From an uncultured virus (IMG/VR IMGVR_UViG_2061766007_000180) (lineage: Duplodnaviria > Heunggongvirae > Uroviricota > Caudoviricetes), in the IMG/VR virus record IMGVR_UViG_2061766007_000180: a stretch of 64,000 nt of DNA; one strand, 5' to 3'. This document shows, piece by piece, positions 1-64,000 of this stretch. How positions within the stretch are numbered: the first letter of the stretch is position 1; each line of letters begins with the position of its first letter. The notes beneath the pieces are model-generated. The model worked only from the letters and a program-made list of their open reading frames with translations, did no database searches and was not told the origin of the DNA. A program made the translations under genes and the position numbers.

Positions 1-1309
1 ATCTCCTTCTCGAACTTCGGCGGCTCCTCCGCCGTATGGACGATGAACGAAATGTGGTACTGTCCGGCGGCGTTCCTCGTGACGGTCGCCCGTCCGATCT
101 TTCCCTTCTTGACGTATCTCGAAAGGACGAACCTCAGACGGTTGTCGAGTTTCCTGGTCTTTATGAACTTCGGGATCTGGATCTTCTTCGCTTTGAAGTC
201 GATCTTCAGGTTTTCCGGAACCTCGAACGACTGGACATGGTCCTTCCTCGACTTGAACTTCGGAAACCCTCCCTGATGCCGGAAGAACCTCTGGAACNNN
301 NNNNNNNNNNNNNNNNNNNNNNNNNNNNNNNNNNNNNNNNNNNNNNNNNNNNNNNNNNNNNNNNNNNNNNNNNNNNNNNNNNNNNNNNNNNNNNNNNNNN
401 NNNNNNNNNNNNNNNNNNNNNNNNNNNNNNNNNNNNNNNNNNNNNNNNNNNNNNNNNNNNNNNNNNNNNNNNNNNNNNNNNNNNNNNNNNNNNNNNNNNN
501 NNNNNNNNNNNNNNNNNNNNNNNNNNNNNNNNNNNNNNNNNNNNNNNNNNNNNNNNNNNNNNNNNNNNNNNNNNNNNNNNNNNNNNNNNNNNNNNNNNNN
601 NNNNNNNNNNNNNNNNNNNNNNNNNNNNNNNNNNNNNNNNNNNNNNNNNNNNNNNNNNNNNNNNNNNNNNNNNNNNNNNNNNNNNNNNNNNNNNNNNNNN
701 NNNNNNNNNNNNNNNNNNNNNNNNNNNNNNNNNNNNNNNNNNNNNNNNNNNNNNNNNNNNNNNNNNNNNNNNNNNNNNNNNNNNNNNNNNNNNNNNNNNN
801 NNNNNNNNNNNNNNNNNNNNNNNNNNNNNNNNNNNNNNNNNNNNNNNNNNNNNNNNNNNNNNNNNNNNNNNNNNNNNNNNNNNNNNNNNNNNNNNNNNNN
901 NNNNNNNNNNNNNNNNNNNNNNNNNNNNNNNNNNNNNNNNNNNNNNNNNNNNNNNNNNNNNNNNNNNNNNNNNNNNNNNNNNNNNNNNNNNNNNNNNNCT
1001 GGGAGACGGGAAAGGTCTCGGAGGAAGAGGAGATCGGAGAGGATTTTCTCGGAAAGGTGAGGAAGATCACCGGAGAGGAAGAAAAATAAAATGACCAAGA
1101 AGAATCCAAAGCTTACGGAAGTTCCGGATTTCAATGGAACCCCAACCAGAGTCGGAGATAGGATCGTATACANNNNNNNNNNNNNNNNNNNNNNNNAACA
1201 GTTGTCGGGCTTTCCAAGGTGTTCGGAAAGACATGCGTAATAATCGAAGACGAATGCGGTTTTAAGAGCAAGCCAACTTCCCAGAGCTTTTACAGGATCG
1301 GGAGTGGAG

Positions 1310-1487
1310 ATGCCTGAAAAATTCGTCTTTTTCTGGGGAACCGGAGACGTGAAGACCGTCCAGAAGGGCTGTCTTTCCCAGTGGTGGCCGTGCAGGTTCG
1401 AGGTCGACGGAGTTGTCTACAACTGCGCCGAACAATACATGATGGCCGAGAAGGCGCGTCTGTTCGGAGACGAGGAGATCCGGAAGA
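1310..1487 (+). other. Partial diverged copy of the NADAR gene 5' end, ending at an N gap (probable strain-variant scaffold duplication)
   Basis: MPEKFVFFWG...EEIRK nearly repeats 1520-1697 and stops at a 10-N gap. Confidence 0.6.
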
Positions 1488-1519
1488 NNNNNNNNNNGTC
1501 GATCCGGAAGGGGATTCCG

Positions 1520-2032
1520 ATGTCTGAGAAGTTCCTTTTCTTCTGGGGGACGGGCGACACGAAGACCATTCAGAAAGGCTGCCTTTCCCAGTGGTGGCCA
1601 TGCGGGTTCGAGGTCGATGGGGTTGTCTACAACTGCGCGGAGCAATATATGATGGCCGAGAAGGCGCGTCTGTTCGGAGACGAGGAGATCCGGAAGAGGA
1701 TCCTCTCCTCGGACAAGCCCCGTCTGATAAAGAAGCTCGGAAGGGAGGTCCGGAACTTCGATCCGGAGGGATGGGATTCGGTCAAGTTCGAGATCGTCAA
1801 GCGGGGAAACCTCGCGAAGTTTCTCCAGAACGAGGATCTCCTGGATTTCCTCCTGGGAACGGGAGACGCCATCCTGGCGGAAGCCTCTCCGGTGGACCGG
1901 ATCTGGGGAATCGGCCTGGGAGAAGACGATCCGGATGCGCGTTTTCCGGAAAGGTGGAAGGGGGAAAACCTCCTCGGAAAGGCGCTGATGGAGGTCAGGA
2001 AGTTCGTCCGGATCCAGGAGCGCCGGAACTAG
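1520..2032 (+). CDS. NADAR (YbiA/RibX-like) family hydrolase
   Basis: Motifs CLSQW, AEQYMMAEKA, KF.QN..L...LL.TG, EASP.DRIWGIG, W.GENLLGKALM. Confidence 0.9.
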   Translation: MSEKFLFFWGTGDTKTIQKGCLSQWWPCGFEVDGVVYNCAEQYMMAEKARLFGDEEIRKRILSSDKPRLIKKLGREVRNFDPEGWDSVKFEIVKRGNLAKFLQNEDLLDFLLGTGDAILAEASPVDRIWGIGLGEDDPDARFPERWKGENLLGKALMEVRKFVRIQERRN

Positions 2033-2135
2033 TCTCTGGAGAGAATTCTTTCGGGAAGATGAGGGTTCTGGTTGACATTGGGACGTGCACCTGCTATAGT
2101 CTGGTCTAGTTCAAGATACACATCGGAAGAGAGAT

Positions 2136-2966
2136 ATGAAAGAAGAGACAAGGCAAGTGGTGTTCGAGACGAACGGAAAGACGTACAAGGAACTTTATGA
2201 CAACATCATCGAGGAAAACCTGAGAAACCCTCCTCCAGAAGGAGAGAACACAATCGAGCATCATATAAGGCCGAGGTCGATTTCCCCAGATTTGATATAT
2301 TCAAGGGAAAATCTCGTAATGCTTACTGAAAAGGACCATCTCCTGGTGCACTATCTCCTGTGGCAGCATTACAAGCACGAGACGGACGACGAAGACTCGG
2401 AGAGAAAGATGTGTGCCGCGTTCTGGGGCATGGTTCATTTAATCGAATGGAAAGGGAACACGGAGCTTGAATGGATTGCCGACAGATACGAAGAGCTGAG
2501 GGTTGATTTCAGGAAGAACCATCCGATGAAAAATCCAGAGGTGAAAGCGAAGATGTTAGCGAAGATGTTGGAGACGATGAATAGGCCAGATGTGAAAGCT
2601 AAAATAAAGGAGGCGTTGAAAAATCCAGAGGTGAAAGCGAAGATGTCGAAGGCGAAGAAGGAGATGTGGAAGAGGCCAGAGGTGAGGGCGAAAATGTCGG
2701 AGGCGAAGAAAGGAGTCAAAAACCCGTCGAAAAGACCAGAGGTGAGGGCGAAGATATCAGAGGCGTTGAAAAATCCAGAGGTGAGGGAGAAGATGTCCAG
2801 GAAAGTGCTTCAATATTTACTTGACGGGACTTTCGTGGCGGAATATCCATCTCTTACCGAAGCTGCGATTAAAACCAATTCACATTGTAGTGCCATTTCA
2901 CGGTGTTGTGCAGGAAAGCAGAAAACCCACAACGGATTCGTCTGGAAATACGCCGAATCGAAATAA
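2136..2966 (+). CDS. HNH homing endonuclease with NUMOD3-like repeats and C-terminal NUMOD1-like HTH
   Basis: EHHIRPRS...ENLV.LT..DH...H; repeated PEV(K/R)AK(M/I)S; C-terminal VLQY.LDG.FV.EY.S..EAA...HNGF.WKY; lower GC; TTGACA/TATAGT promoter upstream. Confidence 0.85.
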   Translation: MKEETRQVVFETNGKTYKELYDNIIEENLRNPPPEGENTIEHHIRPRSISPDLIYSRENLVMLTEKDHLLVHYLLWQHYKHETDDEDSERKMCAAFWGMVHLIEWKGNTELEWIADRYEELRVDFRKNHPMKNPEVKAKMLAKMLETMNRPDVKAKIKEALKNPEVKAKMSKAKKEMWKRPEVRAKMSEAKKGVKNPSKRPEVRAKISEALKNPEVREKMSRKVLQYLLDGTFVAEYPSLTEAAIKTNSHCSAISRCCAGKQKTHNGFVWKYAESK

Positions 2967-2979
2967 TTCAATCGTCCAA

Positions 2980-3264
2980 TTAAATCCGCCCGACGTCGAA
3001 CCCCTTTATCTCGAGGAGCATCCTGACCTTGGTTCTTAGACTCGGAATTCCGTCGAAAATCCTTTCGATAAGCCGCCTTGCCGCCTTGGCAACATCCCCG
3101 TCGTTTCCGATTCTTTCGCTCGGGGCGTTCCACATGACGGAAACGTCGTCCGTCACGGTTCCGTCTGGAAGCTCATTGAAGCCACACATGCCGACGATTC
3201 CGTCCTGGTCATCGGTTCTGTATATCTTTGGCCCCGTCAGTCTCCAACTTCCTGCCATACGCAT
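2980..3264 (-). CDS. Hypothetical protein
   Basis: 94-aa ORF filling the gap; no recognised motif. Confidence 0.45.
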   Translation of the reverse strand: MRMAGSWRLTGPKIYRTDDQDGIVGMCGFNELPDGTVTDDVSVMWNAPSERIGNDGDVAKAARRLIERIFDGIPSLRTKVRMLLEIKGFDVGRI

Positions 3265-3269
3265 CTAAA

Positions 3270-3460
3270 CGCCTACTGGTCGCACTTAAAGGCAATGGGT
3301 GCACCAGGAGAGGACTTTTCTCGTCTTCTACCGGAGTGCAGCTGAACGCGGACATCAACGGTGCAATCGGAATGCTTCTGAAGGTAAACACACTCTCCCA
3401 GTCCGATCTGGAACACATGAACGAGAGAACCGATATTCTATCTCCGGAGAAGCTAGAATA
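3270..3460 (+). pseudogene. tnpB: Remnant of an IS200/IS605 TnpB C-terminus
   Basis: RRGLFSSSTGVQLNADINGAIGMLLK resembles the TnpB RuvC-III region (RGLF...NAD.NGA.N); no N-terminal part present. Confidence 0.55.
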
Positions 3461-3772
3461 CAGGTCGAATCAGGGTTCGATACTTGGAATTGGAAAGGGA
3501 AGGAAAGGATCCTGGAGGGGAGATCAAATGGCGGATAAATTCATGGAAGAAGACGAAAAGACAGCTTTGAAACTTCCTCCCCTTCCGGACGGGGTCAATC
3601 CGAAGGATCTCGTTCCGACAAAGACTGTCGGATTGAGGAATCAGTGAGTTATTTCGGTTGGAAAAAGCGGGAGAATAGTCAATAACGCGAATGGATTTTG
3701 GTACAAGACGGAGAATACCGCGAAAAACGTAATAGACATCTATAGAAATCAGACCTCGGATCGAAGTTTTGC

Positions 3773-3801
3773 TTGACACCGGAAGACTTTTCCTGTACAC
3801 T
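3773..3801 (+). promoter_or_regulatory. sigma70-type promoter, leaderless arrangement
   Basis: TTGACA(3773)-17 bp-TACACT(3796), ATG 6 nt downstream at 3808. Confidence 0.75.
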
Positions 3802-3807
3802 AATCCC

Positions 3808-5049
3808 ATGCAAAAGCTCCTGATCCAAGAATTCATCTCCTCCCATTCCGACTGGGAGAGGATCCTTCCGGAAAAGCCCTACTGCCTCAACATCCAGCGG
3901 GACTCCAAGTTCGGAAGGAATCTCGTCCTGTTCAAGTACAACCAGATCGAGTCGGATTTCTCGATTCCCCTAGTCCGGGAGTGCCGGGGGCTGATCCTCG
4001 ACGCGGACACGTTCGAGCCGGTATGTGTTCCGTTCTTCAAGTTTTTTAACTTTTCAGAAAATCTTGCAGACGAGATCGACTGGAAGACAGCGTGGGTGGG
4101 CATGAAAATTGACGGTTCATTGACGAAGGTCGTCCGGCTCGGAAACGACCTCCTCGTCTCCACGAACGGGACGATCGACGCGTACAAGGCTCCTATCCAG
4201 GACCAGATTGGATTCGTCGGAAAGACCTTCGGAGACCTCTTCGAGATGGCCGTCGCGAACGCCAAGGAAAGGTACGACAGGATCTCCCTCGAGAACCACT
4301 ACGCGAGGGAGGATTGGTATCTCGCTCCGATGGACTGGTTCAGGAACCTCCTCCAGGAGGGCTACACCTACATGTTCGAGCTGACCTCCCGGTACAACCA
4401 CATCGTCGTGAAGTTCGGGGATCCGGAGATCCACCTCATCGGGATCAGGGACAACCAGACTTTTCGGGAGATCGAGTTCTTCAACCATCCCCTCTCCCGG
4501 TTCTTCCACACTCCGGAGCTCTTCAGTCTTGGAACCCTGAAGGAGGTGGAGGAGGCCGCGGAGAAGCTCGACGCCAATCACGAGGGATTCGTGGTCTGCG
4601 ACGGGAATTTCCGCCGGGTGAAGGTGAAATCGTCGACGTATGTCGCCATCCACCACCTTCGCGGAGAGGGCGGGGCTCCCTCGTTCGAGCGCGGGATCGA
4701 GATCGTCCGGAAGAACGAGCTCGACGAGGTCCTGACGTACTTCCCCGAGTTCAGGGAGCACCTGGAGAAGATCAGGTCCGACCTTGACACCCTCGTCGAG
4801 AGGCTCGATTCCGGGTGGGATCTTCTCCGGAAAAACCTTTCCGGACTTCCCTCCCGGAAGGATCGGGCGCTGTTCATCATGTCGGACGAGTGCTTCGGAA
4901 AGAAGTTCTCCGGAGTCGGGTTCTCCCTCCTGGACGGAAAGGTCTCCTCCGCGAGGGAATGGGTCGAGAAGTGTCCGGCGAAGAATCTCGTGAAATACCT
5001 AGGATACAAGGAAAATAAACATGAAAATCAAGATCTCCAAGAAGAATAA
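3808..5049 (+). CDS. T4 Rnl1-like ATP-dependent RNA ligase
   Basis: ECRGLI, PFFKFFN, motif I KIDGSL, TYMFEL, motif IV EGFVV, motif V RVKVKS. Confidence 0.9.
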   Translation: MQKLLIQEFISSHSDWERILPEKPYCLNIQRDSKFGRNLVLFKYNQIESDFSIPLVRECRGLILDADTFEPVCVPFFKFFNFSENLADEIDWKTAWVGMKIDGSLTKVVRLGNDLLVSTNGTIDAYKAPIQDQIGFVGKTFGDLFEMAVANAKERYDRISLENHYAREDWYLAPMDWFRNLLQEGYTYMFELTSRYNHIVVKFGDPEIHLIGIRDNQTFREIEFFNHPLSRFFHTPELFSLGTLKEVEEAAEKLDANHEGFVVCDGNFRRVKVKSSTYVAIHHLRGEGGAPSFERGIEIVRKNELDEVLTYFPEFREHLEKIRSDLDTLVERLDSGWDLLRKNLSGLPSRKDRALFIMSDECFGKKFSGVGFSLLDGKVSSAREWVEKCPAKNLVKYLGYKENKHENQDLQEE

Positions 5050-5230
5050 TGGGTACGAGGTCTACAGATTCGTCGGAGACAGGTGGAAGTACTGGCTTCC
5101 GGAGCCGTACGACTGTGTCCGAGGAGAAAACCTCTACAAGCCTTACCGGACAGTCGAGGCCGCGAAGAAGGCCGCGATCGCCGAAAAGAAGCGCCTGGAT
5201 TCCGAAAAGGACCTGATCCTGGAGATCTGA
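5021..5230 (+). CDS. Hypothetical protein
   Basis: 69-aa ORF coupled to ligase, AAGGA upstream. Confidence 0.6.
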   Translation: MKIKISKKNNGYEVYRFVGDRWKYWLPEPYDCVRGENLYKPYRTVEAAKKAAIAEKKRLDSEKDLILEI

Positions 5231-5238
5231 CCGTGGAA

Positions 5239-5559
5239 ATGACCTTCGATTTCGAAAAGGACGATATCTGCTTTGGGTGCGTCCACTCCCGGAAGAAGCC
5301 TCTGGAAAAGGTCTCCACGTTTCCCGTGGGTCGCCGTTTCGGCTGCGCCTCTCCGGAAAGGATAGACTTCCGGAAGAGAGCCGACGAGACGTCTCTTTCC
5401 GGAAAGCCGCTCGAGAAGATCGAAACCGCGATCTTCGGGCTCCAGGAGCTTCAGAAAGACATGGACGACTTCAGGGAAAACGGCTGGATAGAGCCGGTCG
5501 ATTCGTGCATCGCCTGTCCTTTCTTCCGGAAAGATTCCTCCGGAGAAAATCCTTCCTGA
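5239..5559 (+). CDS. Hypothetical Cys-containing protein
   Basis: MTFDFEKDDICFGC...CIACPF; fills gap in operon. Confidence 0.55.
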   Translation: MTFDFEKDDICFGCVHSRKKPLEKVSTFPVGRRFGCASPERIDFRKRADETSLSGKPLEKIETAIFGLQELQKDMDDFRENGWIEPVDSCIACPFFRKDSSGENPS

Positions 5560-5586
5560 ATCCTCCTCATTTCGTACACTATTCCC

Positions 5587-6063
5587 ATGAAGTACAATTC
5601 CATTCTTATCCGGGGAGACTCGGTCGATCTCGACGTCGCGTGCTCCGAGTGCGGAACTCCCGTCGGTCCCGATTCCAAGTATTGTTCCGAATGCGGACAT
5701 CGTCTGTGTCGCATCCCCACCGAAATGACCACCAAGAAGCTCCTTTCGATTCTCAACTCACAGGGACGATTCCCCGATTCCGAGAAGACCGTTCCGGAGA
5801 ACAACGATCCGATGCTCAACACTCCCTCCGGAAGGGACGAAGGACCGCAGATACGGTGCACTCTCGGCAAGACTGCGTCTGAAGCCCCTTCGTGTCCGCA
5901 CAGAATAGCCGGGGGCTGTTGCGGAGGATATTCATATCTGACGTTTCCTCCGCAACCGGGAGAATGTCCCTTCTCCTCCAAATCCACCGGGCACCTTTCC
6001 GCCCATAAGTATCCGTTCGATCCGGGATGGTTCCGGAAGGGCGATCTTCTTCAGGACTTCTGA
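5587..6063 (+). CDS. Zinc-ribbon domain protein
   Basis: CSECG...KYCSECG; TACACT-ATTCCC-ATG start. Confidence 0.7.
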   Translation: MKYNSILIRGDSVDLDVACSECGTPVGPDSKYCSECGHRLCRIPTEMTTKKLLSILNSQGRFPDSEKTVPENNDPMLNTPSGRDEGPQIRCTLGKTASEAPSCPHRIAGGCCGGYSYLTFPPQPGECPFSSKSTGHLSAHKYPFDPGWFRKGDLLQDF

Positions 6064-6075
6064 GAGGAGGACGTC

Positions 6076-6540
6076 ATGCGTTATGTAATCAGGCACGAAT
6101 GCAGGTTCCTGCAGCCATACTATCTCGATCCCGGAAAGTCCGATCCGGAAAGCACCTTCGAGGAAGACAACGTGAGTTTCTGCCGGACGAAAGATCCGGA
6201 GACGTTCCGGAGGATGCTCGAGGAGATCCTCGACGTTCCGGAGTACGACTTCACCGAGGAGAACTTCCGGAAGGAGTTTTCCGCGAACAGGGACGTTCCT
6301 CTTCAGGAAGAGACCTTCGGAAGGATTTTCCGGTTCTACTCCGGAAGGAAGGCCATCCGGGACGCCGTCCTGAACGACCTCGAGGCGTTCATGAAGTCCG
6401 GCGGAAGACATTTCTACCGGATCTACCGCGTTCCTCCCGAATCGGTCTCGTTCTCGATGGAGCCGAAGGACGAATACTCCCCCTACGCTGAATCCGAGAC
6501 CATCGACGTGTCGCTGGAGCTGGAGGAAAGCGATGTCTGA
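6076..6540 (+). CDS. Hypothetical protein
   Basis: 154 aa, GGAGG RBS. Confidence 0.7.
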   Translation: MRYVIRHECRFLQPYYLDPGKSDPESTFEEDNVSFCRTKDPETFRRMLEEILDVPEYDFTEENFRKEFSANRDVPLQEETFGRIFRFYSGRKAIRDAVLNDLEAFMKSGGRHFYRIYRVPPESVSFSMEPKDEYSPYAESETIDVSLELEESDV

Positions 6541-6832
6541 CGGTCTCCCCCATGTAGAAATGCTCACCGTGAGGAAGCTCATCGAATACCTGAAGACCCA
6601 GGATCCCGACGCGAACATTCTCGCATACGAGCCGAACTCCCGGGCCTACATCGAGCAGTTTCCCGATCTTCCGAACCTGCAGATCTGCACGGTCGCGGAA
6701 GACAAGGTCCGGGAGGAGACGTTCGCGAGAGGATGGTTCAGGGGCGATCTGGACCTGGAAAAGAAGGTCAAGGACCACCTGGAAGAGACCTACCGGTACG
6801 CGAAGGACACGGACATCGTGTTAAATTTCTGA
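6533..6832 (+). CDS. Hypothetical phage protein (LTVRKLIEYLK.QDPDA type)
   Basis: Coupled ORF, common phage N-terminal pattern. Confidence 0.7.
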   Translation: MSDGLPHVEMLTVRKLIEYLKTQDPDANILAYEPNSRAYIEQFPDLPNLQICTVAEDKVREETFARGWFRGDLDLEKKVKDHLEETYRYAKDTDIVLNF

Positions 6833-6900
6833 AGTTTCGCTTGACAACGTCCCGGAAACATAGTAGACTGTTCCCATTTCAAGGACAAAGTGGAGAAAAA

Positions 6901-7422
6901 ATGGCAGGGAAGACGACAGGAAAGAAGAAGGTCGCGAAGAAGGCCGTCATGACGGAGGAATTCGATTCCTCGAAGAAGCACACATTCCACGTGACGGTCA
7001 AGCTCGGCCCGAACATGGAGAAGACGATCGGCTTTGTCTGCGGAGAGAAGGAGAAGCTGACATACGACGACGTCCTCGACTCGCTGAACGAAGTTCTCGA
7101 GAAGGACTATCCGGAAGAGTATTTCCCGAAGCTGGACGTGGACTACTCCACCCTGACGATCGTGGACGGAGGCGATTCGTTCCCCGTCTTTCCGGAAAGC
7201 GGGGTCGAGGCGGAACTCGCGAAGCTTCCCGAGAAGCCGGGGAGGTATCTTGTCCTTCCGGAATGCACATACTCGATCTCGGACGAGTTCAAGCTCTACA
7301 ACTCGCTCTGCGACAAGGGGATGATCGATCCGGAGGTCGAGCGGTTCGATCCGGACAAGATGAGGGCCATCCTCGAAGAGATCTCCGAAGGAAAGAAGAA
7401 TGTCGGCGAGAAGCAGGTTTGA
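6901..7422 (+). CDS. Hypothetical protein
   Basis: GGAG RBS; promoter TTGACA(6841)-17-TAGACT(6864). Confidence 0.7.
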   Translation: MAGKTTGKKKVAKKAVMTEEFDSSKKHTFHVTVKLGPNMEKTIGFVCGEKEKLTYDDVLDSLNEVLEKDYPEEYFPKLDVDYSTLTIVDGGDSFPVFPESGVEAELAKLPEKPGRYLVLPECTYSISDEFKLYNSLCDKGMIDPEVERFDPDKMRAILEEISEGKKNVGEKQV

Positions 7423-7588
7423 GTCTCTCCGGAGGAAAGTTCTCCGGAAAGCCCGTCCGGAAGAGGGAGGGGAGGAGATTCCCGAGTTCCGGACCGAGCT
7501 CGGGGAGTTCGATCCGGAGGTCTACTCCCAGGATCCTCTCGCGGAGGATCTCGACCTGGAGATCGCCGATCCGGGAGACGGAGCGTAA
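7400..7588 (+). CDS. Small acidic hypothetical protein
   Basis: 62-aa ORF between flanking genes. Confidence 0.45.
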   Translation: MSARSRFESLRRKVLRKARPEEGGEEIPEFRTELGEFDPEVYSQDPLAEDLDLEIADPGDGA

Positions 7589-7591
7589 GAC

Positions 7592-7912
7592 ATGGACGAC
7601 AAATATACGAATTTCGAGATCCCTCCGGAAATCCAGCTGCTGGCCGAATCCCTCGGGTTCGGTCCGGGATACACGAGGACCTACAAGGCGTTCGTGGTCT
7701 ACATCCTCGATACCAGCGGGAGCATTCGTACGTCAGGTCCCAGGACCGACAGATACTTCAAGAGCAGGCGGTTTGCGCAAAGTGAGGCAGACCGGCTGAA
7801 CAGGAGTTTCCAGTACAGGTGGAACTACGACGAGCAGAGAATGGAAAAGATCGACAATCCGAGGGTATTTGCGTTCGTCAAGGAAATCGAAGTCACGGAA
7901 AGGATGATGTGA
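7592..7912 (+). CDS. Hypothetical protein
   Basis: 106-aa ORF in operon. Confidence 0.65.
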   Translation: MDDKYTNFEIPPEIQLLAESLGFGPGYTRTYKAFVVYILDTSGSIRTSGPRTDRYFKSRRFAQSEADRLNRSFQYRWNYDEQRMEKIDNPRVFAFVKEIEVTERMM

Positions 7913-7913
7913 G

Positions 7914-8801
7914 TTGGACAGGAAATTTCTCATAATCGACTCGAAAAGCGGAATCTCTCCGGATGCGCTCAAGGCGAAGGTTCCGGAGTACGAGGTCGAC
8001 GTCGCGGTGGACAACTTTCCGGAAGGACCCGAGGGGGAGCTTTCCTCCCAGAACAGGATCCGGGACATCCTTTCCAGCGGGAAATACCAGAACTACGCGA
8101 TCGTCGCGAGACCCGGAAGCTTTCTCAGGAAGGCTTTTCCGAACAACACGATCGTCCTGGAGGGAACCGCGGAGGAAAAGCTCGGGAAGCATCTGGACTG
8201 GATCTTCTCGGACTTCGGGAAGGACCGGAGAAGGGACATGGTGAAGCGTTTTGTGATTTCGGACACGCATTTCTGCCACGCGAACATAATCCGGTACTGC
8301 AACCGTCCGTGGAACAGCGGAAAGGATGCGGAAGGAAACCTGATCGTCACTCCGGAGGATGTTGAGCGGATGGACGAGGACCTAGTCAGAAGGTGGAACG
8401 AGGTCGTCGGGAAGGACGACATCGTGTGGCATCTCGGAGACTTCGCCTTCGGAAAGAAGGAGAATGTCCAGAGACTCCTCTCGAGACTCAACGGAAAGGT
8501 GAACCTCGTGATGGGAAACCACGACCACCACAAGATCGGGTTCTACTACGAGGCCGGATTTCACCGGGTGTACGATCGTCCGGTCATAATCGACGGTTTT
8601 GTGATCCTTTCCCACGCCCCGATCCAGTGGGTGAAGGATGGATCGGTCTGGGCGAACCTGTACGGCCACGTCCATAACCAGGAGATGTACCGGCACTACA
8701 CGTCGAACACGTACAACTGCTGCGTCGAGGTGAATGACTACCGTCCGGTACCGTTCGAGGAAATCAAGGAAAAAATGGGTGGCTTTCGTGGGGACCGCTG
8801 A
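7914..8801 (+). CDS. Calcineurin-like metallophosphoesterase with N-terminal extension
   Basis: SDTHF.H, HLGD, GNHD, LSH.P, YGHVH motifs. Confidence 0.9.
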   Translation: MDRKFLIIDSKSGISPDALKAKVPEYEVDVAVDNFPEGPEGELSSQNRIRDILSSGKYQNYAIVARPGSFLRKAFPNNTIVLEGTAEEKLGKHLDWIFSDFGKDRRRDMVKRFVISDTHFCHANIIRYCNRPWNSGKDAEGNLIVTPEDVERMDEDLVRRWNEVVGKDDIVWHLGDFAFGKKENVQRLLSRLNGKVNLVMGNHDHHKIGFYYEAGFHRVYDRPVIIDGFVILSHAPIQWVKDGSVWANLYGHVHNQEMYRHYTSNTYNCCVEVNDYRPVPFEEIKEKMGGFRGDR

Positions 8802-9105
8802 AAAATGCCGGATCTGCGGTTCGGAGGAACCGCTCGAGAAGCACCACCTGGTTCCTCAAGTGAAGTGCAAGAAAAAGATGAAGGAAATCCGGGAGGATCC
8901 CTCCAACCACGTCTACATCTGTCCGACGTGCCACCGGACGATTCATGCGTATTTCGACGAGTGCGAACTAAAGTACACGTACAATACTCTTGAAGCCCTC
9001 CTCGGAAACGAGAAGTTCGCGAAGTACGTGGAGTGGAAGAAGAAACATCCGGAGTTCAGCTCCAATTCAACGAAAATGTCCAACGACAGAAGAAGGAAAC
9101 GATAA
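8779..9105 (+). CDS. Small HNH-like endonuclease
   Basis: CRIC...HHLVP...CPTCHRTIH; GTG start inferred. Confidence 0.75.
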   Translation: MAFVGTAEKCRICGSEEPLEKHHLVPQVKCKKKMKEIREDPSNHVYICPTCHRTIHAYFDECELKYTYNTLEALLGNEKFAKYVEWKKKHPEFSSNSTKMSNDRRRKR

Positions 9106-9365
9106 TGCGGAACAGAGACTACAAGATCCGACTGAACGAGAAGCTGACCGTCAAGAAGGTCAACGCGGTACTCGATGCGATCGACGAGAACGGCGGGTAC
9201 TGCCCCTGCCAGATCCAGTCCGAAGACACGAAGTGCCACTGCAGGGACTTTCTGGAGAACAAGAAGATCGGGGAGCCGTGCATCTGCAAAATCTACGTCA
9301 AGCAACCGGCAAAGACGAACGGAAAGATCCGGAAATCCGTCAGGCAGTCGAGGGAGAAGGAATGA
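9105..9365 (+). CDS. Ferredoxin-thioredoxin reductase catalytic-subunit-like protein
   Basis: GYCPC...CHC...CIC triple CxC pattern; TAATG coupling. Confidence 0.75.
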   Translation: MRNRDYKIRLNEKLTVKKVNAVLDAIDENGGYCPCQIQSEDTKCHCRDFLENKKIGEPCICKIYVKQPAKTNGKIRKSVRQSREKE

Positions 9366-9754
9366 TCCCGAACACTTCAAGCTTCGTTTCGAAAACTCTT
9401 GGAATCATTATCGGAATTCTTCTCGGAATTGCATTCCTGTGGATGCTGAGTCTCATGTCCGGTTGCATCGGGATCCAGGATCGATTCGTGGACAAGAAAA
9501 TAGACTACGTCTATCAGCCCACATGCGAGGACGCCGAACTCATCGCGATTCCATTCAGGGACGGGTCGAAGATGTCCTCCGAGGGACGGATCGCGAAGGC
9601 CTACTGTACGCTGTTCCTTCCTCTGACCGTCGTGGACTTTCCGTTCGAAGTGGTCTTCGACACGATTCTCCTTCCGTGGGATGTCTGGGAGGCAAGCAGG
9701 AACCGGAAATGGAAACCCGGAACCGAGGAGACGGAAGAAATCGTTTCGGATTGA
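9362..9754 (+). CDS. YceK/YidQ-like lipoprotein
   Basis: TM segment, MSGC lipobox-like site, D(F)PF..V.DT(I)LLP.D motif. Confidence 0.7.
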   Translation: MIPNTSSFVSKTLGIIIGILLGIAFLWMLSLMSGCIGIQDRFVDKKIDYVYQPTCEDAELIAIPFRDGSKMSSEGRIAKAYCTLFLPLTVVDFPFEVVFDTILLPWDVWEASRNRKWKPGTEETEEIVSD

Positions 9755-9797
9755 TTTTTCGGTTGACTTTTCGACCTAAAAATAGTAAGTTACAAGC

Positions 9798-10466
9798 ATG
9801 AAAAATTTGCTATTGGTGTTCTTGTTATTCTTAACGTCGGGACTGAGCGGAGATATCCTGGTATGGACCGTGGGAGGAAGCGCGTCCGTGGACAACGGAC
9901 CAAATGACGTGTACACGTTTATCAAGGAGTTGCCATACACTCCGATGGACTTGAATGACTTCGACGCTCCATATACCGAATATCTGGCGCAGGTTGTTGC
10001 GGTCGACAGGAGTGGGCAGGTGGTAGCGACGCTTCCGGTGGCCTTCCAGACAAATCCGGAGGAAACGAATCCCCTCCTATTCGAATACGAATTCGATCCC
10101 GACATAACTTGTGTCGAGATCGGACACCACAATGCCGGTTATTTCGGTGCCGACTGGAAGCAATCGAGAGTATCCGGCGAGATGCTTGCCGAATGTCTGT
10201 TCCAGATGCAGATACTCCAAGATTCGTCCGGAGTCGAGACGACATTGCTGTATTCGGACTACAGGGACGGAGACTATCTGCAGAACGAGAATAATCATAC
10301 GTACGTGGAGGGGTCGATAGCACCAGATCCGTACCTGCCTTGGACCCCCGATAGCTTCTACACCATAAATCCCGTAATCCCCATCGTGCCATCCCCCGAA
10401 CCGACGTCATCCTTGCTCATGTTGGTCGGCTCGATCGTCCTTTTCCTGAAACGCAAACACAACTAA
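9798..10466 (+). CDS. Secreted PEP-CTERM sorting-domain protein
   Basis: Signal peptide; C-terminal PEPTSSLLMLVGSIVLFLKRK; promoter TTGACT(9763)-17-TAAGTT(9786). Confidence 0.85.
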   Translation: MKNLLLVFLLFLTSGLSGDILVWTVGGSASVDNGPNDVYTFIKELPYTPMDLNDFDAPYTEYLAQVVAVDRSGQVVATLPVAFQTNPEETNPLLFEYEFDPDITCVEIGHHNAGYFGADWKQSRVSGEMLAECLFQMQILQDSSGVETTLLYSDYRDGDYLQNENNHTYVEGSIAPDPYLPWTPDSFYTINPVIPIVPSPEPTSSLLMLVGSIVLFLKRKHN

Positions 10467-10478
10467 AGAGATAAACCC

Positions 10479-11516
10479 ATGAAGAAATTCGCATATGCCG
10501 CCATCCTGGCAATCTCCACCCTCTGCGGATGCACCGACAGCAAGACCAAGCTGTACGTCTACACCTGGGCCGATTACATCGATCCGGAAATCATCAAAGA
10601 GTTCGAGGCCGAAAACAATTGCACGGTCGTGATCGACACGTTCGACTCCAACGAAGCCATGCACGCGAAGCTTACGTCCGGGGGTGGTGGATACGACGTG
10701 CTCACTCCGACCGAATATTTCATCCGTCCGCTCGTCGAGGCGAATCTCATCTGCAAGCTCGATCCGGAGAAGCTTCCGAACGCAAAGAAGAACCTGGACG
10801 AGATGTTCCGGACGGAATGGACCTTCGAGTATGACGTCCCCTACGCATTTTCGTGCATCGGCATCCTGTGGCGGAAAGACAAGGTTCCCCCGGATCTGAC
10901 GTTCAACGACTGGGAGGACCTGTTTGACAAGCGTCTCGGGGGACGGATCTGCATCATGAACGACATCCGCGAGATCATCGGCCTCGGGCTCAAGATCAAC
11001 GGATATTCCGTGAATTCCACTAACGATTCCGAGATCGCGAAAGCCGTGGAGACGGCCCGTCGCTGGAAGGGCCGGGCTTCGAAGATGGACAACGAAGCGT
11101 ACAGGACCGCGATTCCCGCAGGAGAGCTCGCGGCCGCGATGTCCTACAATTCGGACGCCGTCATGCTTCTGGTCGAGGATCCGGACAATCTCGGATACGT
11201 GGTTCCCACCAACGGAGCACCCTCGAGCGTGGATGTCCTCTGCATAACCTCGCAATCCCCGAACAAGGATCTCGCCCACAAGTTCATCGACATGTTCTAC
11301 GATCCGGAGATCGCGGTCAGAAACGCGGAATACAACTGCGTCCCGATGCCCGTCGCCGGAACATACGACAGGCTTTCCGAGAAGTACAAGGCAATGCCTG
11401 TGATGCGAGTCACCAAAGATCTCCGGGCGAGATGCGAGGATATCGTGGACGTTGGGGACGCCCTGAAGAAGTATTCCAAGGCGTGGGACGCCATCACCAA
11501 GGAGTCTGAAAAGTGA
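10479..11516 (+). CDS. potD: Spermidine/putrescine ABC transporter substrate-binding lipoprotein (PotD/PotF family)
   Basis: LCGC lipobox; LYVYTWADYIDP...FE.E...V..DTFDSNEAM.AKL...YDV..P. Confidence 0.9.
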   Translation: MKKFAYAAILAISTLCGCTDSKTKLYVYTWADYIDPEIIKEFEAENNCTVVIDTFDSNEAMHAKLTSGGGGYDVLTPTEYFIRPLVEANLICKLDPEKLPNAKKNLDEMFRTEWTFEYDVPYAFSCIGILWRKDKVPPDLTFNDWEDLFDKRLGGRICIMNDIREIIGLGLKINGYSVNSTNDSEIAKAVETARRWKGRASKMDNEAYRTAIPAGELAAAMSYNSDAVMLLVEDPDNLGYVVPTNGAPSSVDVLCITSQSPNKDLAHKFIDMFYDPEIAVRNAEYNCVPMPVAGTYDRLSEKYKAMPVMRVTKDLRARCEDIVDVGDALKKYSKAWDAITKESEK

Positions 11517-11526
11517 GGAATGACCC

Positions 11527-11916
11527 TTGAAGCTAACCCTGGTCAGAGGTCTTCCGGGATCCGGAAAGAGCACATACGTCAAAAAGAACTTCTCGTGTCT
11601 CCACCTGGAAAACGACATGTTCCACATGAGGGACGGAGGATACGAATGGTCCGCGGAGGCGATGCCCGACGCGGTCAGGTGGTGTGCCGAAACCTGCAGG
11701 AGAGCATTGGAGCTCCGGATGGACGTGGTGGTCTCGAACACCTTCACGAAGAGGAAATTCGTCGAATTCTACCGCAACCTCGCCATGGAGACACACGCCG
11801 AATTCGAGGTCGTCAGATGCACGGGAGAATTCGGAAGCGTCCATGACGTTCCGGAGAAGACTCTCGAGAACATGAGAAGAAGTTTTGAGGATTATCCAGG
11901 AGAGACGTTCGTATGA
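11527..11916 (+). CDS. Small P-loop kinase (AAA_33 / polynucleotide-kinase-like)
   Basis: RGLPGSGKST, VVVSNTF, HDVP motifs. Confidence 0.85.
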   Translation: MKLTLVRGLPGSGKSTYVKKNFSCLHLENDMFHMRDGGYEWSAEAMPDAVRWCAETCRRALELRMDVVVSNTFTKRKFVEFYRNLAMETHAEFEVVRCTGEFGSVHDVPEKTLENMRRSFEDYPGETFV

Positions 11917-12116
11917 GCATGTTCCAGAGAAAGATCGGAGAGAAGTCTCTTCCGGATCCGGAAGATTCCGTTACGCAGAATTCCGTTACGCAGAATTCCG
12001 TAAGCAACACCCCGGAAGACACGTTTGAGAAGGCCGGAGAGATCGTGGGATGGGTCCTGATGGGACTCGTCTTCGGCTTTCTCGGGAAGGTCGTCTTCAA
12101 CCTCGTTTTTCTCTAA
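11913..12116 (+). CDS. Small membrane protein with SVTQN repeats
   Basis: 15-bp tandem TTCCGTTACGCAGAA; C-terminal TM helix. Confidence 0.55.
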   Translation: MSMFQRKIGEKSLPDPEDSVTQNSVTQNSVSNTPEDTFEKAGEIVGWVLMGLVFGFLGKVVFNLVFL

Positions 12117-12196
12117 AAAATCTTTCTGTTTTCGGTTGACACTCCCCGGCCGATGTGCTATCATATGCGCATCTTCAACAAAAACAGGAAACTGAA

Positions 12197-13375
12197 ATGT
12201 CCACATCAAAGAAAAAGACCGATTCCGTAGTCGACATCCACAACCGCATCTCGCCAGTGGAGCTCGAGAACCTGATCAAGAACACCTACGAGTCGTTCCA
12301 CGGGGAACACAGGAACGAGGAAGCCTGCAAGGCGAGCGTCCAGTCGATGCCGATCATGATCCACTCGTCCCCTGGTTGCGGGAAGTCCTCGATCGTCAAG
12401 AAATGCGCGAAGGATCTCGGAATCGACTTCATCGATTGCCGCCTTTCCCAGATCGAGCCCTGCGACATCAAGGGTCTTCCGGTCCCCAACAAGGAAGAGC
12501 ACACGATGGACTGGTACGTCAACGGAACATGGCCTCGGGATCCGAACTCCAAGGGGATTCTCTTCCTTGACGAGCTGACCGCGGCGGACCGTTCGATCGC
12601 GGTGGCCGCATACGAGTTGATCCTCGACCGCCGCCTCGGAAAGCTCTACCATCTTCCCGACGGATGGATGATCGTCGGTGCCGGAAACATGGCCGGAGAC
12701 CGCGCGGTCGCCTCTCCGATGTCTTCGGCTCTCGCCAACCGCTTCCTTCACGTCGAGCTCGATCCGGACTGGGAATCGTGGCTCTCGTGGGGTCTCGTCC
12801 ACAACATCCATCCGGCCGTCATGGGCTACATCCGCTTCCGCCCCGACGCTCTCTTTACGATGGACGGACAGACCCTGGACCGCGGATGGCCGTCTCCGCG
12901 TTCCTGGGAACGCGTGTCCCAGATGTGCTATGTCATCCAGGACGAGGCCGTCCTCTCCAAGGTCGTGTATGGTCTCATCGGCCAGGGAGTGGGTGTCGAG
13001 TTCATGGAGTTCAAGAAGATGTCTGCTGAATTCGACAACATCCTCGATCTGATGACCGATCCCAACAAGAAGATCGTCATCCCGAAAGAGGCCGACCGCA
13101 AGAACGCCATGGTCTCCGCGATGCTCTACCACCTGTGGCGCGGCAAGGACGAGAAGGACGAGGATGCACGCGTGTACGGATTCTTCCGGATCTGCATCGA
13201 GATGGACGCCGCGTTTTCCGCGATGGCCGTCCAGGCCGGGTATGCCGGAAACGACCGCGTCCCGAAGTCCTATGCGGTGCAGAAGATGTACAAGTGTCCT
13301 CTCCGCCAGAAGTGGGCGAAGACCCAGGGCAAGAACATCACGTCGAAGTACGAGATCGACATCGACAAGGAATAG
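12197..13375 (+). CDS. MoxR-like AAA+ ATPase
   Basis: PGCGKS Walker A, ILFLDE Walker B, GAGN, ALANRF, PSPRSW. Confidence 0.9.
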   Translation: MSTSKKKTDSVVDIHNRISPVELENLIKNTYESFHGEHRNEEACKASVQSMPIMIHSSPGCGKSSIVKKCAKDLGIDFIDCRLSQIEPCDIKGLPVPNKEEHTMDWYVNGTWPRDPNSKGILFLDELTAADRSIAVAAYELILDRRLGKLYHLPDGWMIVGAGNMAGDRAVASPMSSALANRFLHVELDPDWESWLSWGLVHNIHPAVMGYIRFRPDALFTMDGQTLDRGWPSPRSWERVSQMCYVIQDEAVLSKVVYGLIGQGVGVEFMEFKKMSAEFDNILDLMTDPNKKIVIPKEADRKNAMVSAMLYHLWRGKDEKDEDARVYGFFRICIEMDAAFSAMAVQAGYAGNDRVPKSYAVQKMYKCPLRQKWAKTQGKNITSKYEIDIDKE

Positions 13376-13393
13376 GGAAATTGTTGAAGAACC

Positions 13394-13423
13394 GGTCCGG
13401 GGACTTCGGTCTCCGGACTCTTT
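13394..13423 (+). terminator. Intrinsic terminator
   Basis: GTCCGGGGAC-TTCG-GTCTCCGGAC hairpin followed by TCTTT. Confidence 0.7.
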
Positions 13424-13434
13424 AACCACCAAAG

Positions 13435-14124
13435 ATGAAAAAAATCTCATTTTTTATCGTGTTGTCTTCAGTTTTGACAACATTTGCCAATCGAGTCCAG
13501 GTCTGGACCCAAGAGGACGTTTCCACACGGATCCCAGACACGCCGCTTACGCTGAATGTTTCACAAGAAAACCGGATCGGGGTCAACGATTCTCCGGACG
13601 GGAAGAAGCACCTGGACGAAATCCACGTCGCTCCGACGTTGTGGTATGGAGCGTCTTCCTGGCTGGATCTTGGACTTAATGATCGCCTTGTTCTTTTGCG
13701 GAACGGGAACGATGTACGGTACAAGACGGACCATCGTCCCGGAATAGACGTTAGATTCAAGACCGATGCCAACGGTTGGGATCTGAGCAACAGGTCTCGA
13801 TTCATCTACCGCCAGGTCGAGCACGAACGCGGCTATTTCCGATACAGGAATCTAAGCAGGATCGATACCCCCTGGAAGCTGACGAACCTGGAGATTCGTC
13901 CGTATGCCTCGTACGAGTGGTATTTCGACGAGGGGTGCAAGGAGCGTCGTTACAGGACATGCAACAAGTTTTCAATCCAGTGGCTGACTGTCGGAGCCAC
14001 CTGGAGACTTTGGAGGAATTTTAAAGTCGATCTCCACTACATGCTAACGGAGACTCGGGACAGGACAACCGGAAACTGGTCTCCGGGACACGTCATCGGA
14101 GTCGGGATTTCCGCATCTTTCTGA
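13435..14124 (+). CDS. DUF2490-like outer-membrane beta-barrel protein
   Basis: Signal peptide, alternating beta pattern, SNRSRF, RYRN, PYASYE.Y, terminal Phe. Confidence 0.7.
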   Translation: MKKISFFIVLSSVLTTFANRVQVWTQEDVSTRIPDTPLTLNVSQENRIGVNDSPDGKKHLDEIHVAPTLWYGASSWLDLGLNDRLVLLRNGNDVRYKTDHRPGIDVRFKTDANGWDLSNRSRFIYRQVEHERGYFRYRNLSRIDTPWKLTNLEIRPYASYEWYFDEGCKERRYRTCNKFSIQWLTVGATWRLWRNFKVDLHYMLTETRDRTTGNWSPGHVIGVGISASF

Positions 14125-14167
14125 AATTTTGGTTGACAACACGTTTCGAAAAAGGTACAATGTGGGC

Positions 14168-15646
14168 ATGAGCAAGGAATACACGGAAAAAGAGATCGAG
14201 GATTTCTTCGAGAGAATCAAGAACCCGGACACGAAACTCACGGAGAAGGACCTCCAGACACTCAAGGAACGTGTCCGGAAATCCCTCGCGGTGGATCTTT
14301 CCAATCTTCTGACGCGCCAGTCGTTCATCAGCTCGATGGCGTTCAGGTTCGACATCATTCCGGTCCGGGACTACCGGGTCTCGACCGCCCAGACGGACGG
14401 CACCAGGATATTCTTCGACATCGACTTCTATTCCCGTCTCTCGAAGGGTGAACGCGAGTTCGTGATCGCGCACGAGGTCTGGCACAACATCTTCCTGCAT
14501 TTCCTTCGCAGGCAGGGACGCGATCCCGATCTCTGGAACATCGCAACCGACTGCGAGATCAACCAGATGCTGAAGGGAGAGGGTTTCTCCGCTCCGGACA
14601 AGCTCTGCTTCCCTCCGAAAGGTTACGAGGACAAGAACGCGGAGGACATCTACGAGTATTACATGCGAAAGATGAAGTCCGCGGCGAAAAAGGCCGGAAA
14701 GTCGGGAGCTTCCGGAGGAAGCGGAACCCGAGGCAACGGATCCGGACAGACGGAGAGCTCTTCCGGAAGCGGGGATGGTGGCGACGACGAGGACGGCCGC
14801 AACGAGGTGAACAGGGGCAAGTCCAAGAACGGAAGGCTCGAAGGCCAGTTCGACCGACACTCCGACAAGGAGGATCCGGACGGCAACGGAGAGGGGGATG
14901 AAAAGTCGGAAGGACTGTCCTTGCCGAAGGACAAGTGGGGCGAGAAGGGTCGCGATTCCGACTATCGTCCGTCCATCGCAAAGAATGCCGCGGACAAGAT
15001 CCGCCGGGCGATCGTTTCCGAGGCACAGCGCTACGAGCGCATGAAAGGTACGCTCCCCGGGAACCTTCGCCGGATCCTCGACACGATCTACAAGCCGGAG
15101 ATCTCGTGGCGCGAACATCTTTCCCAATTCGTCACCTCGTGTTTCGGGGACCGTCGCCAGTGGCTTCCTCCCCAACGCAGGTCGGTCTGGTCGGAATCCT
15201 ATTTCCAGTCCAGAAGGGGCGAGAAGATCAACGTTTCCGTGATCGTGGACACGTCCGGCTCCTGCACCGAGGACATCCCGAAGTTCCTCACCGAGCTTGT
15301 CGGTCTCCTGAACACCTTCGGACGCTACACGCTGACCCTGGTCCAGTGCGACGCGGAGGTGCAGTCCGTGGAGACCTACGACGACAACAATCCGTTCCCT
15401 CTCGAGCACATGGAGGAGATCGAATGGAAAGGTTTCGGGGGTTCGGACCTCAATCCGGCGTTCAAGGAGCTGGAGAGGTATCCCGAGGGATTCTCGTGCA
15501 ATATCGTCTTCACGGACGGATATATCGATTGCCCCAAGAAGAACCCGCTCGGATGCGACACGCTTTTCATTCTCACAAAGGATGGATCCGACAGTCTCTG
15601 CGATTGGGGAAAGAAGATCCGCTTCAAGGAGAGTCCCCAGGGATGA
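14168..15646 (+). CDS. VWA-like domain / HExxH metallopeptidase (DUF2201 family), MoxR partner
   Basis: TA.TDG, HEVWH, WNIATDCEIN, VDTSGS MIDAS, FTDG; promoter TTGACA(14133)-17-TACAAT(14156). Confidence 0.9.
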   Translation: MSKEYTEKEIEDFFERIKNPDTKLTEKDLQTLKERVRKSLAVDLSNLLTRQSFISSMAFRFDIIPVRDYRVSTAQTDGTRIFFDIDFYSRLSKGEREFVIAHEVWHNIFLHFLRRQGRDPDLWNIATDCEINQMLKGEGFSAPDKLCFPPKGYEDKNAEDIYEYYMRKMKSAAKKAGKSGASGGSGTRGNGSGQTESSSGSGDGGDDEDGRNEVNRGKSKNGRLEGQFDRHSDKEDPDGNGEGDEKSEGLSLPKDKWGEKGRDSDYRPSIAKNAADKIRRAIVSEAQRYERMKGTLPGNLRRILDTIYKPEISWREHLSQFVTSCFGDRRQWLPPQRRSVWSESYFQSRRGEKINVSVIVDTSGSCTEDIPKFLTELVGLLNTFGRYTLTLVQCDAEVQSVETYDDNNPFPLEHMEEIEWKGFGGSDLNPAFKELERYPEGFSCNIVFTDGYIDCPKKNPLGCDTLFILTKDGSDSLCDWGKKIRFKESPQG

Positions 15647-16623
15647 CCTTCGACCCCCATCTCTCCGAAACGGTCTCCCTTTCCGAGGTCCTCGACGAGC
15701 TTCTTCGCTCGAACGAGGATCCGGACACGGTGATGTCGTTCCTGAAGGATTGCGGCTCGTCCCTCCCGGATGTGATTTCCCGGAGCATCTGCGCGTCGAA
15801 GATTCCGAACCTGGACTTCTTCCTGAAGCTGAAGAACCTTTCCGGAAGAAAGCTTTTCCTGAAGCTTGTGAACGACTTCATGGTCGGTCCGGCGGAAAGC
15901 TGGCTTTTCGTCATGCAGGTTGCAAGCCTCGGAAAGGATTCCGTGAAGAACCTTCTGGATCTTGACCAGTCCGAGATATGCAACCGGGCGGCCCTTCTCC
16001 ATCCGATTCCCCATCTGGCGAGGGGAAACTGCCTGGACGCGCTTTTCCTGGAACCCGGATCCTCCATATACTATGTCGCGGAAAAGATCAATGGCTCGAA
16101 GAACGACGATCTGGACGATCTTCTGGCGATGTGTTCCCCGTTTCTCTTCGAGGGGAGGCTGTGCCAGGAGGATCTCTTCCTCCTTTCCGATCTCGACAAG
16201 CGGTTCGTGATCCTCAGGAACCTGATGCAGAACACCGACAAAAGCGTATGCGAGATTCACGGAAGGTTCGTTCTCCAGCTTCTCTGCGGAAACGACGACG
16301 ATGTGAAGTTCACGATCGCGTCCTCCCTGAGGAACCGCACTTCGTGGTGCAGGTATTCTTGGGAGGAAACCCTGGGAATGTTCTCGGGAATGCTTTCGCT
16401 GGACAACATCGAGAAGATAGACGCGACGAGGTCCTTTCCCGAGCTGTACATGGAATTCGCCCCCTTCGGAATGGAGAATGCCGCAAGGGGAATCCTGATA
16501 AGGCTCCTGATGACCGGAAGAGACGACATGATCGTGGAGTTCGCGGAGAACGAGCCGGAGCTGGTCGAGAGGTATCTTCCGGTGGCAAACGTCGCGAAAA
16601 GATTTCTCAACTACTCGAGGTGA
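15643..16623 (+). CDS. Hypothetical helical protein
   Basis: ATGA-coupled 326-aa ORF. Confidence 0.7.
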   Translation: MTFDPHLSETVSLSEVLDELLRSNEDPDTVMSFLKDCGSSLPDVISRSICASKIPNLDFFLKLKNLSGRKLFLKLVNDFMVGPAESWLFVMQVASLGKDSVKNLLDLDQSEICNRAALLHPIPHLARGNCLDALFLEPGSSIYYVAEKINGSKNDDLDDLLAMCSPFLFEGRLCQEDLFLLSDLDKRFVILRNLMQNTDKSVCEIHGRFVLQLLCGNDDDVKFTIASSLRNRTSWCRYSWEETLGMFSGMLSLDNIEKIDATRSFPELYMEFAPFGMENAARGILIRLLMTGRDDMIVEFAENEPELVERYLPVANVAKRFLNYSR

Positions 16624-16627
16624 CGAC

Positions 16628-17131
16628 GTGGACAACGAGACCCTGAAAAGAATCTTGTTGAGAAGATCCGTGCCCGACATAGACGTCCCCGAAATCATCC
16701 TCGAGCTGCAATCCTACGGTTTCCGGTTCGACGGCGATCTCCTGCTGAACATCATGAGGTTGGAATGCGGGGCTTCTCTGGTAGACAAGATCCTCCACGA
16801 AACCGACGAGATCGACGAGATGTTCAAGGACCCGAAGGTCATGAACACATACCTCAAGAACATGACCCCATACTCCTATGCTCCCCTTTCCAAAGGTTTC
16901 ATGCGGCTCTTCGAACGCCGTCCGGGGATCATCCTGAAATTCTATCTGACACATATCCGGGAAGCCATCTCGAAGACCCCCTGGTTTCCGGAACCATACA
17001 TGTCTTACGACGACAAGGTTGTCTCGTGGGCGATAAAGAACCACAGCAACAAGGATTTTCCAGATGGATTGTGGGAGAAGATCATAGAGGTCCACAATGA
17101 CATGATAAACTTATCTGCGCACAGGGACTGA
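16628..17131 (+). CDS. Hypothetical protein
   Basis: 167-aa ORF; N-terminal PEIILELQSYGF resembles the EEL-motif family. Confidence 0.65.
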   Translation: MDNETLKRILLRRSVPDIDVPEIILELQSYGFRFDGDLLLNIMRLECGASLVDKILHETDEIDEMFKDPKVMNTYLKNMTPYSYAPLSKGFMRLFERRPGIILKFYLTHIREAISKTPWFPEPYMSYDDKVVSWAIKNHSNKDFPDGLWEKIIEVHNDMINLSAHRD

Positions 17132-17149
17132 AAGGTGTACACTATTCCC

Positions 17150-18124
17150 ATGAAGATTAGAATAATTTCAGACATCCACCGTAGCATCAACGAAAACTAT
17201 CCCCTCGAGCTCGAGGACAACTGCGACTACACCCTCATTGCCGGGGATCTCGGTCCGGAGTTCGAGAAGAACGCGGAATGGCTCCGGAAGAACGTGAAGC
17301 GCGGAGCCTTCGTTTCCGGAAACCACGACGCGTACGACAGGAAGATCACGATCGAGGACGCGAAGGAGTTCTACCACCGGGAGTTTCCCGAGGACTCCGA
17401 CATCACGTACTTCGACAGCTCGGTCGGAGTCCTCTCAAAGGAGATCGCTCCGGGAATCCTTCTCGTGGCAGACGTCCTCTATACGGACTACGCGCTTCCG
17501 GTCTCCGGAATGGACGAGGGACGTCCGCCGGACCAGATCGTCAAATCCAACATCCGCCGTGCCGAACCCAAGTTCCACGGAACGTACATGAACGATTTCA
17601 ACTACTACACGAGGGACGGAAGGTACGCGTCCGACTGGGAGAAGAACCACAACTACGACGACCGCTACCACATCACCCCACACCATTATCTTCGCCATTT
17701 CGAGAAGACGTTTGCCGAGATCACCCGGATAATCGAGGCAAATCCCGACAAGAGGGTGATCCTGATGACCCACCATTGCCTTTCTCCGAGATGCATCGGC
17801 GAGAAATTCTCGAAGGACGAGCTCAACGCCTCGTACGTCTCGGACAGGGAGAAGTGGATCGCGGACCATCCGAACCTCAAGCTTGTCGTTTCGGGACATG
17901 TCCACAACCGGAACACGTTCCATGTCGGAGATGCGCTCTATGTCCTGAATCCTCTCGGGTACGTTCCCTACGGAGAACACCTGGAGGGAGAGAACGGGGA
18001 GGCATGGACTCCGGATTGTTTCGTGGATACCGAGACATGGACCGTCTCGAAGGAACCATACCGGAACAAGGAGTGGGAAAAGAGACTCAAGAAGGACTTG
18101 GACGCGTGGTCCATGTTTGGCTAA
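17150..18124 (+). CDS. Metallophosphoesterase
   Basis: ISDIH, IAGD, GNHD, THH, GHVH motifs. Confidence 0.9.
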   Translation: MKIRIISDIHRSINENYPLELEDNCDYTLIAGDLGPEFEKNAEWLRKNVKRGAFVSGNHDAYDRKITIEDAKEFYHREFPEDSDITYFDSSVGVLSKEIAPGILLVADVLYTDYALPVSGMDEGRPPDQIVKSNIRRAEPKFHGTYMNDFNYYTRDGRYASDWEKNHNYDDRYHITPHHYLRHFEKTFAEITRIIEANPDKRVILMTHHCLSPRCIGEKFSKDELNASYVSDREKWIADHPNLKLVVSGHVHNRNTFHVGDALYVLNPLGYVPYGEHLEGENGEAWTPDCFVDTETWTVSKEPYRNKEWEKRLKKDLDAWSMFG

Positions 18125-18139
18125 CGGAAGGATAGGAAA

Positions 18140-18754
18140 ATGTCACGAGGAAGCTATTTCGAGCTGCTGAAGATGAACCGCACCGCCAGCGTCGAGGACC
18201 TGACGAAGATGCGCGACAGGCTGATTTCCATGTCCAAGGACGACGAGATCAAGCGGAGCGATTCCGTATGGATGGTTCCCCTGGAAGACAGGTCCTGGGG
18301 CCAGCTCGCGGACAAGTATACCGGAACCGTCTACGATTCGATCCTCCACCTGGAGTTCAACTCGATGTTCTCTTCCCTGAGGGAGCACTGCGAGGAATCG
18401 CTCGAGATGAGCGCGTACGGAAACGATCGGTGGAAGATCGACCGGAATACCGCGACCGAGATGATCAAGGCGATCGACTACATCCTCTACGGGAAGTTCG
18501 ATCCCGAGATCGAAAGGATCGTCGGAAAGACATATGTCGAGATTTTCGGAGATCTGGACCGGAAATATTCGCTTTGGAAGTATCGTCAGGATTTTCCCAA
18601 TGATCAGGAATACACCGGAAGCGACATCGAGGATCGGAGGGAAGCCCTGATCGACATCCGGACCATCCTCAATGCATATCTCATCGCCACGGACGATACC
18701 TGGGAGGAAAAGAATTCCGGAGAATACGTCCTGACGTATGTCATCTGGGGTTGA
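18140..18754 (+). CDS. Hypothetical protein
   Basis: 204-aa ORF, AGGA RBS. Confidence 0.7.
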   Translation: MSRGSYFELLKMNRTASVEDLTKMRDRLISMSKDDEIKRSDSVWMVPLEDRSWGQLADKYTGTVYDSILHLEFNSMFSSLREHCEESLEMSAYGNDRWKIDRNTATEMIKAIDYILYGKFDPEIERIVGKTYVEIFGDLDRKYSLWKYRQDFPNDQEYTGSDIEDRREALIDIRTILNAYLIATDDTWEEKNSGEYVLTYVIWG

Positions 18755-18761
18755 CCCAGGA

Positions 18762-18838
18762 GGACCCGTAGCTTAACTGGTTGAAGCCCCCGGCCCATAC
18801 CCGGTCGATTGCAGGTCCGAGTCCTGCCGGGTCCACCA
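18762..18838 (+). tRNA. tRNA with CAT anticodon (Ile2/Met-like), atypical C33 and TCC T-loop
   Basis: GGACCCG/CGGGTCC-A-CCA acceptor, GCTT/AAGC D stem, loop CCCATAC, GCAGG-TCCGAGT-CCTGC. Confidence 0.8.
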
Positions 18839-18873
18839 ATGTCCCCCTCCCTTCGGAGGGGGTAATTATTTCC

Positions 18874-19305
18874 ATGGCCAAAAAGCTGACATATGAGGCA
18901 ATAGTTTCGCAAATTTCCAAAATATGCCAAAAACAGAACATAATTTTGGTTTTGAACGATCCTGACGTCACCAAGGACAACGGTGCGGCCTTCGGAAAGC
19001 ACGAGATCCATCTCGGAAAGAAGTATTCCAGCAACTACATCTTCATGGCGATCTTCTTTCACGAGTACGGCCACATAGTCCTCCAAAGGAGGAAATCCTA
19101 CAAGAACAGCCGGTATCCGATCTTCCGGGAGGAGGTTCTCGCGTGGACCCTCGCGATGGAATACCAGCTCAAGTACTTCAACCGGCATTTCACGAGAAGC
19201 CAGGGAAAGTTCATGCTTGAATGTCTCCGGACCTACTCGAAGCAGCACTACATCTTCCGGAAGAGCTATCCCCGGGAAACGGACGAAGAAGACGACGAAG
19301 ACTGA
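18874..19305 (+). CDS. HExxH metallopeptidase-like protein
   Basis: FFHEYGH...EE..AW. Confidence 0.65.
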   Translation: MAKKLTYEAIVSQISKICQKQNIILVLNDPDVTKDNGAAFGKHEIHLGKKYSSNYIFMAIFFHEYGHIVLQRRKSYKNSRYPIFREEVLAWTLAMEYQLKYFNRHFTRSQGKFMLECLRTYSKQHYIFRKSYPRETDEEDDED

Positions 19306-19349
19306 GGTTTTTGCTTGACTTCTTCCGGGAAATGCCGTACAATGTAGGC

Positions 19350-19616
19350 ATGAATGCAGAAGAAGCAAAAAGAATCGCATTGGATTCGGAAGGATACCGG
19401 GCATACCGGAACAATACCATCTCGCAGATCCACACGGAAATCGAGCAGGTGGCCAAGGCCGGACTTTTCAGCCGAGAAATTAGGCTTCCCGGAATTTCTG
19501 GATACTCGGATTCCGAATCGTACAGACGGTCTACCCAGATTATCGTGACACTCAAGGACGAAGGATTTTCCGTAGAGCGAACCGGCTCGGATACGATCCT
19601 CGTAAGGTGGGACTGA
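19350..19616 (+). CDS. Hypothetical protein
   Basis: TTGACT(19315)-17-TACAAT(19338)-6 nt-ATG. Confidence 0.7.
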   Translation: MNAEEAKRIALDSEGYRAYRNNTISQIHTEIEQVAKAGLFSREIRLPGISGYSDSESYRRSTQIIVTLKDEGFSVERTGSDTILVRWD

Positions 19617-19617
19617 G

Positions 19618-20202
19618 TTGGGCTGCGACATCCACGTGAAGACCTACCTGTGGTCCAAGGTCGAGAACAGGTACATCGATCTCTTCGAGGTCCTGGAGTC
19701 CTGGAGCATCGCCTCCGAACACACCGATTTTCCGGACATAGTCGGAGACAGGCACTACGATCTCTTCGGAGCCTTCGGGCATTCCGGAAGGTCGTACTAC
19801 CCGGCAATGGACTGCCTCTACTACGGCTTCCCCCCTTTCCTGAGAGGCTCCACCCTGGAGAAGTTCCTCACGGAACCCCGTTCCGGATACTTCGGCTTCG
19901 TGTGGTGCCTTCTTCCGGAACTCTCGAAGAGCATCCTGAGGTACAACCGGGCGCTCGCCGATCCGGATCTCTACTACCGGAACGATCCAGAGACTGACCA
20001 GTACCTGGACTACAAGGACGGACTCTTCACGAAGGAGGAGTTCCGGAGGTACAACCAGAATGTGATAGATGCCCTGAAGGAGGTCCGGAAAAAGGTCCTG
20101 AAGATAAGAAGCGCGGTTCTGGAACGCTTCAAGAACGGGGAGACCGGGGAGAATCTCTTCGACGTGGAGAAGACGGTCTTCCTCGTGTGGTTCGACAACT
20201 GA
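19618..20202 (+). CDS. Conserved phage protein (MGCDIH...WFDN type)
   Basis: Recognisable N- and C-terminal patterns of a widespread phage family. Confidence 0.8.
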   Translation: MGCDIHVKTYLWSKVENRYIDLFEVLESWSIASEHTDFPDIVGDRHYDLFGAFGHSGRSYYPAMDCLYYGFPPFLRGSTLEKFLTEPRSGYFGFVWCLLPELSKSILRYNRALADPDLYYRNDPETDQYLDYKDGLFTKEEFRRYNQNVIDALKEVRKKVLKIRSAVLERFKNGETGENLFDVEKTVFLVWFDN

Positions 20203-20287
20203 AAAAAAAAGAAGCTTTTCGGTTGACAACATCCGGAAAATCCGGTACAATGTCGCCGTCTTAAAACCCAACCAAAGGAAAAAAGAA

Positions 20288-20794
20288 ATGCAGAAGTGGA
20301 CGTTTAAGAAGATTTCCGAGACGATCAGGAATTCCGGAATCGAGACCCGGACCGAGCTTTCCAGGAAATACCAGGGAGCATACCGGTGTGCCCAAAGGAA
20401 CGGCTGGCTCGAAAAGCTGATTCCGGAAGACTTCAGGACCGGAAAGACGATCCGGAACCGGTTTATCTGGACGAAGGCCATGTGCGAGTCGGTCGCGAAG
20501 GAATGCTCTTCGGTGTCGGAGTTCCGGAATACTTGCGGAACCGCGTACCGGAAAGCTGTCCGTTCCGGATGGCTGAGGTCGTTCAAGTGGCTTTCCGGAA
20601 TGAGGAAGCCCCGGAACTTCTGGACCCGGAAGAGGTGTTTCCGGGCGGCCTTGAACTACCGCACCCCAGGAGGATTCTTCAAGGGATGTCCTTCCGCGTA
20701 CGTCGTTGCCCGGAGGAACGGGTGGACCGGGGACTTCTTCTGGTTCGGCTCCGGAAAGGCGTCTCGTGGACTGAAGGTGGACTTTTCGAGATAG
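20288..20794 (+). CDS. Protein of three tandem 'WT...AY..A.R.GW' repeats (homing-endonuclease-associated DNA-binding type), no nuclease domain
   Basis: Three internal repeats; own TTGACA/TACAAT promoter and AAAGGA RBS. Confidence 0.65.
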   Translation: MQKWTFKKISETIRNSGIETRTELSRKYQGAYRCAQRNGWLEKLIPEDFRTGKTIRNRFIWTKAMCESVAKECSSVSEFRNTCGTAYRKAVRSGWLRSFKWLSGMRKPRNFWTRKRCFRAALNYRTPGGFFKGCPSAYVVARRNGWTGDFFWFGSGKASRGLKVDFSR

Positions 20795-20807
20795 GGAGGA
20801 GATTAAA

Positions 20808-21155
20808 ATGAGCGGCGGAAGTATGGATTATGTCTGTTTCCGGATTCGTCAGGCGGTGGAAGACGTCGCCTCCGAGATCGAGAACATCGAAAAGAGAATT
20901 CACGAGAACGGATACGGGGACTTCAAGGTCTGCGACTACTACCGGAAGAAATATCCCGAACATCCAGATCTGAAGGACGAGAAGACTCTTTCGGAAGCGG
21001 TCCTGAAGAGAATGAGACACGCGCTGAAGGTCCTGAAGGAGGCTGCGGTCTATGCCGAGCGCGTGGAGTGGCTCACGAGTGGAGATGACGGATACGAGAG
21101 CTTTGTAATCAGGACGGACGAGGATCTGAAGGAAGCTGGATGTTCAGAGGGTTAA
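20808..21155 (+). CDS. Conserved phage protein (MSGGS.DY...EW..SGD type)
   Basis: Recognisable family pattern, GGAGG RBS. Confidence 0.75.
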   Translation: MSGGSMDYVCFRIRQAVEDVASEIENIEKRIHENGYGDFKVCDYYRKKYPEHPDLKDEKTLSEAVLKRMRHALKVLKEAAVYAERVEWLTSGDDGYESFVIRTDEDLKEAGCSEG

Positions 21156-21199
21156 GACACCGGCCGCGAGGATGGCGTCGTCCGTTGTAGGCCGCTCGT

Positions 21200-21357
21200 C
21201 TCTGATTGGCAGGTACGGCGACAAGTCCTTCTTCGTCGCGCTCCGCGTTGAGCGCCGCGAAATGCTCTGCCTTTGGGTTCGTCACCATCGCGCCGTGGAG
21301 CATGAACGCGCGTGGCGCGGGGTGGAGTTTGTTGTCGATTACTGTTCCGTAGTTCAT
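21200..21357 (-). pseudogene. Probably truncated ORF downstream of the LamG-like gene
   Basis: Coupled start MNYGTVIDNKL; frame runs into the opposing gene. Confidence 0.4.
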
Positions 21358-22082
21358 GGCAGGTTGAACCTCGCTTTGTCTATTGCGTAGTTGGCGGCTA
21401 TCTCAGAATCTGATAGAATACGAGAATATACGCAAACTCGATAGTAATCTCCCATCATGGCACCTGAAGTTGAACTCCATGCTCCTATATTAAGCAGAAA
21501 AGGAGCTGGCTTTTCATTCAATGTTGTCTCTACGTACTTCTCGCATACGGAATCAACGAACTTTACATTTGTTGAATCCGAACAGATGCAACTAATCGCC
21601 CAATGACCGGTTGATAACCTTCCGAACCTTCCATATCTAGCTGGTTCGTAAAGTCGCGGCGCGTTGGCTTGGTTCGAATTATAACAGTCAAATTCCCGTC
21701 TGATGCTTTGGTTGCCTGGTTTTGTGCAAGAGAAAAATCGCGGATTCGAACTTGCGGCTATACCATCATCCACATACATCGTGACGCTGATTGTGCATGG
21801 ATAAATGATAAAAGAATTAGTAGCCAAGTCTCCAAGTCCAGGCGTTCTGTGGAGTGCGTTCGACTTGAAGAACGCTTTAGTCGTATCACTAATAGTCAAA
21901 TCACTATTTCCTACCAAATCCTTCCACACGGTCGCGTTCGGGTCATGCGTCCCCCACCCCGCGTTCTCGATGCCGTCCCACATGGCGATGAGGCCGGATT
22001 GCACGTAGTCGCGCGCGGTAGGAACGCTCGGCGTAGGCGCGCCGCGACGCTCGAAGAACTGTCTCGCGCCCAACAGCATCAC
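21354..22082 (-). CDS. LamG/concanavalin-like domain protein (tail-fibre or adhesin-like)
   Basis: DYVQSGLIAMWDGIENAG.G.HD..AT.WKDL.G; C-terminal VYSRILSDSEIAANY. Confidence 0.75.
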   Translation of the reverse strand: MMLLGARQFFERRGAPTPSVPTARDYVQSGLIAMWDGIENAGWGTHDPNATVWKDLVGNSDLTISDTTKAFFKSNALHRTPGLGDLATNSFIIYPCTISVTMYVDDGIAASSNPRFFSCTKPGNQSIRREFDCYNSNQANAPRLYEPARYGRFGRLSTGHWAISCICSDSTNVKFVDSVCEKYVETTLNEKPAPFLLNIGAWSSTSGAMMGDYYRVCVYSRILSDSEIAANYAIDKARFNLP

Positions 22083-22206
22083 GAACCTCCCTGCGTCTGC
22101 GGCGCGTCAACAAATATCTTAATCAAGCATGGAGGGGAGAGCTTTATCGGATTACACTTCATAATTGAAAATTCATCTTAAAAAATAAGTATTTTTCGAC
22201 AACTAT

Positions 22207-23145
22207 TCATCCGATCATTATCACGTTTCCGAAGCTCTCTGTGGTACGGAGATCCTCCATCGCCTTCTCGAATTCTTCCTTGCCCTCGTCGCCGATGGAA
22301 GTGTCGATCGTTCCTCCTCCGATGAGCTGCACTGAGGAGAATTTCTTCCGGACGATTCCCAGCTGGATCTTCATCAGCGCGAGGAAGAGCCTCTTCACGT
22401 ATTCGTTTCCGTAAAGTTCCTCCGGAGGAGGTTCCACCTCGCAGGTCATCAGGATCACGTTCTCGTTCATGGGATCGTAGACGTTCGCCGGATCCGGAGG
22501 TGGGGGAAAAGGATGGTCTTCCGGCTTTCCGACATCTCCGGAAAGAGGTCCCGGTGGAGGGGGTGGAGGGGGGGCAGGTCTCCGGATCCTCGGGGTCGGG
22601 GTTATGACCAGACGCTTGCTCGCCCGGAAGTATCTCCACTGGGGGGAGCTTCCCGTAAGCCTTCCGATCATCTGAAGATGCTCGTGGAGGTTGTGCAGGG
22701 AGATCCAGCTTCCGTTGGTCGTTCCGACGTTGTTGAAAAACGGAAAGACCCCGGAACCGGCGTAGGACTGCATCATAGCGTAGGTTCCGAAGAAGAGATC
22801 GTTTCCGAATCCGTAGAGGAGCGCGTCCCTCTTGAAGGAGATATCGTGGACGTCCGCGATGTTGTACCGGGAAAGGTCGAGTCCGGTCTTCGGGTCGTAG
22901 GAGTCGATCGGAACGAGGATGTCCCGGATCTCGAAGCTCGCGAACTTCGAGTACTTCTCGAGAGCGTCCGCCACGCATATCTCCATCTGTTCCCGGGTGA
23001 GTTCCACCTGGATCAGGGGATATCCGAGCTTGGAGAGACCCCAGCTGATCAGCTCGTCGACGTTCGTGATGTATGGATTCAGGAATGTCGATTTCGAGAT
23101 GTTCGGATGCCTCTGGTTGCTGTCCTTGACGTCTTCGTTAAACAT
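22207..23145 (-). CDS. T4 gp13-like neck protein with proline-rich insertion
   Basis: LGYPLIQVELT.EQ....ADAL..Y; C-terminal KF..VQL.GG.T.D. Confidence 0.8.
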   Translation of the reverse strand: MFNEDVKDSNQRHPNISKSTFLNPYITNVDELISWGLSKLGYPLIQVELTREQMEICVADALEKYSKFASFEIRDILVPIDSYDPKTGLDLSRYNIADVHDISFKRDALLYGFGNDLFFGTYAMMQSYAGSGVFPFFNNVGTTNGSWISLHNLHEHLQMIGRLTGSSPQWRYFRASKRLVITPTPRIRRPAPPPPPPPGPLSGDVGKPEDHPFPPPPDPANVYDPMNENVILMTCEVEPPPEELYGNEYVKRLFLALMKIQLGIVRKKFSSVQLIGGGTIDTSIGDEGKEEFEKAMEDLRTTESFGNVIMIG

Positions 23146-23234
23146 GGTTCAAGATCCGTTTCCCGGTTAATTACCGGACGGAGGCGTACACTATTTCCAT
23201 GGAAAAAAAAAAACATTGAAATGAGGCAAGGGCA

Positions 23235-23423
23235 ATGCTGAGCATCGAAGGAAGCTCGTTCGAGGAGGAGAAGCTCTGGGCGGAGTCCGTCGGGGACGAG
23301 AAATACCAGAGACAGCTGGACATGGCCCAGGAGATCATCGGAATCATGGGTTGGGACATCCAGGTGAACAGGGAGATGATCCGGCACTTCGCGGACCATT
23401 ACGAGAGGGTCGTCACGGCATGA
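23235..23423 (+). CDS. Small protein with EEL-like motif near the N-terminus
   Basis: SFEEEKLWAESVG. Confidence 0.55.
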   Translation: MLSIEGSSFEEEKLWAESVGDEKYQRQLDMAQEIIGIMGWDIQVNREMIRHFADHYERVVTA

Positions 23424-23707
23424 GACCGGAGGAAATGACTCTGGACGAATATCTTCCTTTCGGAGAGATTCCGGTGGGACATTTCCAGGTGTTCAGGCCG
23501 TTTTCGGAAGGAGACCCCGCCTGGGGACTGACGGTCAGGCTGAAACTTCCCGGATCCGCGGAGTATCTGTTCGGAGGAATCACCATGACGGTGGCTTCGG
23601 AAACGAAAACCGTCCAATGGGCCGAAATCGAGCTTTTCGCAGAAAGCCTCGGAAAGAAAGCCCTGCACGTGGAGTTCGAACACGTCTGGGAGATCGTCTT
23701 CAGATGA
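23420..23707 (+). CDS. EEL-motif paralogue (DPEEFLPY subfamily)
   Basis: DEYLPF ... AEIELFAESLGKK. Confidence 0.65.
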   Translation: MRPEEMTLDEYLPFGEIPVGHFQVFRPFSEGDPAWGLTVRLKLPGSAEYLFGGITMTVASETKTVQWAEIELFAESLGKKALHVEFEHVWEIVFR

Positions 23708-24098
23708 CAATTTCCCTGGAAACCCTCTCCCGGGACTTTTCCGGAGAAAACCTTTCCGATCCGGAGGAATTTCTTCCGTACGCAAGCGTTTTTGATTTTT
23801 CGAGCGGGATCAATGAGAAGCTGGTCTTATTCCGGAAAGTCGATCCGAAAAAGAAACCCGATTGGTGGAAGCCTCCTTTCCAGCTTTTCCCCCATGTTCC
23901 TCCAAGCCGCTTTTCGGAGGGATGCTGTTCGAGATGGTGGAAAATCCGAAGTTCGACACACAGGAAGAACTCGAAATGTATGCAGAAAGCCTCGGGAAGA
24001 AGGCCCTTCTCATCGAAGCGTTCAACGAGTTCGTGTCCCACGAGTTCAACGGAAAACTCAAGACGATTTCGGTTGACAACGGTTGGAAAAGTTGTTAA
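23704..24098 (+). pseudogene. EEL-motif paralogue with apparent frameshift near 23870-23900
   Basis: DPEEFLPY in one frame, TQEELEMYAESLGKK in another. Confidence 0.55.
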
Positions 24099-24107
24099 AC
24101 TGACGCT

Positions 24108-24458
24108 ATGAAAAAACTATTCAAATTCTTCAAGAATCTCCGAACGGCCTCACGGCTGGTCAAGTGGCACCCAAAGATCTCGGCGGTCAATTCCGTCTGC
24201 AGGCGAAAAGGGATCGGAAATCCCACGGTCTTGCACGTTGAACACATCGTTTCGGAACTGAACAAGGTTTCGGAAACCGGGTGCGGCCCCAAGACCGTGA
24301 CATTCTCCAGGAACGACGTCAAGACGGCGATAGATATCCTGAACCGGTTTCCGGACGCCGCGAAATTCTCCGACGACGACTTCTCGGATTTCACGTTCAT
24401 GGAGAGGATGCTCCTGGCGGTGTGTCTGGCTTGGAGCATGACATTATGCAAAGACTGA
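24108..24458 (+). CDS. Hypothetical protein, paralogue of 24446-24805
   Basis: FFKNLR...AV..VC...NPTV shared; leaderless promoter at 24073-24101. Confidence 0.7.
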   Translation: MKKLFKFFKNLRTASRLVKWHPKISAVNSVCRRKGIGNPTVLHVEHIVSELNKVSETGCGPKTVTFSRNDVKTAIDILNRFPDAAKFSDDDFSDFTFMERMLLAVCLAWSMTLCKD

Positions 24459-24805
24459 GACAATTCTTCAAGAATCTCCGGGACGCATATCTCTACACCA
24501 GATCGGCTCCGGAGATATTTGCGGTCTGTGCGGTCTGCAAATGCAACGACCTGGAAAACCCCACCGTCTTCGACATCGACCGGATTGCAGAAGATGTCAA
24601 CAAGGCGATCGGGGATGGAACCTTCGGTCCATATCTCAGAACGGCACCCCGTCAAATCTCCAGGGATGAGACGAGGATGTTGCTGAAGATCATCGATCTC
24701 CACGACAACCTCGATTCCGCAGTCAGGTTTTCTCTTAGAATCTCAAATCTTTCGTTTCTTGGAAAAATCGTCAATGTGGTTTTTTGGGCATATCTCGATT
24801 CTTAA
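24446..24805 (+). CDS. Hypothetical protein, paralogue of 24108-24458
   Basis: FFKNLR...AVCAVC...NPTV. Confidence 0.7.
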   Translation: MQRLRQFFKNLRDAYLYTRSAPEIFAVCAVCKCNDLENPTVFDIDRIAEDVNKAIGDGTFGPYLRTAPRQISRDETRMLLKIIDLHDNLDSAVRFSLRISNLSFLGKIVNVVFWAYLDS

Positions 24806-24912
24806 CACCATGAATACACCATCTCCGATTTCCCTCGAAACGCATTTTCCGGTCGTGGCTACGGAGAATCCCCCCTCATGTGAAAATCCTTAGGAAGACG
24901 GACTTTTGAGGC

Positions 24913-25224
24913 ATGCAGAAACTTATTAAGTTAATCGGAAAGATTTTCCGGAAAGAGCCTCTCGACTCGGAAAAGGTCCTTCCGTATTGCAAGGTCGGGG
25001 ATATGTTTTTCACATTTGTGCCCAAGACGAATGGGGGACTGGCACTAAGTCGTTTCGAAAATTCCACATTCGACCTCAGTTCCTCGTTCCGGACGAAAAC
25101 CGAGCTTGTGCTCTATTCGGAAAGTGTCGGAAAGACTCCACTGAAACTCGACTTCCTGACCGATGTCTCGGTTGTCTTGACTCTGGACAACGTGGGAAAA
25201 TACGCAGACATCATTCTAAATTGA
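24913..25224 (+). CDS. EEL-motif paralogue (DPEEFLPY subfamily)
   Basis: DSEKVLPY ... TELVLYSESVGK. Confidence 0.65.
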   Translation: MQKLIKLIGKIFRKEPLDSEKVLPYCKVGDMFFTFVPKTNGGLALSRFENSTFDLSSSFRTKTELVLYSESVGKTPLKLDFLTDVSVVLTLDNVGKYADIILN

Positions 25225-25233
25225 GGTAGATTT

Positions 25234-25623
25234 TTGACAGACAAGAACCCAGAAATCCTCGATCCGGAAGAGTTTCTTCCGTATTCGATCCACAGAGATC
25301 TCCGGAAGGAGAACGGACAGTCCTTCCATGCATACGACCAGATTTCCAAGTCGAATAAATCCCTATACCTGTGTCTTTTCTATCCGAATTCCTCCACAAG
25401 GCCGTTTGGTCCGGCACGTTTCGTACCCGGAAACCGCTTCGACAGCATGGAAGAGCTCGAGATCTACGCGGAAAGCGTGGGGAAGAAGCTTCTTCAGGTC
25501 AACAGTCTCGCTTTTTGCCGAAAGGAAACATCCACATGCGCAAACCATTCGGAAACGACCCCGGAATCTTTCTTCCGTACTGGATCTTCGCCGTCTCGCA
25601 CGACCCGGAAGAACTCAACATAA
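25234..25623 (+). CDS. EEL-motif paralogue (DPEEFLPY subfamily)
   Basis: DPEEFLPY ... SMEELEIYAESVGKK. Confidence 0.65.
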   Translation: MTDKNPEILDPEEFLPYSIHRDLRKENGQSFHAYDQISKSNKSLYLCLFYPNSSTRPFGPARFVPGNRFDSMEELEIYAESVGKKLLQVNSLAFCRKETSTCANHSETTPESFFRTGSSPSRTTRKNST

Positions 25624-25892
25624 CGCTGTACACACTCGGAAAATCTCCCAACGGCTACAAAACCAAATTGTTTTCGTTGTCAAACGGAAAATTTCGGAGG
25701 TTTTTTCCCGAAGCCGAATTCAAGATGTTTTCAACCGCAGGAAGCTTGACCGAGGTTTTCCAATTGGCTGAATGTCTTGGAAAGATCCCGATCGAGGTCA
25801 AAGAGGGGCCTGTCAAGCCGGATCCGGAGTTCGAAAAACTGGTCTTTGAAACCAGCTGGAAGGCGGCCATGGGCACAAACTGCCCGAAATGA
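25536..25892 (+). CDS. EEL-motif paralogue (DPEEFLPY subfamily)
   Basis: DPGIFLPY ... SLTEVFQLAECLGK. Confidence 0.6.
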   Translation: MRKPFGNDPGIFLPYWIFAVSHDPEELNITLYTLGKSPNGYKTKLFSLSNGKFRRFFPEAEFKMFSTAGSLTEVFQLAECLGKIPIEVKEGPVKPDPEFEKLVFETSWKAAMGTNCPK

Positions 25893-26007
25893 CTGAAATC
25901 TCACGAAATTCCGCCCCAGGAGCTCTCCGAAGCCCGAAAACCTAAAACGATACGGCCTTTCCTCCGACGCGAGGAAGAGCCGTTTTTGACGCGTTTGCGC
26001 AAACGCG

Positions 26008-27708
26008 TCAATAAATGTAGCTGTCGGCCCTTTTCTGCCGGATCGCCTTCATCGTGTTTTTGATGACATGCTTCGTCTTCCGGACCTCGTCGAGCTGCAC
26101 CCGGTCCGGGGCGTCCACGAGCTCGACGATCTTCTCGTCCGGGATCGACATGAAGTAGCTCAGCCTCTTGAGGGCGTTCCTGAAGAACTTCTGGACGATC
26201 GAAAGGTCCATCATCTGCCGGGTCTCCTCCGGGGTCAGGTACTGGAGCTTCGGCTCGAGAGTCAGGTTGTACGCCCGGAACCCCCGGTTCTCGTCGTCCT
26301 CCGCGAACGGGGAGAGCGAGATCCCGTAGACGTAGTCTCCCTGCCCCTGGTGCCGGAACCTCATTCGCATCAGCGGGGAGATATTCGTCCAGTCCTGCCA
26401 CTGCGACCACTTCCATTCCTTGTCGAGCTCCGGCCACACGAAATACGCCTCGTTGTCGTCGTGCTTCACCCCGAAGTCCGAGAAGGTCACGATCTTCCTT
26501 CCGGAACGGGTCGTCACCTGGCGTCCGGCGACATTCTTCTTCCGGGAATCCTCCTTGTCGAACCACCTCTTTCCGGAATCCTTCTTTCCGGAATCCTTCT
26601 TTCCGGAATCCTTCTTTCCGGAATCGTCCTCCGAAAGCGTCTCTTCCGGGATCCGATCCAGCTTGAGCCTCTTCTCGTTTATCGCCCGGATGGCGTTTCC
26701 GAACTGCTCGTCCGAACATGGCCACATCTCGTTCAGCCGGTTGTACAGCCTCCTGTAGAACTTCGTTCCGAAGAACTCCCCCATCTGGTCCGGGGAGAGC
26801 TTTCCGGTCCTCTCTCCGGAAACGACGCTCGAGTCCCATTCCAGATCCTTTCCGTCCAGGAAGATCTCCACCTTCTCCCCTCCGGGAAACCCGAACTCCA
26901 GGTCCACGGCCTTCTCGGGACAGTTCTTCGGATTCACCGCCTCTCCGGAATCCGTCGCGTCCTCCTTCTCCCCGACGTGCATGTTCCAGGCAGACATCCT
27001 GCATTTCGCCTTTTCGAGGGAACCGTCCGAAAGGGAGATCTCCCGGAAAGGAGTCTCCTCGTCCTCGAAGATTCCGGAAAATCCCGCTCCGTAGACGGAC
27101 GATTCGGAGACGAGATCCCGGAAGATGTCCGTCGCGGACCTGTTTTCCCGGAGGAATCCGACTCCACACTCCTCCTGGAGAAGCCTCACCGCTTCGGACA
27201 TGTGCTCATCGGAGAGGCACTGCGGAAGATGCGCCTTCAGGTAGGCCGCGTCCCCGATCCTTTTCCGGAGGTCGCCTGCCGAGAAGCCGTCTCCAGCGTC
27301 AAACGCGGTCTCCTCCGGAGGAACGATCCTGACTCCGGGTCCCTTCGGAACCTTCTCCAGGAACGCGAACCTCTCGGAGGGATCGTCCTTCCTGCCCACT
27401 CCCAGGACGATCTCCTGTCCTTCGAGATCTCCAAGGATTCCGAGGATGTCCTTCACCGGAGATTCGTTCTCGGAAATGAAAACCCTGACGTTCTCCCCCA
27501 GCCCCGAGTCCGAGATCGCGTCCTCGAGTATCTTCCTGGAGGTTTCCGCCGAGATCGGCATCCCGGTGGAGGTCTTCCGGAGAGTCTTCCTCGGGTTTGA
27601 GACGATCACCGCGACCGCGTCGCACGATTCGGCGTAGTGCCGGATCATCTTCATGTGGAGGTCCGTCGGCGGACGGAACGATCCCGGAACTATGGCTGTC
27701 CTTGTCAT
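26008..27708 (-). CDS. Cytidyltransferase-like (HIGH-type nucleotidyltransferase) N-terminal domain fused to a long acidic region
   Basis: IVPGSFRPPTDLH, LGVG.KD...RF, FSAGDLR. Confidence 0.75.
   Translation of the reverse strand: MTRTAIVPGSFRPPTDLHMKMIRHYAESCDAVAVIVSNPRKTLRKTSTGMPISAETSRKILEDAISDSGLGENVRVFISENESPVKDILGILGDLEGQEIVLGVGRKDDPSERFAFLEKVPKGPGVRIVPPEETAFDAGDGFSAGDLRKRIGDAAYLKAHLPQCLSDEHMSEAVRLLQEECGVGFLRENRSATDIFRDLVSESSVYGAGFSGIFEDEETPFREISLSDGSLEKAKCRMSAWNMHVGEKEDATDSGEAVNPKNCPEKAVDLEFGFPGGEKVEIFLDGKDLEWDSSVVSGERTGKLSPDQMGEFFGTKFYRRLYNRLNEMWPCSDEQFGNAIRAINEKRLKLDRIPEETLSEDDSGKKDSGKKDSGKKDSGKRWFDKEDSRKKNVAGRQVTTRSGRKIVTFSDFGVKHDDNEAYFVWPELDKEWKWSQWQDWTNISPLMRMRFRHQGQGDYVYGISLSPFAEDDENRGFRAYNLTLEPKLQYLTPEETRQMMDLSIVQKFFRNALKRLSYFMSIPDEKIVELVDAPDRVQLDEVRKTKHVIKNTMKAIRQKRADSYIY
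26572..26625. repeat. 15-bp tandem repeat encoding DSGKK
   Basis: TCCGGAATCCTTCTT x3 plus a partial copy. Confidence 0.85.
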
Positions 27709-27712
27709 GGCG

Positions 27713-30058
27713 TCAATGCTTGTTGAATACCAGATTTGTTCCCTTGAGGGATCCGTCCCAACAAAGTCCACACGTTTCGCATCGAGTCACGATCTCGCTG
27801 TAGTCTGTGCAGGGACAGGTTTTGGGCTCCGTACCCTCCAAGCCAACCATTCGTTGGATCTGACGGTTGATCGCATTTCCGATCCTCGAACCGTCGTTCA
27901 GATACGCCAGCGGGAATTCGTCGGCAAGACTCCCGAAATTATCGGGAACGGCAAACTTCTCGGGATTGACCAGTTCCGGAGCCTTCCATTCGTCCACGAT
28001 GGCGGGAATCCTCTCCTTGAGGATCTTCAATCTCGGGTCGTTCATCTTGAACGCAAGTTCACCCTTGAGATTCCTTGCTGCCTTGTCGAATATCTTGCCG
28101 ATGTTCTTCGAGGCTTCCTCCTTCGTCTTGTTCCATTCCCACGCGAGATTGATCAACTTGTCGAAGTCCGAGGCCGAGATGAGCTCGTTGACCATCTTTT
28201 TTGCGAGCTCTGGCGAGATTTCTGGAATTTTGTGCCCATGGGCTTCGGAAACCGGAATGTAGTCCCGAAAATCGGTTCCCATCAGCTTCCTGACGATATT
28301 TTCCGCCTCGGCGAGCGCGTCCTCTTCGCGGTCCTCGACATCCTCCAGTCCGCTTTCCATCTTTCCGGATTCAAATTGCTTCTTCGAGACCTGAAACGGA
28401 TTGAATTCTCCCCAGCACGAGACGATGATGCAGAGATTCGAAGGGATCGATTCCTTGTACTCGCTGAGGATCCCGTACTGCTTCGTGTACATCCAGAACT
28501 TCACGTCATCACACACCTTGGCGATCTCGCAGATGGCTTTAAGATACGCAATTCCGGCGGAGACGCTGTTTCCTCTCACCCCGAGGTCTCCGTTGACGTG
28601 GAACCTGCACATCGTGAACTTGTGCCCCCTCTTGGTCCTGGTCTTCGCCTTTGTCTCAATGGTGAGTGCCTTGATCATCGACTCCTTGAAGAGCTCGAAT
28701 CCGGAATCCTTCTTCAGGAGGGCGAGATTGCATTCCATCGCGGCCTTCGCCGCCGGATACGCAGCATACGCCTTGATGGCGTAGCATCCCTCTCTTGCGC
28801 ACGGAACTCCCTTCGCACATGTCGCCACCGGAGGAAGATTGAAGTTGACCGCCTTTCCGATCTTCGATCCGGCGATGGAGATCTTGTAGGAATTCCAATA
28901 GGGGGCGATTTCGTTTCCTTTCCCCCACGCTTTCGGATTCAAAAGCTTCGTCGGCCTCCCAAATCCCCCATTCAGCGAAATTGCGAGATCCATCAGCTGA
29001 ACCTCATCCATCGGTTTGCCATCTTCGAGGGCTTTCTTGTTCAAGTAGAACTTTCCGTCCCTGTATCCCAGTTCTGCATAGGGATTTTCCCACTTTCTGC
29101 CGGTTTTCTTGCGCTCGGCGCTGGCATTGACGACGGAAAGGACCTTGTTGACCTTCTGTTCGGTCCACTCCGGATCGTAGGGATCTACCACCGGAGCGTA
29201 TTCCGCCCTGTCGAACCTGTCCTTGTCCGTGGGGTCGTCCGTCTCCTCCCTGTTGTTCTTGTCGTACCATTCTTTCGTGTTTACTTCGAGTGCACCCGTA
29301 TCTCCGATCCACCGAAAGTGGACTCCTTCGGAATCGACCTTATCGTTGAGGTGCTTCAGGAAGTTCGCCCTGTACCGACTCGGAATCGGGATGAACTGAA
29401 TCGGCTCCGGATCCTCGGGATTGATCTTCGGGACCTTTCCGACAAGAACCGTTCCGTTCGGATCGAACCGATAGATCTTGGTTCCGGCAGAATACGCGTT
29501 TTCCCGGGTCTTCTGTTTTACGACCTCCTCCGCCTTCTCCGAGGTGACGGGCTCCATCTTTCCGGTTTCGGGATTCTTGAACGCAAGATGCCCGTCCACG
29601 ACGGAATACTTTTCAAGCTTCTTCCTCGCAAGCTCTGACCAGTCCACATTATCTTTCGAGGGATCGTCTCCGAGGGCATCCGCATCTTCCTTGGATTTCA
29701 GGAGATCCTGCAAGGTCGCGGAGTCTTCCTTTTCCTTCCTTTCGGAGACAAGGCTCGGAAAGTCGAGGGAAACATACTCCTCCCCTCCCCATCCCGGCTT
29801 GACTCCTCCGGTCTCCTTCTTTCCGTCCCCCTCCTCCTCGGAGATGCTTTCCCCGAAAGCCTCCTCCCAGGCGGCGTCTGCGATGGCCTCGAACGGATCA
29901 GCTCCGTCCGGAACCTCGAACTCCGGAGCGGAACCGTCCTCCATCCCCTCGAAGATGAGCCTCCCCTTCGCGAGATCGATCGAATAGATCTCCTTCGGTG
30001 CCTTGTCAAGCTCCTCGTCAATCCTGCTTTCCCTCAAGAATTCTGCAAATCTTTTCAT
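27713..30058 (-). CDS. Large protein with C-terminal Gp88-like (Cys-cluster, radical-SAM-like) domain
   Basis: SKIG...NLPPVATC....PC...CYA; RFHVNGD; WMYTK; CPC...CETCGLCW. Confidence 0.75.
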   Translation of the reverse strand: MKRFAEFLRESRIDEELDKAPKEIYSIDLAKGRLIFEGMEDGSAPEFEVPDGADPFEAIADAAWEEAFGESISEEEGDGKKETGGVKPGWGGEEYVSLDFPSLVSERKEKEDSATLQDLLKSKEDADALGDDPSKDNVDWSELARKKLEKYSVVDGHLAFKNPETGKMEPVTSEKAEEVVKQKTRENAYSAGTKIYRFDPNGTVLVGKVPKINPEDPEPIQFIPIPSRYRANFLKHLNDKVDSEGVHFRWIGDTGALEVNTKEWYDKNNREETDDPTDKDRFDRAEYAPVVDPYDPEWTEQKVNKVLSVVNASAERKKTGRKWENPYAELGYRDGKFYLNKKALEDGKPMDEVQLMDLAISLNGGFGRPTKLLNPKAWGKGNEIAPYWNSYKISIAGSKIGKAVNFNLPPVATCAKGVPCAREGCYAIKAYAAYPAAKAAMECNLALLKKDSGFELFKESMIKALTIETKAKTRTKRGHKFTMCRFHVNGDLGVRGNSVSAGIAYLKAICEIAKVCDDVKFWMYTKQYGILSEYKESIPSNLCIIVSCWGEFNPFQVSKKQFESGKMESGLEDVEDREEDALAEAENIVRKLMGTDFRDYIPVSEAHGHKIPEISPELAKKMVNELISASDFDKLINLAWEWNKTKEEASKNIGKIFDKAARNLKGELAFKMNDPRLKILKERIPAIVDEWKAPELVNPEKFAVPDNFGSLADEFPLAYLNDGSRIGNAINRQIQRMVGLEGTEPKTCPCTDYSEIVTRCETCGLCWDGSLKGTNLVFNKH

Positions 30059-30087
30059 ATGGTCAATCCAAAACGCGTTTGGAATAT

Positions 30088-30786
30088 TTACAAAGGGGAT
30101 GCGGCGGTCTCCGGAGCCGGAATCTCCCCTCCGAGGGACTCCATCCATAGGGCCGCCTCCTCGAAGCTCTCCCAGTGCAGGGTTTTCAAACTCCCGCCAT
30201 TCGCGTTCGCAAAGGAGGAACAACCTCCCAAGACAACTCTCCGGACGGCTTCCCCCGGCTCAAGTTCGCATCTCCGGAACGACGAGGGAAACATTATGCC
30301 GGAATCCGGAGCACAACTCGTCCGACTGGTCGCGTTCGTGAAACGGAAAACGAGGAGCCGTCCGTCGGGCATCTTGATGAGATCTGCTCCCCCCGGAAAG
30401 ATCGGGGCGAGAGACGAGACGAACACCCCTTCTGATTCCCAGAGGGAAAGCTTCAGCCAGAAGCCGGATTTCCGGAAAGCCCGGTCGAACGCGGAGAAGA
30501 CGGCCCTTCCCGCTTCCGGAAGGAATCTCTTCGGATCGGGAACTTTCCGGAAGAATCTCCGGAACAGATCTTTCCGGAAATTGCTGTGGACGGCCCTGAA
30601 GACGTGGAGAAAAGCTTTCCGGAAACAATCATCTTCCGTTCCGGAAAAGACCGCGATTTTCGGATAGGAGCCGGACGGAAATAAACGATCCACGGTCACG
30701 GTCACGCGGCATTTCCCAGAAACGCCTTCCTTCCGGACCAAAATTCCTTTCGGAACGGCTTTCCGGAAGAATTCTTCGATGGCCAT
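30088..30786 (-). CDS. EEL-motif protein
   Basis: C-terminal SFEEAALWMESLGG. Confidence 0.6.
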   Translation of the reverse strand: MAIEEFFRKAVPKGILVRKEGVSGKCRVTVTVDRLFPSGSYPKIAVFSGTEDDCFRKAFLHVFRAVHSNFRKDLFRRFFRKVPDPKRFLPEAGRAVFSAFDRAFRKSGFWLKLSLWESEGVFVSSLAPIFPGGADLIKMPDGRLLVFRFTNATSRTSCAPDSGIMFPSSFRRCELEPGEAVRRVVLGGCSSFANANGGSLKTLHWESFEEAALWMESLGGEIPAPETAASPL

Positions 30787-31160
30787 CAGCTTCTCTCCGG
30801 ATATTTCCCGAGGATTTCCGGATCGAACTTCCAGAACGCGTGGCCTATGCACTGAGGGACATGGTGTTTTTCCATCGAGATCCCCACGTAGTGCAGATCC
30901 GCTCCGATCCTCTCGTCCCAAACCGAGTCTCCGGAAAGATACAGCCTGTCTTTTCCGATCCCAAAGCTCTTCGCAACCCATTCGAAGAGATCGTCAAGGT
31001 CCTCGAATCTCCTCAATTCCCTCATGGAATCGTCGAGGGATCCGCGATGGGGCTTGTACCAGAAACCGCCTGTCTTGAGAATGTCTCGATTTATCATCAT
31101 GACCGTGAGCATACCAGATCGGGAATCCGATGTCAAGCGAAACTGTTCAAAATCCCGCAC
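30786..31160 (-). CDS. Conserved phage hypothetical protein
   Basis: YKPHRGSLDDSM...DERIG pattern. Confidence 0.7.
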   Translation of the reverse strand: MRDFEQFRLTSDSRSGMLTVMMINRDILKTGGFWYKPHRGSLDDSMRELRRFEDLDDLFEWVAKSFGIGKDRLYLSGDSVWDERIGADLHYVGISMEKHHVPQCIGHAFWKFDPEILGKYPERS

Positions 31161-31545
31161 TTTCCAGGAGAAGCTCGGCCTCCTCCCGGGAATCGGCTCC
31201 TGTCAGCCTGGGGAAGATGTTGTCCCACAGTCGGAGCTCCGCGAAAAGGATCTCCTCTGGGGAGCGGTACGCACACGCCCTTCCGTTCGCATCCGGATAT
31301 CCATCCATGAATCTGTAGTATCCGAACACGTATTTCACGTGGGACACGCCTCTTCCGGAAACCAGGTAGCGGACGACGAATTCGACACCATTCCACACCA
31401 GGACCATGGTTCCCGGATCGATCTCCTCCCCGAATGTCGCTTTCGCGTCGTAGGCGACGCATCGGAAGAGGAACTTCCGCTCCGGGCTTTCCGGAATGAT
31501 CCGGTTCCGGAAGGGATCTTTTCCGTTTTTGTCCCTCGACGCCAT
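31147..31545 (-). CDS. EEL-motif protein
   Basis: C-terminal SREEAELLLESAGF. Confidence 0.65.
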   Translation of the reverse strand: MASRDKNGKDPFRNRIIPESPERKFLFRCVAYDAKATFGEEIDPGTMVLVWNGVEFVVRYLVSGRGVSHVKYVFGYYRFMDGYPDANGRACAYRSPEEILFAELRLWDNIFPRLTGADSREEAELLLESAGF

Positions 31546-31820
31546 TACCACCCCCTCGATTCGAGAAGCATCTCGAACTCCTCGAGGGAATCTCCGAATC
31601 CCGGCGTCCCGAACAGGGTCTTCGCCGCCTTGCGGAACACGTCGGTCTTGGAATCTCCATACCACATGTAGTAAAATACGGAACCTGCCTCCTCTCCGAT
31701 CCTGAGCCGCCAACCCGTATCGGAATTCCTCCAGATCCGGAAATCCCTGTCGCTGTTCTCCGCCCATCTCCGGAGAAGCCTTCCGAATCTCTTTGCATCC
31801 TCAACCGAAAGTCCGTCCAT
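31545..31820 (-). CDS. EEL-motif protein
   Basis: C-terminal SLEEFEMLLESRGW. Confidence 0.65.
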   Translation of the reverse strand: MDGLSVEDAKRFGRLLRRWAENSDRDFRIWRNSDTGWRLRIGEEAGSVFYYMWYGDSKTDVFRKAAKTLFGTPGFGDSLEEFEMLLESRGW

Positions 31821-32136
31821 CTTCCACCTCCGCTCCGGCTCCGACACTTTCCGCGAAGAGCTCCAGCTCCTCCCACGACTCCTCCCTCCCGGAACCGAGC
31901 CGCCGCGAGAGCTCCTTCAGGAGACAGGACTCGAGCTCCTCCTCGGAATCCTCGGAGAACTCCAGGGTCCACAGGGAGAGCCTGTCCTCGGAAGACAGCC
32001 ACCGGACCTCGACCCCGCCGTCCTTCGCCGGAGAGATCACGTTGAAGACTCCCTCTCCGAACCACCTCTTGCAGACCTCCAGGGCGGCCAGGATCCTCGC
32101 CTTCCGGGTCTTGCGGACTTCGGCCTCCGGCTTCAT
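31801..32136 (-). CDS. EEL-motif protein
   Basis: SWEELELFAESVG. Confidence 0.65.
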   Translation of the reverse strand: MKPEAEVRKTRKARILAALEVCKRWFGEGVFNVISPAKDGGVEVRWLSSEDRLSLWTLEFSEDSEEELESCLLKELSRRLGSGREESWEELELFAESVGAGAEVEDGRTFG

Positions 32137-32444
32137 GCCGCCCCTCCCCTCCCGACCGATTCCAGGAAGAGCTCGACCTCTTCCCGGGACGGAACCCTCC
32201 CGAGCTTCCATTCGATCCAGCTCCGGACGATCCACTCGAGATTCTCCAGACCGTCCGCCACGAAACCGTCCGACACGAACATGGCGAAACTCCCGTTCTT
32301 CACGATCCTGAAGTACGGATATCCCAGATCCGGACGCCGGAAGCAGACGCTTTCCTCCCCCTCCAGCCCCTTGGTCGCCATCCACATCCGGACGAGCCCG
32401 GCAAGCCGATCTCCCCGTTCGACGATATCCTCCTCAGACGCCAT
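32133..32444 (-). CDS. EEL-motif protein
   Basis: SREEVELFLESVG. Confidence 0.65.
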   Translation of the reverse strand: MASEEDIVERGDRLAGLVRMWMATKGLEGEESVCFRRPDLGYPYFRIVKNGSFAMFVSDGFVADGLENLEWIVRSWIEWKLGRVPSREEVELFLESVGRGGAA

Positions 32445-32769
32445 TTCCGGTCCCCCTTCCCATGCTCTCCATCCACATCTCCATCTCCTCCCAGGAGGAA
32501 AATTCCGGAACATCTCCCCTTCCTCCCAGAAGAAGGTCGATGAACCTCAGGGCATCTCTCTCGAGCTCCTCCGGGGAAGATCCGTCCGGAACCAGCCCGA
32601 CCGGAAGCGAAGAGGAGCTTTCCGGCATGGACGCGACCAGATACGTCATGCTTCCTATCTGGCGATCCAAACTCCAGCAAAATCGAGGAAACCTTCTCCG
32701 GAACTTCTCCAGGACCTGAGCGAACCCCCTCGCGATGTCCATCTCCCCGTCTTCCGCGTCCGACGTCAT
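32434..32769 (-). CDS. EEL-motif protein
   Basis: SWEEMEMWMESMG; FRRRFP shared with next gene. Confidence 0.65.
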   Translation of the reverse strand: MTSDAEDGEMDIARGFAQVLEKFRRRFPRFCWSLDRQIGSMTYLVASMPESSSSLPVGLVPDGSSPEELERDALRFIDLLLGGRGDVPEFSSWEEMEMWMESMGRGTGNGV

Positions 32770-33098
32770 GCGAAATCCCTTTCTTTTCCCACGCTCCCCA
32801 GGAAGAGGTCCAGCTCCTCCAGCGAGGAAAACCCGGCCTTCGTTCCCAGGAGACGGGGACCGATATCCTCCAGGACCCTCTCCAGGAACCTCTCCGGAGA
32901 AGAGCTTTTCCAGGCTATCCCGAGCGGCGCAGTCCTCCAAACCATTCCGCCGAGGGGACGGGCGTACAGGGCCACCGACCCCGCGAACGTCCACAGGAGC
33001 CAGCGGTGTTCCGGAAACCTTCTCCGAAATTCCCCGAGGACCCGACCGAATTTCCTTTCGAGATCGATCTTCTCAAGATCAAACCAGTTCTTCTTCAT
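32766..33098 (-). CDS. EEL-motif protein
   Basis: SLEELDLFLGSVG; promoter TTGACG-17-TATGAT at 33134-33106. Confidence 0.65.
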   Translation of the reverse strand: MKKNWFDLEKIDLERKFGRVLGEFRRRFPEHRWLLWTFAGSVALYARPLGGMVWRTAPLGIAWKSSSPERFLERVLEDIGPRLLGTKAGFSSLEELDLFLGSVGKERDFA

Positions 33099-33258
33099 GT
33101 CCGACATCATACCACGTCTCCCGTCTCCCGTCAAGCGAAATCCGAAAAAAGGAGAAGGAAAAGGAACCGGAAGAGGGGAACGGAGAAGATCTTCGGAAGG
33201 GATTTCCCGGAACTTTTTTCAGGTGCGACCTTTCCGGATCCGGGAACCCGACCCCCGG

Positions 33259-33392
33259 AATATCACAAAAATATCACAAAATATCACAAAAATATCACAA
33301 ATATAACACGATTATAACATGGATATAACATGAATATAACACGATTATGACATGAGACGACATGAGATGGCCCGAGCATGATCCGAGCATGG
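33259..33392. repeat. Mosaic of short tandem repeats
   Basis: AATATCACAA(A) x4, ATATAACA-type x4, CATGAGA x2, CCGAGCATG x2. Confidence 0.85.
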
Positions 33393-33455
33393 TCCAAAGA
33401 CGTTTTCTCCCGGATCTCCAAGATCGCGACCGCAGGCTCCCAGATCTGGACACGG

Positions 33456-33742
33456 AACAAAGAAAAGAACCAAAAGAAAGATAAGGTATAGGAAAGAAGA
33501 AGGGAGGAAAGTGGAGGAAGAAGGAAAGGAAGGGAAAGGGGAAAGAAGGAAAGGAAAGAGCGGAAAGAAGAAGCGGAAAAGGGACTTTCCGGAAAGATGG
33601 TTTTCGGAAGGGAGAAAGGCGGAAAGGAGGAGAGTGAGGAAAGGAGGAGAGGTCGAAGGGAGGAAAGGTGAAGGAAAGTGGAAGAAAGTGGAGAAAAGTG
33701 GGAGAAAGTGGGAAGAAATGGGAGAAAGTGGAGGGACGAGGG
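33456..33742. other. Strongly purine-biased non-coding tract with AAAGTGG repeats
   Basis: Mostly A/G on the + strand; several AAAGTGG copies. Confidence 0.75.
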
Positions 33743-34104
33743 ATGTCCAGGGGATGGTTTTCCGGAGAGGATCTGATCGGAAAGATGGTTTTCGGAATGG
33801 ATTTAGGAGGGACTAAGTGGGCGTTTAACGACGAAAAATGTCAAAAAATTGCAGAATTTTTCACTTTTCGTTCCGAGGCACACTTTTCCGGGAAAAATTC
33901 CTCCGGAAAGACTCTTCCGGAACGATCTTTCCTCTCACTTTTCCTGCATAACTAAAAAATCCAAAAATCCTTAAAATTTTCAGTTATAGGCCATTTTCAG
34001 AGAAAAGTCCCCTAGGGATTGCAAAATATAACTTCAAATCCTAACTCACGATTTTTCCTCCAAATTTGCAGTTATAGACATACCTGTGTCATTTTGGCAC
34101 ACTT

Positions 34105-34347
34105 TTAGATCCCCAAACTCTCCATCAGAAGCTCCAGTTCCTCGAAGGAATCCACTCCGGAAATCCTGGATTCTTCTTTCAGGATCAATTTTTCGAGTTC
34201 CTTTTCGGCTTCTTCTCTCGTGGAAAGAAACATGTGGCAGAGGAAATCGAAAACCATCAGATATCCCCAGTCTAGATTTTCGATCTTCACCGGAACATTC
34301 CTCCAGGAAGACCATCTCCGGATCAGGTTCTTCCGGTCCTCACGCAT
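34105..34347 (-). CDS. EEL-motif protein
   Basis: SFEELELLMESLGI. Confidence 0.65.
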   Translation of the reverse strand: MREDRKNLIRRWSSWRNVPVKIENLDWGYLMVFDFLCHMFLSTREEAEKELEKLILKEESRISGVDSFEELELLMESLGI

Positions 34348-34633
34348 TTCCGGAACTTCCTTTCCCGAGACTTTCCTCCCACATCTCGACTTCCTTTTCG
34401 AGACTTTCCGGATCCTCGTGTCCGGAGGCTCTCAGGACCCGGATTCCGATCTTTTTCCGGAGATCCCTTTCCGAGGATGCCCGTCCGTACGTCATTCCCC
34501 GGTCGAAGGCTATCGAATAGCCGATGCATCCGTCGATCCGGGTGGTCATGAGCAGTCCGTCCCTGGACCTGATCCATCTGAGGATCGCGGTCTTGCCGGT
34601 CGTTCCTTTTTCTTCGGTCGCGTTCCGGGTCAT
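34340..34633 (-). CDS. EEL-motif protein
   Basis: SLEKEVEMWEESLGK. Confidence 0.6.
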   Translation of the reverse strand: MTRNATEEKGTTGKTAILRWIRSRDGLLMTTRIDGCIGYSIAFDRGMTYGRASSERDLRKKIGIRVLRASGHEDPESLEKEVEMWEESLGKGSSGNA

Positions 34634-34920
34634 TTCCTTCCCTCCACTCCGATTCCGAAGGCGTCCATTTCCAGCTCGAGCTCCTCCAGGCTCCCCTTTC
34701 CGTTGCACCGGAGCACCGAAACGGCCATGTTCCGGAGAGATTCCTTCCGGGTCTTTCCGAACGCGTAAGCCACGACCCGATTTCTCGATCCGGAAATTCC
34801 CTTGAAACCCGGATGTATCACCTTCGCGGTCCACAGCCCTTTCTTTCCGGAAACCTCGAAAACCGCGGATCTGGACCGGAAATATCTCCCGAGAACGGAT
34901 TCCATGTGTTTCGTCGTCAT
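34630..34920 (-). CDS. EEL-motif protein
   Basis: SLEELELEMDAFGI. Confidence 0.65.
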   Translation of the reverse strand: MTTKHMESVLGRYFRSRSAVFEVSGKKGLWTAKVIHPGFKGISGSRNRVVAYAFGKTRKESLRNMAVSVLRCNGKGSLEELELEMDAFGIGVEGRK

Positions 34921-34921
34921 G

Positions 34922-35269
34922 TCAGAATCCCATGGAGGAGAGTTTCAGGTCTAGCTCCTCGAGCGCTCCGGGTTCAAGGATCGTATCATAGCTGTCCGAC
35001 AGATGGAGGTCGAGGAGACTGTAATTGTATGAAATCGAATATATGAATTCCACGAGGAGCCATTCCAAACTCTCGGCGTAGCGGCGGAACCTGTGGTAGC
35101 AAAACCCTGTTCTGGACTTCCTCATGATGATATCTCCGCACCACCCGTCGCGATCTTTGCGGATCTCCAGCTTCAGGGAAACGTCCGGATTGTCCGTCCT
35201 GATCCGGGACTCCTCGAACCGGACGAGTCTCCGGCACATCTTCTCCAGGTCTTTTTCGCTTCTTTCCAT
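34922..35269 (-). CDS. EEL-motif protein, paralogue of 37136-37480
   Basis: EKD.E.MCRRLVR; PG..EELDL.LSS.GF. Confidence 0.7.
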   Translation of the reverse strand: MERSEKDLEKMCRRLVRFEESRIRTDNPDVSLKLEIRKDRDGWCGDIIMRKSRTGFCYHRFRRYAESLEWLLVEFIYSISYNYSLLDLHLSDSYDTILEPGALEELDLKLSSMGF

Positions 35270-35536
35270 TCAAGATCCCTCCGATTCCAGGAGAAGCTCA
35301 AGTTCCTCGGGAGTTCCGTCCTCCGAACCGCAGAACCGTCGGAGGATCTGGAAGATAGCCTTCCGGGCCACGTCTTCCCGTGAAAGTCCGACGATGGCAA
35401 ACCTGCTCCGCCCGTTTTGATCCCAGACTTGCATCCCCGGAGTAACGGATGTGGGATGCCATTTCTCGACCTTCCATTTCGGAAACCTCTTCAGGAAGAA
35501 TCTCTTGATCAGTTTCTCCATCTTCTCGGTTCTCAT
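35270..35536 (-). CDS. EEL-motif protein
   Basis: TPEELELLLESEGS; promoter TTGACT-17-TAGAAT at 35572-35544. Confidence 0.65.
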   Translation of the reverse strand: MRTEKMEKLIKRFFLKRFPKWKVEKWHPTSVTPGMQVWDQNGRSRFAIVGLSREDVARKAIFQILRRFCGSEDGTPEELELLLESEGS

Positions 35537-35732
35537 GGTCGCCATTCTACCACGTTTCTCCGGAAAAGTCAACCAAAAAGTCCGATTTTTCGTTTTTTCA
35601 GTTATGTGGAAATGGTTTACATAACTCGTTTTATGCGTCAAACTTTCCCCCTCATAACTCGAAAAACGGTTTTCCGGAGGAATTTTTCCGGTTTTGGTTG
35701 ACTCCGGAGGGGAGAAATGGTAGACTACGGGC

Positions 35733-36170
35733 ATGATGCTTGCGACAATAGCTTTGCTGGGGACTGCTCCGGAGAGACCGTCTCCGTGGGTTCTGGTAAT
35801 CGCGCTCTTGATCGCGTGCGTGGTGGCTTTCGGCCCCTTGGTAGTTTTTTTAAATTTCGGGCAGATTCGTTTCCGGAACCGGAAGGTCATGAAGCTCCTG
35901 AAGAGGTACGCGAAGTGGTGGGGTTGGGTGAAGGCCAGGAAGTATCCGAAATGGATGAACGTCAGCTATTCCTGGAAAGGATATACCGGAAATTCCATAA
36001 TCCTGAAGAGATATTCGAGGATTCTGGGAATAAGGAAATTCGAGGGGGAGACCGTTCTGACCGACAAGACGAGTTACAACGAGGTGGATTATCTGAAACA
36101 CCTGATGGAGGATAATGGAGTGGATTCTCCGGAAGAGTTCGACCTGTGGCTTTCGCAGAGGGGGTTCTGA
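35733..36170 (+). CDS. Membrane-anchored EEL-motif protein
   Basis: N-terminal TM segment; SPEEFDLWLSQRGF; leaderless promoter 35698-35726. Confidence 0.7.
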   Translation: MMLATIALLGTAPERPSPWVLVIALLIACVVAFGPLVVFLNFGQIRFRNRKVMKLLKRYAKWWGWVKARKYPKWMNVSYSWKGYTGNSIILKRYSRILGIRKFEGETVLTDKTSYNEVDYLKHLMEDNGVDSPEEFDLWLSQRGF

Positions 36171-36171
36171 G

Positions 36172-36504
36172 ATGGATGAAGACGAGATGATGGCTGTTCT
36201 TTGGGACTGGGCGCGTTTCAGGGGGGAAGCGAGTCGCGGAAGACTTGGGAGAGTGTGGGATCGGATCGAATTCTATCCGGTCGTCGAGAAATGCGAATCG
36301 GGATTGTTTCTCGGACAGATGCTGTGTAAATGGTGGACAAGGTCCGGAGATCCAAAGAGCGTCCTCGGGGAAGACATGCCTCCGAAGAAGTTCGACACCC
36401 GGAAGGAGGCCGTCGAATATGTCCTCGGAATGACTCTGGAAGAGGCCATTCTCGAGATGGAGGCCATCGGATTCCGAAGAGAGGCGAGGGAGAAAGAGGC
36501 ATGA
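36172..36504 (+). CDS. EEL-motif protein
   Basis: TLEEAILEMEAIGF. Confidence 0.65.
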   Translation: MDEDEMMAVLWDWARFRGEASRGRLGRVWDRIEFYPVVEKCESGLFLGQMLCKWWTRSGDPKSVLGEDMPPKKFDTRKEAVEYVLGMTLEEAILEMEAIGFRREAREKEA

Positions 36505-36824
36505 CCGACGACAAGATCGAGGATCTTCTCCGGAGATACCTTTCCTGGAGGACGGCGGTCACGGAGCGGAAGTTTCCCGATTTCGGGATCAAGTACATCC
36601 TCCATCTGGAAAAGATTCCGTTCCGCGACGAGAATATGGGGCTGTCGTCGTGGTCCTGGGCGGGAAATGTCCTGATTTCATACCCGGACGGGGAGTGTAT
36701 CCCGGTGTTCGGGGAGATGAAGTTCCGGAGGAGGATCGACGCGGTCAGACATCTCCTGGAAAGTTTTTCCGGAGGAAAATCTCCGGAAGAGATCGTCCTG
36801 GAAATGGAGGCTGCAGGTGCGTAG
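36501..36824 (+). CDS. EEL-motif protein
   Basis: SPEEIVLEMEAAGA. Confidence 0.65.
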   Translation: MTDDKIEDLLRRYLSWRTAVTERKFPDFGIKYILHLEKIPFRDENMGLSSWSWAGNVLISYPDGECIPVFGEMKFRRRIDAVRHLLESFSGGKSPEEIVLEMEAAGA

Positions 36825-37134
36825 GAAACGCAAGGGAAAGTGGGAAAGGCTCCTCGAGAGATATGTCCGGTTCATGGAGTTCCGGCATGGGATGAAGCTC
36901 GAATTCCTGGTCTATCGGACGAAGATCGAAAGATGGGGACTGAGATGGAACAGGAGCGGATTCCGCTACGATGCATACGTCAGGATCTCCGGAGCGATAA
37001 CGATACCTCCGTACATCGCGAGCTGCAGCGGAAGCAGAAGGTCCGACGCGATCAGGGGTCTTCTCCTGTGGCTGGCCGGAAAAGAGAAGACATACGAGGA
37101 GATCGAGATGGAGCTGGAAAGCGGAGGATTCTGA
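36817..37134 (+). CDS. EEL-motif protein
   Basis: TYEEIEMELESGGF. Confidence 0.65.
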   Translation: MRRKRKGKWERLLERYVRFMEFRHGMKLEFLVYRTKIERWGLRWNRSGFRYDAYVRISGAITIPPYIASCSGSRRSDAIRGLLLWLAGKEKTYEEIEMELESGGF

Positions 37135-37135
37135 G

Positions 37136-37480
37136 ATGTCGGACGAGAAGGACTGGGAGGAGATGTGCCGGAGGCTCGTCAGGTGGGACGAAAACCGTCT
37201 GAGGTCGGAGGGGAACAACGCCGAGGATCTTATCCTGGAGATGAGGATACGGGAGAACGGCTCCTGGGGACGGTGGACGACAGTGGAAATCGTTTCCGGA
37301 AACAAGGTCCTTCATTTCTATTCCGGTGAGGAGAAGAAGCGGGCCCTTCTCAGGATGGTCTGGTCGTATGCGTTCCAATACAAGTTCCTGGACCTGGACA
37401 TGTGGAGCTATCCGGAAGATCTGGAAAAACCGGGAACATACGAGGAGCTCGACCTTCGGCTTTCGTCCTACGGATTCTGA
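37136..37480 (+). CDS. EEL-motif protein, paralogue of 34922-35269
   Basis: TYEELDLRLSSYGF. Confidence 0.7.
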   Translation: MSDEKDWEEMCRRLVRWDENRLRSEGNNAEDLILEMRIRENGSWGRWTTVEIVSGNKVLHFYSGEEKKRALLRMVWSYAFQYKFLDLDMWSYPEDLEKPGTYEELDLRLSSYGF

Positions 37481-37619
37481 AAAATTCAGGCCCACCGGTT
37501 GGCATTTTCCGCCGGTTAAAATCCAAAGACAAAAAAAATCAGGCCCGGGAGAGATCCCGGGCCCAACCGTTCCGAAGGACAACATAACCAAAAACTTCCG
37601 GAACGAAAATTCCTGGCCC

Positions 37620-38048
37620 TCAGGTTCCGGCAGGCCCTTCCGGATCCTTCTCTTCCGGACAATTCTCTTCCGGAAAGATGATCGGGTTCCTGGTCCTGAG
37701 GAGATATTCCTTCATGGAATCCATCGCTCCGACGAGGGCGATCAGGTCCTCGGCCTTGGTTTCCGTGGTCAGGTACCTGGAAAGCTGCCGGTAGAACTCC
37801 CAGAGAAGCGACTGGAGATTCCCGTCGTAGGTGGCGGCGACCAGGTTGAGCTTCTGCAGGAAGGATCCGGCCTCCACCTGGTCCGCTTCCGGAAGATCCG
37901 GGTAGGCGGTCGTGTCTCTCGGAGGGATGTTGAGCGCGGAGATTATCTCCTCGTCGCTCATCCGGGAGGGATTTTCCGGGTTTGCGAATCCGGAGAGGTC
38001 GCTTCCGATCCTCCGGGAGAACTTGTCTTGGGTTTGGGTTTCTTGCAT
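37620..38048 (-). CDS. Hypothetical protein
   Basis: 142-aa ORF in operon, hairpin plus A-run downstream at 37531-37564. Confidence 0.65.
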   Translation of the reverse strand: MQETQTQDKFSRRIGSDLSGFANPENPSRMSDEEIISALNIPPRDTTAYPDLPEADQVEAGSFLQKLNLVAATYDGNLQSLLWEFYRQLSRYLTTETKAEDLIALVGAMDSMKEYLLRTRNPIIFPEENCPEEKDPEGPAGT

Positions 38049-38049
38049 G

Positions 38050-38349
38050 TCAGCCGTTTTCCTTGCTTTCGGGAATGTCTTCCGGGACGCCGGTTTCCTC
38101 CTGGCCCCCCTCCTGCCGTTCGGGATTTTCTTCCGGTTTTCCGGTCAGGAGATCCTCGATCAGGTTTTCCAGCCAGATCACCCGCTTGAACCGGTAGATC
38201 GATTCCAGCTTGTAGAACCCTGCGATGAGGGCCCAGATGGCCCCCGAAAAGTTGCATTCGACGACAAATAAGATGGAGACTGTTGTGGCCAGGGCGACAA
38301 GGACCCAGTCGCAGATGTTGATTGCCTTGGTAATCGTTTCGGTCTTCAT
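38050..38349 (-). CDS. Two-TM membrane protein
   Basis: Two hydrophobic helices, GAGGA RBS. Confidence 0.65.
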   Translation of the reverse strand: MKTETITKAINICDWVLVALATTVSILFVVECNFSGAIWALIAGFYKLESIYRFKRVIWLENLIEDLLTGKPEENPERQEGGQEETGVPEDIPESKENG

Positions 38350-38358
38350 TGCTTTTCC

Positions 38359-38703
38359 TCAATATTGTACGGGGTTTCCCGGATCCGAGACTTCGGTCTT
38401 TCCGGAAAGGAGCTGTTCCAGGATCTCGGCGTACCTTCCCTTTCCGGAAAGATCCGCTCCGGAAAGAAGCTTCCGGAACCTTTCCACCGCCTCTTCCCTC
38501 GGAAGGACGAGCTTTCCCCGGCCGTTCCGGGAGATCTTCACGAAATCGGTCTTCCGGAAGAATTCGGCGGAAAGGACCTCCTTGAGTCCCTTCGTGGTGG
38601 CCTGGAAGTTGAAGAGGAGGTTGTGCGGATACTTGGTCTGCTGCTCGACCCTGGTCCGGAACGTCTTTCCGGAAATGTCCTTCCACGTTATCTGGGCGGT
38701 CAT
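38359..38703 (-). CDS. Hypothetical protein
   Basis: AAAGGA RBS, 114 aa. Confidence 0.65.
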   Translation of the reverse strand: MTAQITWKDISGKTFRTRVEQQTKYPHNLLFNFQATTKGLKEVLSAEFFRKTDFVKISRNGRGKLVLPREEAVERFRKLLSGADLSGKGRYAEILEQLLSGKTEVSDPGNPVQY

Positions 38704-38719
38704 GTCAGATCCTTTCTTT

Positions 38720-39175
38720 TCAGGAAAGCCTCTCCGCGGCTTCCTTCCCCATCTTCTCGGCGTCGAAACGGTACTCCAGGCCGAATTCCTCGATCTGATC
38801 CGGAGTCCACGCTCTCTTCATGTCCCGATCGTAGCAGTTTCCGTCTTCCGGAAGATACGCGTGGACAAGGTCGTCCTCCCCGAGATACAGGAAGAAGGCG
38901 ACCGGAAGCTCCCAGTCTCCTCCTGCGGCGGAGTGGAATACCGGGATCTGCGTTCCCGGAAGAAGATGGAATCCGGCTGGGCCGCCGTAACCCGGCATGT
39001 CGAACGGATCGTTTCCCGGAAAAAGGAAGTTTTCCGTGTCGAAGTCGATCTCGGAAAGGTCGTCCGTTATCTGCCGCGGAATCTCGGAGCTCTCTCCGTC
39101 CGGAGAGAAGCTTTTCGAAATGGCTTCCTGGAGCCGGTCGGAACCGACGTCTTTCTTTGCCTTGACTATGCTCAT
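38720..39175 (-). CDS. Conserved phage hypothetical protein
   Basis: AGGDWE.PV.F..Y....AY.P..GN pattern; AAAGGA RBS. Confidence 0.7.
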   Translation of the reverse strand: MSIVKAKKDVGSDRLQEAISKSFSPDGESSEIPRQITDDLSEIDFDTENFLFPGNDPFDMPGYGGPAGFHLLPGTQIPVFHSAAGGDWELPVAFFLYLGEDDLVHAYLPEDGNCYDRDMKRAWTPDQIEEFGLEYRFDAEKMGKEAAERLS

Positions 39176-39197
39176 CTGGTGTTTTCCTTTGTAGAGA

Positions 39198-39272
39198 TGG
39201 TCACTCCGGTCGGACTCGAACCGACATGGGAGGGATTAGAAATCCCTTGCAAATCCTTTTTGCGACGGAGTG
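39198..39272 (-). tRNA. tRNA-Arg(TCT)
   Basis: CACTCCG/CGGAGTG-A-CCA; AGGGA-TTTCTAA-TCCCT; GTCGG-TTCGAGT-CCGAC. Confidence 0.9.
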
Positions 39273-39362
39273 GTGTCTTTCCCGATCTTGGGTGTGTTCA
39301 TGTCAAGAAGTATACAGGATCTTCCCGCGAATGTCAAGCGAAAACGGGCGGTCTGGATCAGA

Positions 39363-39692
39363 TGGTGGAGAAGACGGGAGTCGAACCCGTTTCCGGAACG
39401 GTCCTTCGGAACGCTTTCTACGACAGTTTCCTACGGAAGTTTAACCTCTCACCCCAATAGGAATCGGATGACAGGCGAGAATCCTCGTTTGAGATCCTTC
39501 GGGCGAGGAGACGAGACCCTCGGAAATGCCAGATAAAGAGTGCCCTACTCGGACCTTATCTGGCGTGTGGTTCTTTCGGGTGGCTCATGCGGCCATTCTG
39601 TAGCTGTTGCCAGTTACTGTTCTTGAACTTACGGCTTCCGCCGTGTCGCTGCGCTCGTGGGACTTGGTTCCGTCGAATGCCGGAACTTCCCC
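39363..39692 (-). ncRNA. ssrA: tmRNA, predicted tag (A)GNSYRMAA
   Basis: GGGGAAG...ATTCGACG 5' end; GGTTCGACTCCCGTCTTCTCCACCA 3' end; G3:U70; TAACT-GGC resume; tag ORF 39611-39585. Confidence 0.92.
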
Positions 39693-39705
39693 TCAAAATC
39701 ATTGG

Positions 39706-40686
39706 TTATTGATGATCAAACCACCATAAAAATTGTTTGATCTTAAACTTCATCCTTTTCTTTCCAACATTATTGTTTATGTTGTTCCAGGCAATTCTAT
39801 AAATGATATATCCATTTTCACGGAGTATTCTATCACGTTTTCTGTCATTTTGTATCCTGTCTGAATATGTATGTTGTTTTCCGTCAATTTCAAGATTTAT
39901 AAGTTTTCCATTCTTTTTTATCAAGAAATCTAAGAAATACCCAAATACTGGAGTCTCACGATTGAATGAAATTCCATTATTATCTAGAACCCTAGTCCAA
40001 AATTTCTCTGGATATGATGTAATATTACGAGATATCCAGCCTTTGTGAGTTCCAGTTAGAACTCTTTGTTGTTGGGCATCTCTCAATCGTTGGCGTGTTT
40101 TTTCTGAAATAATACGTTTCCCAGATTTTGTGTATAACTGATAATGATGTTTGTTTAGTCTGTCACAACATTCGTAACAGTATGCTTTGTTTAGTGTTTT
40201 AATCCAGATTGTTTTTCCACAAGAGGAACATTTAGACATATATGGACGAGGTGATGTTTTTTGTTTGCTGTTTTTTCTGTCTTTTCTAGAATATCCCCAT
40301 TTTTTCAAATAGCATTTGTCACAAAGGGTTTTGTGGGTTGAACATCCAACGTGTATAAATTCTTTTCCACATTCTGGGCAAATGTGCTTTCTGGGTTTTG
40401 ATGTGGATAATGACGTTTTTATTTTTGATTCTTTTGTGCGAATATGTGAATTTGCATGTTCTCGACAACAGAATTGTGGTATTCTATAGTTCATTTTAAA
40501 GTGGCGGATTTTTAGCCTCTTTATAAATTTCTTTCCACATTTCTTACAAATTATTGTAAAATTTTCATATGCTTCATCTGGATCTTTTTTTAAAAATTTT
40601 TTTCTGTGTTCTGGTATATGTTCTTCTGAACATCTCTCGTTTTCTTCTGAATTGGGGAGTTTTAATGAAACGTCTTCATCTATCAT
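39706..40686 (-). CDS. Zn-finger / DUF559 (Vsr-like) homing endonuclease
   Basis: Several CxxC; SYPEK; YFLDF...LEIDGKQH...DRKRD..L...GY...RI.W; very AT-rich. Confidence 0.85.
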   Translation of the reverse strand: MIDEDVSLKLPNSEENERCSEEHIPEHRKKFLKKDPDEAYENFTIICKKCGKKFIKRLKIRHFKMNYRIPQFCCREHANSHIRTKESKIKTSLSTSKPRKHICPECGKEFIHVGCSTHKTLCDKCYLKKWGYSRKDRKNSKQKTSPRPYMSKCSSCGKTIWIKTLNKAYCYECCDRLNKHHYQLYTKSGKRIISEKTRQRLRDAQQQRVLTGTHKGWISRNITSYPEKFWTRVLDNNGISFNRETPVFGYFLDFLIKKNGKLINLEIDGKQHTYSDRIQNDRKRDRILRENGYIIYRIAWNNINNNVGKKRMKFKIKQFLWWFDHQ

Positions 40687-40808
40687 GGTTTTACCTTTAG
40701 TTTTATGTCGTTGTTCCACCAACGACATTTATACTTACAGTATTGTAAGAAAATCTGCTTCCATTCTTATGTTGGGTGGAACCATGATAGAATGGAAGCA
40801 GGGAAAAA

Positions 40809-40880
40809 TCGGGGAACCCGGAAGTCGCACCGGGGCCTTCTCGTCCCAAGCGAGGCGTGCTGCTCTTATACCATTCCCCG
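40809..40880 (-). tRNA. tRNA-Pro(TGG), CCA not encoded
   Basis: CGGGGAA/TTCCCCG-A; loop CTTGGGA; T-loop TGCGACT. Confidence 0.85.
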
Positions 40881-40902
40881 TAATCGTATCGAATTTTTCA
40901 AA

Positions 40903-41037
40903 GGTTGCGCCGGTCCGGATTTCCGGAGACAGAGCTGGCCAGATTGCATCTCCCCGGCATCTTTCCGGAAAGGACGGTTCCGGATGCGCTTTCCGGAAAG
41001 GTCTTCCTCGGAACGTTCTGGTTTGAACTACGGCAAA
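40903..41037 (-). ncRNA. tRNA-derived RNA with expanded arms
   Basis: GCCG-TA-GTTC-AAACCA-GAAC D-arm start; ends TCCGG-AAAT-CCGGA-CCGGCGCAACC. Confidence 0.4.
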
Positions 41038-41113
41038 TGGCGACCCGGCCAGAACTCGAATCTGGAAATAATCCTTAGGGGGGATTCGTGATATCCGATT
41101 TCACCACAGGGTC
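41038..41113 (-). tRNA. tRNA-Arg(CCT), C33
   Basis: GACCCTG/CCGGGTC-G-CCA; AATCC-CCCCTAA-GGATT. Confidence 0.85.
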
Positions 41114-41181
41114 TTTCGAAAGGGTGACATGTGGCAAGTTTACGGAAAGTTGCCGGATGTCGTGTTTTGAGACCGGAAGAT

Positions 41182-41264
41182 TTGCAAGGGATAGATTCGA
41201 ACTATCGAAGCCCGAAGGCAACGGGTTTACAGCCCGTCCTCGTTGACCACTTGAGTACCTTGCA
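41182..41264 (-). tRNA. tRNA-Tyr(GTA)
   Basis: TGCAAGG/CCTTGCA-A; ACGGG-CTGTAAA-CCCGT; long variable arm. Confidence 0.9.
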
Positions 41265-41273
41265 TTGAAAAAG

Positions 41274-41399
41274 GAAGGCGAGACGTAACATAGGCGCTCT
41301 AAGTGCTGAGCTACGGACCCGGAAATGGCGGGTCCGGCAGGAATTCCACCTGCGACCTCCTCCTTAACAAGGGATTAAGAGGAACGTCTTTGTGCCTTC
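41274..41399 (-). ncRNA. Circularly permuted tRNA-Asn(GTT)-like gene
   Basis: 3' half (41372-41326, ends CGGACCC-G-CCA) precedes 5' half (41320-41292, GGGTCCG...); complementary leader and trailer. Confidence 0.65.
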
Positions 41400-41403
41400 G
41401 AAA

Positions 41404-41541
41404 TGGAGCAAGATGCCGAACTCGCATCGGCGTAAACTACCTTTGGTCGTGGAACTTGGATTTGAACCAGGATTTCCTCGTGGTGTTCTACTTGAACTAT
41501 TCCACGGGAAGGGTAGCGCATGACTTCTCTGCCAACCTTGC
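41404..41541 (-). tRNA. tRNA-Gly(TCC) interrupted at 36/37 by a tRNA-like insert
   Basis: GCAAGGT/ATCTTGC-T-CCA; CTACC-CTTCC|insert|AA-GGTAG. Confidence 0.85.
41444..41506 (-). ncRNA. 63-nt tRNA-like element lacking a normal anticodon arm, nested in tRNA-Gly
   Basis: CGTGGAA/TTCCACG-A-CCA; GTTC/GAAC D stem; stub CC-ACGA-GG; TTCAAAT T-loop. Confidence 0.85.
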
Positions 41542-41650
41542 GTTTTGAAACCGTTGAACTATCGGCCCGTTGAAAAAGCAGATGCCGCAACCGGATTTCG
41601 CCAACAACGGCATCGGATTCTCTGCCTACAACATGGTAGGAGAGACTAAA

Positions 41651-41673
41651 TGGTACCTAGACTGGGACTTGAA
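41651..41673 (-). tRNA. 3' fragment of the split tRNA-Lys(TTT)
   Basis: TTCAAGT-CCCAG-TCTAGGT-A-CCA pairs (6/7) with ACCTTGA at 43284-43278. Confidence 0.7.
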
Positions 41674-43169
41674 TGTACTCATGAACATAAACTCCGTAAA
41701 GAAGTTTCGGAAATGCCAACGTTGGACTTTCTGTTCCTGAGCTGAAACCACCTCTCGTCTCCTCGAAGTGGAACCCTGTACATCATTCCAGAGTTTTTGA
41801 AGAAGGAATGCATCTCCTTCCAGGATCCGAAGCTCTCTTCCGTCCCAAATTCTTCCAACGACTTGGAGACGGCCTCGGCGAACCTCGGCATCCTGGGGAA
41901 TACGACGTTCCCCAAGCTTGAAATATTCCTGTCTACAAACTGCCTTCTGAACTCGTACCCCCTGCGGCCGATCTCGATCGACGCGTTGACCATGTCGGGA
42001 GCCCCGTGCCTCCTGAAGAGGATGTTTCCCACGAACGACGAGTAGGCCGCCGCGATCTCCTGAAAGTGGATTCCGGCTATCACACATCTTTTTCTCAGAT
42101 TGTCGACGAGCTTCTTCCTGAGCCACCTGTTGTTCCGGATCTTGTTCTGGTATTTCCCAAGCCCGGAATTCCCCGACCTCATGTCGAGGCTTTCCGCGGC
42201 GAAGGTCTCACACTGGAAGTACCTGGCCTTGTCGACGAGGTTTTTCGCGACCTCGAACGTCTCATGCCGCAACTTGTCGGCGGCGTATTTCCTTTTCTTG
42301 TCGGACGACGGGATCCCAAGCCTCCTCAAGGCCCATTCCCGGTCGTTCAGGTTCTTGAACGAATATACGCCGCTCTTCACGATCCGGTAGTCGTTCTCAT
42401 CCTTCCAGTCGACGACCGACCACCCAACGTAGTTCGGGTTCATGTCTATCGCCATGACCCGACTCTTGATCTGCTCGGTTCGGCGGACGCCGAACACGTC
42501 CTTCTCGTCGAATGTGATGTAGAGATGGTCCAACCCGAGCCTGAATGTCACCGGAGCCCGTTTTCCGACCTGGATCTCATGGAGTTTCTTCAGGATCTTC
42601 CTGATGTTCTTCCGGTTTCCGTATTCGAGCTTTAGGTCGAACCTGACGTCCCTGGAGGGCTGGAACAGGATATTGTCAAGGTCCTTCTGGATCCGGAAGT
42701 TCCTGTTTCCGTGATGTTCCCGGTCTCCGATGCAGTAGAACGGACTCAACCTCGCAAGCCTGAATTCCTCTCTCGTGATCCTCTTCCTGCATCTGGAAAC
42801 GAAGTTCTTCTTCCCTCCGAAGACGACCTTGTCGTTTAATGTGATGAGCTGAGTTGCTTCCTTGAACGCACAATGGAGAGTCCATTTCGAGATCATATGA
42901 AGGTTTTGAAGTTCTTCTGCCAGTTTCGTGGTTTCCTTCTCTCCAAGACCTTCCTTGACCCGATTGTAGACAAAATGCAGACAGTTGGAATATTGGCGAA
43001 GATGGGAAACCACGATTTCCTTCTCTTCGTCTGTCTCAACTGAATATCTGAGTTTTATCGTTTGCATTAGTCTTGTTGTTATTTACTACGGAAAGGTTCT
43101 GGAACTTTAATTGATTGTGTAATATTGTACACAATTTATGATTTTTAAGGTACTTTATTATTTTAAAAC
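41674..43169 (-). mobile_element. TnpB-only element inserted in tRNA-Lys
   Basis: Bounded by the two parts of tRNA-Lys; no transposase; AT-rich left end. Confidence 0.7.
41679..43067 (-). CDS. tnpB: TnpB-family RNA-guided endonuclease (no Zn-finger)
   Basis: RuvC-I AIDMNP, RuvC-II AAESL, AYSSFVGN, RuvC-III PDMVNASIEI. Confidence 0.85.
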   Translation of the reverse strand: MQTIKLRYSVETDEEKEIVVSHLRQYSNCLHFVYNRVKEGLGEKETTKLAEELQNLHMISKWTLHCAFKEATQLITLNDKVVFGGKKNFVSRCRKRITREEFRLARLSPFYCIGDREHHGNRNFRIQKDLDNILFQPSRDVRFDLKLEYGNRKNIRKILKKLHEIQVGKRAPVTFRLGLDHLYITFDEKDVFGVRRTEQIKSRVMAIDMNPNYVGWSVVDWKDENDYRIVKSGVYSFKNLNDREWALRRLGIPSSDKKRKYAADKLRHETFEVAKNLVDKARYFQCETFAAESLDMRSGNSGLGKYQNKIRNNRWLRKKLVDNLRKRCVIAGIHFQEIAAAYSSFVGNILFRRHGAPDMVNASIEIGRRGYEFRRQFVDRNISSLGNVVFPRMPRFAEAVSKSLEEFGTEESFGSWKEMHSFFKNSGMMYRVPLRGDERWFQLRNRKSNVGISETSLRSLCS

Positions 43170-43284
43170 AACCCACAGATTATGGACGTCACTGGGTGAA
43201 TTGCACACCCGCCTCCATTACTGGTGTTCTCTTTAGAAACTAAGTGACGAAAGTCTGTTGCTCTGCCAATTGAGCTATCAAGGT
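43170..43284 (-). tRNA. 5' part of tRNA-Lys(TTT), interrupted at 35/36 by a tRNA-like insert and then by the TnpB element
   Basis: ACCTTGA-TA-GCTC...GAGC-A-ACAGA-CTTT|insert|TAA-TCTGT-GGGTT. Confidence 0.8.
43183..43249 (-). ncRNA. 67-nt tRNA-like element with GNRA-capped stub instead of an anticodon arm, nested in tRNA-Lys
   Basis: CGTCACT/AGTGACG-T-CCA; CCA-GTAA-TGG stub; GGGTG-TGCAATT-CACCC. Confidence 0.85.
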
Positions 43285-43293
43285 GTTGAAGGG

Positions 43294-43464
43294 CTCGTGT
43301 GGGAAGACTCGAACTTCCAAACCTTTCGGCGGCAGATTATGGAGGAATGAAATGGATTCGAACCATTACCCCATGCCGAGGACCTAGTTAACCTCCAGAC
43401 AATGTATGCAACCTCTACACCATCATTCCACAGTCTGCTGCGGCTACCATTTCGCCACACACGA
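43294..43464 (-). tRNA. tRNA-Asn(GTT), long variable arm, interrupted at 35/36 by a tRNA-like insert
   Basis: TCGTGTG/CACACGA-G; GCAGA-CTGT|insert|TAA-TCTGC; GGAAG-TTCGAGT-CTTCC. Confidence 0.85.
43340..43429 (-). ncRNA. 90-nt tRNA-like element with elongated aberrant anticodon arm, nested in tRNA-Asn
   Basis: GGAATGA/TCATTCC-T-CCA; AATGG-TTCGAAT-CCATT. Confidence 0.85.
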
Positions 43465-43587
43465 TCAAAGCGCGAGGGTTTTTCTGGGGAGCCGTAACCT
43501 GAAACGGTCCTTGAGGCGAATTGCCCCCTGCCGGACTGAACGCCGCATGCTGCGCAATCCCAACCCACAAAGCAGTTCAAGAAGAAA

Positions 43588-43739
43588 TGGAGCGAGGGTC
43601 CCGATTCGGATTTCGTACGCTAGCATCCTACTTTCCGCGTCCTATGACAGGCCGGGCACGTGTTTTGGTCCCGAATCCGCCTCCGGCTCGACTAACCCGG
43701 CTCGCAACGGACTGGCTGTCCGTACGTCCGGCCCCTCGC
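43588..43739 (-). ncRNA. 152-nt RNA closed by a tRNA-like acceptor stem with U-CCA
   Basis: GCGAGGG/CCCTCGC-T-CCA; internal GATTCGG/CCGAATC; no T arm. Confidence 0.55.
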
Positions 43740-43764
43740 AATGACACACCGGAGTTGAGAAAAA

Positions 43765-43923
43765 GGAGCGGATCCGCCGACTGGAACCCCTTTCGAGGCC
43801 CCGAAGAGCTTTCTCCGGATGTTGGGTATTCCATTTTCCGGGAAGAGTCTTCTTCCTCGGAGTTTCTTTCGGGTGTCCCTATATCGGTGGAACACATCAG
43901 GTTTGACTCCCTGTCGGATCTGC
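43765..43923 (-). ncRNA. Structured ncRNA of unknown class (weakly 6S-like)
   Basis: GCAGATCCG/CGGATCCGC terminal stem; CCTGATGTGTTC motif. Confidence 0.4.
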
Positions 43924-43934
43924 TGAGATGAAAC

Positions 43935-44009
43935 TGGAGCTGGGTGGGAATTCCGAGATCCCATCGTCTTTCTTACAAGGAAAGTGCCTATCCGTTCGGC
44001 CAACCCAGC
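43935..44009 (-). tRNA. tRNA-Thr(TGT), aberrant T-loop
   Basis: GCTGGGT/ACCCAGC-T-CCA; CTTTC-CTTGTAA-GAAAG. Confidence 0.85.
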
Positions 44010-44013
44010 AAAA

Positions 44014-44088
44014 TGGTTCCGACGGAGGGTATCGATCCCACCTGACCCGTCTTAAAAGGACGGTACCTATCCTCTCGGTCACGTCGGA
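44014..44088 (-). tRNA. tRNA-Lys(TTT), uninterrupted
   Basis: TCCGACG/CGTCGGA-A-CCA; CCGTC-CTTTTAA-GACGG. Confidence 0.88.
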
Positions 44089-44094
44089 TCAAAT

Positions 44095-44169
44095 CGTTCC
44101 TGGAGGGACTTGAACCCCCAAAATCCTCCGTGAAAGGGAGGTGGCTATAACCAGTTTGCCTACAGGAAC
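44095..44169 (-). tRNA. tRNA-Glu(TTC), CCA not encoded
   Basis: GTTCCTG/CAGGAAC-G; CCTCC-CTTTCAC-GGAGG. Confidence 0.9.
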
Positions 44170-44341
44170 AAAGACGTTTCGGAACGCACCGGCCCGTACA
44201 CTAAACGGCGTCACGCGTCGGATCCCTCGGCTATGTTAGGCTCTTGAACGGCACGTCTGCTTCCGGAAATCGACCGTCGTCGGAACCGGAAATCGCCGAA
44301 CACCTCAAGCGGATCCGCTCTTCTGTTAGTATTCCATGAAA

Positions 44342-44417
44342 TGGTAGCGGGAGTAGGGCTCGAACCTACGACCTCCGGGGTATGAACCCGACAAGCTGCC
44401 AACTGCTCCATCCCGCT
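44342..44417 (-). tRNA. Initiator-type tRNA-Met(CAT)
   Basis: AGCGGGA/TCCCGCT-A-CCA; TGGAGCAG D arm; three G-C pairs closing loop TTCATAC. Confidence 0.9.
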
Positions 44418-44424
44418 GAAATCG

Positions 44425-44964
44425 TCATTGGTAATTCGGATCCGCCTGTATCACCCCAAACCGGTGGAAGTATTCCAACGGTCTCATTTTTCTGACTTTG
44501 GTCTCTCCCTTGCGCGGCACGTAGAATCCCCACTTGTGCCGCGGCCGTCCTTCAAGAAGAAGAGTCCACGCTCCGAATTCCGAGATGTTCAGAAAATGTC
44601 TTTGCTCGGCCTTTGAGAACCATATCGACCGTCCCAGGTTCCATGATGGCTTGTGCGTTTCCGAACCAAACAGGCCAATGACCTCGCAGAACCTCTTGTT
44701 GTTCCCAGACGGCGGCAGCTCCGGATCCAGAGGCACCGTGTTCCAGTACCGGCCCCAGATCACCACGCTTATGAAATTCGCAGCATGGTCGTGGAAATAC
44801 CTTCTGTCGTCCGATCTCAGCCAATGGTGGAGTCGTATTGTGAATCCGAATATCACCAATGTCCATCTGACGAGGTATGGATTTCTCGGATCCCCCAGTT
44901 TCTCCGCCCATCTCACCTGAAACAACTTTCCGAACGGTCTAGTGTCCGACGAACCTGTTGACAT
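44425..44964 (-). CDS. Conserved phage protein, cupin-like
   Basis: PYLVRW...IRLHH.LRSD...HDH...F.S; WGF; AAAGGAG RBS. Confidence 0.75.
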   Translation of the reverse strand: MSTGSSDTRPFGKLFQVRWAEKLGDPRNPYLVRWTLVIFGFTIRLHHWLRSDDRRYFHDHAANFISVVIWGRYWNTVPLDPELPPSGNNKRFCEVIGLFGSETHKPSWNLGRSIWFSKAEQRHFLNISEFGAWTLLLEGRPRHKWGFYVPRKGETKVRKMRPLEYFHRFGVIQADPNYQ

Positions 44965-44989
44965 GACAGTCTCCTTTGTGGTTGTTAAA

Positions 44990-45167
44990 TGGTCAGGTTG
45001 GTTGGATTCGAACCTCAAGGGATCCGATCAACGATCCCCTGGAGCCAGCGTGGGGGTTTCCACATCTTAAAGCTCTCACCATCCTCTCCGCGTAAACTCG
45101 CGTTCGTTATCCATGGATTCGAACATTTGAGCATTGGAGCGTGCTTCCCTATTACACCATCAACCCG
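44990..45167 (-). ncRNA. tRNA-like RNA with about 100-nt insertion in place of the anticodon arm
   Basis: CGGGTTG/CAACCTG-A-CCA; TGGTGTAATAGGGAAGCAC D arm; GGTTCGAATCC T arm. Confidence 0.6.
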
Positions 45168-45181
45168 TTGGATTTAAAGTT

Positions 45182-45254
45182 TGGACACGTGCGGATTCGA
45201 ACCGCGAACTTCTCGGTGCAAACGAGATGTGATACCAGATTTCACCACCGGCCC
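45182..45254 (-). tRNA. tRNA-Ala(TGC), acceptor mismatches
   Basis: TCTCG-TTTGCAC-CGAGA; G3:U70; GCGG-TTCGAAT-CCGC. Confidence 0.75.
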
Positions 45255-45650
45255 TTGAAATCACAGGCCGTCTCCGCTCAGGCGAGGGGTAGAGACTTGG
45301 GAGACGGCCGGTGGGGCTTTCGCCCCGATCTATTCGTAAATGAATAGGAACCCCATGTGCCATGCTTAAATCGAGAAGTCTCCGGAGCCGCTTTTCCGCC
45401 TGCCAAAGAAAGGAGTAAACAAAACAGGCCGTTCCACCTGGGGAGAGGTCCACCTCCCGGACGGAGACAAGGCGGAGGATAGGGGGAGAAAGGAAAGAAA
45501 ACCCCAGGCCCTCCGCACATCGTGACACCCGAAAAAGATAGGCCCGCCAAACAGGCCCTTCCACTTTTCGGGTCCGCGCTCGGCCAAACACCTGTTTAAG
45601 GTCGCCGAGCCGACCTCCGGAGAATTCCACTCCGGAAAATTCAAACCGCC

Positions 45651-45665
45651 CAGTTTTCAAAGATC
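45651..45665 (-). promoter_or_regulatory. rrn-type boxA antitermination signal
   Basis: GATCTTTGAAAACTG about 20 nt downstream of the -10 box. Confidence 0.65.
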
Positions 45666-45686
45666 TTGTTTCCTGCCAACGCCTAT

Positions 45687-45715
45687 AGTGTACAACTTTC
45701 ACCGTCGGCAGTCAA
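45687..45715 (-). promoter_or_regulatory. sigma70-type promoter of the RNA operon
   Basis: TTGACT-17 bp-TACACT. Confidence 0.75.
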
Positions 45716-45733
45716 GCAAAAAGCGCAACTTAT

Positions 45734-46231
45734 TTACACCGGACCATCTCCGGAAATTCCAGGCCCGGAAATTCCTGGCCCTCTCGCCTTTCCGGGAATC
45801 TTCGCCACGACCCACTTTCCGGGATTTGCCCTCATGTGCCCGAGCCCTACCGGAAAAGGTCTCTTCCGGTCCCTCTCCTCCCGGAGGAAGTTTCTCGGAT
45901 CCTGCCTGTTCCGGAGCTTCCTCTCGAGCCATCTCTCCGCATCCAGGTTCGTCCAGGCCCTCGTGGAATAGAACACCGAAAGGTCGTACGGGATTCCGAA
46001 GTTCCTGAGGACAAATTTCTCGGCAGGCTCCCTTTCCGGCAGGCCCTTCAGGAACCTCCTCCACCCGGTCTCGGTGTCGAACCTTCCCGCACAGAGGAGA
46101 AAGCTCCTGGCCCTGTCCTCCGGATCGCTCCTCCGGAGATACATCAGAAGGTACCATCCTTCCCGGGATCCGATCGAGGCTGTCCTTATGAGCTCGGCGT
46201 CTCCGGGAAGGCGGTTCCCGGAAATCGTCAC
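45734..46231 (-). CDS. Hypothetical protein
   Basis: GTG start inferred from coupling to upstream stop. Confidence 0.5.
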   Translation of the reverse strand: MTISGNRLPGDAELIRTASIGSREGWYLLMYLRRSDPEDRARSFLLCAGRFDTETGWRRFLKGLPEREPAEKFVLRNFGIPYDLSVFYSTRAWTNLDAERWLERKLRNRQDPRNFLREERDRKRPFPVGLGHMRANPGKWVVAKIPGKARGPGISGPGISGDGPV

Positions 46232-46881
46232 CGGGAACCCTTCCTTCCGGACCGGGCTTTCCGGACCGGCTTGCCGTCGGATATCTTCCTGGTGTCGGCT
46301 CCGGCCTTCTCCTTCGCCTTCTTCTGGGCGGCCTTCTCGGCGGCGCGCTTTCTCGTGGCGGGAGTCTGGTCGTACGCCCTTTCGATGATGCGCTTCAGCT
46401 CCATCATGTATCCGGCGGAGCTGTAGTTTCCGCGGTCGTCCGGAGTTCCGTAGAGACGCTTCACGATCGCGAACGCGAGACCTGCCTCCTTCGAGAACGT
46501 GTCGTCCTTCGAGGCCCTCACCATGGAGGTCGTCCCGTCCTCGAACCACACCTTCGTGACCGGCTCGTTGAAGACCACGCGGCTGATCTTCGGAAATGCG
46601 GTCCTGGTTTCGACCGTGTAGGTGGAGCCGTCCGGACTTGCGGGAAGGTCCCCGAAGGGCTCCTCCATGTCGACGTCATCCCCAGGATCGTCCTCCCTGA
46701 TCTCCTCCGCGGAATCGTAGAGCTCGCGGATCCTGTCGCGGAGCTTCCGGACGGCATCGCCCTCGTGCAGGTTCTGGCGGACGGTGCGTGTCCCGAGCCG
46801 TTCGGTCGCTTCCGGAAAATGCTCTCCGAAGAGCATAATGTCAAACAGGGGGGCAAACGGGTTCTGTATGGTGTTGTACAT
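46228..46881 (-). CDS. Conserved phage hypothetical protein
   Basis: RVVFNEPVTKVWFEDGT...D.FSKEAGLAFAI pattern. Confidence 0.75.
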   Translation of the reverse strand: MYNTIQNPFAPLFDIMLFGEHFPEATERLGTRTVRQNLHEGDAVRKLRDRIRELYDSAEEIREDDPGDDVDMEEPFGDLPASPDGSTYTVETRTAFPKISRVVFNEPVTKVWFEDGTTSMVRASKDDTFSKEAGLAFAIVKRLYGTPDDRGNYSSAGYMMELKRIIERAYDQTPATRKRAAEKAAQKKAKEKAGADTRKISDGKPVRKARSGRKGSR

Positions 46882-46914
46882 TTCTTTTCTTCCTTCTGGA
46901 ATATTGTACGGTTC

Positions 46915-47115
46915 TCAGTCGTCATCGTCGTCGAAGATGTCGCCGTCGCCGTCATCCTCTTCCTCGTCATCGTCGTACTCGTTGATCTTCTTGTCGATCC
47001 CGAGGGTGTCCGCGATGTCCTGCAGCGCGTCGTACGGATCGTCGAAGTCCTTGTCGAACTGGTCGATGATCCGCTTGATGTCCTCGAGGGGAGTGTCTTC
47101 TGGCTTTGCCTTCAT
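46915..47115 (-). CDS. Small acidic protein
   Basis: Own promoter and AAGGA RBS. Confidence 0.65.
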   Translation of the reverse strand: MKAKPEDTPLEDIKRIIDQFDKDFDDPYDALQDIADTLGIDKKINEYDDDEEEDDGDGDIFDDDDD

Positions 47116-47182
47116 TTGGTTTTCCTTGTTGATTGATGGTGTGCAGTCTATCAGGAATTTCCGGTTCCGTCAACCGGAGATG

Positions 47183-47527
47183 TCATGTGTTCTTCAGGTC
47201 GAAGATGGTGTCCCCGAGGGCGTTGAGCGCACGGTTCTGATCGGGGGTGTATCCGAAGTCTCCGGCCGAGAACACGAAGTCGCAGGCTCCGCAGAGCATC
47301 GCGAGCTTGAGGTCGGAGATAACGGGATCGTATTGGGCCTTGATGCGTTCTATGGCGAGGAAGTGGGCGATCGGAACCTTCTTCTCCATGACCTTTCCGG
47401 CAAGGTCCTCTCCGTCGTCGAACGCGTTCTTGACATTCCCGAGGGCATCCACGATCCTGGCCTTGAGCATCGGATCGATCGCCATTGTCGTCTTCCTGTA
47501 TTTCTCTATGAATTGTCTTTCCTTCAT
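47183..47527 (-). CDS. Hypothetical protein
   Basis: Own promoter and RBS. Confidence 0.7.
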   Translation of the reverse strand: MKERQFIEKYRKTTMAIDPMLKARIVDALGNVKNAFDDGEDLAGKVMEKKVPIAHFLAIERIKAQYDPVISDLKLAMLCGACDFVFSAGDFGYTPDQNRALNALGDTIFDLKNT

Positions 47528-47605
47528 TTGGTTTCCTTGTTGTTTGATGGTCGGTAGTGTATCAGAAATCCTTGGTCCCGTCAACCGAAAATCCTTGGCC
47601 CTCCG

Positions 47606-47797
47606 TCAGGCCTTCTCGTAGTGCGTCGACCTTATCGTCGTCCACTTCATCCGGGCGAACCGTTCCTCGGAATCGTTTCGGGAGATGTCGAGGATAAAGC
47701 TCTCGACTTCCTTCTTCGTCCTGAACGACCCCACGTAGTTTCCCTTCGAGTAGAGATCGTACATGGGAACGCCTCTCATGATCCTGCTGGGTTTCAT
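47606..47797 (-). CDS. Hypothetical protein
   Basis: 63-aa ORF. Confidence 0.5.
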   Translation of the reverse strand: MKPSRIMRGVPMYDLYSKGNYVGSFRTKKEVESFILDISRNDSEERFARMKWTTIRSTHYEKA

Positions 47798-48001
47798 GAT
47801 GAGAGTGTACGGAAAATTCCTGGCCCCCGGTCACTTTCCGGAAGAATTTTCCAGAAGCCTCTCCATCGCCTCGGTCTCCCGGAGGATCTCTTCCCGGAAC
47901 TCTTCCTCGAGACCTTCGCTCGATCTCACGTCCGAGGAGATTCTCCGGAGCGAGTTGAGGAGGCAGACAAGGTCGCCGGGTTGCATCGGGAGACCTCCAT
48001 T

Positions 48002-48259
48002 TCAGCAGTCCCTCCGGAAGATCCTCCAGTCGGAAATCCTCAACGCGGCCCATGCGAGGGCGTACACGAGGGCGGCTCCGGCGAAGATCCCGAGGACGAG
48101 CATGGCCGGAAAGGTCACCGGAAGGGTCATCAGGATCCACGAGAGGAAGCTCCATTCCTCCATCGGAACGCTTCCGCACACCGCCCTCGACGCTATGATC
48201 GTCGCGGAAAGGATCGGTCCCCAGATGCCGCAACCTATGGAAATGCTCTTTCTGTCCAT
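48002..48259 (-). CDS. Two-TM membrane protein
   Basis: Hydrophobic 85-aa ORF, GAGG RBS. Confidence 0.6.
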   Translation of the reverse strand: MDRKSISIGCGIWGPILSATIIASRAVCGSVPMEEWSFLSWILMTLPVTFPAMLVLGIFAGAALVYALAWAALRISDWRIFRRDC

Positions 48260-48277
48260 GCTCTGCCTCTCGGGTAC

Positions 48278-48640
48278 TTACAGGGCGCGAACGAACTCCC
48301 AGATGTCCGTCAGGTTGTCCTTCCCGACGATCCTCACCGCCCGGAATATCGTGTCGGTGAGCCACTTGATGAACTCGTCGGTGTAGCCATTCGTCTCGTA
48401 TCCTTCGGGACGGGGAAGGTCATCTTCGCAGGGAGGGTAGGGAGTTCCCGGAATCCCCCAGTAGACGCAGGACTTTCCGGTCTTCTCCTCGTATTTCTCC
48501 TCGATCCCGTCCGGAGGCGTCAGATCCCAGTCTTCGGCCCACGCGAAGGCATCCTCGCAGAGGACGTGCTCGCTCTCGGTGAGTTCGTGCCCGAACCAGT
48601 TGACGAAGAGTTCGGATTGCTTGAGGCTGTCGCAATTCAT
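48278..48640 (-). CDS. Hypothetical protein
   Basis: AAAGGA RBS. Confidence 0.7.
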   Translation of the reverse strand: MNCDSLKQSELFVNWFGHELTESEHVLCEDAFAWAEDWDLTPPDGIEEKYEEKTGKSCVYWGIPGTPYPPCEDDLPRPEGYETNGYTDEFIKWLTDTIFRAVRIVGKDNLTDIWEFVRAL

Positions 48641-48653
48641 TTTATGTTTCCTT

Positions 48654-48902
48654 TCAGCGGGAAAATCCAAGATAGAACCAGAACTTGTTTGAGGGCGTCT
48701 TTCCGTAGTCGGAGGCGATCTTCCGGACGAGCCATTCTCTGGCGGGCTTCGGGTCGATGACCAGATGTCCGTCCCTTCCCTTGGAGAGGATTCTTTCCGA
48801 GAGAGCCTCGTTCTCCACGAGTTCGTAGTGGACGCTTTCCGGAAGGGATGACTTGTTCTTTCCCCTCCACTTGAGGTCTCCTGTGGTGATGTTCAGTTTC
48901 AT
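48654..48902 (-). CDS. Hypothetical protein
   Basis: Cassette promoter and RBS. Confidence 0.65.
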   Translation of the reverse strand: MKLNITTGDLKWRGKNKSSLPESVHYELVENEALSERILSKGRDGHLVIDPKPAREWLVRKIASDYGKTPSNKFWFYLGFSR

Positions 48903-48968
48903 TTCTTTTCCTTTCTTCGTTCGAGATGTCCAAAGTATAGCAGATCTTTCCGGAGATGTCAACCGAAA

Positions 48969-49439
48969 TCATGCCGATTTCAGGAATCCCTTATGGTTCT
49001 CCCACTCGTTCGAGTCTGCGATCTCCTTCGTCATCGGGAAGAGGCGACGGTTTGGATCGCAGGTGTCGCAGACGAACCATTCTCCGTCCTTGAAGAGGTA
49101 GAGGAACTCGATATTCCAGTTCGGATGAAGGAACGCTTCGAGGGTGTCGATGACCGGACGAGAGTCTTTCCATGCACATCCGCCGTCCCGGTGATACACG
49201 ACCGTGACGTTCTCCTGATGCTTGTCGAGATCGTGCACGCCACCATCGGGATCTTGGGCGATCTCCTTGTCTAGAAAGCAGATGCTCCCTAGTCCTACGA
49301 GATTCCTCGCCTTTTTCGGGGAATTGTAGTTCTCCATGAGAATCCTTCCGTTCCACGATGGATAGCCGTCCCAGTGGCAAAAGACGTGTTTCACTTTCCC
49401 GCTCGGGAGAACATAGCCGATTCTTGAACGTGTGCTCAT
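48969..49439 (-). CDS. Conserved phage early protein (MSTRSRIG...CHWDGYP type)
   Basis: Recognisable family pattern; cassette promoter. Confidence 0.8.
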   Translation of the reverse strand: MSTRSRIGYVLPSGKVKHVFCHWDGYPSWNGRILMENYNSPKKARNLVGLGSICFLDKEIAQDPDGGVHDLDKHQENVTVVYHRDGGCAWKDSRPVIDTLEAFLHPNWNIEFLYLFKDGEWFVCDTCDPNRRLFPMTKEIADSNEWENHKGFLKSA

Positions 49440-49550
49440 TTGTGTTTTCCTTTCTTGGTTTCGTTTATGCCTAGAGTATACCATCTTCATTCCCGGATGT
49501 CAAGCAAATCCGGTAATTAAACCCAAACTACAATCTACAGGAAACTTCCA

Positions 49551-50288
49551 ATGGTAATACAGCTCTACAGCGAAAAGGCTCCCGCCGACAAGGAGCAGAT
49601 CGGACTTATCCAGAATCTCGTGGCCAGAGGTCTCGTCGAGGGACAGTTCACCCCCCAGAACGTCAAGATGAGCTTCGTCAAGACGGATCAGGTCGGAGAG
49701 AAGTTCAAGAACGCGGTCAAGAAGGCGAAGAACGCCCAGTATCTCGACGACGCCGAAATGGTTCTCGTGTTCCAGTCTCCGAAGACGGCTCCCGCTCCGG
49801 AACAGGACGACGGCGAGGAGAATCCAGCTCCGGAAGAAGCTCCCGAGAAGGAAGCTCCGGCGGAAGAAGCTCCGGAAGAGACCGTTTCCGAATCCGTGAA
49901 GGTTCAGGACCTCTCGAAGTCTGTCGGCCTGAAGACGGTCGGATCCAAGTCCTGCTCCTGCGGAAAGAAGACCTGCTGCTGCGGAACGAAGAAGACCGTG
50001 AAGGAGGAAGAGGCACCGAAGAAACCCGCCAAGAAGGATCCTCCGAAGAAGGTCAAGTCCAAGAAGGATCTCGAGAAGCCCGCCAAGAAGGATCCTCCGA
50101 AGAAGGAGGACGAGGTCGTCGACGAAGCCGAGATGACCGCCACCGGAGACGAACTCAAGGCCAAGGTCGCGGAGGGGATCAAGCGCGTGCTCTATCTTCC
50201 GGACGAGGAAGAGGTCGAGATGATCACGCTCGAGGATTTCCGGAACGGCTACGACACGTTCTTCGCGAAGCTGTCGTTCAAGGAGTGA
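49551..50288 (+). CDS. Charged low-complexity protein with internal repeats
   Basis: EAP(E/A)E repeats, KPAKKDPPKK x2; GGTAATTA upstream. Confidence 0.7.
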   Translation: MVIQLYSEKAPADKEQIGLIQNLVARGLVEGQFTPQNVKMSFVKTDQVGEKFKNAVKKAKNAQYLDDAEMVLVFQSPKTAPAPEQDDGEENPAPEEAPEKEAPAEEAPEETVSESVKVQDLSKSVGLKTVGSKSCSCGKKTCCCGTKKTVKEEEAPKKPAKKDPPKKVKSKKDLEKPAKKDPPKKEDEVVDEAEMTATGDELKAKVAEGIKRVLYLPDEEEVEMITLEDFRNGYDTFFAKLSFKE

Positions 50289-50301
50289 GGTTTTCGGAAA
50301 A

Positions 50302-50841
50302 ATGTTCTTCGTCGAAAAGAACATGAACCCGTGGGGAAAGATGATCGGAGACTGCGCTATCCGCGCAGTCTCCTCCGCAATCGCCATGAAATATCCCGCG
50401 GTGTGCAGCCTCTTCGGAAGGAAATGCAGCCCTGGCCACGGGCTTGTGGGTCCGGAGGGAATCACCCTCGGAAGGATCAAGGCGAGACTAGACAGGTTCT
50501 TCGACCGGGTCGAGGACGCTTCCGACTTCAGCTGGAAGAACAGACCCGAGGAGTTCAAGGACATGGAACCGGATCCGGAAATAGACTCCGATCCGGATCT
50601 CGGCCTGACCCTCGACGAGTTCTGCGAGCTGTACGGAAATACCGGAAGGTTTCTCGTCAGCCTGACATATCCGGAAAGCAGATCCGGACATATCATCTAC
50701 GCGAACCTCTCTCCCGGAAAGAACTACTATTTCGACACGAAGCCGTGCGGAGACATGAAGGTGGACGCGTACATGAGGGTCAAGGCGATCCTCGATCCGA
50801 AAAATCCCCAGAGCCTCTTCTACGGAAGAAAGCGATCCTGA
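50302..50841 (+). CDS. Conserved phage protein (NP.G...GDC.IRA type, Cys/His/Asp peptidase-like)
   Basis: NPWGKMIGDCAIRAVS; GH; YFDT. Confidence 0.75.
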   Translation: MFFVEKNMNPWGKMIGDCAIRAVSSAIAMKYPAVCSLFGRKCSPGHGLVGPEGITLGRIKARLDRFFDRVEDASDFSWKNRPEEFKDMEPDPEIDSDPDLGLTLDEFCELYGNTGRFLVSLTYPESRSGHIIYANLSPGKNYYFDTKPCGDMKVDAYMRVKAILDPKNPQSLFYGRKRS

Positions 50842-50883
50842 TTCCACATAACGAAAAATAGAGGCCCCCACGGACCTCTTTTT

Positions 50884-51159
50884 CTACATTGTGATATCGT
50901 CCGGAATTTCCAGCCGCTCGAGGATCTCCATCTTTCCGGGATCTCTTTCCGCGACGGCTCTCCGGTATGACTCCAGAGAGACAGCCGCATTCAGGGTCCG
51001 GTTCCAGAAGACCGTTTCGTATTTCCCGACGGTTCTTTCCGGATTCAGCTCGTCCCTGACCTTTTGGAATTTCGTTGGCCCCACCATCCAGTCCCGGTGG
51101 CAGCCTTTTCGGGTGAAGTTCTTCAGGGGGAACCACGAAGTGTCGAACCTTGACATCAA
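50884..51159 (-). CDS. Hypothetical protein
   Basis: Coupled ORF with GGAGGA RBS. Confidence 0.6.
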   Translation of the reverse strand: MMSRFDTSWFPLKNFTRKGCHRDWMVGPTKFQKVRDELNPERTVGKYETVFWNRTLNAAVSLESYRRAVAERDPGKMEILERLEIPDDITM

Positions 51160-51599
51160 TAGTCCTCCTCGTCTCCCAGAAGCACGTCGATCTTGAACAG
51201 GAGACTCTCGGCGCTGAACGACGTATTGTTGTCATACCTGTTCAGAAGATCTTTCAGATCGTGTCCCATGTCGGTTTTTCCGGAACTCTCGGCGATCGTC
51301 CGCAAGTCCTCGACGAGATCCGAGATTCCGTATGTGGAATCCGTATCGTAGTACCGGTTGAGATCTTCCCTGATGCGTGTCTTGATCTCCATCTCGTCGT
51401 TTCCCGTAGAACACACGAAATCGTCCGGGGAGAACTCTACGTCTCCGTACCAGTCTTCCAGATCCTCGTCGCTCACGAGATCGTCCGCGTCGGCAAGTTC
51501 GTCCCACGAGGGAGACTCTCCTTGGGCATCCATCCTCTGGGTGAGGATGTTCTGCTTCAGTTCGATCTTCTGGTCTTCTGTCAGGTCTTTCAGCGTCAT
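51156..51599 (-). CDS. Hypothetical protein
   Basis: Cassette promoter and RBS. Confidence 0.75.
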   Translation of the reverse strand: MTLKDLTEDQKIELKQNILTQRMDAQGESPSWDELADADDLVSDEDLEDWYGDVEFSPDDFVCSTGNDEMEIKTRIREDLNRYYDTDSTYGISDLVEDLRTIAESSGKTDMGHDLKDLLNRYDNNTSFSAESLLFKIDVLLGDEEDY

Positions 51600-51657
51600 T
51601 TTCGTTTTCCTTTCCTGTTTCGTCATGTCGCCACTGTACCGGAAATCCTTGGCCCTG

Positions 51658-51951
51658 TCAACCGATCATGCACTCGTCGATCAGGTACTCGTCCTCTCCG
51701 CACTTCAGGTAGAACTGATCCTCGCAGGACTTCCTCTCGTCCTCTCCGAACAGATGATCCTCGCATCCGGAGTGCTCGATCTTGATGTTCCAGTCGGACT
51801 CGATCTCCTTCATCATGGCCTTCCACGAGTGCCAGACGGAGGTGCAGGTGAGGCCGTCCGGACACTTGATGACCAGCGCCCAGACGTACTGGCCCTTCTT
51901 TGCGTACTTGGGAGACTTCTTGGGCTTGCCCACGTTTTCCAGATCTTTCAT
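51658..51951 (-). CDS. Hypothetical protein
   Basis: Cassette; stop codon lies inside next -35 box. Confidence 0.7.
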   Translation of the reverse strand: MKDLENVGKPKKSPKYAKKGQYVWALVIKCPDGLTCTSVWHSWKAMMKEIESDWNIKIEHSGCEDHLFGEDERKSCEDQFYLKCGEDEYLIDECMIG

Positions 51952-52018
51952 TCTCGTTTTCCTTTCTCGTTCGTTATGGCATCATTGTACCAAAAAATCC
52001 TGGCCCTGTCAACCGAAA

Positions 52019-52863
52019 TCACCAGCTTGCCTCGTAGAATACGGTCTCTTCGTCAGAGAGGCTTGCCAAGAGGTCATTGAACATTTCGAGGGCTTCCTCG
52101 ATGTTGCGCTTGTAGTAGTCGTCAATCTCGGTAGACCCGAAGAAGAATCCGCCAACAGGCTTGACGGGGAGTTTGGTCGGGTCAAACCCACGCTTGGCCT
52201 TGAGCATCCTCGCGGTCTTCCTCAGGGCGGAGACAATCTTCGCCACTCCGGCCTTCCCGATTTCGATGGTCTGGCACTCGTCCACACCGNNNNNNNNNNT
52301 GGGGAGTTTGGTCGGGTCAAACCCATGCTTGGCCTTGAGCATCCTCGCGGTCTTCCTCAGAGCGGAGACAATTCTCGCCACTCCGGCCTTCCCGATTTCG
52401 ATGGTCTGGCACTCGTCCACACCGTTCGCGAAGGTGTCAACGATGAAGCCGTGAAGCGCGTTGAACTTTCGCCAGTAGAAGATCTCCCCTGATTCCACGA
52501 TGGCTGGCTTGCCATCTTCAAGAACCTTCTGTTCCTTCAGAAAGTTGGCGTAGTCCGTCTTCTGGCTTTTGGTGAGGCGACTCTCGNNNNNNNNNNTTTG
52601 CGCCAGTAGAAAATCTCCTGTGATTCCACGATGGCTGGCTTGCCATCTTCAAGAACCTTGTGTTCCCTCAGAAAGTTGGCGTAGTCCGTCTTCTGGCTTT
52701 TGGTGAGGCGACTCTCGTCGATCTCCCACCCGTTGTCCTTTAGGGGGAGACCGTCAAGGATGTCGTTCCATTTCTTATAGAAAGCATTTTCCTTCGCGTA
52801 GAAGGTCTTCCTGTCCGCGAAGTCCTTCTTCGTGGCCCTGTAGAGATACATATCGAGTCCCAT
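52019..52863 (-). CDS. Conserved phage protein (MGLDMYL...YWRK.N..H...Y.ASW type), broken by assembly gaps and duplications
   Basis: Family motifs distributed across two N gaps with duplicated segments. Confidence 0.7.
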
Positions 52864-52924
52864 TTTTCTTCTCCTGTTGTTTTGTTTCGTTATGATCGGA
52901 TTATACCGGATTTCCGCTTCAAAG

Positions 52925-53212
52925 TCAACCGAAATCCGGAGTCATTTTTCCGAGAGACATCGCCTGTCCGAGCTTCTCTCCGGGATCGAACGTCCTCTCC
53001 ACGATGTCGAGACGCTCGCGGAGATAGTCTTCCCGGGTGTTGAAAAAACCCAGGGCCTCTTCCTTGGAACATCCATGGGGGAACTCCATCGTCAGGACGA
53101 GATCCAGCAGGAACCACCTGTTCCGGAGGTTTATGTCCGAGTACAGGCCCTCGTTCTTTTCCGGAGCCTCGTCGAGGATGTCCCGGATCGGAACGTCAAC
53201 CGTGATTTTCAT
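52925..53212 (-). CDS. Hypothetical protein
   Basis: Coupled ORF ending DFG-TGA in -35 box. Confidence 0.65.
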   Translation of the reverse strand: MKITVDVPIRDILDEAPEKNEGLYSDINLRNRWFLLDLVLTMEFPHGCSKEEALGFFNTREDYLRERLDIVERTFDPGEKLGQAMSLGKMTPDFG

Positions 53213-53739
53213 TGGCCCCCTCCCTCGAGGTTCAGTTCGTAGACCGTCCAGTCGAGGGTTTTCTCGGCGTGTCCGCATGACCACCACCGAAGACCGTCAG
53301 AATCCTTCCCGTCGGCCCAGATAAACGACTCGTTGTCCGAGGAGGGATCTTCCGCTTTCGCCTTGAGGAACTCCTGACGGATCCATTCTCGGGCCTCGTC
53401 CTCCGTCGCGTAGATCTTCTGGGGCTGCTCGTCCCAGTCCACGTTCGACATGGTGGCGTAGATCCTGCACCCGTGATCCTTCGGAAGATCGTTCCGGTAG
53501 CGGAAGACGAACACCCCGTAGGGACTGTTCTCGGAATACGCCCACCAGTTCATGTTGTACTCGTGGAGATCATTCTGGGTCTCGACCCCGGTGCTGAAGT
53601 CCGAGATTCCGAGGGACTTCTCGTAGAAGGACTTGATTCCCTCCATCCATTCCAGCGCGGACTTCTCGTCCCGGAACGCTTTCTGGATGTGCCTCTGGCC
53701 GTCTTCCTCGACCACCCCGATGTAGATCCAGTTGTCCAT
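53209..53739 (-). CDS. Hypothetical protein
   Basis: GGAGG RBS. Confidence 0.7.
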   Translation of the reverse strand: MDNWIYIGVVEEDGQRHIQKAFRDEKSALEWMEGIKSFYEKSLGISDFSTGVETQNDLHEYNMNWWAYSENSPYGVFVFRYRNDLPKDHGCRIYATMSNVDWDEQPQKIYATEDEAREWIRQEFLKAKAEDPSSDNESFIWADGKDSDGLRWWSCGHAEKTLDWTVYELNLEGGGQ

Positions 53740-53740
53740 T

Positions 53741-53971
53741 TCACTCGCCTCCGTAGATTTCGTTTGCCATTTCCTGTGTCCAGAAGACCGGAGCTTCTCC
53801 CGGAGTCTCCGCCCACTCCGGACGGATGAGGTCGAACTCCATCTTGGAGAGATCGGCATCTCCCATCATCTCGTTGTCCACCTTGGCCATCGCCTCGGCA
53901 GCGGTGTATGCCTCGACATCGTTGAACACGAGGGTTCCTTCGATGCGCATCTGTACCGTAAACTTCTTCAT
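53741..53971 (-). CDS. Hypothetical protein
   Basis: Cassette promoter and RBS. Confidence 0.7.
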   Translation of the reverse strand: MKKFTVQMRIEGTLVFNDVEAYTAAEAMAKVDNEMMGDADLSKMEFDLIRPEWAETPGEAPVFWTQEMANEIYGGE

Positions 53972-54027
53972 TTCGTTTCCTTTCTTCGTTCGTTGTGCCT
54001 AGATTATAGCAAACCGGATCGGGACTG

Positions 54028-54402
54028 TCAACCGAAAATTTCCGGTTTTTCCGCGACTTCGAGGACATAGATGTGCCGCGTTCCTTCCTTGTCCGTCCAT
54101 TCCAGTTCCCACTCTCCCCGGAGAGAATCGCATACGTCGGTATGCGCGTACTCCGCTCCGCTGGAGTTGAAGAGTACGGCCTCCGTCCAGAGGTCTCGAT
54201 CTTCCGGGGTGTCTGCGCAGATCTTGAGGTCGATCTCGAATCCGTCAGAAAACTTGACGGTCTTCCACCACACGCACTCGTACTTGCGGAATCCGTGCTC
54301 CTCGTAGTCCACGTCTCCGGAGAGGATCAGCGCCTCCCATTTGTCGAGTTCCTCCTTCGGGAGTTCGAGTTTCTTGCGGAGTGTCTTGACTTCGGTAACC
54401 AT
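54028..54402 (-). CDS. Hypothetical protein
   Basis: Cassette; ends EIFG-TGA in -35 box. Confidence 0.75.
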   Translation of the reverse strand: MVTEVKTLRKKLELPKEELDKWEALILSGDVDYEEHGFRKYECVWWKTVKFSDGFEIDLKICADTPEDRDLWTEAVLFNSSGAEYAHTDVCDSLRGEWELEWTDKEGTRHIYVLEVAEKPEIFG

Positions 54403-54644
54403 CGTTTTTCCTTTCTTCGTTCGTTATGGCAACAGTATACACGATCTTCGAGGGAAAGTCAACCGAAACTTTGCGGAAAGATTTCTCTCAAAAGTGGAAA
54501 TTTCGCTTGACTTTCTGGGAAAACGCGATATTTTTCCGAAAAAAGAAAGACCGCCAAGGGAGAAAGGAGAAGCCCTTGGTGGTCGAAAGAAGGGCCACGG
54601 AGGAGAAAGGAGTGGAAACCTCCGTGGCAAAATTGTTGGCCCAA

Positions 54645-55307
54645 TCAGATCGGCTTGAACTCTCCGGAGACCGGATCGTACTCGAGTTTGTCCACGGAAT
54701 CCACGGTCTCCGCAGAAGTCTGAATCTTCGGATCGTCCTCGTCGCACTCCTCACCCTCGTTGAAGGCGAAGTCCAAGACCTCATATCCCTCTGGCTGGGA
54801 ATCGACGATCTCGATCTCATCCCATATCCACGAACCGACTCTGGCCATCGCGTTGCCGCCGTAGTCTCCGCCGCCGCGCCCGTTGCCGATTGCGGTCAGA
54901 AGGGAGACCGGATAGATCGACCAGTTGTCTCCGTATGCGGTGATCCATCTGTCGAACGAGATGCAGGCCTTCTTCGTGTGGTTCACGAGGAACTTCCCCG
55001 TGTAGTCGAACTTGCAGGGGCTGAACCTGTGTGAATCGTCCACAGACTCTCCCCAGACCTTCTCGTAGGAGAGTTCCCCTCCGGTGGCCTTCGACACCTC
55101 GTTATCCTCGTCCGCGTAGTCTCCGACCCACGCCACTTTGGACGGATGGTTGTGGATTGCCTCGGATACCGCATCGCAGACCCGATTCCCGATGTGCGAG
55201 TGCTCCATGAGTTTCGCCCCCATGTAATCGCATCCCTCGACCTTGCGGTCGTTGACGATCAGGTTCTCGCCGTTGCGCTTCAGCGCGATCTTGTAATACT
55301 GGCCCAT
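54645..55307 (-). CDS. Conserved phage protein (MGQYY...KLMEHS...W.GDYAD...GNGRGGGDY type)
   Basis: Recognisable family motifs; cassette promoter. Confidence 0.8.
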   Translation of the reverse strand: MGQYYKIALKRNGENLIVNDRKVEGCDYMGAKLMEHSHIGNRVCDAVSEAIHNHPSKVAWVGDYADEDNEVSKATGGELSYEKVWGESVDDSHRFSPCKFDYTGKFLVNHTKKACISFDRWITAYGDNWSIYPVSLLTAIGNGRGGGDYGGNAMARVGSWIWDEIEIVDSQPEGYEVLDFAFNEGEECDEDDPKIQTSAETVDSVDKLEYDPVSGEFKPI

Positions 55308-55376
55308 TTTCTGTTTCCTTTCGTCTTTGTTGTTTTTCTTGTTGTGCCAACATGATACCAAAAACTTTGGCCCATG

Positions 55377-55745
55377 TCAAGCGAAATCGGACAAGTCCCT
55401 CTCGAAGATGTCGAAGTGGTAGGAGTTGTTATTCCCCCACACATAGTATCCTCCGGAGGTCTTGATCTCGGAAAGAAGATACTCGGAGATGGCCTTCCGG
55501 TCGATCTCCTCCGGAACCTTCTCTTCCTCCTCGTCATCTCCGGAAAGAAGGCTTCCGGGAATGTCCTTGTGGTTCTCGTCCCGGAGAAGACTGTCCATGA
55601 GATACTCGTCGTTGTCCATCAGATCGAGAATCCACTCCACGAGGGCTTTCTCGGCGTCCTCGCGCTTCGTGTAGACTCCCCGAAGATCGTTCTCCGGAAC
55701 ATTCATGTCGAGTTCCTCAAGGATGGTGACTGCGTAGACTTTCAT
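55377..55745 (-). CDS. Hypothetical acidic protein
   Basis: AAGGAG RBS; ends DFA-TGA in -35 box. Confidence 0.7.
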   Translation of the reverse strand: MKVYAVTILEELDMNVPENDLRGVYTKREDAEKALVEWILDLMDNDEYLMDSLLRDENHKDIPGSLLSGDDEEEEKVPEEIDRKAISEYLLSEIKTSGGYYVWGNNNSYHFDIFERDLSDFA

Positions 55746-55758
55746 TTTCTCTTCTCCT

Positions 55759-55989
55759 TCAGTCGATCACGATTCCGAGCCGGTCGCACAGGACGCGACC
55801 GATCGCGTACCTTATGTCGAAGTCGTTCCACTCCGGATATTCGGAGCAAACCTCGACATCGTCGATAACATCTCCCAAGATGGCCGAGACGATGTCCTTC
55901 CGGTAATCGTCTGCTACCGCAGGTTCGAGCATTTCGTTCACCTTGGCCCGGATTTCCTCCGCGGCGCTCCTGTCGATTATTCCGTACAT
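55759..55989 (-). CDS. Hypothetical protein
   Basis: Cassette promoter and RBS. Confidence 0.7.
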   Translation of the reverse strand: MYGIIDRSAAEEIRAKVNEMLEPAVADDYRKDIVSAILGDVIDDVEVCSEYPEWNDFDIRYAIGRVLCDRLGIVID

Positions 55990-56054
55990 TATCTGTTTCC
56001 TTTCTCGTTATGGCATCATTGTACCAAAAAGTCTGGCCCCCGTCAACCAAAATC

Positions 56055-56273
56055 TTACGATTCCCGGTACGGATAGAACTCCTCCTCGGTCATCCATCCG
56101 GTGTCCTTGATCTCCTTCCACACGGCTTCGCAGACCCTGTCCACGAGGTCGATGTCCCAGTTCTCCCCGAACTTCTCGGCGTAGGCCGGGATTATCCGGC
56201 AGAGATATTCGTGGGTCTCGTTGTGCAGGAGGTCGATGCGCTCGATCTCGGCGTCTGTCAGTTCCTTATCCAT
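56055..56273 (-). CDS. Hypothetical protein
   Basis: Cassette promoter and RBS. Confidence 0.7.
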   Translation of the reverse strand: MDKELTDAEIERIDLLHNETHEYLCRIIPAYAEKFGENWDIDLVDRVCEAVWKEIKDTGWMTEEEFYPYRES

Positions 56274-56342
56274 GTCTGTTTCCTTTCTCGTTGTGGCAAC
56301 ATTGTACCAAAAATCTTGGCCCGGTCAAGCGAAAACCCGTTA

Positions 56343-56627
56343 TTATTCCACAGGGATGACATGCCAAGTCGCGGTGCGGTCATCGGTCTCGTATCTCCAG
56401 ATGCCGTTCTCCGTCCGGGATTCCCGGATAGCCTCGAGATCGTCCTCGATGGCCGTTCCGATCTCGTCTTCATCAAGGCCCCAGTAGTTTCCCTCCACGA
56501 TCTCCCTCGCCATCTCCATGACGGTCGGTTCGATCTCCTCCTTGGAGTTCACGATCTTGGCGTATGCCGTGAGATCCCTCACGTCTCCGTCGTCCAAGTT
56601 CATCGCTTCTGCAATGATGTATTTCAT
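56343..56627 (-). CDS. Hypothetical protein
   Basis: AAAGGA RBS. Confidence 0.7.
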   Translation of the reverse strand: MKYIIAEAMNLDDGDVRDLTAYAKIVNSKEEIEPTVMEMAREIVEGNYWGLDEDEIGTAIEDDLEAIRESRTENGIWRYETDDRTATWHVIPVE

Positions 56628-56639
56628 TTTCGTTTCCTT

Positions 56640-56870
56640 TCAGTCGATTTCGTGGATGTCCCACACGCATCCGGTCTGCCCGACTTCACCGGATTTCCAC
56701 AGTTCGGTTCCGTTTTGGACATAGTTCCCCTTGCCGTAGTTCAACATGAAGGCGGCCATGTCGGCTTTGATCTCGGATTCGGCATCTTCCCGGGTATCGT
56801 GGGTTCCCATCTTGCGGGAATGGTAGTCACAGGTCTCCCCAAAATCCGTGTATGTCACGATGTACTTCAT
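56640..56870 (-). CDS. Hypothetical protein
   Basis: Cassette promoter and RBS. Confidence 0.7.
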   Translation of the reverse strand: MKYIVTYTDFGETCDYHSRKMGTHDTREDAESEIKADMAAFMLNYGKGNYVQNGTELWKSGEVGQTGCVWDIHEID

Positions 56871-56921
56871 CTCGTTTCCTTTCTCGTTATGGCATCATTG
56901 TACCAAAATCCCTGGCCCGTG

Positions 56922-57431
56922 TCAACCGAAAATCTCGGCCGGGAAGGCAAACTCCATGTAGTCCTCGAAGCCGCCGTCCTTGACCCACGATCCGTCCGGA
57001 TTCTCCTTGAAGTCCCCGGTCTCCTCGTCTTGGACATAACTCATGTCTTCGGAATCGTCGAAGACGATCTCCCCTTCGTGATTGACGAGGATGTGCTGCT
57101 CGAATCCGACACCCGGCTCTTCTGCCCAGATCTCCACTCCGATCTCCAGAGCCTTGCAGATTTCAGGGAGGACGGCGAGTTTCGACCCGGCGTAGGGACG
57201 CCCTGTGTCGGTTGCGTGAAGCCACATATTGCACGACCACGCCACGTCCCCGAAGAAGTCGAGCATCCACAGGCCTCCGTCCTGTTGCGCCCCTTCGGCG
57301 GTCTCGTCCGCAGAGAACACCCTGTACAGGCACATCTCGGGATTCTTGTACTGGAGGACATCGAGGAATTTCTCGACGGATTCCTTCGTCTTTCCGACGG
57401 CACGAATGGTGAACATACAGTTGTTTGCCAT
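56922..57431 (-). CDS. Ferredoxin-like-fold (YubB/Api92-like) protein
   Basis: MANNC...AWS...EEPG.GF pattern. Confidence 0.65.
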   Translation of the reverse strand: MANNCMFTIRAVGKTKESVEKFLDVLQYKNPEMCLYRVFSADETAEGAQQDGGLWMLDFFGDVAWSCNMWLHATDTGRPYAGSKLAVLPEICKALEIGVEIWAEEPGVGFEQHILVNHEGEIVFDDSEDMSYVQDEETGDFKENPDGSWVKDGGFEDYMEFAFPAEIFG

Positions 57432-57446
57432 GATTGTTTCCTTTCT

Positions 57447-57683
57447 TCAGAATTCAAGGATCTCGTCTCCGGTGGCCTCAACGATGAGGTCTCGGATTGC
57501 CTTGCGGTGGTTGTAAATCTCGTCAAGGAGTTCATCGTGTTCGTTACAGGTCTCCACATCCCAAAATTCGCGGTTGCCGTGCTCCTCATCGAAGACCCAC
57601 TCGTCGTCGCGGAGCGCGTTGTACTCCATGATCTCGTCGATGAGTTCCTTGAGGATCTCCGTGTCGGTTCTGTTCTTCTTCAT
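57447..57683 (-). CDS. Hypothetical acidic protein
   Basis: Cassette promoter and RBS. Confidence 0.7.
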   Translation of the reverse strand: MKKNRTDTEILKELIDEIMEYNALRDDEWVFDEEHGNREFWDVETCNEHDELLDEIYNHRKAIRDLIVEATGDEILEF

Positions 57684-57736
57684 TGTTGGTTTCCTTTCTC
57701 GTTATGTCCAGATTATACCAAACTTCCGGAAGAATG

Positions 57737-58012
57737 TCAACCGAAAAACCTATATCCCGGATAACTTCTGATCCGGGAGGACTTGTCCGCGACATGGCTC
57801 TTCCACCGGGGAGGGAATCCGTGCTTGCGCTGATATGCGTAGTAGAAGGTGGTCGCGTCACAATCCTCTTCGAGGTATGCGCAGTCTCCCCTCATGTAGG
57901 AGTACGCGCTGATCTTGTCCGCGATTCCGAGTTCCCGGAGGATCGCCTTTTCGACCTTGAGCCAACCGTGGCCGGGATCGGAGTAGAAGTCAAAGACTTT
58001 CTTGATTTTCAT
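57737..58012 (-). CDS. Conserved phage protein (DPGHGWL.V...IS.YSY....YLEEDCD type)
   Basis: Recognisable family motif. Confidence 0.8.
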   Translation of the reverse strand: MKIKKVFDFYSDPGHGWLKVEKAILRELGIADKISAYSYMRGDCAYLEEDCDATTFYYAYQRKHGFPPRWKSHVADKSSRIRSYPGYRFFG

Positions 58013-58214
58013 TTCGTTTCCTTTCTTCGTTCGTTGTGGCAACAGTATACACCATCTTCCGGGAGAAGTCAAGCGAAAACCCTTCCGGAAAGATTTTTCT
58101 TCAAGATTGAAAATTTGCTTGACTTTTCCTGGAAAAGTGATATTTTTCCGAAAATTAGGTCGGGAAAAACGGAGGCCCTCCGCGAGGAGGGCCTCAGTTT
58201 GCATCCCCTTCCTG

Positions 58215-58442
58215 TCAGACATCCAAGGTCACGGTCGCGAAGCAGTGTCCCTGAACATACCACGATTTCCCCCGACGAAGGGCGTAGACGAGATCTTCCA
58301 ACTCGTCTTTCATGATGTCGAAAATGCCGAGTTCGGAAAGGGCGGTGGAGATTTCGTCCTCCATGGAACCTTTCATTACGGAGGCATACTCCACCGGATG
58401 TTCGGCCTCCTCGTTGATTACTTCCAAGACATTGATCTTCAT
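58215..58442 (-). CDS. Hypothetical protein
   Basis: Cassette promoter and RBS. Confidence 0.7.
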   Translation of the reverse strand: MKINVLEVINEEAEHPVEYASVMKGSMEDEISTALSELGIFDIMKDELEDLVYALRRGKSWYVQGHCFATVTLDV

Positions 58443-58494
58443 TTCGTTTTCCTTTCTCGTTATGTCTAGATTATATCAGACCGGAGGAGGGTTG

Positions 58495-58689
58495 TCAACC
58501 GAAAATCCCGTCTCTTTCGATCTCCCACGGCTCCTGTTCCGGAAAGTCGAGAGATTCCTCTCCGGTCTCCCGGTTCACCACCTTGAACTTTCCGTAGTAT
58601 TTCTCGTAGACGATCCGCTCGGCCTCTTGTGGGGAATCGGCCTCCACTTCCCAGTTGGCCTCGAACGTGTGCGCGAAGGTGAATTTCAT
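58495..58689 (-). CDS. Hypothetical protein
   Basis: AAAGGAG RBS; ends GIFG-TGA in -35 box. Confidence 0.65.
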   Translation of the reverse strand: MKFTFAHTFEANWEVEADSPQEAERIVYEKYYGKFKVVNRETGEESLDFPEQEPWEIERDGIFG

Positions 58690-58690
58690 G

Positions 58691-58897
58691 TCAGATCTCC
58701 TTTGGTGCGAGGTTGTAGAGCCAAGGAAACTCCTTGGCGAGTTCGTGGCTTTTGCCGAGTTGACAGGCAATGTCCAAGGCAAGATCGGCCAGTTTGTCCT
58801 GAAGTTCGCAGAGATCGTCCTGTTCCATGAGATCGTCTCCGCGCCATGCGATCTTCTGAAGGTTGACTACCTTCGCGTAGATGTTTTCCATCGTCAT
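58691..58897 (-). CDS. Hypothetical protein
   Basis: Cassette promoter and RBS. Confidence 0.7.
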   Translation of the reverse strand: MTMENIYAKVVNLQKIAWRGDDLMEQDDLCELQDKLADLALDIACQLGKSHELAKEFPWLYNLAPKEI

Positions 58898-58963
58898 TTC
58901 GTTTTCCTTTCCTGTTCGTTATGCCCAGATTATAGCAGATGTTCCGGAGAATGTCAACCGAAA

Positions 58964-59212
58964 TCAGACTCTCCGGATCGAAAATCCCTTCAGAAAGGTG
59001 GTTCCGGCCTCGGACTTCTCTCCGGAACGGATCATCGCGGAAGAACCTTTCCGGAGAGATCTCACGGAAGCGATCCACTCCCGGCAGTTCCCAACCGAGA
59101 TGGCCTTGAAGAGGAAGTCGATTTCGTCGAGGGACATCCTCCGGTCTTTGATCGCCCCCAACTGTCCGTTGTCGGCGATGTAGGCGTAGGTCACAAGGTA
59201 GTTCTTCTTCAT
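58964..59212 (-). CDS. Hypothetical protein
   Basis: GGAGG RBS. Confidence 0.6.
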   Translation of the reverse strand: MKKNYLVTYAYIADNGQLGAIKDRRMSLDEIDFLFKAISVGNCREWIASVRSLRKGSSAMIRSGEKSEAGTTFLKGFSIRRV

Positions 59213-59213
59213 C

Positions 59214-59369
59214 TCATGCCTCCGGAGCGGTCTTGCGCTGGGTCTTCCAGAACCGGATCGTGTCCCGCGTCGCCTTGAGGTCGAAACGGATGTCTGCGAT
59301 CTTTTGCTTCAAGGATTCGATCCTGCGCTCTTCTCGCTTGATCTCTCGGTCGATGTCTTTCTTGGTCAT
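59214..59369 (-). CDS. Small coiled-coil protein (51 aa, not in ORF track)
   Basis: MTKKDIDREIKREERRIESLKQKIAD...; cassette promoter and RBS. Confidence 0.6.
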   Translation of the reverse strand: MTKKDIDREIKREERRIESLKQKIADIRFDLKATRDTIRFWKTQRKTAPEA

Positions 59370-59476
59370 GTCTTGTTTTCCTTTCATGCCTAGATTATAC
59401 CAAAAGGTTTGGCCCTCGTCAAGCGAAACCGGAAGAAAAATCCCGGGCCCTCGGACAGGCCCAGGATCTCGTTCGG

Positions 59477-60322
59477 CTACTCCACGTCCACCGCATCCTC
59501 GACGTCATCGCCGAGTGGCTTGAAGGTCGGGTCGATGATCGACATGATGAGGTTGTTGCAGTAGCGGGAGGCGGAGGCGGCCTGTGCCGGGTTCTTGATC
59601 TGGTGGGTGGTCACCGTGCTGACCGCGTTCAGAAGGCGGAAGCAGGAGGAATCGTCGTGGTTGTTGAGCGAGGGATTCTCCAGTTCCTCCAAGACGCGCA
59701 GGAGATTCGCCGAGCCGAGGTAGGGGTTCTTGTAGAAGTAGCGGTTTCCGTTGGCCCTCACACGCCACTCTCCGTTGGCCTTGCGGACGAACGCTCCGAG
59801 GATCGAATCCGTGAGACGGGTTCCCTTCATCGTGTCGATCTGATGGTGGATCGCGTCCTTGTCCTGAAGGAAGCGGTCGAACACGAAGTCGATCCGGGAA
59901 TCAATAGCCCCTTCGGACACGTTTCCGATGGTATGACGCATCCGGGAGGGCTGGACAATGGCCGTGAGAACGCCATTCTCGCAGCACAGGCACGAATTTC
60001 CTAGTGCTCCTGCAAACGCGAACGACTGGTCGGAGGAATTCCGGAAGCCGCACTGGAGGGTGTAGTCCGGGCGAGACTCGTTCACCACGTTCGCCACGTA
60101 CATGAACCGGGTACCGTCCTTCTTCAGCGCACAGTCCTCCTTCGCGAGGACGAGGCCGAAAGACCTGGCCCTCTCGCGGAACTTCGTGAGAATCTCCGCC
60201 GAGGAGACCGGAGAATGGAACCTCCCGCGAGGAGTCATGTCCTCATGGGCGCGGATGAAGTCCACCTCGTTCGCTCCGTCTTCGTTCCTGAACCATACGC
60301 GAGTATCTGCTATAACGCTCAT
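59477..60322 (-). CDS. DUF932-like protein
   Basis: H.PVS, GFRNS.D.S, C.NG motifs. Confidence 0.7.
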   Translation of the reverse strand: MSVIADTRVWFRNEDGANEVDFIRAHEDMTPRGRFHSPVSSAEILTKFRERARSFGLVLAKEDCALKKDGTRFMYVANVVNESRPDYTLQCGFRNSSDQSFAFAGALGNSCLCCENGVLTAIVQPSRMRHTIGNVSEGAIDSRIDFVFDRFLQDKDAIHHQIDTMKGTRLTDSILGAFVRKANGEWRVRANGNRYFYKNPYLGSANLLRVLEELENPSLNNHDDSSCFRLLNAVSTVTTHQIKNPAQAASASRYCNNLIMSIIDPTFKPLGDDVEDAVDVE

Positions 60323-60532
60323 TTTCTGTTTCCTTTCTGTGTTTTTTGTTTGTTTTGTGTTGAAATCACTTGATGAACTTGAAATCGAACTTGACGATGG
60401 TGTACTGGGAGCGGTAGTTCTCGCTCTCGACCTCGAAGGTGGAACTGGCTGGCTTCTTTGCTTTCGTCTTCATCTGTTGTTTTCCTTTCATGCCCAGATT
60501 ATACCAAACCGGGATAGGGTTGTCAACCGAAA

Positions 60533-60835
60533 TCATCTCGCCGAATTGAAAAGATCGAGGATTTCCTGTCCGAAGTCCCAGACGATCTCCTTGTCCAGTT
60601 CCTTCCCCATCTTGTAGGAAATATCCCAGAACGGGACGATCTCCACTTCCTTCACATGGGCGAGGAGACGCTCGAAGTAGTCCTTGAAGTACAGGAACCG
60701 GGGCTTGACCGTCCAGTCGTCGCCCTCGTAGTTCTCCACGCACCACTTCGCGACAAGGGCGTTCGCTTGCAGGTGATGGTTTGCCTCGGTGCAGAAATTG
60801 ATCTCCTTCAAGGTCTCGAAATCGGGTTTCTTCAT
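60533..60835 (-). CDS. Hypothetical protein
   Basis: Cassette promoter and RBS. Confidence 0.7.
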   Translation of the reverse strand: MKKPDFETLKEINFCTEANHHLQANALVAKWCVENYEGDDWTVKPRFLYFKDYFERLLAHVKEVEIVPFWDISYKMGKELDKEIVWDFGQEILDLFNSAR

Positions 60836-61000
60836 CTGTCGGTTTCCTTTCATGCCCACATTATACACCTTTCCGGGAGGGAAGTCAACCGAAAATATCC
60901 AACCGGGGGAAATAGTTTCCGGAAAGGTTTTTCGCTTGACTTTCCTTCCGGATCTGGTATTTTTCCGAAAAATGGGCCCGGGAAAATCCCAGGCCTGCGT

Positions 61001-61273
61001 TCAACTTTCCAGTTCCTCCTTCGGACACCCGGTTTCCTTGGCGATCTTCTCCCACTCGTCCCGGAAGAAGTAGTGGTACTCGTCGCGATCAGCTCCGTTG
61101 GGAAACTCCCGGTTGAGAAGGAAATCGAGGGTTGCGACCGCTCCGGGATTCTCCCCGAGCCAGTCGAAGAGCCGGATCGACTCCAGCGGAAGATCGGTCT
61201 TGCTGCGATCCTCCCCGCCCACCTCCTCGTAGTAGAGGTTCATTGCCCGCATGTATTGGTTGACCTTGATCAT
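61001..61273 (-). CDS. Hypothetical protein
   Basis: AAAGGAG RBS. Confidence 0.7.
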   Translation of the reverse strand: MIKVNQYMRAMNLYYEEVGGEDRSKTDLPLESIRLFDWLGENPGAVATLDFLLNREFPNGADRDEYHYFFRDEWEKIAKETGCPKEELES

Positions 61274-61286
61274 GACGATTCTCCTT

Positions 61287-61586
61287 TCAGCACCACGAAA
61301 GGTACGCATATTCCCCCGTCGGAGCGGCGATCAAGCCTTTGACCAGTTCCCGGAACTGCTCTCCGGTGATTTCGTCCCTATCCACGAAAGCCTCTTCCGG
61401 GATGGCCTTCAACTGGTCTTTCTCCAGTTCCCACTCGGAGTTCTCCCCGTACTCCCCTCCGCCGATGACGTCCACGTCATTGTCGAGAAAGAAGTTCCAG
61501 ACGGTCTGGCTCTTGAAGTTCATGTCCGGGATTGCATCTCCCGTCTCGATGATGTGCTTCGTTTGGATATGTGGTCTATAACCCAT
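61287..61586 (-). CDS. Hypothetical protein
   Basis: Cassette promoter and RBS. Confidence 0.7.
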   Translation of the reverse strand: MGYRPHIQTKHIIETGDAIPDMNFKSQTVWNFFLDNDVDVIGGGEYGENSEWELEKDQLKAIPEEAFVDRDEITGEQFRELVKGLIAAPTGEYAYLSWC

Positions 61587-61773
61587 TTTCGTTTTCCTTT
61601 CTTGTTTCGTTATGCCTAGATTATACCAGATCGTCCGGGGAATGTCAAGCGAACGGCGGAAAAAGATATTTTTTTGGTTTTTTGCTTGACTTCTTGCGGA
61701 ATTCCGGTATTTTTCCGAAAAAACCGCCCGGAGGGGCTGGCCCTCCGGGAAAGGCTTTTTTTTTGGATCGGCG

Positions 61774-62028
61774 TCACTTCTCGATCCTGGAGATCGAGAA
61801 GTTCCATTCGTACCCATGCCACCGGGAGACTAGAATCTCTCCCTCTGACACCTTGCGAACCTGTCGGGGAGAAGGCTTGCGGCCGATCAGATGCCGGAAT
61901 GCATCCATGAAGGCGAGGACTGCCTCCTTCCGGGTCTTGCACACGTCCGGGACTTCCTGTATCCCGTGGAGTTTCCCGTTGAGAAACAGGTTCTTGTGGA
62001 GCAGGTATCGGGTCTTCTTGGTATTCAT
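61774..62028 (-). CDS. Hypothetical protein
   Basis: Cassette promoter and RBS. Confidence 0.65.
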   Translation of the reverse strand: MNTKKTRYLLHKNLFLNGKLHGIQEVPDVCKTRKEAVLAFMDAFRHLIGRKPSPRQVRKVSEGEILVSRWHGYEWNFSISRIEK

Positions 62029-62091
62029 CTTCTTTCCTTTCTCGTTTCGTTGTTCGTTATACTTAGATTATAGCAGATGTTCCGGTGGAAG

Positions 62092-62352
62092 TCAAGCAAA
62101 AGACTTCCTGCGAAGTTCCACAAGTCTGTCAGCCATCGCGGCGCGAAGCGCCTTGATCGTCCGGACTCCGCGATTCCACATGGACTGAACCGTGGAAACG
62201 ATCCACTCCTCGTATTCGTCCGTGTGTCCGCCATCCTCCGGAACAGGCTCAAGGCCAGTCTCCTCGTAATATACGACAAACCACTCGTTCTGGACATCGT
62301 TGAAGATGACCGCATCCAGAAGTTCGTCCGCGCTATTGAAGACGTTTTCCAT
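62092..62352 (-). CDS. Hypothetical protein
   Basis: GAGGAG RBS; stop in -35 box. Confidence 0.65.
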   Translation of the reverse strand: MENVFNSADELLDAVIFNDVQNEWFVVYYEETGLEPVPEDGGHTDEYEEWIVSTVQSMWNRGVRTIKALRAAMADRLVELRRKSFA

Positions 62353-62375
62353 TCCGCATCTCCTCTGTCCGGTCT

Positions 62376-62663
62376 CTAGTCAAGGAACCGGAAGTAGTAT
62401 TCCGCATCCTCGCCCTTGAAGTGGTCGCATCCGTAGGCGTCGGCCTTCTTCCACAGTTCATTATAGAGCCGGGCGCGGGATTCGTCCTTCTTGTACCAGT
62501 ACCAGATGAGGTGGTTGAGGGTCATGACGAGAGGAGCGAAATACCTCACGTTGTCCTTCCACTCGTTGAACGCCCGGTTGTAGGTGTCCCGGATCGCGCT
62601 CTCGCCGAAACAATCGGCAATCCGGAAGTCCTGCATGAATCCTTCGTAGTCAGACTCGTCCAT
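62376..62663 (-). CDS. Conserved phage protein (DF.IAD.FG..AI.DTY.RAF.EWK type)
   Basis: Recognisable family motif. Confidence 0.8.
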   Translation of the reverse strand: MDESDYEGFMQDFRIADCFGESAIRDTYNRAFNEWKDNVRYFAPLVMTLNHLIWYWYKKDESRARLYNELWKKADAYGCDHFKGEDAEYYFRFLD

Positions 62664-62721
62664 TTCGTTTTTCCTTTCTTGTTTCGTTGTGTCCAAATTA
62701 TACCAAACCGGAAGGCCGGTG

Positions 62722-62961
62722 TCAAGCGGAAACCTTCTCGCTGAAGATTATTTCCGTGTAATCCCGGTCACATCCGTTCTTGTTCTTGTCGTGCCAAAAC
62801 CGGGAGGACTTGTACTCGTAGAGATCCTTCCGGGAATTGACGTAGTGATCTTCCGAATAGAACGTGCTCTGCGTGACGCGCTTCCCGTTGACGTAGTAGT
62901 GTGTCGCGTGGAGCGTTCTGATTCCGGTGAAGCAACTGAACTCGATAATGAGGAATTTCAT
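62722..62961 (-). CDS. Hypothetical protein
   Basis: Cassette promoter and RBS; stop in -35 box. Confidence 0.65.
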   Translation of the reverse strand: MKFLIIEFSCFTGIRTLHATHYYVNGKRVTQSTFYSEDHYVNSRKDLYEYKSSRFWHDKNKNGCDRDYTEIIFSEKVSA

Positions 62962-63086
62962 CTTCTTGTCCTTTCGTGTCCACATTATACCAAACCGGAA
63001 AAGAGATGTCAACCGAAACTTTCCGGAAGATTTTTTTTTTTCGATTTCGGTTGACTTTGCTGGAGGATGTGCTATTTTTCCGAAAG

Positions 63087-63473
63087 TCAGCGGAAGGATT
63101 CGATGCCGTAAACCACGTAGGGCTTGAACTCGCCCATGCAGTCGCAGGATCGGATCGTGTTGTAGTCGATCCATTCGACGGCATCCTCGTAAGACCACCT
63201 GTTCCGGACCATCATGATCCCGACCAGCTTGTCGTAGGAGTAGAGCAGATGGTCGTGGTCGTGCGTGACTCCGATCACCGCGTCGAGGTATTCTCCGGGT
63301 TTGTCCCCGATGTAGACCAACCGATCGTTGACTTCCTCCAGCTGCTTGAGCAGCCACTCCTTCTCTTCGGATGGTTGCTTTTTGGGTTGCTTCTTTTCCG
63401 GTTCGGACTTGAACTGGTTCTTCTTGGCCTTCTCGGCGATCTTCTTGGGGGTCTTCAGCGTGTTCTTCTTCAT
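63087..63473 (-). CDS. Conserved phage protein (DA.IG...YSYDK...A.EW..YN.I type)
   Basis: Recognisable family motif. Confidence 0.75.
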   Translation of the reverse strand: MKKNTLKTPKKIAEKAKKNQFKSEPEKKQPKKQPSEEKEWLLKQLEEVNDRLVYIGDKPGEYLDAVIGVTHDHDHLLYSYDKLVGIMMVRNRWSYEDAVEWIDYNTIRSCDCMGEFKPYVVYGIESFR

Positions 63474-63754
63474 GCAAATAGTGTACGCTTGCCGTCGAGG
63501 ACGTCGAACACCGTCTTCACCTTTTCCCTGTCCGCGTTCTCCTTGGGGATCTTTCCGTCGAAAGTGACCGCTCCCCGGTTCGTGACCGTCACGGGAATCC
63601 TTCTCCGGGAAGTCCCTCCGGAGGAATCCTTCTCCCACGTCGAGAGCCAGAAAGTCCTGACCCTCGTCCTCTTCCCCTCGTCATGCTCGGAGTAGTCCCT
63701 CCCGGACTTCTCTTCTGGGAGAGGATCGTCGAACTCGATTCCGCAGATGTTCAC
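63470..63754 (-). CDS. Hypothetical protein
   Basis: Coupled ORF. Confidence 0.6.
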   Translation of the reverse strand: MNICGIEFDDPLPEEKSGRDYSEHDEGKRTRVRTFWLSTWEKDSSGGTSRRRIPVTVTNRGAVTFDGKIPKENADREKVKTVFDVLDGKRTLFA

Positions 63755-63984
63755 ACCGCGCTCCTCACCGTTTCCCAGTTCCGGACGTGAGCCGCCACGG
63801 AAAGTTCGTTCGGAACGACGATTCCCGTCCGGGAGTAGATTTCGGTGGAGATCCTCCAGACGAGATCCTGCGGAATTTCGACGAGTCTCCGCAGGACGGA
63901 GAACCGGATGGTCTTCTCCGTGAGATGGGGGAAATCCTCCATGTCCCGATCAGACCAGTTCCACTCTATCTGAAAGTCGGTCAT
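63751..63984 (-). CDS. Hypothetical protein
   Basis: GGAG RBS, coupled ORF. Confidence 0.6.
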   Translation of the reverse strand: MTDFQIEWNWSDRDMEDFPHLTEKTIRFSVLRRLVEIPQDLVWRISTEIYSRTGIVVPNELSVAAHVRNWETVRSAV

Positions 63985-64000
63985 TCCCGTCTCCTAGTCC

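Follow-up and report, generated by a model that had tools for sequence, protein, structure and literature searches.

tRNA-shaped inserts that interrupt phage tRNA genes at the anticodon loop, and a possible route for their splicing

How can a tRNA gene still give rise to a tRNA when its anticodon loop is split by a second, tRNA-shaped sequence? The question is raised by a 64,000-nt stretch of DNA of an uncultured rumen phage (IMG/VR record IMGVR_UViG_2061766007_000180), referred to here as the window, in which three tRNA genes on the minus strand each carry a tRNA-shaped insert in the anticodon loop (Table 1). The tRNA introns of huge phages have passed as enigmatic in the relevant parts of the literature since 2018-2019. 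Passages of the report on Lak megaphages use this very word and say of one intron that it 'itself may encode a tRNA' (Devoto et al. 2019, Nat Microbiol, PMC6784885; preprint 10.1101/356790), and the same statement on a tRNA-encoding intron stands in a passage on jumbo phages (PMC13037316, 2026). The arrangement, of which an earlier note on this locus knew no description, is thus already in print. No mechanism for the huge-phage tRNA introns was found in the literature searched.

Table 1. Positions of the interrupted tRNA genes, their inserts and associated genes in the window
Feature	Positions	Strand	Length	Rfam score (bits)	Remarks
T4 Rnl1-type RNA ligase	3808-5049	+			candidate sealing enzyme
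tRNA-Gly(TCC) gene with intron	41404-41541	-			exon 1 41507-41541; exon 2 41404-41443
tRNA-like intron of tRNA-Gly(TCC), 36/37	41444-41506	-	63 nt	39.8	
Remnant tRNA-Lys 3' end	41651-41673	-			T loop, T-stem 3' strand, acceptor 3' strand, A73-CCA
Inserted block splitting the Lys T arm	41671-43169	-	~1.5 kb		borders good to a few bases
TnpB/Cas12f-like ORF in the block	41679-43067	-	462 aa		
tRNA-Lys exon 2, proximal part	43170-43182	-	13 nt		loop TAA, anticodon stem 3' strand, variable loop
tRNA-like intron of tRNA-Lys(TTT), 35/36	43183-43249	-	67 nt	30.7	
tRNA-Lys(TTT) exon 1	43250-43284	-			acceptor 5' strand, D arm, anticodon stem 5' strand, loop CTTT
Outer tRNA, anticodon GTT	43294-43464	-			exon 1 43430-43464; exon 2 43294-43339
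tRNA-like intron of tRNA-Asn(GTT), 35/36	43340-43429	-	90 nt	39.4	

All three inserts scored above the gathering threshold of the Rfam tRNA model (RF00005, 29 bits), with acceptor, D and T arms present. The acceptor stem of each is complete (7/7 bp) from the very first base, and the T arms of the Gly, Lys and Asn inserts form 4/5, 5/5 and 5/5 pairs, respectively. The canonical 5-bp anticodon stem with a 7-nt loop, needed to decode, was found in none of the three; in the Rfam alignment the anticodon-arm positions of the model are replaced by 4, 4 and 27 nt. The Gly intron, with its 7-bp acceptor and A-CCA tail, has both D and T arms but only a 2-bp stub for an anticodon arm, and the Lys intron, ending in T-CCA, has a 3-bp stub closed by a GNRA loop, the loop being of 4 nt in both. 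The Asn intron, also with a T-CCA tail, has a tRNA-Ser-like shape and an aberrant anticodon arm, in which the 27 nt with a poor stem stand in place of 11 model positions. ARAGORN called one of the three isolated inserts; its call for the Asn intron was Ser(gga). The Lys intron is a paralogue of the Gly intron (common motif with 2 matches vs 0.03 expected). The sizes and sites of the inserts given in the earlier note agreed with the recomputed coordinates, their extent from acceptor base 1 to N-CCA with D and T arms agreed with the Rfam scores and stem-pair counts, and their stub or aberrant anticodon arms were confirmed by the Rfam alignment. Judged from sequence, the inserts appear to have retained no more than the features required by RNase P and RNase Z.

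The flanks of the inserts form 5-bp anticodon stems and 7-nt loops reading TCC, TTT and GTT, as had been claimed, and the discriminator agrees with the anticodon (U73 for Gly, G73 for GTT, A73 for Lys and for the Tyr gene of a related contig described below). ARAGORN in default mode overlooked all three outer genes, and its intron mode found only the Asn gene directly. Following removal of the insert in silico the program called tRNA-Gly(tcc) of 75 nt, with the U73-CCA encoded in exon 2, and tRNA-Asn(gtt) of 83 nt with G73, and the default threshold gave both calls as well. With its intron in place, the Gly gene has a nested cloverleaf as its minimum-energy fold. The GTT outer tRNA is Asn by its identity elements, including G73, and type II by shape, its variable arm being atypically long; its CCA is not encoded, and its anticodon-stem flanks are common to the Tyr(GTA) gene of the related contig. 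The joined exons were thus recognized as tRNAs for Gly and Asn, which can in principle be restored by the splicing route proposed below, but not for Lys (2/3 called).

Removal of the insert alone did not restore the Lys gene, which departs from the earlier description: its T arm is interrupted by a TnpB-like block, and ARAGORN gave no tRNA. Exon 1 can be aligned to the Lys(CTT) gene of contig L135, which is intact, whereas the homology of exon 2 stops at its proximal part and the 5' strand of the T stem is absent. When the insert and the block were both removed, ARAGORN returned a 74-nt Lys(ttt) whose T stem is unpaired. At acceptor pair 5:68 the window has T.T and L135 has C-G, and a second, intact Lys(TTT) gene is present at 44014-44088. 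The window Lys gene is dead, with a TnpB-like element in its T arm, and therefore only two of the three window genes could be spliced; the break together with the T.T mismatch implies that at least one such gene has been allowed to decay. The block recurs (41671-43172/3, ~96 % identity) between other flanks in contigs of X5 and X8, and it terminates 8 nt past the stop codon of its ORF. Residues D208, E292 and D358 of this ORF, corresponding to the RuvC D-E-D triad, are invariant in 34 sequences, and the top Foldseek matches of its structure model (pLDDT 84.9) are Cas12f, Cas12k, TnpB and Fanzor2 (E 1e-8 to 1e-4). The modelled RuvC fold and the triad are those of a TnpB/Cas12f-type RNA-guided nuclease, which the ORF is predicted to encode.

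Contig L135 carries an orthologue of the window Lys intron inside its intact Lys(CTT) gene; the introns differ at 4/67 positions and the first exons, to a similar degree, at 3/35. The insert of its tRNA-Tyr(GTA) gene is a canonical tRNA-Asp(GTC) (Rfam 50.7 bits, G73-CCA) and ordinary tRNA processing must therefore cut both of its borders. Both L135 genes were called as tRNAs after insert removal. The architecture that the earlier note proposed to look for in related phages is thus found there, and all five introns of the window type (three in the window, two in L135) run from acceptor base 1 to N-CCA. A BLAST search of the window region against phage records gave tRNA-Tyr matches only. In a scan of ~1.2 Mb for nested tRNAs 7 of the 1304 candidates matched, as against none of 1077 in the same sequences reversed.

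The closest published counterparts are the Lak introns, which are likewise short, interrupt anticodon loops of huge-phage tRNA genes, have no Rfam intron match and are present in some related phages and absent in others, the Lak ones being highly conserved. The Lak phages and the window have two interrupted sites in common, 36/37 of Gly(TCC) and 35/36 of Asn(GTT). Unlike the window, which belongs to another lineage with 51 % G+C from rumen, the Lak phages have introns ending in N73-C74 and not in an encoded CCA, and no sequence similarity was found between the two kinds. Three introns of Lak-A2 and the one of L015 have the tRNA-like module at their 3' end; all four start with ATAC, TTAC, ATAC or ATAT, followed by a 5-bp hairpin, an A-rich linker and the tRNA-like part, whereas the window type has no such module (0-nt 5' extension).

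Intron-less alleles were found for the Lak Gly, Thr and Asn introns. For the window Gly intron, a contig of run X1 omits exactly 41444-41506, an observation of moderate weight (one low-depth contig, 35 nt on one side, ~88 % alike), and these 63 nt are present in a contig of X6; no intron-less allele of the window Asn or Lys genes was seen among the contigs compared. Such alleles in relatives imply that the inserts are mobile DNA. The exons of the intron-less Lak Thr allele are identical to those of the interrupted one. The Lak Gly alleles differ only beside the insert, by two compensatory changes of anticodon-stem pairs, and four compensatory stem-pair differences separate the interrupted Asn gene of Lak-B1 from its intron-less orthologue in Lak-A2. 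Such compensatory changes suggest that the outer genes are functional, but could have arisen before the intron was gained. An Asn intron shared by Lak-A2 and Lak-B1 (97 % identical) sits in Asn genes that are very unlike each other.

The 3' border of the introns obeys each phage's own convention for tRNA ends. CCA is encoded by 6/9 stand-alone tRNA genes of the window, and its introns end in CCA; in Lak-A2 and L015 CCA is encoded by 0/28 and 0/5 stand-alone genes, respectively, all of which have C74 (28/28 and 5/5), and the introns end in N73-C74. The Lak-type 3' border is fixed since the intron-less alleles define it. In nine introns of different sequence, 63/63 acceptor pairs and 43/45 T-stem pairs are kept, whereas acceptor strands paired across different introns match at a mean of 2.85/7 positions. 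The acceptor pairs have thus been kept through covariation, which the earlier note had suggested to seek among related introns.

The ORF at 3808-5049 matched PF09511 (E 2.9e-14, 53.9 bits vs cut-off 28.3), phrog_562 (E 2.3e-46) and the T4 Rnl1 structure 2C5U (E 1.1e-16), with the K-x-D-G-S-L motif of the catalytic lysine aligned. It is a member of the T4 Rnl1 family with a predicted ligase activity, in keeping with the assignment made previously. A general co-occurrence of Rnl1 with such introns did not hold: the complete 553-kb Lak-like record gave no match to PF09511 or RtcB and only four matches to PF09414, and the 57%-complete record behind L015 gave none to PF09511, RtcB or PF09414. For the archaeal splicing endonuclease (PF01974) no match was obtained in three huge-phage records or among the 70 ORFs of the window searched with Pfam.

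Each insert taken alone would be a substrate for tRNA end maturation. RNase P would cut at its first base, leaving a 3'-OH on exon 1, and a 3'-end endonuclease of the RNase Z/BN type would cut right after the encoded 3' end (N73-CCA, or N73-C in Lak), leaving a 5'-phosphate on exon 2. Endonucleases that cut exactly after an encoded CCA include Thermotoga RNase Z and E. coli RNase BN. The outer acceptor, D, T and anticodon helices would hold the halves together as a tRNA nicked in its anticodon loop, which would be a natural substrate of an ATP-dependent RNA ligase, and the nick would be closed by the phage Rnl1. We infer every enzymatic step, and the function of the spliced tRNAs, from the anatomy of the genes, the polymorphic presence of the inserts, the covariation, the 3'-border rule and the intact ligase gene.

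This route, put forward in the earlier note, fits best of those considered with respect to the border rule and the Asp insert in Tyr; it does not account for the 5' module of the Lak-type introns or for the records without Rnl1. Lak-type introns start 28-32 nt upstream of the inner acceptor, that is of the RNase P site, and RNase P by itself therefore cannot account for their 5' splice site; a different nuclease must be needed for this cut, which weakens a universal RNase P model. The decayed Lys gene of the window, the atypical outer Asn gene and the similar divergence of Lys exon 1 and its intron between the window and L135 also speak against the route. That the window introns are a CCA-ended, leaderless variant of the Lak and other huge-phage introns, spliced by RNase P, RNase Z/BN and Rnl1, is a reading for and against which we find ourselves evenly balanced. 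Somewhat more tentative is its extension to a third, protein-enzyme route of tRNA splicing in phages of bacteria, in which the intron is a tRNA or a mimic of it, cut by the RNase P and the RNase Z/BN-type 3'-end nuclease of the host and sealed by a phage ATP-dependent ligase of Rnl1 or Rnl2 type, such mobile introns homing, in huge-phage lineages unrelated to each other, into anticodon loops of particular tRNAs (Gly-TCC, Asn-GTT, Lys, Tyr, Thr, Leu).

Group I introns occupy tRNA anticodon loops of bacteria and phages, in tRNA-Leu(UAA), fMet, Ile and Arg, and they are self-splicing ribozymes, at least ~200 nt long and built around a P1-P9 core. The window inserts share with them the site in the gene (anticodon loop, 34/35 to 37/38), the mobility and the existence of intron-less alleles, but are cloverleaf-folded and only 63-90 nt long. 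No match to RF00028 was obtained at E<=10, and neither group I nor any other intron family was among the 15 Rfam matches at this cut-off in 38800-45600. Archaeal and eukaryotic tRNA introns, mostly located beside the anticodon, are excised at a bulge-helix-bulge (two 3-nt bulges at the splice sites with a 4-bp helix between) by the EndA/Sen endonuclease and the exons are joined by RtcB or Trl1. The folds of the window inserts gave instead an outer anticodon stem, a 5x6 internal loop and an inner acceptor stem. The earlier rejection of both intron classes agrees with these results. The proposed route resembles archaeal and eukaryotic splicing in joining an endonuclease cut by a ligase, with the difference that the predicted ends are 3'-OH and 5'-phosphate and not 2',3'-cyclic phosphate and 5'-OH. 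tRNA-like processing signals are known elsewhere (MALAT1 mascRNA, mitochondrial tRNA punctuation, tRNA-linked small RNAs). There, too, RNase P and RNase Z are brought to the borders of an element shaped like a tRNA and cut the longer RNA, as they would here, but the flanks stay unjoined and are not the halves of another tRNA. In T4 infection PrrC cuts tRNA-Lys, Pnkp heals the ends and Rnl1 seals them. An anticodon-loop nick with 3'-OH and 5'-phosphate would likewise be sealed here by an Rnl1-type ligase; unlike the host-inflicted damage in T4, with its end healing, the nick would be programmed by the gene and no kinase or phosphatase would be needed. Anticodon-nuclease damage and repair of the T4 type are treated in a section of Iyer et al. 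2021 (PMC7824862).

The inserts could instead be selfish tRNA-like cassettes that are never spliced, home into anticodon-loop DNA and inactivate the genes, the inner RNA being the sole product and the shells looking intact only on account of the recent date of the insertions. We regard this as unlikely, even though the broken and mismatched Lys shell beside a second intact Lys(TTT) gene, the clear mobility of the introns with the same Asn intron in dissimilar genes of Lak-A2 and Lak-B1, and the near-identical exons of the intron-less Thr and Gly alleles, as expected after recent invasion, all speak for it, and the changes clustered by the Lak Gly intron resemble a co-conversion tract. Against it, the inner element is no replacement of the outer one, being either another tRNA species (Asp in Tyr) or without an anticodon arm (Gly and Lys introns), the outer cloverleaves are intact in 4/5 window-type and 4/4 Lak-type genes, and a cassette that is never excised needs no borders exactly at processing sites. 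Moreover, no other Gly(TCC) or Thr(TGT) gene was called by ARAGORN in the tRNA regions of Lak-A2 examined, so inactivation would cost the phage these tRNAs.

Rather improbable, in our judgement, is splicing at the RNA level by other enzymes, with a 5' cut of RNase E type or by a phage endonuclease and with sealing by a ligase of Rnl2 type or of the host; in that case the tRNA shape would mainly set the 3' cut or serve to stabilize or use the excised RNA. The WTAY start, 5-bp hairpin and A-rich linker shared by 4/4 Lak-type introns are in favour of it, and so are the Lak-like records with PF09414 matches and no Rnl1; the 5' border of the Lak type could be an RNase E-type site (a cut between N and WUAY, followed by a hairpin). 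No candidate endonuclease was identified, however, and the 5' border of the window-type introns is the exact RNase P site in 5/5 cases.

Removal at the DNA level would make the inserts tiny non-autonomous transposons of the IS200/IS605 kind, mobilised or homed by the adjoining TnpB-like nuclease, whose precise excision would restore the tRNA gene in part of the population. The coexistence of alleles with and without the insert would fit, as would the location of the TnpB/Cas12f-like gene block 13 nt downstream of the Lys intron and the multiple copies of this family in huge phages. We nevertheless consider it very improbable: the ends of the introns are unlike those of the block, the insertion sites are alike in structure (anticodon loop, 34/35 to 36/37) but have no target motif in common, the X5 and X8 contigs have the block without the intron, and a T-loop-like word lies just downstream in only 2/55 homologues, which is the chance level. 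The intron-less Gly gene of X1 is on a contig only ~88 % alike, and hence comes from another strain rather than from excision.

An assembly chimera of tRNA genes, conceivable as tRNA arrays are rich in repeats and the region is a structural-variant hotspot, has a practically negligible probability because independent contigs carry the arrangement: a contig from another study runs through Gly and its insert without a gap (41280-41550, 4 differences), the orthologous Lys intron of L135 comes from a different collection, and complete genomes that were curated separately have identical Lak introns, while the Logan contig of the likely source sample, which is not independent, equals 41210-45237 with 0 differences. 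On this comparison of sequences, we take the inserts to be real introns, encoded in the DNA and mobile, which have the shape of tRNAs and interrupt tRNA genes of phages at the anticodon loop.

To the published descriptions the present analysis adds the L135 introns, the intron-less alleles, the 3'-border rule and the covariation of the acceptor pairs. The window and L135 present the simplest form of such introns, being exactly a tRNA or its mimic from first base to CCA, and the border rule, the covariation and the intron-less alleles lead to a short biochemical scheme built from known enzymes. If the proposed splicing scheme is true, it would be a new splicing pathway in bacterial systems, phage RNA ligases, so far seen as repair enzymes, would gain a constitutive housekeeping job, and standard tRNA finders would under-count phage tRNAs. 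If it is wrong, the inserts would be a new kind of small mobile element targeting anticodon loops. As a minor observation, the Lak gene designated 'Tyr(GTA)' aligns as Asn(GTT), which corrects a published label.

The three inserts that split the anticodon loops of the tRNA-Gly(TCC), tRNA-Lys(TTT) and tRNA-Asn(GTT) genes scored 39.8, 30.7 and 39.4 bits, respectively, with the Rfam tRNA model (gathering score 29), and 4, 4 and 27 nt stood in place of the anticodon arm of that model. Each insert started at the first base of a perfect 7-bp acceptor stem, contained a T arm and ended in ACCA (Gly) or TCCA (Lys and Asn), and the sequences flanking the inserts paired as 5-bp stems with 7-nt loops exposing the anticodons TCC, TTT and GTT. 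Both the coordinates and the Rfam results agreed with the earlier note, which had described minus-strand inserts of 63, 67 and 90 nt with a 7-bp acceptor stem at base 1 and an N-CCA end. The motif formed by the D arm and the stub, common to the Gly and Lys inserts, occurred twice in the window in comparison to 0.03 occurrences expected. Judged by sequence these two inserts are paralogues, and the observation as such is real and far from chance. The assignment of the inserts to group I introns or to bulge-helix-bulge introns, already disfavoured in the earlier note, was rejected on the Rfam scan and the endonuclease search.

Features of the window in and around the interrupted tRNA genes
Feature	Coordinates	Strand	Size or remark
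Gly insert	41444-41506	minus	63 nt
Lys insert	43183-43249	minus	67 nt
Asn insert	43340-43429	minus	90 nt
Outer tRNA-Asn gene	43294-43464		GTT, G73, long type-II variable arm
Inserted block	41671-43169	minus	~1.5 kb; in T arm of tRNA-Lys
TnpB/Cas12f-like ORF	41679-43067	minus	462 aa
Lys 3' remnant	41651-41673	minus	T loop, acceptor 3' strand, A73-CCA; directly after block
Second, intact tRNA-Lys(TTT)	44014-44088
tmRNA, phage-encoded	39363-39692	minus	Rfam 64.2 bits; predicted tag GNSYRMAA
ORF with DUF559/MTES_1575 endonuclease domain	39706-40728	minus	340 aa; between tmRNA and tRNA-Pro
Permuted tRNA-like element	41295-41353	minus
Segment common to contigs of four runs	43588-43857		~88-99% identity
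NADAR-domain protein and ORF with I-HmuI-like NUMOD domain	1304-2966		just upstream of RNA ligase gene

None of the outer genes was detected by ARAGORN in the default mode and one was detected in the intron mode. After deletion of the inserts by coordinates the program called a tRNA-Gly(tcc) of 75 nt with U73-CCA and a tRNA-Asn(gtt) of 83 nt with G73 and a long variable arm. The claim that removal of the insert restores a tRNA thus held for Gly and Asn and failed for Lys, which gave no ARAGORN call after the deletion and whose T arm is also interrupted.

The junctions, for which the earlier note had looked to reads, were checked on the contigs of four public sequencing runs (X1, X5, X6 and X8) aligned to 39000-45500 at 80% likeness; the contigs of X5, X6 and X8 left a large part of the Asn gene, among other bins, uncovered, and no conclusion is drawn from this gap. 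The contig of the probable source sample matched 41210-45237 without a difference and is not independent of the window. A contig of another study covered tRNA-Gly on both sides of its insert (41280-41550) with 4 differences and no gaps, and a short contig of a third study covered exon 1, the intron and exon 2 of tRNA-Lys at ~92% identity. An assembly artefact was ruled out by these contigs of other samples and by the related contig L135. In a low-depth contig of run X1 position 43588 was joined to 41541 and then exactly 41444-41506 was missing, the 156-nt flank being ~88% alike and the shorter side 35 nt long. This contig, to which the tool's own caution that joints at low likeness can mislead applies, points with moderate weight to a related strain in which tRNA-Gly is uninterrupted and the Asn gene, the Lys gene and the TnpB-like block are absent.

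A motif scan of metagenome contigs gave at least 118 matches, and one true relative, L135, was found among the 80 loci fetched. It carries consecutive genes for tRNA-Met, tRNA-Lys(CTT) and tRNA-Tyr(GTA), and the architecture sought in related contigs on the suggestion of the earlier note recurs in two of them. The Lys(CTT) gene, whose 3' half is intact, is interrupted at 35/36 by an orthologous 67-nt intron with 4 differences; the intron keeps the GNRA loop and has T.G in place of T-A at one acceptor pair. Removal of the intron gave an ARAGORN tRNA-Lys(ctt) of 76 nt with A73-CCA. The type II Tyr(GTA) gene, ending in A73-CCA, has at 35/36 a 75-nt insert which is itself a canonical tRNA-Asp(GTC) (Rfam 50.7 bits, G73-CCA). 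The window type therefore has five members, three in the window and two in L135, all of which start at acceptor base 1 and end in NCCA. The outer Asn gene of the window has the same anticodon-stem flanks as the L135 tRNA-Tyr gene (GTA, A73; ~150-325, minus strand), and this suggests that a single gene lineage has switched its tRNA identity.

The belief that the arrangement had not been described before had to be abandoned. Devoto et al. 2019 (PMC6784885 and its preprint) report that the tRNAs of Lak megaphages 'contain enigmatic introns' in Phe(GAA), Gly(TCC), Thr(TGT) and 'Tyr(GTA)', that the intron sets differ among Lak-A1, A2 and C1, and that the Thr intron 'itself may encode a tRNA'. A 2021 Lak paper chose eukaryotic tRNAscan settings because of such introns, and a 2026 survey (PMC13037316) states that they 'could encode another tRNA'. 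The papers found, in a search without most subscription journals, offer no mechanism for Lak-type tRNA introns in the text available. The kind is already in print but unexplained, and the window provides its cleanest variant.

Lak Gly(TCC) is uninterrupted in Lak-A1 and carries an 87-nt insert in Lak-A2 and C1, while Thr(TGT) is uninterrupted in Lak-C1 and MT837178 and has 114 nt in Lak-A1 and A2 with an unambiguous junction; since intron-less alleles exist, the borders of the Lak introns are fixed. The published Lak 'Tyr(GTA)', which reads CTGT|TAA with G73 in Lak-A2 (L083 14503-14667) and Lak-B1 (L087), is by its sequence an Asn(GTT) with the intron at 35/36, because the interrupted gene in Lak-B1 and the uninterrupted Asn(GTT) of Lak-A2 are orthologues. 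All four Lak-type introns have a common plan. They start with ATAC, TTAC, ATAC or ATAT and continue with a hairpin of 5 bp and a linker rich in A; the tRNA-like part that follows has an acceptor stem of 7 bp, pairs -1 with 73 and ends at N73-C74. Their 5' module is not an ordinary tRNA leader, as the leaders of stand-alone Lak tRNA genes lack the motif and are rich in AT, with T at -1 in most of them. Unrelated introns occupy the same positions in Lak and the window, 36/37 in Gly(TCC) and 35/36 in Asn(GTT).

Mobility of the introns was also seen: one Asn intron was present in two Asn genes with very different exons, its copies being 97% identical and set apart by a 48-nt indel. In the Lak Gly alleles the flanks are identical, and the anticodon stem beside the insert shows changes at two compensatory pairs and at two more bases that look like a co-conversion tract.

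A scan for nested tRNAs was performed on 74 loci around TnpB-like relatives and on the Lak-A2 tRNA regions. The ~1.2 Mb of real sequence gave 1304 inner candidates and 7 nested matches (6 distinct genes), in comparison to no nested match among 1077 inner candidates in the same sequences reversed. The matches were the window Gly and Asn, Lak Gly, Thr and 'Tyr', and one gene of locus L015, for which no relative was found among phage records. ARAGORN in the intron mode with a lowered threshold gave 22 intron-bearing calls, 8 of them with a T-arm-like hairpin in the 'intron'; five of these (two in L019, the L022 'Leu' and two in L074) were judged by eye to be chimeras across neighbouring tRNA genes, whole tRNAs and spacers being inside, and the L022 exon word matched only its own record. 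Weak Lak-A2 calls with introns of 15, 23, 26 and 143 nt were set aside. Three tRNA-like genes of 102-121 nt in Lak-A2 (L080 3743-3977, L081 608-709; ARAGORN introns of 15, 26 and 23 nt) are unusual in the anticodon region and carry an additional long arm.

Nine introns of unrelated sequence retain every acceptor pair (63 of 63) and all but two T-stem pairs (43 of 45), in comparison to an average of 2.85 of 7 when strands of different introns were cross-paired, and their anticodon arms are reduced to stubs or aberrant. Selection has preserved the portion that RNase P, RNase Z and the CCA enzyme recognise. The 3' border of the introns follows the tRNA-end convention of their own phage: stand-alone tRNA genes encode CCA in 6 of 9 cases in the window (C74 not counted), where introns end in N73-CCA, and in 0 of 28 and 0 of 5 cases in Lak-A2 and L015 (C74 in 28 of 28 and 5 of 5), where they end in N73-C74. 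The 5' border of the window type is the RNase P site.

Because the acceptor and T pairs are kept and the two borders lie in this way, we infer a mechanism in which RNase P would leave exon 1 with a 3'-OH, a 3'-end endonuclease would leave exon 2 with a 5'-phosphate, the outer fold would hold the halves together as a nicked anticodon loop and an ATP-dependent ligase would close the nick without end healing. Against the mechanism counts that cutting exactly after an encoded CCA would depend on the precedents of Thermotoga RNase Z and E. coli RNase BN, and that Lak-type introns need another 5' nuclease; the N|WUAY preceding their hairpin may be akin to RNase E sites. The window, L135 and the Lak alleles together yield a concrete, testable mechanism, the chances of which we consider evenly balanced.

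A ligase of the T4 Rnl1 type with the lysine motif is encoded in the window; the protein encoded just upstream matches the NADAR domain with an E value of 1.4e-68. Rnl1 as the general partner of the introns, whose co-occurrence the earlier note had proposed to follow, was discarded: of the records of huge phages, 1 of 5 had PF09511 and 0 of 3 had RtcB. Neither Rnl1 nor RtcB was found in a complete 553-kb Lak-like record, in which PF09414 had four matches, and this too weighs against the mechanism.

The discriminators fit the anticodons in the outer genes, the discriminator varies along with the anticodon between the Asn-like gene and its Tyr relative, and Lys(TTT) differs from Lys(CTT) in this respect by the wobble base only. 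The interrupted Asn gene of Lak-B1 differs from the orthologue that lacks the intron by four compensatory pairs. This evidence for functional outer genes is no more than suggestive; all of these changes could predate intron gain.

The decay of one outer gene, window Lys, counts against the mechanism. Its alignment with L135 shows homology throughout exon 1 and the intron, which breaks off 13 nt into exon 2. The window Lys gene is, on this comparison, a pseudogene, because the T-stem 5' strand is lost, acceptor pair 5:68 is T.T versus C-G in L135, and the inserted block splits the T arm. The block is ~96% identical to contigs of two other runs, where its flanks are different. Its TnpB-like ORF belongs to a family of more than 800 relatives, which occurs in multiple copies in huge phages and has an invariant D-E-D triad, and the predicted fold matches Cas12f, Cas12k, TnpB and Fanzor2. 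Several loci of this family (precomputed Pfam label PF27229) lie on each of two single contigs of 191 kb and 554 kb. The introns are not miniature derivatives of the TnpB-like element: their ends are unlike, and a T-loop word was found downstream in only 2 of 55 homologues.

The phage of the window is most likely large, and a Pfam family is missing for most of its ORFs. The public runs containing the stretch are bovine gut metagenomes. A BLAST search of 41150-43700 against 50,697 phage records for close relatives returned tRNA-Tyr matches only; exact window words had no match in IMG/VR or JGI metagenome contigs, the gapped exon-intron-exon pattern had none in IMG/VR, and the TnpB-like protein alone and the 89-aa ORF gave no confirmed loci in IMG/VR.

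The tRNA array and the tmRNA gene within it occupy 39.2-45.3 kb of the minus strand. The permuted tRNA-like element consists of a T arm, the acceptor 3' strand and GCCA, followed 5 nt on by a D arm preceded by the acceptor 5' strand, which matches the 3' strand in 7/7 pairs; its YrlA (Y RNA-like) match is weak (24.7 bits versus a threshold of 69), and no Ro/TROVE gene was seen among the window ORFs scanned. The contigs of four runs have one segment in common and differ from each other downstream of 43588; the segment may mark the edge of a recombination hotspot or be a conserved non-coding RNA. By analogy with T4 SegB, the DUF559-type ORF is a candidate for a free-standing homing endonuclease that would serve the tRNA array of the window.

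What the first reader, a model, noticed from the sequence alone, without database searches (positions are those of the whole stretch)
41404..41541. Case 1: tRNA-Gly(TCC) with a 63-nt anticodon-less tRNA mimic at 36/37
The minus strand reads GCAAGGT-TG-GCAGAGAAGTCATGC-G-CTACC-CTTCC | CGTGGAA-TA-GTTCAAGTAGAAC-A-CCACGAGG-AAAT-CCTGGTTCAAATCCAAG-TTCCACG-A-CCA | AA-GGTAG-TTTAC-GCCGATGCGAGTTCGGC-ATCTTGC-T-CCA. The boundaries cannot slide. The spliced product is 75 nt and I see no other Gly tRNA in the window. The insert's C1-G72/A73 resembles tRNA-Pro, but its anticodon arm is a 2-bp stub.
Basis: seen in the sequence. Interest (0 to 1): 0.9.

Follow-up and report, generated by a model that had tools for sequence, protein, structure and literature searches.

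The report
tRNA-shaped intron in phage tRNA-Gly
A glycine tRNA gene of a large rumen phage is split in its anticodon loop by a small tRNA look-alike that has no anticodon, a layout that suggests the cell's ordinary tRNA-trimming enzymes plus a phage RNA ligase could splice it, which remains untested.

Summary
On the minus strand, 41541-41404 is a complete tRNA-Gly(TCC). It is interrupted between anticodon-loop positions 36 and 37 by a 63-nt tRNA-like unit, 41506-41444. This unit keeps the acceptor stem, D arm, T arm and CCA, but its anticodon arm is only 2 bp plus a 4-nt loop.

Two more nests of the same build lie 1.7-2 kb upstream. In all 3 of 3, removing exactly "+1 to CCA" restores a 7-nt anticodon loop. 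The nested Gly gene is also present in contigs from two other rumen studies.

The window encodes a T4 Rnl1-type RNA ligase (3769-5049).

- **Best reading (about 0.45):** a tRNA-shaped intron. RNase P cuts its 5' end, an unidentified nuclease cuts after its CCA, and the ligase seals the resulting 3'-OH and 5'-phosphate exon ends. No step is shown.
- **Main rival (about 0.3):** the Gly gene is dead and only the mimic, or nothing, is made. One of the three nests has a broken outer gene.

Nearest precedent: the unexplained tRNA introns of Lak megaphages (Devoto 2019). This scan has noted similar inserts before on other DNA (e1-5959538). I class this as a new variant of a known but unexplained kind.

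The parts
41507..41541 (-). 5' exon of the outer tRNA-Gly(TCC): acceptor 5' strand, D arm, anticodon stem 5' strand and loop bases 32-36 (ends CTTCC)
   Evidence: Sequence; 35-nt piece. ARAGORN calls tRNA-Gly(tcc) on the exons joined in a script.
41444..41506 (-). 63-nt tRNA-like insert (mini1): 7-bp acceptor stem (C1-G72), 4-bp D stem with a 5-nt loop, anticodon arm reduced to 2 bp plus a 4-nt loop, T arm, A73 and an encoded CCA
   Evidence: Rfam RF00005 39.8 bits at 41506-41447, with alignment. The fold keeps the acceptor and D stems.
41404..41443 (-). 3' exon of the outer tRNA-Gly: loop bases 37-38 (AA), anticodon stem 3' strand, variable loop, T arm (T loop TGCGAGT), acceptor 3' strand, T73 and CCA
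   Evidence: The free-standing tRNA-Pro has the same unusual T-G-C start of the T loop.
3769..5049 (+). T4 Rnl1-type RNA ligase, the candidate sealing enzyme
   Evidence: PF09511 E 3.2e-14, 53.8 bits (cut-off 28.3). phrog_562 E 2.3e-46. T4 RNA ligase 1 structures 2c5u, 5tt6 and 9do4 at E about 1e-16, with KIDGSL aligned to T4's KEDGSL.
43292..43464 (-). Second nest. The outer long-variable-arm tRNA-Asn(GTT) has exons 43464-43430 and 43339-43292. A 90-nt tRNA-like unit, 43429-43340, ends in CCA and sits between loop positions 35 and 36.
   Evidence: ARAGORN on the spliced flanks gives tRNA-Asn(gtt), 83 nt. Aligned with the long tRNA-Asn of relatives (L034 5299-5386, L023 1716-1800), the gap falls exactly at CTGT | insert | TAAT. 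The inner unit scores 39.4 bits in Rfam, with 27 nt where the model expects 11. ARAGORN's anticodon call for it is unstable: Ser gga, Arg tct.
43169..43284 (-). Third nest. mini2 (43249-43183, 67 nt, same build as mini1, ends T-CCA) sits between CTTT and TAA of a Lys-type anticodon arm. The outer gene has its acceptor 5' strand, D arm, anticodon arm and variable loop here, then breaks off.
   Evidence: Rfam 30.7 bits at 43249-43186, with alignment showing a 3-bp stub plus 4-nt loop; sequence.
41651..41673 (-). Probable 3' remnant of the outer gene of the third nest (T loop, T-stem 3' strand, acceptor 3' strand matching 6 of 7, A73, CCA). It is separated from the rest by the 462-aa ORF 43067-41679.
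   Evidence: Sequence read by eye. A contig of run X5 joins 43258 to 41673, but the flank is only 26 nt, so this is weak.

Best explanation
This is a tRNA-Gly(UCC) gene carrying a tRNA-shaped intron. The intron is a tRNA mimic that keeps the parts tRNA end-processing enzymes recognise (acceptor stem, T arm, D arm, discriminator and CCA). It has lost the part needed for decoding.

Proposed pathway:

1. The 138-nt precursor folds as one cloverleaf inside the anticodon loop of another.
2. RNase P cuts at the 5' end of the mimic, leaving the 5' exon with a 3'-OH after C36.
3. A nuclease that respects CCA, like the Thermotoga-type RNase Z, cuts directly after the mimic's CCA. This leaves the 3' exon with a 5'-phosphate at A37.
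4. The two exons stay paired as a nicked tRNA. These ends need no healing, and the phage's Rnl1-type ligase seals them into a 75-nt tRNA-Gly.
5. The mimic is released as a small tRNA-like RNA with mature ends.

What is shown: the anatomy, the exact boundaries in three nests, the ligase gene, and the presence of the nested gene in other samples. What is inferred: every enzymatic step. The enzyme for step 3 is the weakest link.
For: 1. **Exact boundaries, 3 of 3.** In the Gly, Asn and Lys-type nests the insert is exactly a tRNA-like unit from +1 to CCA. Its removal leaves a 7-nt loop with T33 and A37: CTTCC + AA, CTGT + TAA, CTTT + TAA. The insertion points differ (36/37, 35/36, 35/36). That fits cut sites set by the insert's own fold rather than by the host loop.
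2. **The inserts look like processing handles.** All three have good acceptor and T arms but no usable anticodon arm.
3. **The outer Gly is complete.** It has all its stems, T73, and G1-C72 and C2-G71. That these are bacterial Gly identity marks is recalled, not tested. Its loop is the same as in the intact tRNA-Gly(TCC) of relatives L002 and L035, and close in L012, L014, L023 and L029.
4. **The second outer gene matches an unusual type.** It aligns with the long-arm tRNA-Asn of relatives, with the gap exactly at the insert.
5. **A suitable ligase is encoded.** An Rnl1-type ligase with the motif I lysine context lies in the window. T4 Rnl1 joins 3'-OH and 5'-PO4 ends in broken tRNA anticodon loops and, with Pnkp, splices yeast tRNA halves (PMC1920235, passages read).
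6. **An enzyme of the needed kind exists.** An RNase Z that cuts right after an encoded CCA is known (T. maritima; PMC3161902, one passage).
7. **There is demand for this tRNA.** GGA is 421 of 814 Gly codons in 37 ORFs of the window, and no other Gly tRNA is present.
8. **Independent assemblies hold it.** The whole nested gene is in contigs from two other studies, without indels: X8 record 13 covers 41399-41541 with 2 other letters, and X9 record 20 covers 41280-41550 with 4.
9. **Interrupted tRNA genes are common in related phages.** In relatives, Rfam scores 47-55 bits over 110-134 nt. Two tRNA-like inserts occur in L025.
Against: - No RNA evidence of any kind.
- The nuclease for the cut after CCA is unidentified. 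Pfam scans of 82 window ORFs (16, 66) found no RNase Z, splicing endonuclease, RtcB, polynucleotide kinase or reverse transcriptase. The window is only part of the phage, and the host is unknown.
- The third nest's outer gene lacks its T-stem 5' strand and is separated from its 3' end by a 1.4-kb ORF. Nesting therefore exists without a working outer gene in at least 1 of 3 cases.
- The cluster is a mosaic in which whole tRNA genes come and go between strains. Recent insertion into a gene that has not yet decayed would look the same.
- No allele of this Gly gene without the insert was seen, and no divergent copy, so there is no covariation or purifying-selection test.
- In relatives the tRNA-like inserts carry a 22-28-nt leader, and the implied 3' cut is 1-4 nt past the discriminator. 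The simple RNase P rule does not explain this.
- A phage fragment that has an Rnl1 relative and 25 tRNA hits (24 over the cut-off) shows no nests, so the ligase is not tied to nesting.
- CCA is also encoded in about 5 of 9 free-standing tRNAs, so CCA in 3 of 3 inserts is weak evidence.
Confidence: 0.45

Rival explanations
1. Dead host gene. A tRNA-like element landed in the tRNA-Gly gene and inactivated it. RNase P and 3' trimming release only the mimic, which may have a role of its own, and the Gly halves are degraded. The intact look of the outer gene only reflects a recent event.
For: - One of the three nests has an outer gene that is certainly broken.
- The cluster is highly mosaic between strains and holds selfish-looking genes: an AT-rich DUF559/Vsr-like endonuclease ORF at 39706-40728, and a 462-aa ORF at 41679-43067.
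- Anticodon-less tRNA-like RNAs also exist free-standing and conserved in this clade, at 45167-44990 and its relatives. Such mimics can therefore be products in their own right.
Against: - It gives no reason why the inserted DNA should be exactly +1 to CCA and restore a 7-nt loop in 3 of 3 cases.
- Two outer genes have no defect in any stem.
- The phage would be left without a tRNA for its commonest Gly codon in this window.
- The nested gene persists unchanged in length in three studies.
Confidence: 0.3
2. Mobile tRNA-like cassette acting on DNA, or through an RNA copy. The mimic is a small mobile unit that targets anticodon loops of tRNA genes, as this scan proposed for nested tRNA genes of CPR bacteria. 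Alternatively, it is a mature mimic RNA that a ligase joined into a broken tRNA and that was then copied back into DNA. Whether the outer tRNA still works is a separate question.
For: - mini1 and mini2 share a build and short identical stretches: both start CGT, and both have TAGTT and GAACACCA. They sit in two different host loops.
- Exact mature-tRNA boundaries are what an RNA-mediated origin would give.
- Earlier scan notes describe repeated nesting in other lineages.
Against: - No inverted repeats, stalk or target duplication flank the inserts.
- The inner units do not replace the host's anticodon, unlike the CPR cases.
- No reverse transcriptase was found among 82 ORFs scanned.
- No further copies of the mimic family were found in IMG/VR by two degenerate patterns or in the held loci.
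Confidence: 0.15
3. The unspliced 138-nt double cloverleaf is itself the product, for example a decoy or scaffold that presents two tRNA-like bodies.
For: The nested fold is the minimum-energy structure and is more stable than shuffles. A permuted tRNA-like or YrlA-like element lies 50 nt downstream, so this cluster does hold non-decoding tRNA mimics.
Against: The mimic has an exposed 5' end context and an encoded ACCA. That is what bacterial RNase P is known to use (recalled), so it is hard to see it escaping cleavage. This reading also gives no reason for a perfect Gly anticodon loop split 5 + 2.
Confidence: 0.05

Closest known systems
'Enigmatic' tRNA introns of Lak megaphages (Devoto et al. 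2019, Nat Microbiol, PMC6784885; passages read)
   Same: A phage tRNA gene is interrupted in the anticodon region. One intron, in tRNA-Thr(TGT), 'itself may encode a tRNA'. The mechanism is unexplained.
   Different: - The phage lineage differs: about 54% G+C and bovine gut here, against 26% G+C Prevotella phages.
- Here the insert is nothing but the tRNA mimic, from +1 to CCA, with no extra hairpin or leader.
- The mimic has no anticodon arm.
- An Rnl1-type ligase lies in the same window.
- I did not compare sequences with the Lak introns, and I did not open that paper's supplementary table 6.
Phage T4 tRNA restriction-repair (PrrC break, Pnkp healing, Rnl1 sealing) (PMC1920235, passages read)
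   Same: The same ligase family acts on the same substrate geometry: a tRNA nicked in its anticodon loop, with 3'-OH and 5'-phosphate ends.
   Different: In T4 the break is damage inflicted by a host nuclease and needs end healing. Here the break would be programmed by the gene's own layout, and RNase P/Z-type cuts would need no healing.
Archaeal and eukaryal tRNA introns (bulge-helix-bulge, EndA/Sen endonuclease, RtcB or Trl1 ligase) (PMC4090602 seen in a search listing and abstract only)
   Same: A protein-dependent route would remove an anticodon-loop insert and then ligate the exons.
   Different: Both splice sites face one internal loop between two coaxial helices, so there is no bulge-helix-bulge. 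The position is 36/37, not 37/38. No EndA-like ORF was found in the window. The ends expected here are 3'-OH and 5'-P, not 2',3'-cyclic phosphate and 5'-OH.
Self-splicing group I introns in bacterial and phage tRNA anticodon loops
   Same: The location: the anticodon loop of a bacterial-type tRNA gene.
   Different: 63 nt is far too short. No Rfam intron or ribozyme family hits the region even at E up to 1-10.
tRNA-like processing handles such as MALAT1 mascRNA and the tRNA punctuation of mitochondrial transcripts (recalled, no call)
   Same: A tRNA-shaped element recruits RNase P and RNase Z to cut a longer RNA at defined points.
   Different: In those systems the flanking pieces are not ligated back together into a functional RNA.
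Nested 'Russian-doll' tRNA genes of CPR bacteria
   Same: A tRNA-shaped unit sits inside the anticodon loop of another tRNA gene.
   Different: There the inner gene is a full tRNA of the same anticodon, often on a hairpin stalk or between inverted repeats, and is read as gene replacement. Here the inner unit cannot decode and has no stalk or repeats.

Membership tests
tRNA (outer gene, tRNA-Gly UCC) | Cloverleaf with 7-bp acceptor, D arm, 5-bp anticodon stem, 7-nt loop with T33 and a purine at 37, and a T arm | tested here: met
   ARAGORN calls tRNA-Gly(tcc), 75 nt, on the joined exons. The D stem is only 3 bp, the D loop lacks GG, and the T loop starts T-G-C, as in the window's tRNA-Pro.
tRNA (outer gene, tRNA-Gly UCC) | A mature, aminoacylated 75-nt RNA exists | not testable with these tools
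   No RNA run holding the sequence was listed.
tRNA (inner 63-nt unit) | An anticodon stem-loop able to present an anticodon | tested here: not met
   The Rfam alignment shows 2 bp plus 4 nt in place of the arm. ARAGORN finds no tRNA in it. It is a tRNA mimic, not a tRNA.
Bulge-helix-bulge (archaeal/eukaryal) tRNA intron | Two 3-nt bulges separated by a 4-bp helix at the splice sites | tested here: not met
   In the predicted fold both junctions lie in one internal loop (5 nt and 6 nt), between the outer anticodon stem and the inner acceptor stem.
Bulge-helix-bulge (archaeal/eukaryal) tRNA intron | A splicing endonuclease of the EndA/Sen family is available | tested here: inconclusive
   None among 82 window ORFs scanned with Pfam. 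The rest of the phage and the host were not seen.
Group I intron | Conserved P1-P9 core of about 200 nt or more, recognised by Rfam | tested here: not met
   The insert is 63 nt. There is no such Rfam match at E up to 10 over 38900-45700 or up to 1 over 41380-43480.
Lak-type phage tRNA intron holding a tRNA-like unit | A phage tRNA gene with an anticodon-region insert that itself scores as tRNA-like | tested here: met
   The family is defined by description only (PMC6784885).
Lak-type phage tRNA intron holding a tRNA-like unit | Sequence kinship with the Lak introns | not tested
T4 Rnl1-type RNA ligase (ORF 3769-5049) | Match to the RNA_lig_T4_1 family above its cut-off, and to solved T4 Rnl1 | tested here: met
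   PF09511 at 53.8 bits against a 28.3 cut-off. 2c5u, 5tt6 and 9do4 at E about 1e-16 over residues 46-142 and 189-373.
T4 Rnl1-type RNA ligase (ORF 3769-5049) | Motif I lysine (KxDG) | tested here: met
   KIDGSL aligns with T4's KEDGSL. That this lysine is the adenylated residue is recalled.
T4 Rnl1-type RNA ligase (ORF 3769-5049) | Seals tRNA anticodon-loop nicks | not testable with these tools
   Needs an enzyme assay.
CPR-type nested replacement tRNA cassette | The inner gene is a complete tRNA of the same anticodon, flanked by a stalk or inverted repeat | tested here: not met
   The inner unit has no anticodon, and no flanking repeat is present.

The most novel reading that the evidence does not exclude
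tRNA-shaped introns would be a third route of tRNA splicing, beside self-splicing group I introns and the bulge-helix-bulge endonuclease route. The intron carries no catalytic or protein-specific signal. It simply imitates a tRNA, so that universal RNase P and a CCA-respecting 3' nuclease excise it, and a phage Rnl1 ligase rejoins the exons. That would give phage RNA ligase 1 a housekeeping job beyond repair. It would make some phage tRNAs mature only in cells that express the phage ligase. It would also explain the Lak megaphage introns. The released anticodon-less mimic, with mature 5'-phosphate and CCA ends, could further serve as a decoy for host factors that act on tRNA acceptor ends.
Probability: 0.3. 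Interest if true: 0.9.

Novelty: new variant of a known kind. Interest (0 to 1): 0.72.

Why it matters
Introns in phage tRNA genes that themselves look like tRNAs were reported in 2019 and left unexplained. This locus is the simplest form I have seen: the insert is only a tRNA body from its first base to CCA. That gives an exact prediction of both cut sites and of the end chemistry, and a matching ligase lies in the same stretch of DNA.

The idea can be tested with three purified components and one 138-nt transcript. If it holds, it adds a new way of splicing tRNAs, gives a normal cellular role to the T4 Rnl1 family, and shows how a phage could keep a tRNA private to infected cells. If it fails, the locus still documents a family of anticodon-less tRNA mimics in large rumen phages.

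Tried and rejected
- **Whole genome:** none is held for this window.
- **Phage GenBank records:** blastn of 41200-43500 matched only the tRNA-Tyr gene (22 records, at most 3% of the query).
- **RNA evidence:** no RNA holder was listed among 19 runs.
- **Exact 22-nt stretch of the mimic in IMG/VR:** 0 matches.
- **Two degenerate patterns for the mini1/mini2 family in IMG/VR:** 9 and 1 matches. By eye all lack the tRNA build, and 5 of the 9 are one conserved stretch that looks protein-coding.
- **18-nt 3'-junction word in 596 Gb of prokaryote genomes:** 6 matches in unrelated MAGs and genomes, none with a tRNA.
- **Metagenome relatives:** 39 loci were found through the 197-aa ORF. None carries the nested Gly or a CCA-ended leaderless nest.
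- **Rnl1 family search in relatives' records:** only 1 of 5 handles was held. It had no match, and the control rang in 0 of 14 genomes, so the result is uninformative.
- **tblastn of the ligase against all held loci:** it found only the two loci fetched with it.
- **tRNA regions of an Rnl1-bearing IMG/VR fragment (G003) and of G001:** 377 candidates, 0 nests.
- **Comparison of L025 with L037, and L014 with L037:** 0 and 3 differences, too few for a covariation test.
- **ARAGORN in intron mode:** it calls the second outer gene His(gtg) by sliding the cut one base. I rejected this because the long-arm relatives are Asn(gtt) and the alignment gap is exact.
- **Two apparent nests in L034 and one in L022 from the looser scan:** these were ordinary neighbouring tRNAs.
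- **Anticodon TCA (suppressor) product from a cut pair one base left:** I kept this only as a remote possibility. ORFs of the window read well in code 11.
- **Literature searches** for a description or mechanism of nested or tRNA-like phage tRNA introns:
  - 'nested tRNA' + phage: 0 papers.
  - tRNA intron, bacteriophage, RNA ligase, RNase P, anticodon loop: 48 papers, none on this among the 20 listed.
  - 'tRNA introns' + 'huge phages': 2 papers, both unrelated.
  - tRNA, intron, megaphage, RNase P: 2 held, 1 listed, unrelated.
- **X5 contig:** it appears to lack the whole nested Gly and the whole nested Asn (joints 41410-41646 and 43283-43461). These joints have flanks of only 28 and 26 nt at 85% likeness, so I treat them as hints only.

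Full report
**What is there**

The window is part of a large phage-like genome. It carries a T4-type RNA ligase, a NADAR protein, homing-endonuclease-like ORFs and many ORFs without family. The runs that hold it are recorded as bovine gut metagenomes.

On the minus strand between 45254 and 39198 lies a cluster of tRNA genes with a tmRNA. The finding sits inside it.

- ARAGORN sees no tRNA in the unspliced 138 nt. On the two outer pieces joined in a script it calls a 75-nt tRNA-Gly(tcc) with full stems, T73 and CCA.
- Rfam's tRNA model matches the 63-nt insert (41506-41447, 39.8 bits, gathering score 29).
- The Rfam alignment shows what kind of object the insert is. It has a 7-bp acceptor stem, U8-A9, a 4-bp D stem and a T arm with a standard GTTCAAATCC loop region. 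Only 2 bp and a 4-nt loop stand where the anticodon arm should be.
- The minimum-energy fold of the 138 nt is one cloverleaf inside the other (z -2.77).
- No other Gly tRNA is in the window.
- A blind control supports this. I cut out every acceptor-plus-T-arm candidate, with up to 40 nt of leader and 4 nt of tail, and ran ARAGORN on the joined flanks. That found 5 places in the real DNA (window plus 40 loci) and none in the reversed DNA.

**It is not alone**

Two further nests lie upstream.

- *Second nest.* A 90-nt tRNA-like unit, 43429-43340, ends in CCA. It has a perfect acceptor and T arm, a poor D and anticodon region, and an unstable anticodon call. It sits in the loop of a tRNA with a long variable arm. 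Exact removal gives tRNA-Asn(gtt). Relatives have just such long tRNA-Asn genes, and the alignment gap falls exactly at CTGT | insert | TAAT.
- *Third nest.* mini2 (43249-43183) has the same build as the Gly insert: it starts CGT, shares a GAACACCA stretch, has a 3-bp stub with a 4-nt loop, and ends T-CCA. It sits between CTTT and TAA of a Lys-type anticodon arm.

In 3 of 3 nests the insert is exactly "+1 to CCA", and what remains is a 7-nt loop with T33 and A37. The insertion points differ: 36/37 in one case and 35/36 in two.

**What argues for a working, spliced gene**

- The exactness of the boundaries is hard to get from random DNA insertion. It is what selection for RNA processing, or an RNA-level origin, would give.
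- The inserts retain what RNase P and tRNA 3'-end enzymes recognise and have lost what decoding needs. That these parts suffice for RNase P is recalled knowledge.
- RNase P leaves a 3'-OH on the upstream piece, and an RNase Z-type cut leaves a 5'-phosphate on the downstream piece (recalled). Those are the ends that T4 Rnl1 joins in broken tRNA anticodon loops. T4 Rnl1 can also complete tRNA splicing of yeast halves (PMC1920235, passages).
- The window encodes such a ligase at 3769-5049. The evidence is PF09511 above its cut-off, phrog_562 at E 2e-46, and T4 Rnl1 structures at E 1e-16 with the KxDG motif aligned.
- An RNase Z that cuts directly after an encoded CCA is known from Thermotoga (PMC3161902, one passage).
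- GGA is the commonest Gly codon in the window's ORFs (421 of 814).
- The whole nested gene is present, without indels, in contigs of two other studies (X8: 2 other letters in 143; X9: 4 in 271). This also excludes an assembly artefact.
- Related phages carry many tRNA genes with inserts that Rfam still scores at 47-55 bits over 110-134 nt. These include two tRNA-like inserts in L025 and a set with a shared hairpin plus ACAGCA motif. Interrupted tRNA genes are thus a habit of this group.

**What argues against**

- There is no RNA evidence.
- The nuclease for the cut after CCA is unknown. Nothing like RNase Z, EndA, RtcB, Pnkp or a reverse transcriptase appeared among 82 window ORFs.
- The outer gene of the third nest is broken. 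After its variable loop comes an AT-rich leader and a 462-aa ORF (43067-41679). Only then comes a stretch that fits its T loop, T-stem 3' strand, acceptor 3' strand (6 of 7) and CCA (41673-41651). The T-stem 5' strand is missing.
- Contigs of other samples show that this part of the cluster differs between strains:
  - X9 has about 143 letters in place of 43257-41551.
  - X8 has 1416 letters in place of 1716.
  - X5 and X7 continue after 43258 with a different, uninterrupted anticodon arm.
- Whole tRNA genes, nested or not, seem to be gained and lost. A recent insertion into a still-intact gene cannot be excluded.
- In L025 the tRNA-like inserts have a 22-28-nt leader with a small hairpin, and the 3' cut that gives a sensible anticodon lies 1-4 nt after the discriminator. 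The simple rule that fits this window does not cover them.
- A phage fragment with an Rnl1 relative and 25 tRNA hits has no nests.

**Comparison with what is known**

- *Closest published case.* The set of 'enigmatic' introns in Lak megaphage tRNAs is closest. One of them 'itself may encode a tRNA' (Devoto et al. 2019, PMC6784885, passages read). This scan has noted such inserts before in a Lak-type phage (e1-5959538), and nested tRNA genes in CPR bacteria (e1-857210 and others).
- *How this locus differs from Lak.* The lineage and base composition differ. The insert is only the mimic, with CCA and no leader. A matching ligase lies nearby.
- *Not a group I intron.* It is 63 nt and has no Rfam match.
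- *Not a bulge-helix-bulge intron.* Both junctions face one internal loop.
- *Not a CPR-type replacement cassette.* The inner unit cannot decode and has no flanking repeats.
- *Literature.* My four searches found no description of a mechanism.

**Verdict**

The structure is real, non-random and recurrent.

- Best reading: a tRNA-shaped intron removed by tRNA end-processing enzymes and sealed by the phage Rnl1-type ligase (0.45).
- Main rival: a dead Gly gene hosting a tRNA mimic (0.3).
- Others: a mobile cassette (0.15) and an unspliced composite RNA (0.05).

It is a new variant of a known but unexplained kind, and it is directly testable.

Noticed in passing
window 43292-43464 (-): Second nest. 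A 90-nt tRNA-like unit ending in CCA (43429-43340) sits between positions 35 and 36 of a long-variable-arm tRNA-Asn(GTT). Relatives L034 and L023 have the uninterrupted long tRNA-Asn.
   Followed up: yes
window 43169-43284 and 41651-41673 (-): Third nest. mini2 sits in a Lys-type anticodon arm whose outer gene is chimeric and broken. In other strains the same 5' part continues as an uninterrupted tRNA with a different anticodon arm, which I read as Thr TGT from a 30-letter loose end.
   Followed up: partly
window 41679-43067 (-): A 462-aa ORF with an AT-rich leader sits inside the broken tRNA gene. It has no Pfam, PHROG or PDB sequence match. The nearest ESM Atlas clusters are mostly viral hypothetical proteins that carry PF27229 (SSO2105_N) in 11-59% of members. 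By eye it has a TnpB-like RuvC pattern without a zinc ribbon; this is recalled and untested. It is absent or replaced in contigs of X9 and X8.
   Followed up: partly
window 41291-41361 (-), probably 41290-41385: A circularly permuted tRNA-like element: T arm, acceptor 3' strand, G-CCA, a 5-nt loop, acceptor 5' strand, then D arm. It is closed by a 6-bp outer stem and preceded by a 9-bp hairpin. There is a weak Rfam YrlA (Y RNA-like) match of 24.7 bits against a gathering score of 69. No Ro/Rsr gene was seen in the window.
   Followed up: partly
window 44990-45167 (-); relatives L001 9379-9533, L004 955-1114, L005 2187-2360, L007 1532-1712, L008 1106-1311, L011 3871-4058, L017 1881-2085, L023 9838-10023, L024 1597-1782: A conserved tRNA-like RNA lies directly upstream of the 197-aa ORF (phrog_4786) in the window and the relatives examined. 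It has Pro-like ends (C1-G72, A73, often CCA), a D arm and a GGTTCGAATCC T arm. A 76-110-nt variable middle replaces the anticodon arm. ARAGORN in intron mode gives it inconsistent names. My alignment cut off the window's 3' end.
   Followed up: partly
L012 9290-9534, L015 6098-6346, L023 9406-9648, L024 957-1408, L025 8154-8274, L029 5354-5468: Relatives carry a family of 26-50-nt inserts in or beside the anticodon stem of several tRNAs. They share a small hairpin followed by ACAGCA and are often bracketed by ACGTAT ... ATACGT. Rfam still scores the whole genes at 47-55 bits.
   Followed up: no
window 39706-40728 (-): An AT-rich (about 38% G+C) 340-aa ORF lies between tRNA-Pro and the tmRNA. 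It has cysteine-rich repeats and a C-terminal DUF559/Vsr-like endonuclease domain (PF04480, E 5e-12). It looks like a free-standing homing endonuclease in a tRNA cluster. Contigs of X5 and X8 join across it with other or unknown sequence.
   Followed up: partly
window 1-1000: The first kilobase has 16% G+C against about 54% elsewhere. A 352-aa ORF (36-1094) there has no Pfam match.
   Followed up: no
window 45550-45615 (-): A sub-threshold Rfam match to the Pistol ribozyme: 26.9 bits against a gathering score of 34.5, E 0.08.
   Followed up: no
window 7914-8801 and 17135-18124 (+): Two calcineurin-like metallophosphoesterase ORFs lie on the same strand as the RNA ligase. The 3'-end-healing domain of Clostridium Pnkp belongs to this superfamily (PMC1920235), so they are possible RNA-repair partners.
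   Followed up: no

What the first reader, a model, noticed from the sequence alone, without database searches (positions are those of the whole stretch)
43170..43284. Case 3: tRNA-Lys(TTT) with a 67-nt GNRA-capped tRNA mimic splitting the anticodon (TT|T)
The sequence reads ACCTTGA-TA-GCTCAATTGGCAGAGC-A-ACAGA-CTTT | CGTCACT...CCA-GTAA-TGG...GGGTG-TGCAATT-CACCC-AGTGACG-T-CCA | TAA-TCTGT. The insert's anticodon arm is replaced by a 3-bp helix closed with a GNRA tetraloop, which looks selected rather than decayed. tRNA-Lys(UUU) is the classical PrrC anticodon-nuclease target (established). A second, uninterrupted Lys(TTT) lies at 44014-44088.
Basis: partly seen in the sequence, partly recalled or inferred. 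Interest (0 to 1): 0.85.

Follow-up and report, generated by a model that had tools for sequence, protein, structure and literature searches.

The report
tRNA-shaped insert inside phage tRNA genes
A rumen phage carries tRNA genes whose anticodon loops are interrupted by a small tRNA-shaped, CCA-ended insert, a compact form of the unexplained "tRNA introns" of megaphages that looks built to be cut out by ordinary tRNA-trimming enzymes; the lysine copy flagged here has also been broken by a transposon.

Summary
On the minus strand, 43284..43250 is the 5' part of a Lys(UUU)-type tRNA. 43249..43183 is a 67-nt tRNA-like module ending in CCA. 43182..43169 completes the anticodon loop and stem.

It is one of three such genes in the window; the others are Asn-type (43464..43292) and Gly-type (41541..41404). 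A pattern search found three more distinct ones in other phage-like metagenome contigs. The six inserts average 49% column identity yet keep their helices: 96.9% of cells pair, and 14 of 16 pairs show double changes. Removing each insert from its +1 base to CCA restores a callable tRNA with a 7-nt loop in 5 of 5 complete hosts.

The Lys copy is damaged. A 1.5-kb IS607-type TnpB element (43173..41671) sits in its T arm, and the gene's 3' end lies at 41670..41651. A related rumen contig has the insert, an intact T arm and no element.

Tentative prior art: Lak megaphage "enigmatic" tRNA introns (Devoto 2019). Splicing by RNase P, a cut after CCA and an Rnl1-type ligase is inferred, not shown. The GNRA cap is not conserved, and the PrrC link is untested.

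The parts
43250..43284 (-). 5' part of the Lys(UUU)-type host tRNA: acceptor 5' strand, D arm, anticodon-stem 5' strand ACAGA, loop positions 32-35 (CTTT)
   Evidence: Read directly; MFE fold pairs ACAGA with TCTGT around the insert
43183..43249 (-). 67-nt tRNA-shaped insert: 7-bp acceptor helix, D arm, 3-bp stub with GUAA loop in place of the anticodon arm, T arm with loop TGCAATT, discriminator T, encoded CCA
   Evidence: Rfam RF00005 30.7 bits; helices covary with five other inserts
43169..43182 (-). Loop positions 36-38 (TAA), anticodon-stem 3' strand TCTGT, variable loop GGGTT(G). The last 5 bases overlap the first bases of the TnpB element, so the junction is ambiguous
   Evidence: related contig matches down to 43169; element-only contigs match up to 43172/43173
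41671..43173 (-). IS607-type TnpB element (tnpB ORF 41679-43067, 462 aa) inserted in the T arm of the Lys host
   Evidence: Element-only contigs in 4 runs match 41671 to 43172/43173 at about 96% identity and then run on unlike the window; tblastn to Lak phages and the CP220 ISCaje4 TnpB; no Pfam or PHROG hit at the thresholds used
41651..41670 (-). 3' remainder of the Lys host: end of the T loop (AAGT), T-stem 3' strand CCCAG, acceptor 3' strand TCTAGGT (6 of 7 pairs with ACCTTGA), A, CCA
   Evidence: ARAGORN calls a Lys(ttt) after in-silico removal of insert and element, but with only a 2-bp T stem
43292..43464 (-). Second nested gene: Asn(GUU)-type host with an extra GAAA-capped variable arm, holding a 90-nt CCA-ended insert at 43340-43429 (the 'tRNA-Ser(gga)' of plain ARAGORN)
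   Evidence: aragorn -i; finder; spliced form called tRNA-Asn(gtt), 83 nt; the ARAGORN drawing of the insert shows a poor anticodon stem
41404..41541 (-). Third nested gene: complete Gly(UCC)-type host with a 63-nt CCA-ended insert at 41444-41506
   Evidence: Rfam tRNA 39.8 bits on the insert; MFE fold gives a nested cloverleaf; spliced form called tRNA-Gly(tcc), 75 nt
44014..44088 (-). Ordinary, uninterrupted tRNA-Lys(ttt); its sequence is unrelated to the nested host
   Evidence: ARAGORN; read
3769..5049 (+). T4 Rnl1 (gp63)-type RNA ligase, the proposed sealing enzyme. The link to the nested genes is circumstantial
   Evidence: PF09511 E 3e-14; phrog_562 E 2e-46; PDB 2c5u T4 RNA ligase 1 E 1e-16

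Best explanation
Case 3 is a real tRNA-in-tRNA gene. A Lys(UUU)-type phage tRNA carries, between anticodon positions 35 and 36, a 67-nt intervening element. That element is a tRNA body without an anticodon arm and with an encoded CCA end.

It belongs to a compact family with six distinct members seen here, in Lys, Asn-type and Gly hosts, across four phage-like contigs with GC from 28% to about 55%. I file this family, tentatively, as a variant of the 'enigmatic' tRNA introns of Lak megaphages.

Proposed mechanism (inferred, not shown):
1. The insert is recognised as a pre-tRNA.
2. RNase P cuts at its +1 base (43249), leaving ...CUUU-3'OH on the 5' exon.
3. The endonuclease that matures CCA-encoded tRNAs cuts just after its CCA (43183), leaving 5'-P-UAAUCUGU... 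on the 3' exon.
4. The two exons stay paired through the acceptor and anticodon stems.
5. A 3'-OH/5'-P RNA ligase of the T4 Rnl1 type, encoded at 3769-5049, seals the nick. The product is a 7-nt loop CUUUUAA.

In this genome the Lys copy is disrupted by a TnpB insertion sequence in its T arm and is probably non-functional. The Asn-type and Gly copies are intact.
For: Shown:
1. The anatomy is as described.
2. Rfam's tRNA model scores all six inserts above its gathering score of 29 bits: 30.7, 39.8 and 39.4 in the window; 43.2, 40.9 and 39.1 in L004, L005 and L008.
3. Covariation across the six inserts: 96.9% of 96 cells pair, against 63.3% in shuffles (0 of 500 reach it). 14 of 16 pairs have changes on both sides. 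Slid controls give 37.5-54.2%. The pairs at the G53:C61 and G10:C25 positions are invariant. U8 and the T-loop T, C and A are also invariant.
4. Cutting from insert +1 to CCA leaves 7-nt loops with U33 and A37 in all six: CTTT|TAA, CTGT|TAA (three times), CTTCC|AA, CTTT|TAA. ARAGORN then calls a tRNA with that anticodon in 5 of 5 complete hosts. In L004, L005 and L008 my pattern fixed the loop letters but not the register of the insert's acceptor helix. That helix nevertheless starts right after loop position 35 in 3 of 3.
5. The insert's 3' end follows each phage's own tRNA-gene habit. Ordinary tRNA genes encode CCA in 2 of 2 (L004), 11 of 11 (L005), 14 of 14 (L006), 2 of 2 (L008) and 5 of 8 (window), and all six inserts there end in NCCA. 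In Lak-A1, 0 of 29 tRNA genes encode CCA, and none of the 3 intron modules does.
6. The base before the insert is U in 5 of 6. That this suits bacterial RNase P is recalled, not tested.
7. A related allele has an intact T arm and no TnpB element.
8. An Rnl1-type ligase lies in the window.

From papers:
- One-step endonucleolytic cleavage immediately after CCA is documented for E. coli RNase E on proline tRNAs (PMC5291269, abstract read).
- The same is reported for Thermotoga maritima RNase Z, as cited in the introduction of PMC7479834 (passage read).
Against: - No RNA evidence. The one RNA run laid (X20, contigs only) touches tRNA-Pro, the tnpB 3' end and tRNA-Met, but not the nested genes.
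- The enzyme that would cut after CCA in the unknown host is not identified. Exonucleolytic 3' trimming, the usual route for CCA-encoded tRNAs, would destroy the 3' exon.
- Rnl1 homologues occur in 1018 phage records. Most of these are T4-like phages not known to have such genes, so its presence here is weak evidence.
- Lak-A1 gave no PF09511 or RtcB hit, although the PF09511 control rang nowhere.
- Lak introns have a 27-31-nt leader before the module. RNase P cleavage alone would not remove it, so the rule does not transfer cleanly to them.
- Each phage also has an ordinary gene for the same anticodon where I could look: Lys in the window, Asn and Lys in L005. The nested copies therefore need not decode.
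- The Case-3 copy itself is broken.
Confidence: 0.5

Rival explanations
1. The released tRNA-like module is the product, and the host tRNA is only a processing and expression scaffold. RNase P and the 3' nuclease liberate a CCA-ended, anticodon-less tRNA mimic, which might act as a decoy or cofactor for a tRNA-binding enzyme. The two host halves are discarded.
For: Strong structural selection on the module itself. It keeps tRNA core positions and an encoded CCA. Ordinary genes for the same anticodons coexist. The phage survives with the Lys host broken while the module's own sequence is intact.
Against: Host tRNAs are themselves conserved as full cloverleaves with covarying acceptor and T stems. 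The loop halves always add up to a canonical 7-nt loop with U33 and A37. A mere scaffold would not need either. The middle of the module is not conserved.
Confidence: 0.17
2. The composite RNA works unspliced. For example, it could be a decoy that binds anticodon nucleases or other tRNA-targeting defences, while the insert makes the loop uncleavable.
For: Lys and Asn anticodon loops are classical targets of anticodon nucleases (recalled: PrrC, colicin E5). Phage tRNAs that evade such defences are documented; I saw only the titles and abstracts of PMC10264068 and PMC11555353 in the listing. Normal copies of the same tRNAs coexist.
Against: A Gly(UCC) host here, and Thr and Phe hosts in Lak, are not classical targets. 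A decoy would not need loop halves that restore an exact 7-nt loop, nor an insert whose ends coincide with tRNA processing sites and follow the local CCA habit.
Confidence: 0.13
3. A selfish, mobile tRNA-like insertion sits in spare tRNA gene copies, with no benefit to the phage. It is tolerated because ordinary copies exist.
For: Lak alleles occur with and without a given intron (PMC6784885, passages read). Inserts in the same host type are unrelated in sequence: window Lys versus L004 Lys. The Case-3 gene is disrupted by a further mobile element.
Against: No mobility gene or mechanism is evident. Host and insert helices are both maintained by compensatory change across contigs with GC from 28% to about 55%, which argues for long-term purifying selection. 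This rival is compatible with the splicing mechanism rather than opposed to it.
Confidence: 0.15
4. Chance resemblance, assembly chimera or a decayed tandem tRNA pair.
For: The window has N runs elsewhere and comes from a metagenome.
Against: There are three units in the window against 0 in 40 shuffles. The same stretch is present in independent runs of other studies. The same architecture occurs in three further distinct contigs. Covariation is strong.
Confidence: 0.01

Closest known systems
'Enigmatic' tRNA introns of Lak megaphages (Devoto et al. 2019, Nat Microbiol, PMC6784885; passages and Table S6 read; preprint 10.1101/356790)
   Same: Inserts sit in the anticodon loops of phage tRNA genes, and the paper predicts that one of them (Thr TGT) 'itself may encode a tRNA'. 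Host types overlap: Gly(TCC), and a gene the paper calls Tyr(GTA) whose loop halves CTGT|TAA match the Asn-type here. The mechanism is unknown. By my reading, all three Lak-A1 introns end in an acceptor helix plus a TTCGAWT T arm that abuts the 3' exon.
   Different: Lak introns are 79-114 nt. They start with a 27-31-nt leader that holds a small hairpin, and they lack CCA. The inserts here have no leader, run exactly from +1 to an encoded CCA, and lie in a roughly 50-55% GC phage. My CCA-based finder found none in 30 Lak-A1 tRNA loci. The acceptor register in the Lak modules is uncertain by 1-2 nt, so the 7-nt rule is less secure there.
Group I introns in bacterial and phage tRNA anticodon loops
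   Same: They interrupt the anticodon loop of a bacterial-type tRNA gene.
   Different: The inserts here are 63-90 nt and have no group I core. No Rfam ribozyme or intron family reaches threshold in the window or the loci.
Archaeal and eukaryal protein-spliced tRNA introns (bulge-helix-bulge, splicing endonuclease plus RtcB or Trl1)
   Same: Protein-dependent removal of a short intron in or near the anticodon loop, followed by ligation.
   Different: In the fold the two junctions lie in 4-nt and 7-nt single strands separated by the whole insert, not by a 4-bp helix between two 3-nt bulges. The proposed ends (3'-OH and 5'-P) are the opposite of those made by a splicing endonuclease.
mascRNA/MALAT1 and viral tRNA-like processing signals; mitochondrial tRNA punctuation (recalled)
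   Same: A tRNA-shaped module inside a longer transcript recruits RNase P and RNase Z to cut at its two ends.
   Different: Those cuts release ends and are not followed by rejoining of the flanks. None of them lies inside another tRNA.
T4 Pnkp/Rnl1 repair of PrrC-cleaved tRNA-Lys (recalled; the ligase homology was tested)
   Same: An Rnl1-type ligase acts on a nick in a tRNA anticodon loop. A Lys(UUU) tRNA is involved.
   Different: PrrC-type breaks need end healing by Pnkp, which was not found among the 60 window ORFs scanned. Here the break would be made by tRNA-processing enzymes, and its ends would already be ligatable.

Membership tests
Megaphage tRNA introns with a tRNA-like module (Devoto 2019) | Insert lies inside the anticodon loop of a phage-encoded tRNA gene | tested here: met
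   Between loop positions 35 and 36. The window is phage-like: phrog hits, a tmRNA and a tRNA array.
Megaphage tRNA introns with a tRNA-like module (Devoto 2019) | Insert itself folds like a tRNA | tested here: met
   RF00005 30.7 bits; covariation in 14 of 16 pairs across six inserts.
Megaphage tRNA introns with a tRNA-like module (Devoto 2019) | Removing the insert restores a canonical tRNA | tested here: inconclusive
   Met in 5 of 5 complete hosts of the family. For Case 3 itself the anticodon arm is restored, but the T stem has only 2 bp even after the TnpB element is removed. A related allele appears intact.
Megaphage tRNA introns with a tRNA-like module (Devoto 2019) | Lak-type layout: leader hairpin before the module, no encoded CCA | tested here: not met
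   No leader, and CCA is encoded, against the Lak-A1 layout. I therefore file it as a variant, not a plain member.
Group I intron | Conserved catalytic core of about 200 nt or more (Rfam RF00028) | tested here: not met
   No hit at gathering score or at E up to 5 in 38500-46500. The insert is 67 nt.
BHB (splicing-endonuclease) intron | Two 3-nt bulges separated by a 4-bp helix at the splice sites | tested here: not met
   The MFE fold shows the junctions flanking the 7-bp acceptor helix of the insert.
Decoding tRNA (the insert taken on its own) | Anticodon arm with a 7-nt loop | tested here: not met
   The arm is replaced by a 3-bp stub with a 4-nt loop. ARAGORN does not call it.
T4-type tRNA repair (PrrC countermeasure) | Rnl1 together with Pnkp | tested here: inconclusive
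   An Rnl1 homologue is present. No polynucleotide kinase-phosphatase was found among 60 ORFs of this 64-kb window. The rest of the genome is not available.
IS607-type TnpB element (the interrupting element) | TnpB homologue inside a unit that recurs with the same ends in other contexts | tested here: met
   tblastn E 2e-105; ISCaje4 annotation in CP220; matches 41671 to 43172/43173 in other samples, with unlike flanks. No TnpA ORF is present in this copy.

The most novel reading that the evidence does not exclude
These genes would define a third route of tRNA splicing, beside self-splicing group I introns and BHB endonuclease introns. The intron is a tRNA-shaped module that borrows the cell's own tRNA end-maturation enzymes, RNase P at its 5' end and the CCA-end endonuclease at its 3' end. 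These make two clean cuts with ligatable ends. A phage Rnl1-type ligase, until now known only as a tRNA repair enzyme, then acts as the splicing ligase.
Probability: 0.35. Interest if true: 0.85.

Novelty: new variant of a known kind. Interest (0 to 1): 0.62.

Why it matters
Introns in megaphage tRNAs were reported in 2019 as 'enigmatic'. My four literature searches found no paper that proposes a mechanism.

The compact form seen here makes the question testable. Its two boundaries coincide with the two sites at which any pre-tRNA is matured. Its 3' end follows the CCA habit of each phage's own tRNA genes. The predicted ends are exactly what an Rnl1-type ligase joins.

If confirmed, it would give phage RNA ligases a constitutive role. 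It would also show how bacteria-type systems can splice a tRNA without a ribozyme or a splicing endonuclease.

There is a practical point as well. Standard tRNA finders miscall these genes. The insert is called 'tRNA-Ser(gga)', and the hosts are called His or Tyr instead of GUU. tRNA repertoires and code predictions for huge phages are affected by this.

Tried and rejected
- No whole genome is held for the window.
- Exact strings from two inserts gave 0 matches in viral contigs.
- A neighbouring protein (47621-48760) has no relatives in viral contigs.
- The Lys/Asn nested pattern gave 0 in viral contigs and 0 in genome contigs. A Gly-type pattern gave 0 in viral contigs.
- blastn of the L005 unit against 50,697 phage records gave no match. 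blastn of 41200-45300 matched only ordinary tRNA-Met genes.
- Of the 5 metagenome loci, L007 is a false positive with no tRNA features. L006 repeats L005.
- My CCA-based finder found nothing in 30 Lak-A1 loci.
- A looser finder (leader 0-45 nt, with or without CCA, confirmed by ARAGORN) was run over all loci. That included 30 loci of a second huge phage, LR756500.1. It added only an alternative register for one Lak intron.
- The search for the expected acceptor strand TCAAGGTNCCA gave 5 one-mismatch hits against 3.59 expected, which is not significant by itself. The hit at 41651-41661 became meaningful only once one search placed the element's end at 41671.
- RNA run X20 gave no contig over the nested genes, so it says nothing about expression or splicing.
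- PF09511 and RtcB searches of Lak-A1 were negative. The PF09511 control rang in no genome, so that result says nothing.
- The records behind L004-L008 are not held for whole-record searches.
- MAFFT alignment A3 of the three Asn-type units is shifted at the 3' end of L008, so I did not use it for counts.
- I considered and rejected the idea that the TnpB gene and the nested tRNAs form one system. The element recurs elsewhere without them.

Full report
**1. What is there**

The sense strand is the minus strand. The stretch from 43284 down to 43169 reads as follows.

- 43284..43250: acceptor strand ACCTTGA, TA, D arm GCTC-AATTGGCA-GAGC, A, anticodon-stem strand ACAGA, and loop letters CTTT.
- 43249..43183: a 67-nt module. 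It has a perfect 7-bp acceptor helix (CGTCACT/AGTGACG), U8-A9, a 4-bp D stem, a 3-bp stub closed by GUAA where the anticodon arm should be, a T arm (GGGTG-TGCAATT-CACCC), discriminator T, and CCA.
- 43182..43169: TAA, TCTGT, GGGTT, G.

Rfam's tRNA model matches the module alone at 30.7 bits against a gathering score of 29. Plain ARAGORN does not call it, but it does call the ordinary Lys(ttt) at 44014-44088. The MFE fold nests the module inside the ACAGA/UCUGU stem.

**2. It is not alone**

The same cluster holds two more units.

- A complete Gly(UCC)-type host at 41541..41404 carries a 63-nt CCA-ended module at 41506..41444. Rfam scores that module at 39.8 bits.
- A host at 43464..43292 carries a 90-nt module at 43429..43340.

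Plain ARAGORN calls the 90-nt module 'tRNA-Ser(gga)'. Its own drawing shows a poor anticodon stem and an unpaired long arm. With introns allowed, ARAGORN calls the host His(gtg) with a 90-nt intron.

A simple descriptor finds exactly these three units in the window and none in 40 shuffles. It needs a T arm and acceptor helix, then NCCA, flanked by a 5-bp stem that leaves a 7-nt loop with U33.

**3. Context**

The window is a phage contig.

- Most ORFs have no family. The hits that do occur are phage ones, including a T4 gp63/Rnl1-type RNA ligase at 3769-5049. The support for the ligase is PF09511 at E 3e-14, phrog_562 at E 2e-46, and PDB 2c5u at E 1e-16.
- It holds 10 ARAGORN tRNA calls and a tmRNA.
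- Public runs that hold the stretch are labelled bovine gut metagenomes. Two of them may be the source itself.

**4. The TnpB element and the fate of the Lys gene**

The 462-aa ORF at 41679-43067 has no Pfam or PHROG hit at the thresholds used. It is nevertheless 40% identical (E 2e-105) to ORFs of Lak megaphages, and 38.6% identical to the annotated ISCaje4 TnpB of Campylobacter phage CP220.

I laid contigs of four other runs on 40500-45500. Element-only contigs match 41671 to 43172/43173 at about 96% identity and then run on unlike the window. This is seen in X5 record 11, X7 records 20 and 21, X6 records 15-17 and RNA record 2. The mobile unit is therefore 43173..41671.

Immediately beyond its right end, the window reads AAGT-CCCAG-TCTAGGT-A-CCA (41670..41651). 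This is the end of a T loop, a T-stem 3' strand, an acceptor strand that pairs 6 of 7 with ACCTTGA, and ACCA. The element therefore sits inside the Lys host.

Removing the module and the element in silico gives an ARAGORN Lys(ttt) call, but with only a 2-bp T stem. The 5' strand of the T stem is missing, so this copy is probably dead.

One related contig (X6 record 18, 585 nt) covers 43169-43283 with 13 differences and no gaps. Its next 22 letters, read in the sense direction, form a regular 5-bp T stem with loop TTCGACT and an acceptor strand, followed by ACCA. That is an allele with the insert, an intact T arm and no element. I inferred this from tables 5c and 8; I could not retrieve the contig itself.

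**5. Relatives elsewhere**

I built a pattern from the letters shared by the Lys and Asn-type units: loop and stem letters, the T-loop consensus, and CCA plus the 3' loop and stem. It found 5 loci in metagenome contigs.

- L004: a Lys host with an 82-nt module.
- L005: an Asn-type host with a 67-nt module.
- L006: the same sequence as L005.
- L008: an Asn-type host with a 66-nt module.
- L007: a false positive.

The same pattern found nothing in viral contigs or genome contigs.

The new modules score 43.2, 40.9 and 39.1 bits with Rfam's tRNA model. The contigs are phage-like, have GC of 28-45%, and give much longer ORFs when TAG is read through. L005 and L006 carry CTA-anticodon tRNAs.

**6. 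Selection on shape**

The six distinct modules average 49% column identity. On the acceptor, D and T helices:

- 96.9% of 96 cells form standard pairs. Shuffles give 63.3% (0 of 500 reach the observed value), and slid controls give 37.5-54.2%.
- 14 of 16 pairs show changes on both sides.
- The pairs at the G53:C61 and G10:C25 positions are invariant. So are U8 and the T, C and A of the T loop.

The stub that replaces the anticodon arm is not conserved. It is 2-3 bp with a 4-5-nt loop in four modules, and an arm of 26-33 nt in two. The GNRA cap of Case 3 is therefore not a family feature.

The hosts are conserved as tRNAs as well. After the module is removed, ARAGORN calls Asn(gtt), Gly(tcc), Lys(ttt), Asn(gtt) and Asn(gtt) in 5 of 5 complete hosts. 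Their acceptor and T stems are fully paired and differ from one host to the next.

**7. The rule that suggests the mechanism**

In all six units, cutting at the module's +1 base and right after its CCA leaves loop halves that add up to 7 nt with U33 and A37. For the three window units I saw this before designing any pattern. For L004, L005 and L008 the pattern fixed the loop letters but not the register of the module.

The module's 3' end also follows the tRNA-gene habit of its phage.

| Source | Ordinary tRNA genes with encoded CCA |
|---|---|
| L004 | 2 of 2 |
| L005 | 11 of 11 |
| L006 | 14 of 14 |
| L008 | 2 of 2 |
| Window | 5 of 8 |
| Lak-A1 | 0 of 29 |

All six compact modules end in NCCA. 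The three Lak-A1 intron modules lack CCA.

This fits a reading in which the module is handled by the same enzymes that mature ordinary tRNAs.

- RNase P would leave a 3'-OH on the 5' exon.
- A cut immediately after CCA would leave a 5'-phosphate on the 3' exon. Such a cut is documented for E. coli RNase E on proline tRNAs (PMC5291269, abstract) and reported for T. maritima RNase Z (cited in PMC7479834, passage).
- An Rnl1-type ligase joins exactly such ends in anticodon loops (T4 paradigm, recalled), and one is encoded in the window.

Every step of this mechanism is inferred. No RNA data bear on it.

**8. Comparison with what is known**

A note from this scan pointed me to Devoto et al. 2019. 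I read its passages, its Table S6 and the preprint.

The paper reports that Lak megaphage tRNAs contain 'enigmatic' introns, in Thr(TGT), Gly(TCC), Phe(GAA) and 'Tyr(GTA)' genes. It predicts that the Thr intron 'itself may encode a tRNA'. No mechanism is given.

I read the three Lak-A1 cases from the record. Each has a 27-31-nt leader with a small hairpin, followed by an acceptor-helix-plus-T-arm module without CCA that abuts the 3' exon. By my reading, the loop halves are CTGT|TAA (which reads GUU, not Tyr), CTGAA|AA and CTTGT|AA. The acceptor register is uncertain by 1-2 nt there.

The inserts in this window are therefore a compact, CCA-ended variant of a kind already noted in print. They are not group I introns (no Rfam hit) and not BHB introns.

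Four literature searches found no paper on how such introns are removed. Terms such as 'nested tRNA', 'tRNA-in-tRNA' and 'tRNA-shaped intron' showed no occurrence in the 25 rows listed.

**9. Verdict**

- The Case-3 gene is a transposon-damaged member of a conserved family of tRNA-in-tRNA genes.
- The splicing mechanism is a well-motivated inference (about 0.5) with clear tests.
- Novelty: a new variant of a known but unexplained kind.

Noticed in passing
window 41291-41400 (-): A tRNA-like domain whose acceptor helix (GGGTCCG/CGGACCC) is closed by a loop containing GCCA. It has a T arm, a D arm and a long hairpin, and it is mounted on an outer stem (GAAGGC/GCCTTC). This is the layout of bacterial YrlA-type Y RNAs. 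The Rfam YrlA hit is weak: 24.7 bits against a gathering score of 69.
   Followed up: partly
window 41651-41670 and 41671-43173 (-): The TnpB element ends 8 nt after the tnpB stop codon. The 20 nt that follow (the position of an omega-RNA guide) are the 3' end of the Lys host tRNA. The first 5 bases of the element (GGTTG) equal the host's variable-loop letters, so the junction is ambiguous and about 8 host bases seem to be lost.
   Followed up: partly
window 41575-41651: A 77-nt block right after the Lys host's CCA includes a hairpin followed by a T run. It recurs at about 97% identity in contigs of two other runs, with unlike flanks (X5 record 10 and X6 record 14).
   Followed up: no
window 43578-43940: A stretch between tRNA genes with no convincing ORF is conserved at about 90% in contigs of three other runs. 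In those contigs it is joined to 40909-41034 across 1538 other letters instead of the window's 2553. It may be a structured RNA. No Rfam family hit it.
   Followed up: no
window 43292-43464; L005 3429-3580; L008 5972-6125: The Asn(GUU)-type hosts carry an extra variable arm closed by GAAA, and have G73. This is unusual for an Asn tRNA. tRNA finders call these hosts His or Tyr because they take a letter of the insert into the anticodon.
   Followed up: partly
window 39600-40800: An AT-rich island (GC about 0.31-0.38, against about 0.5-0.6 around it) lies between the tmRNA and tRNA-Pro. It holds a 340-aa ORF with a DUF559/REase_MTES_1575 endonuclease domain and is flanked by inverted repeats. 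It is probably another mobile insertion.
   Followed up: no
window 1304-2966: A NADAR-domain protein (PF08719, E 1e-68) lies next to an HNH homing endonuclease, upstream of the Rnl1-type ligase.
   Followed up: no
L004, L005, L006, L008: These contigs give much longer ORFs when TAG is read through, and L005 and L006 carry CTA-anticodon tRNAs, so they are TAG-recoded phages. L008 also carries a TnpB-like transposase (phrog_506, E 1e-40).
   Followed up: partly
window 40961-41001: Two exact copies of the palindrome CTTTCCGGAAAGG lie 28 nt apart, between tRNA-Pro and tRNA-Arg.
   Followed up: no
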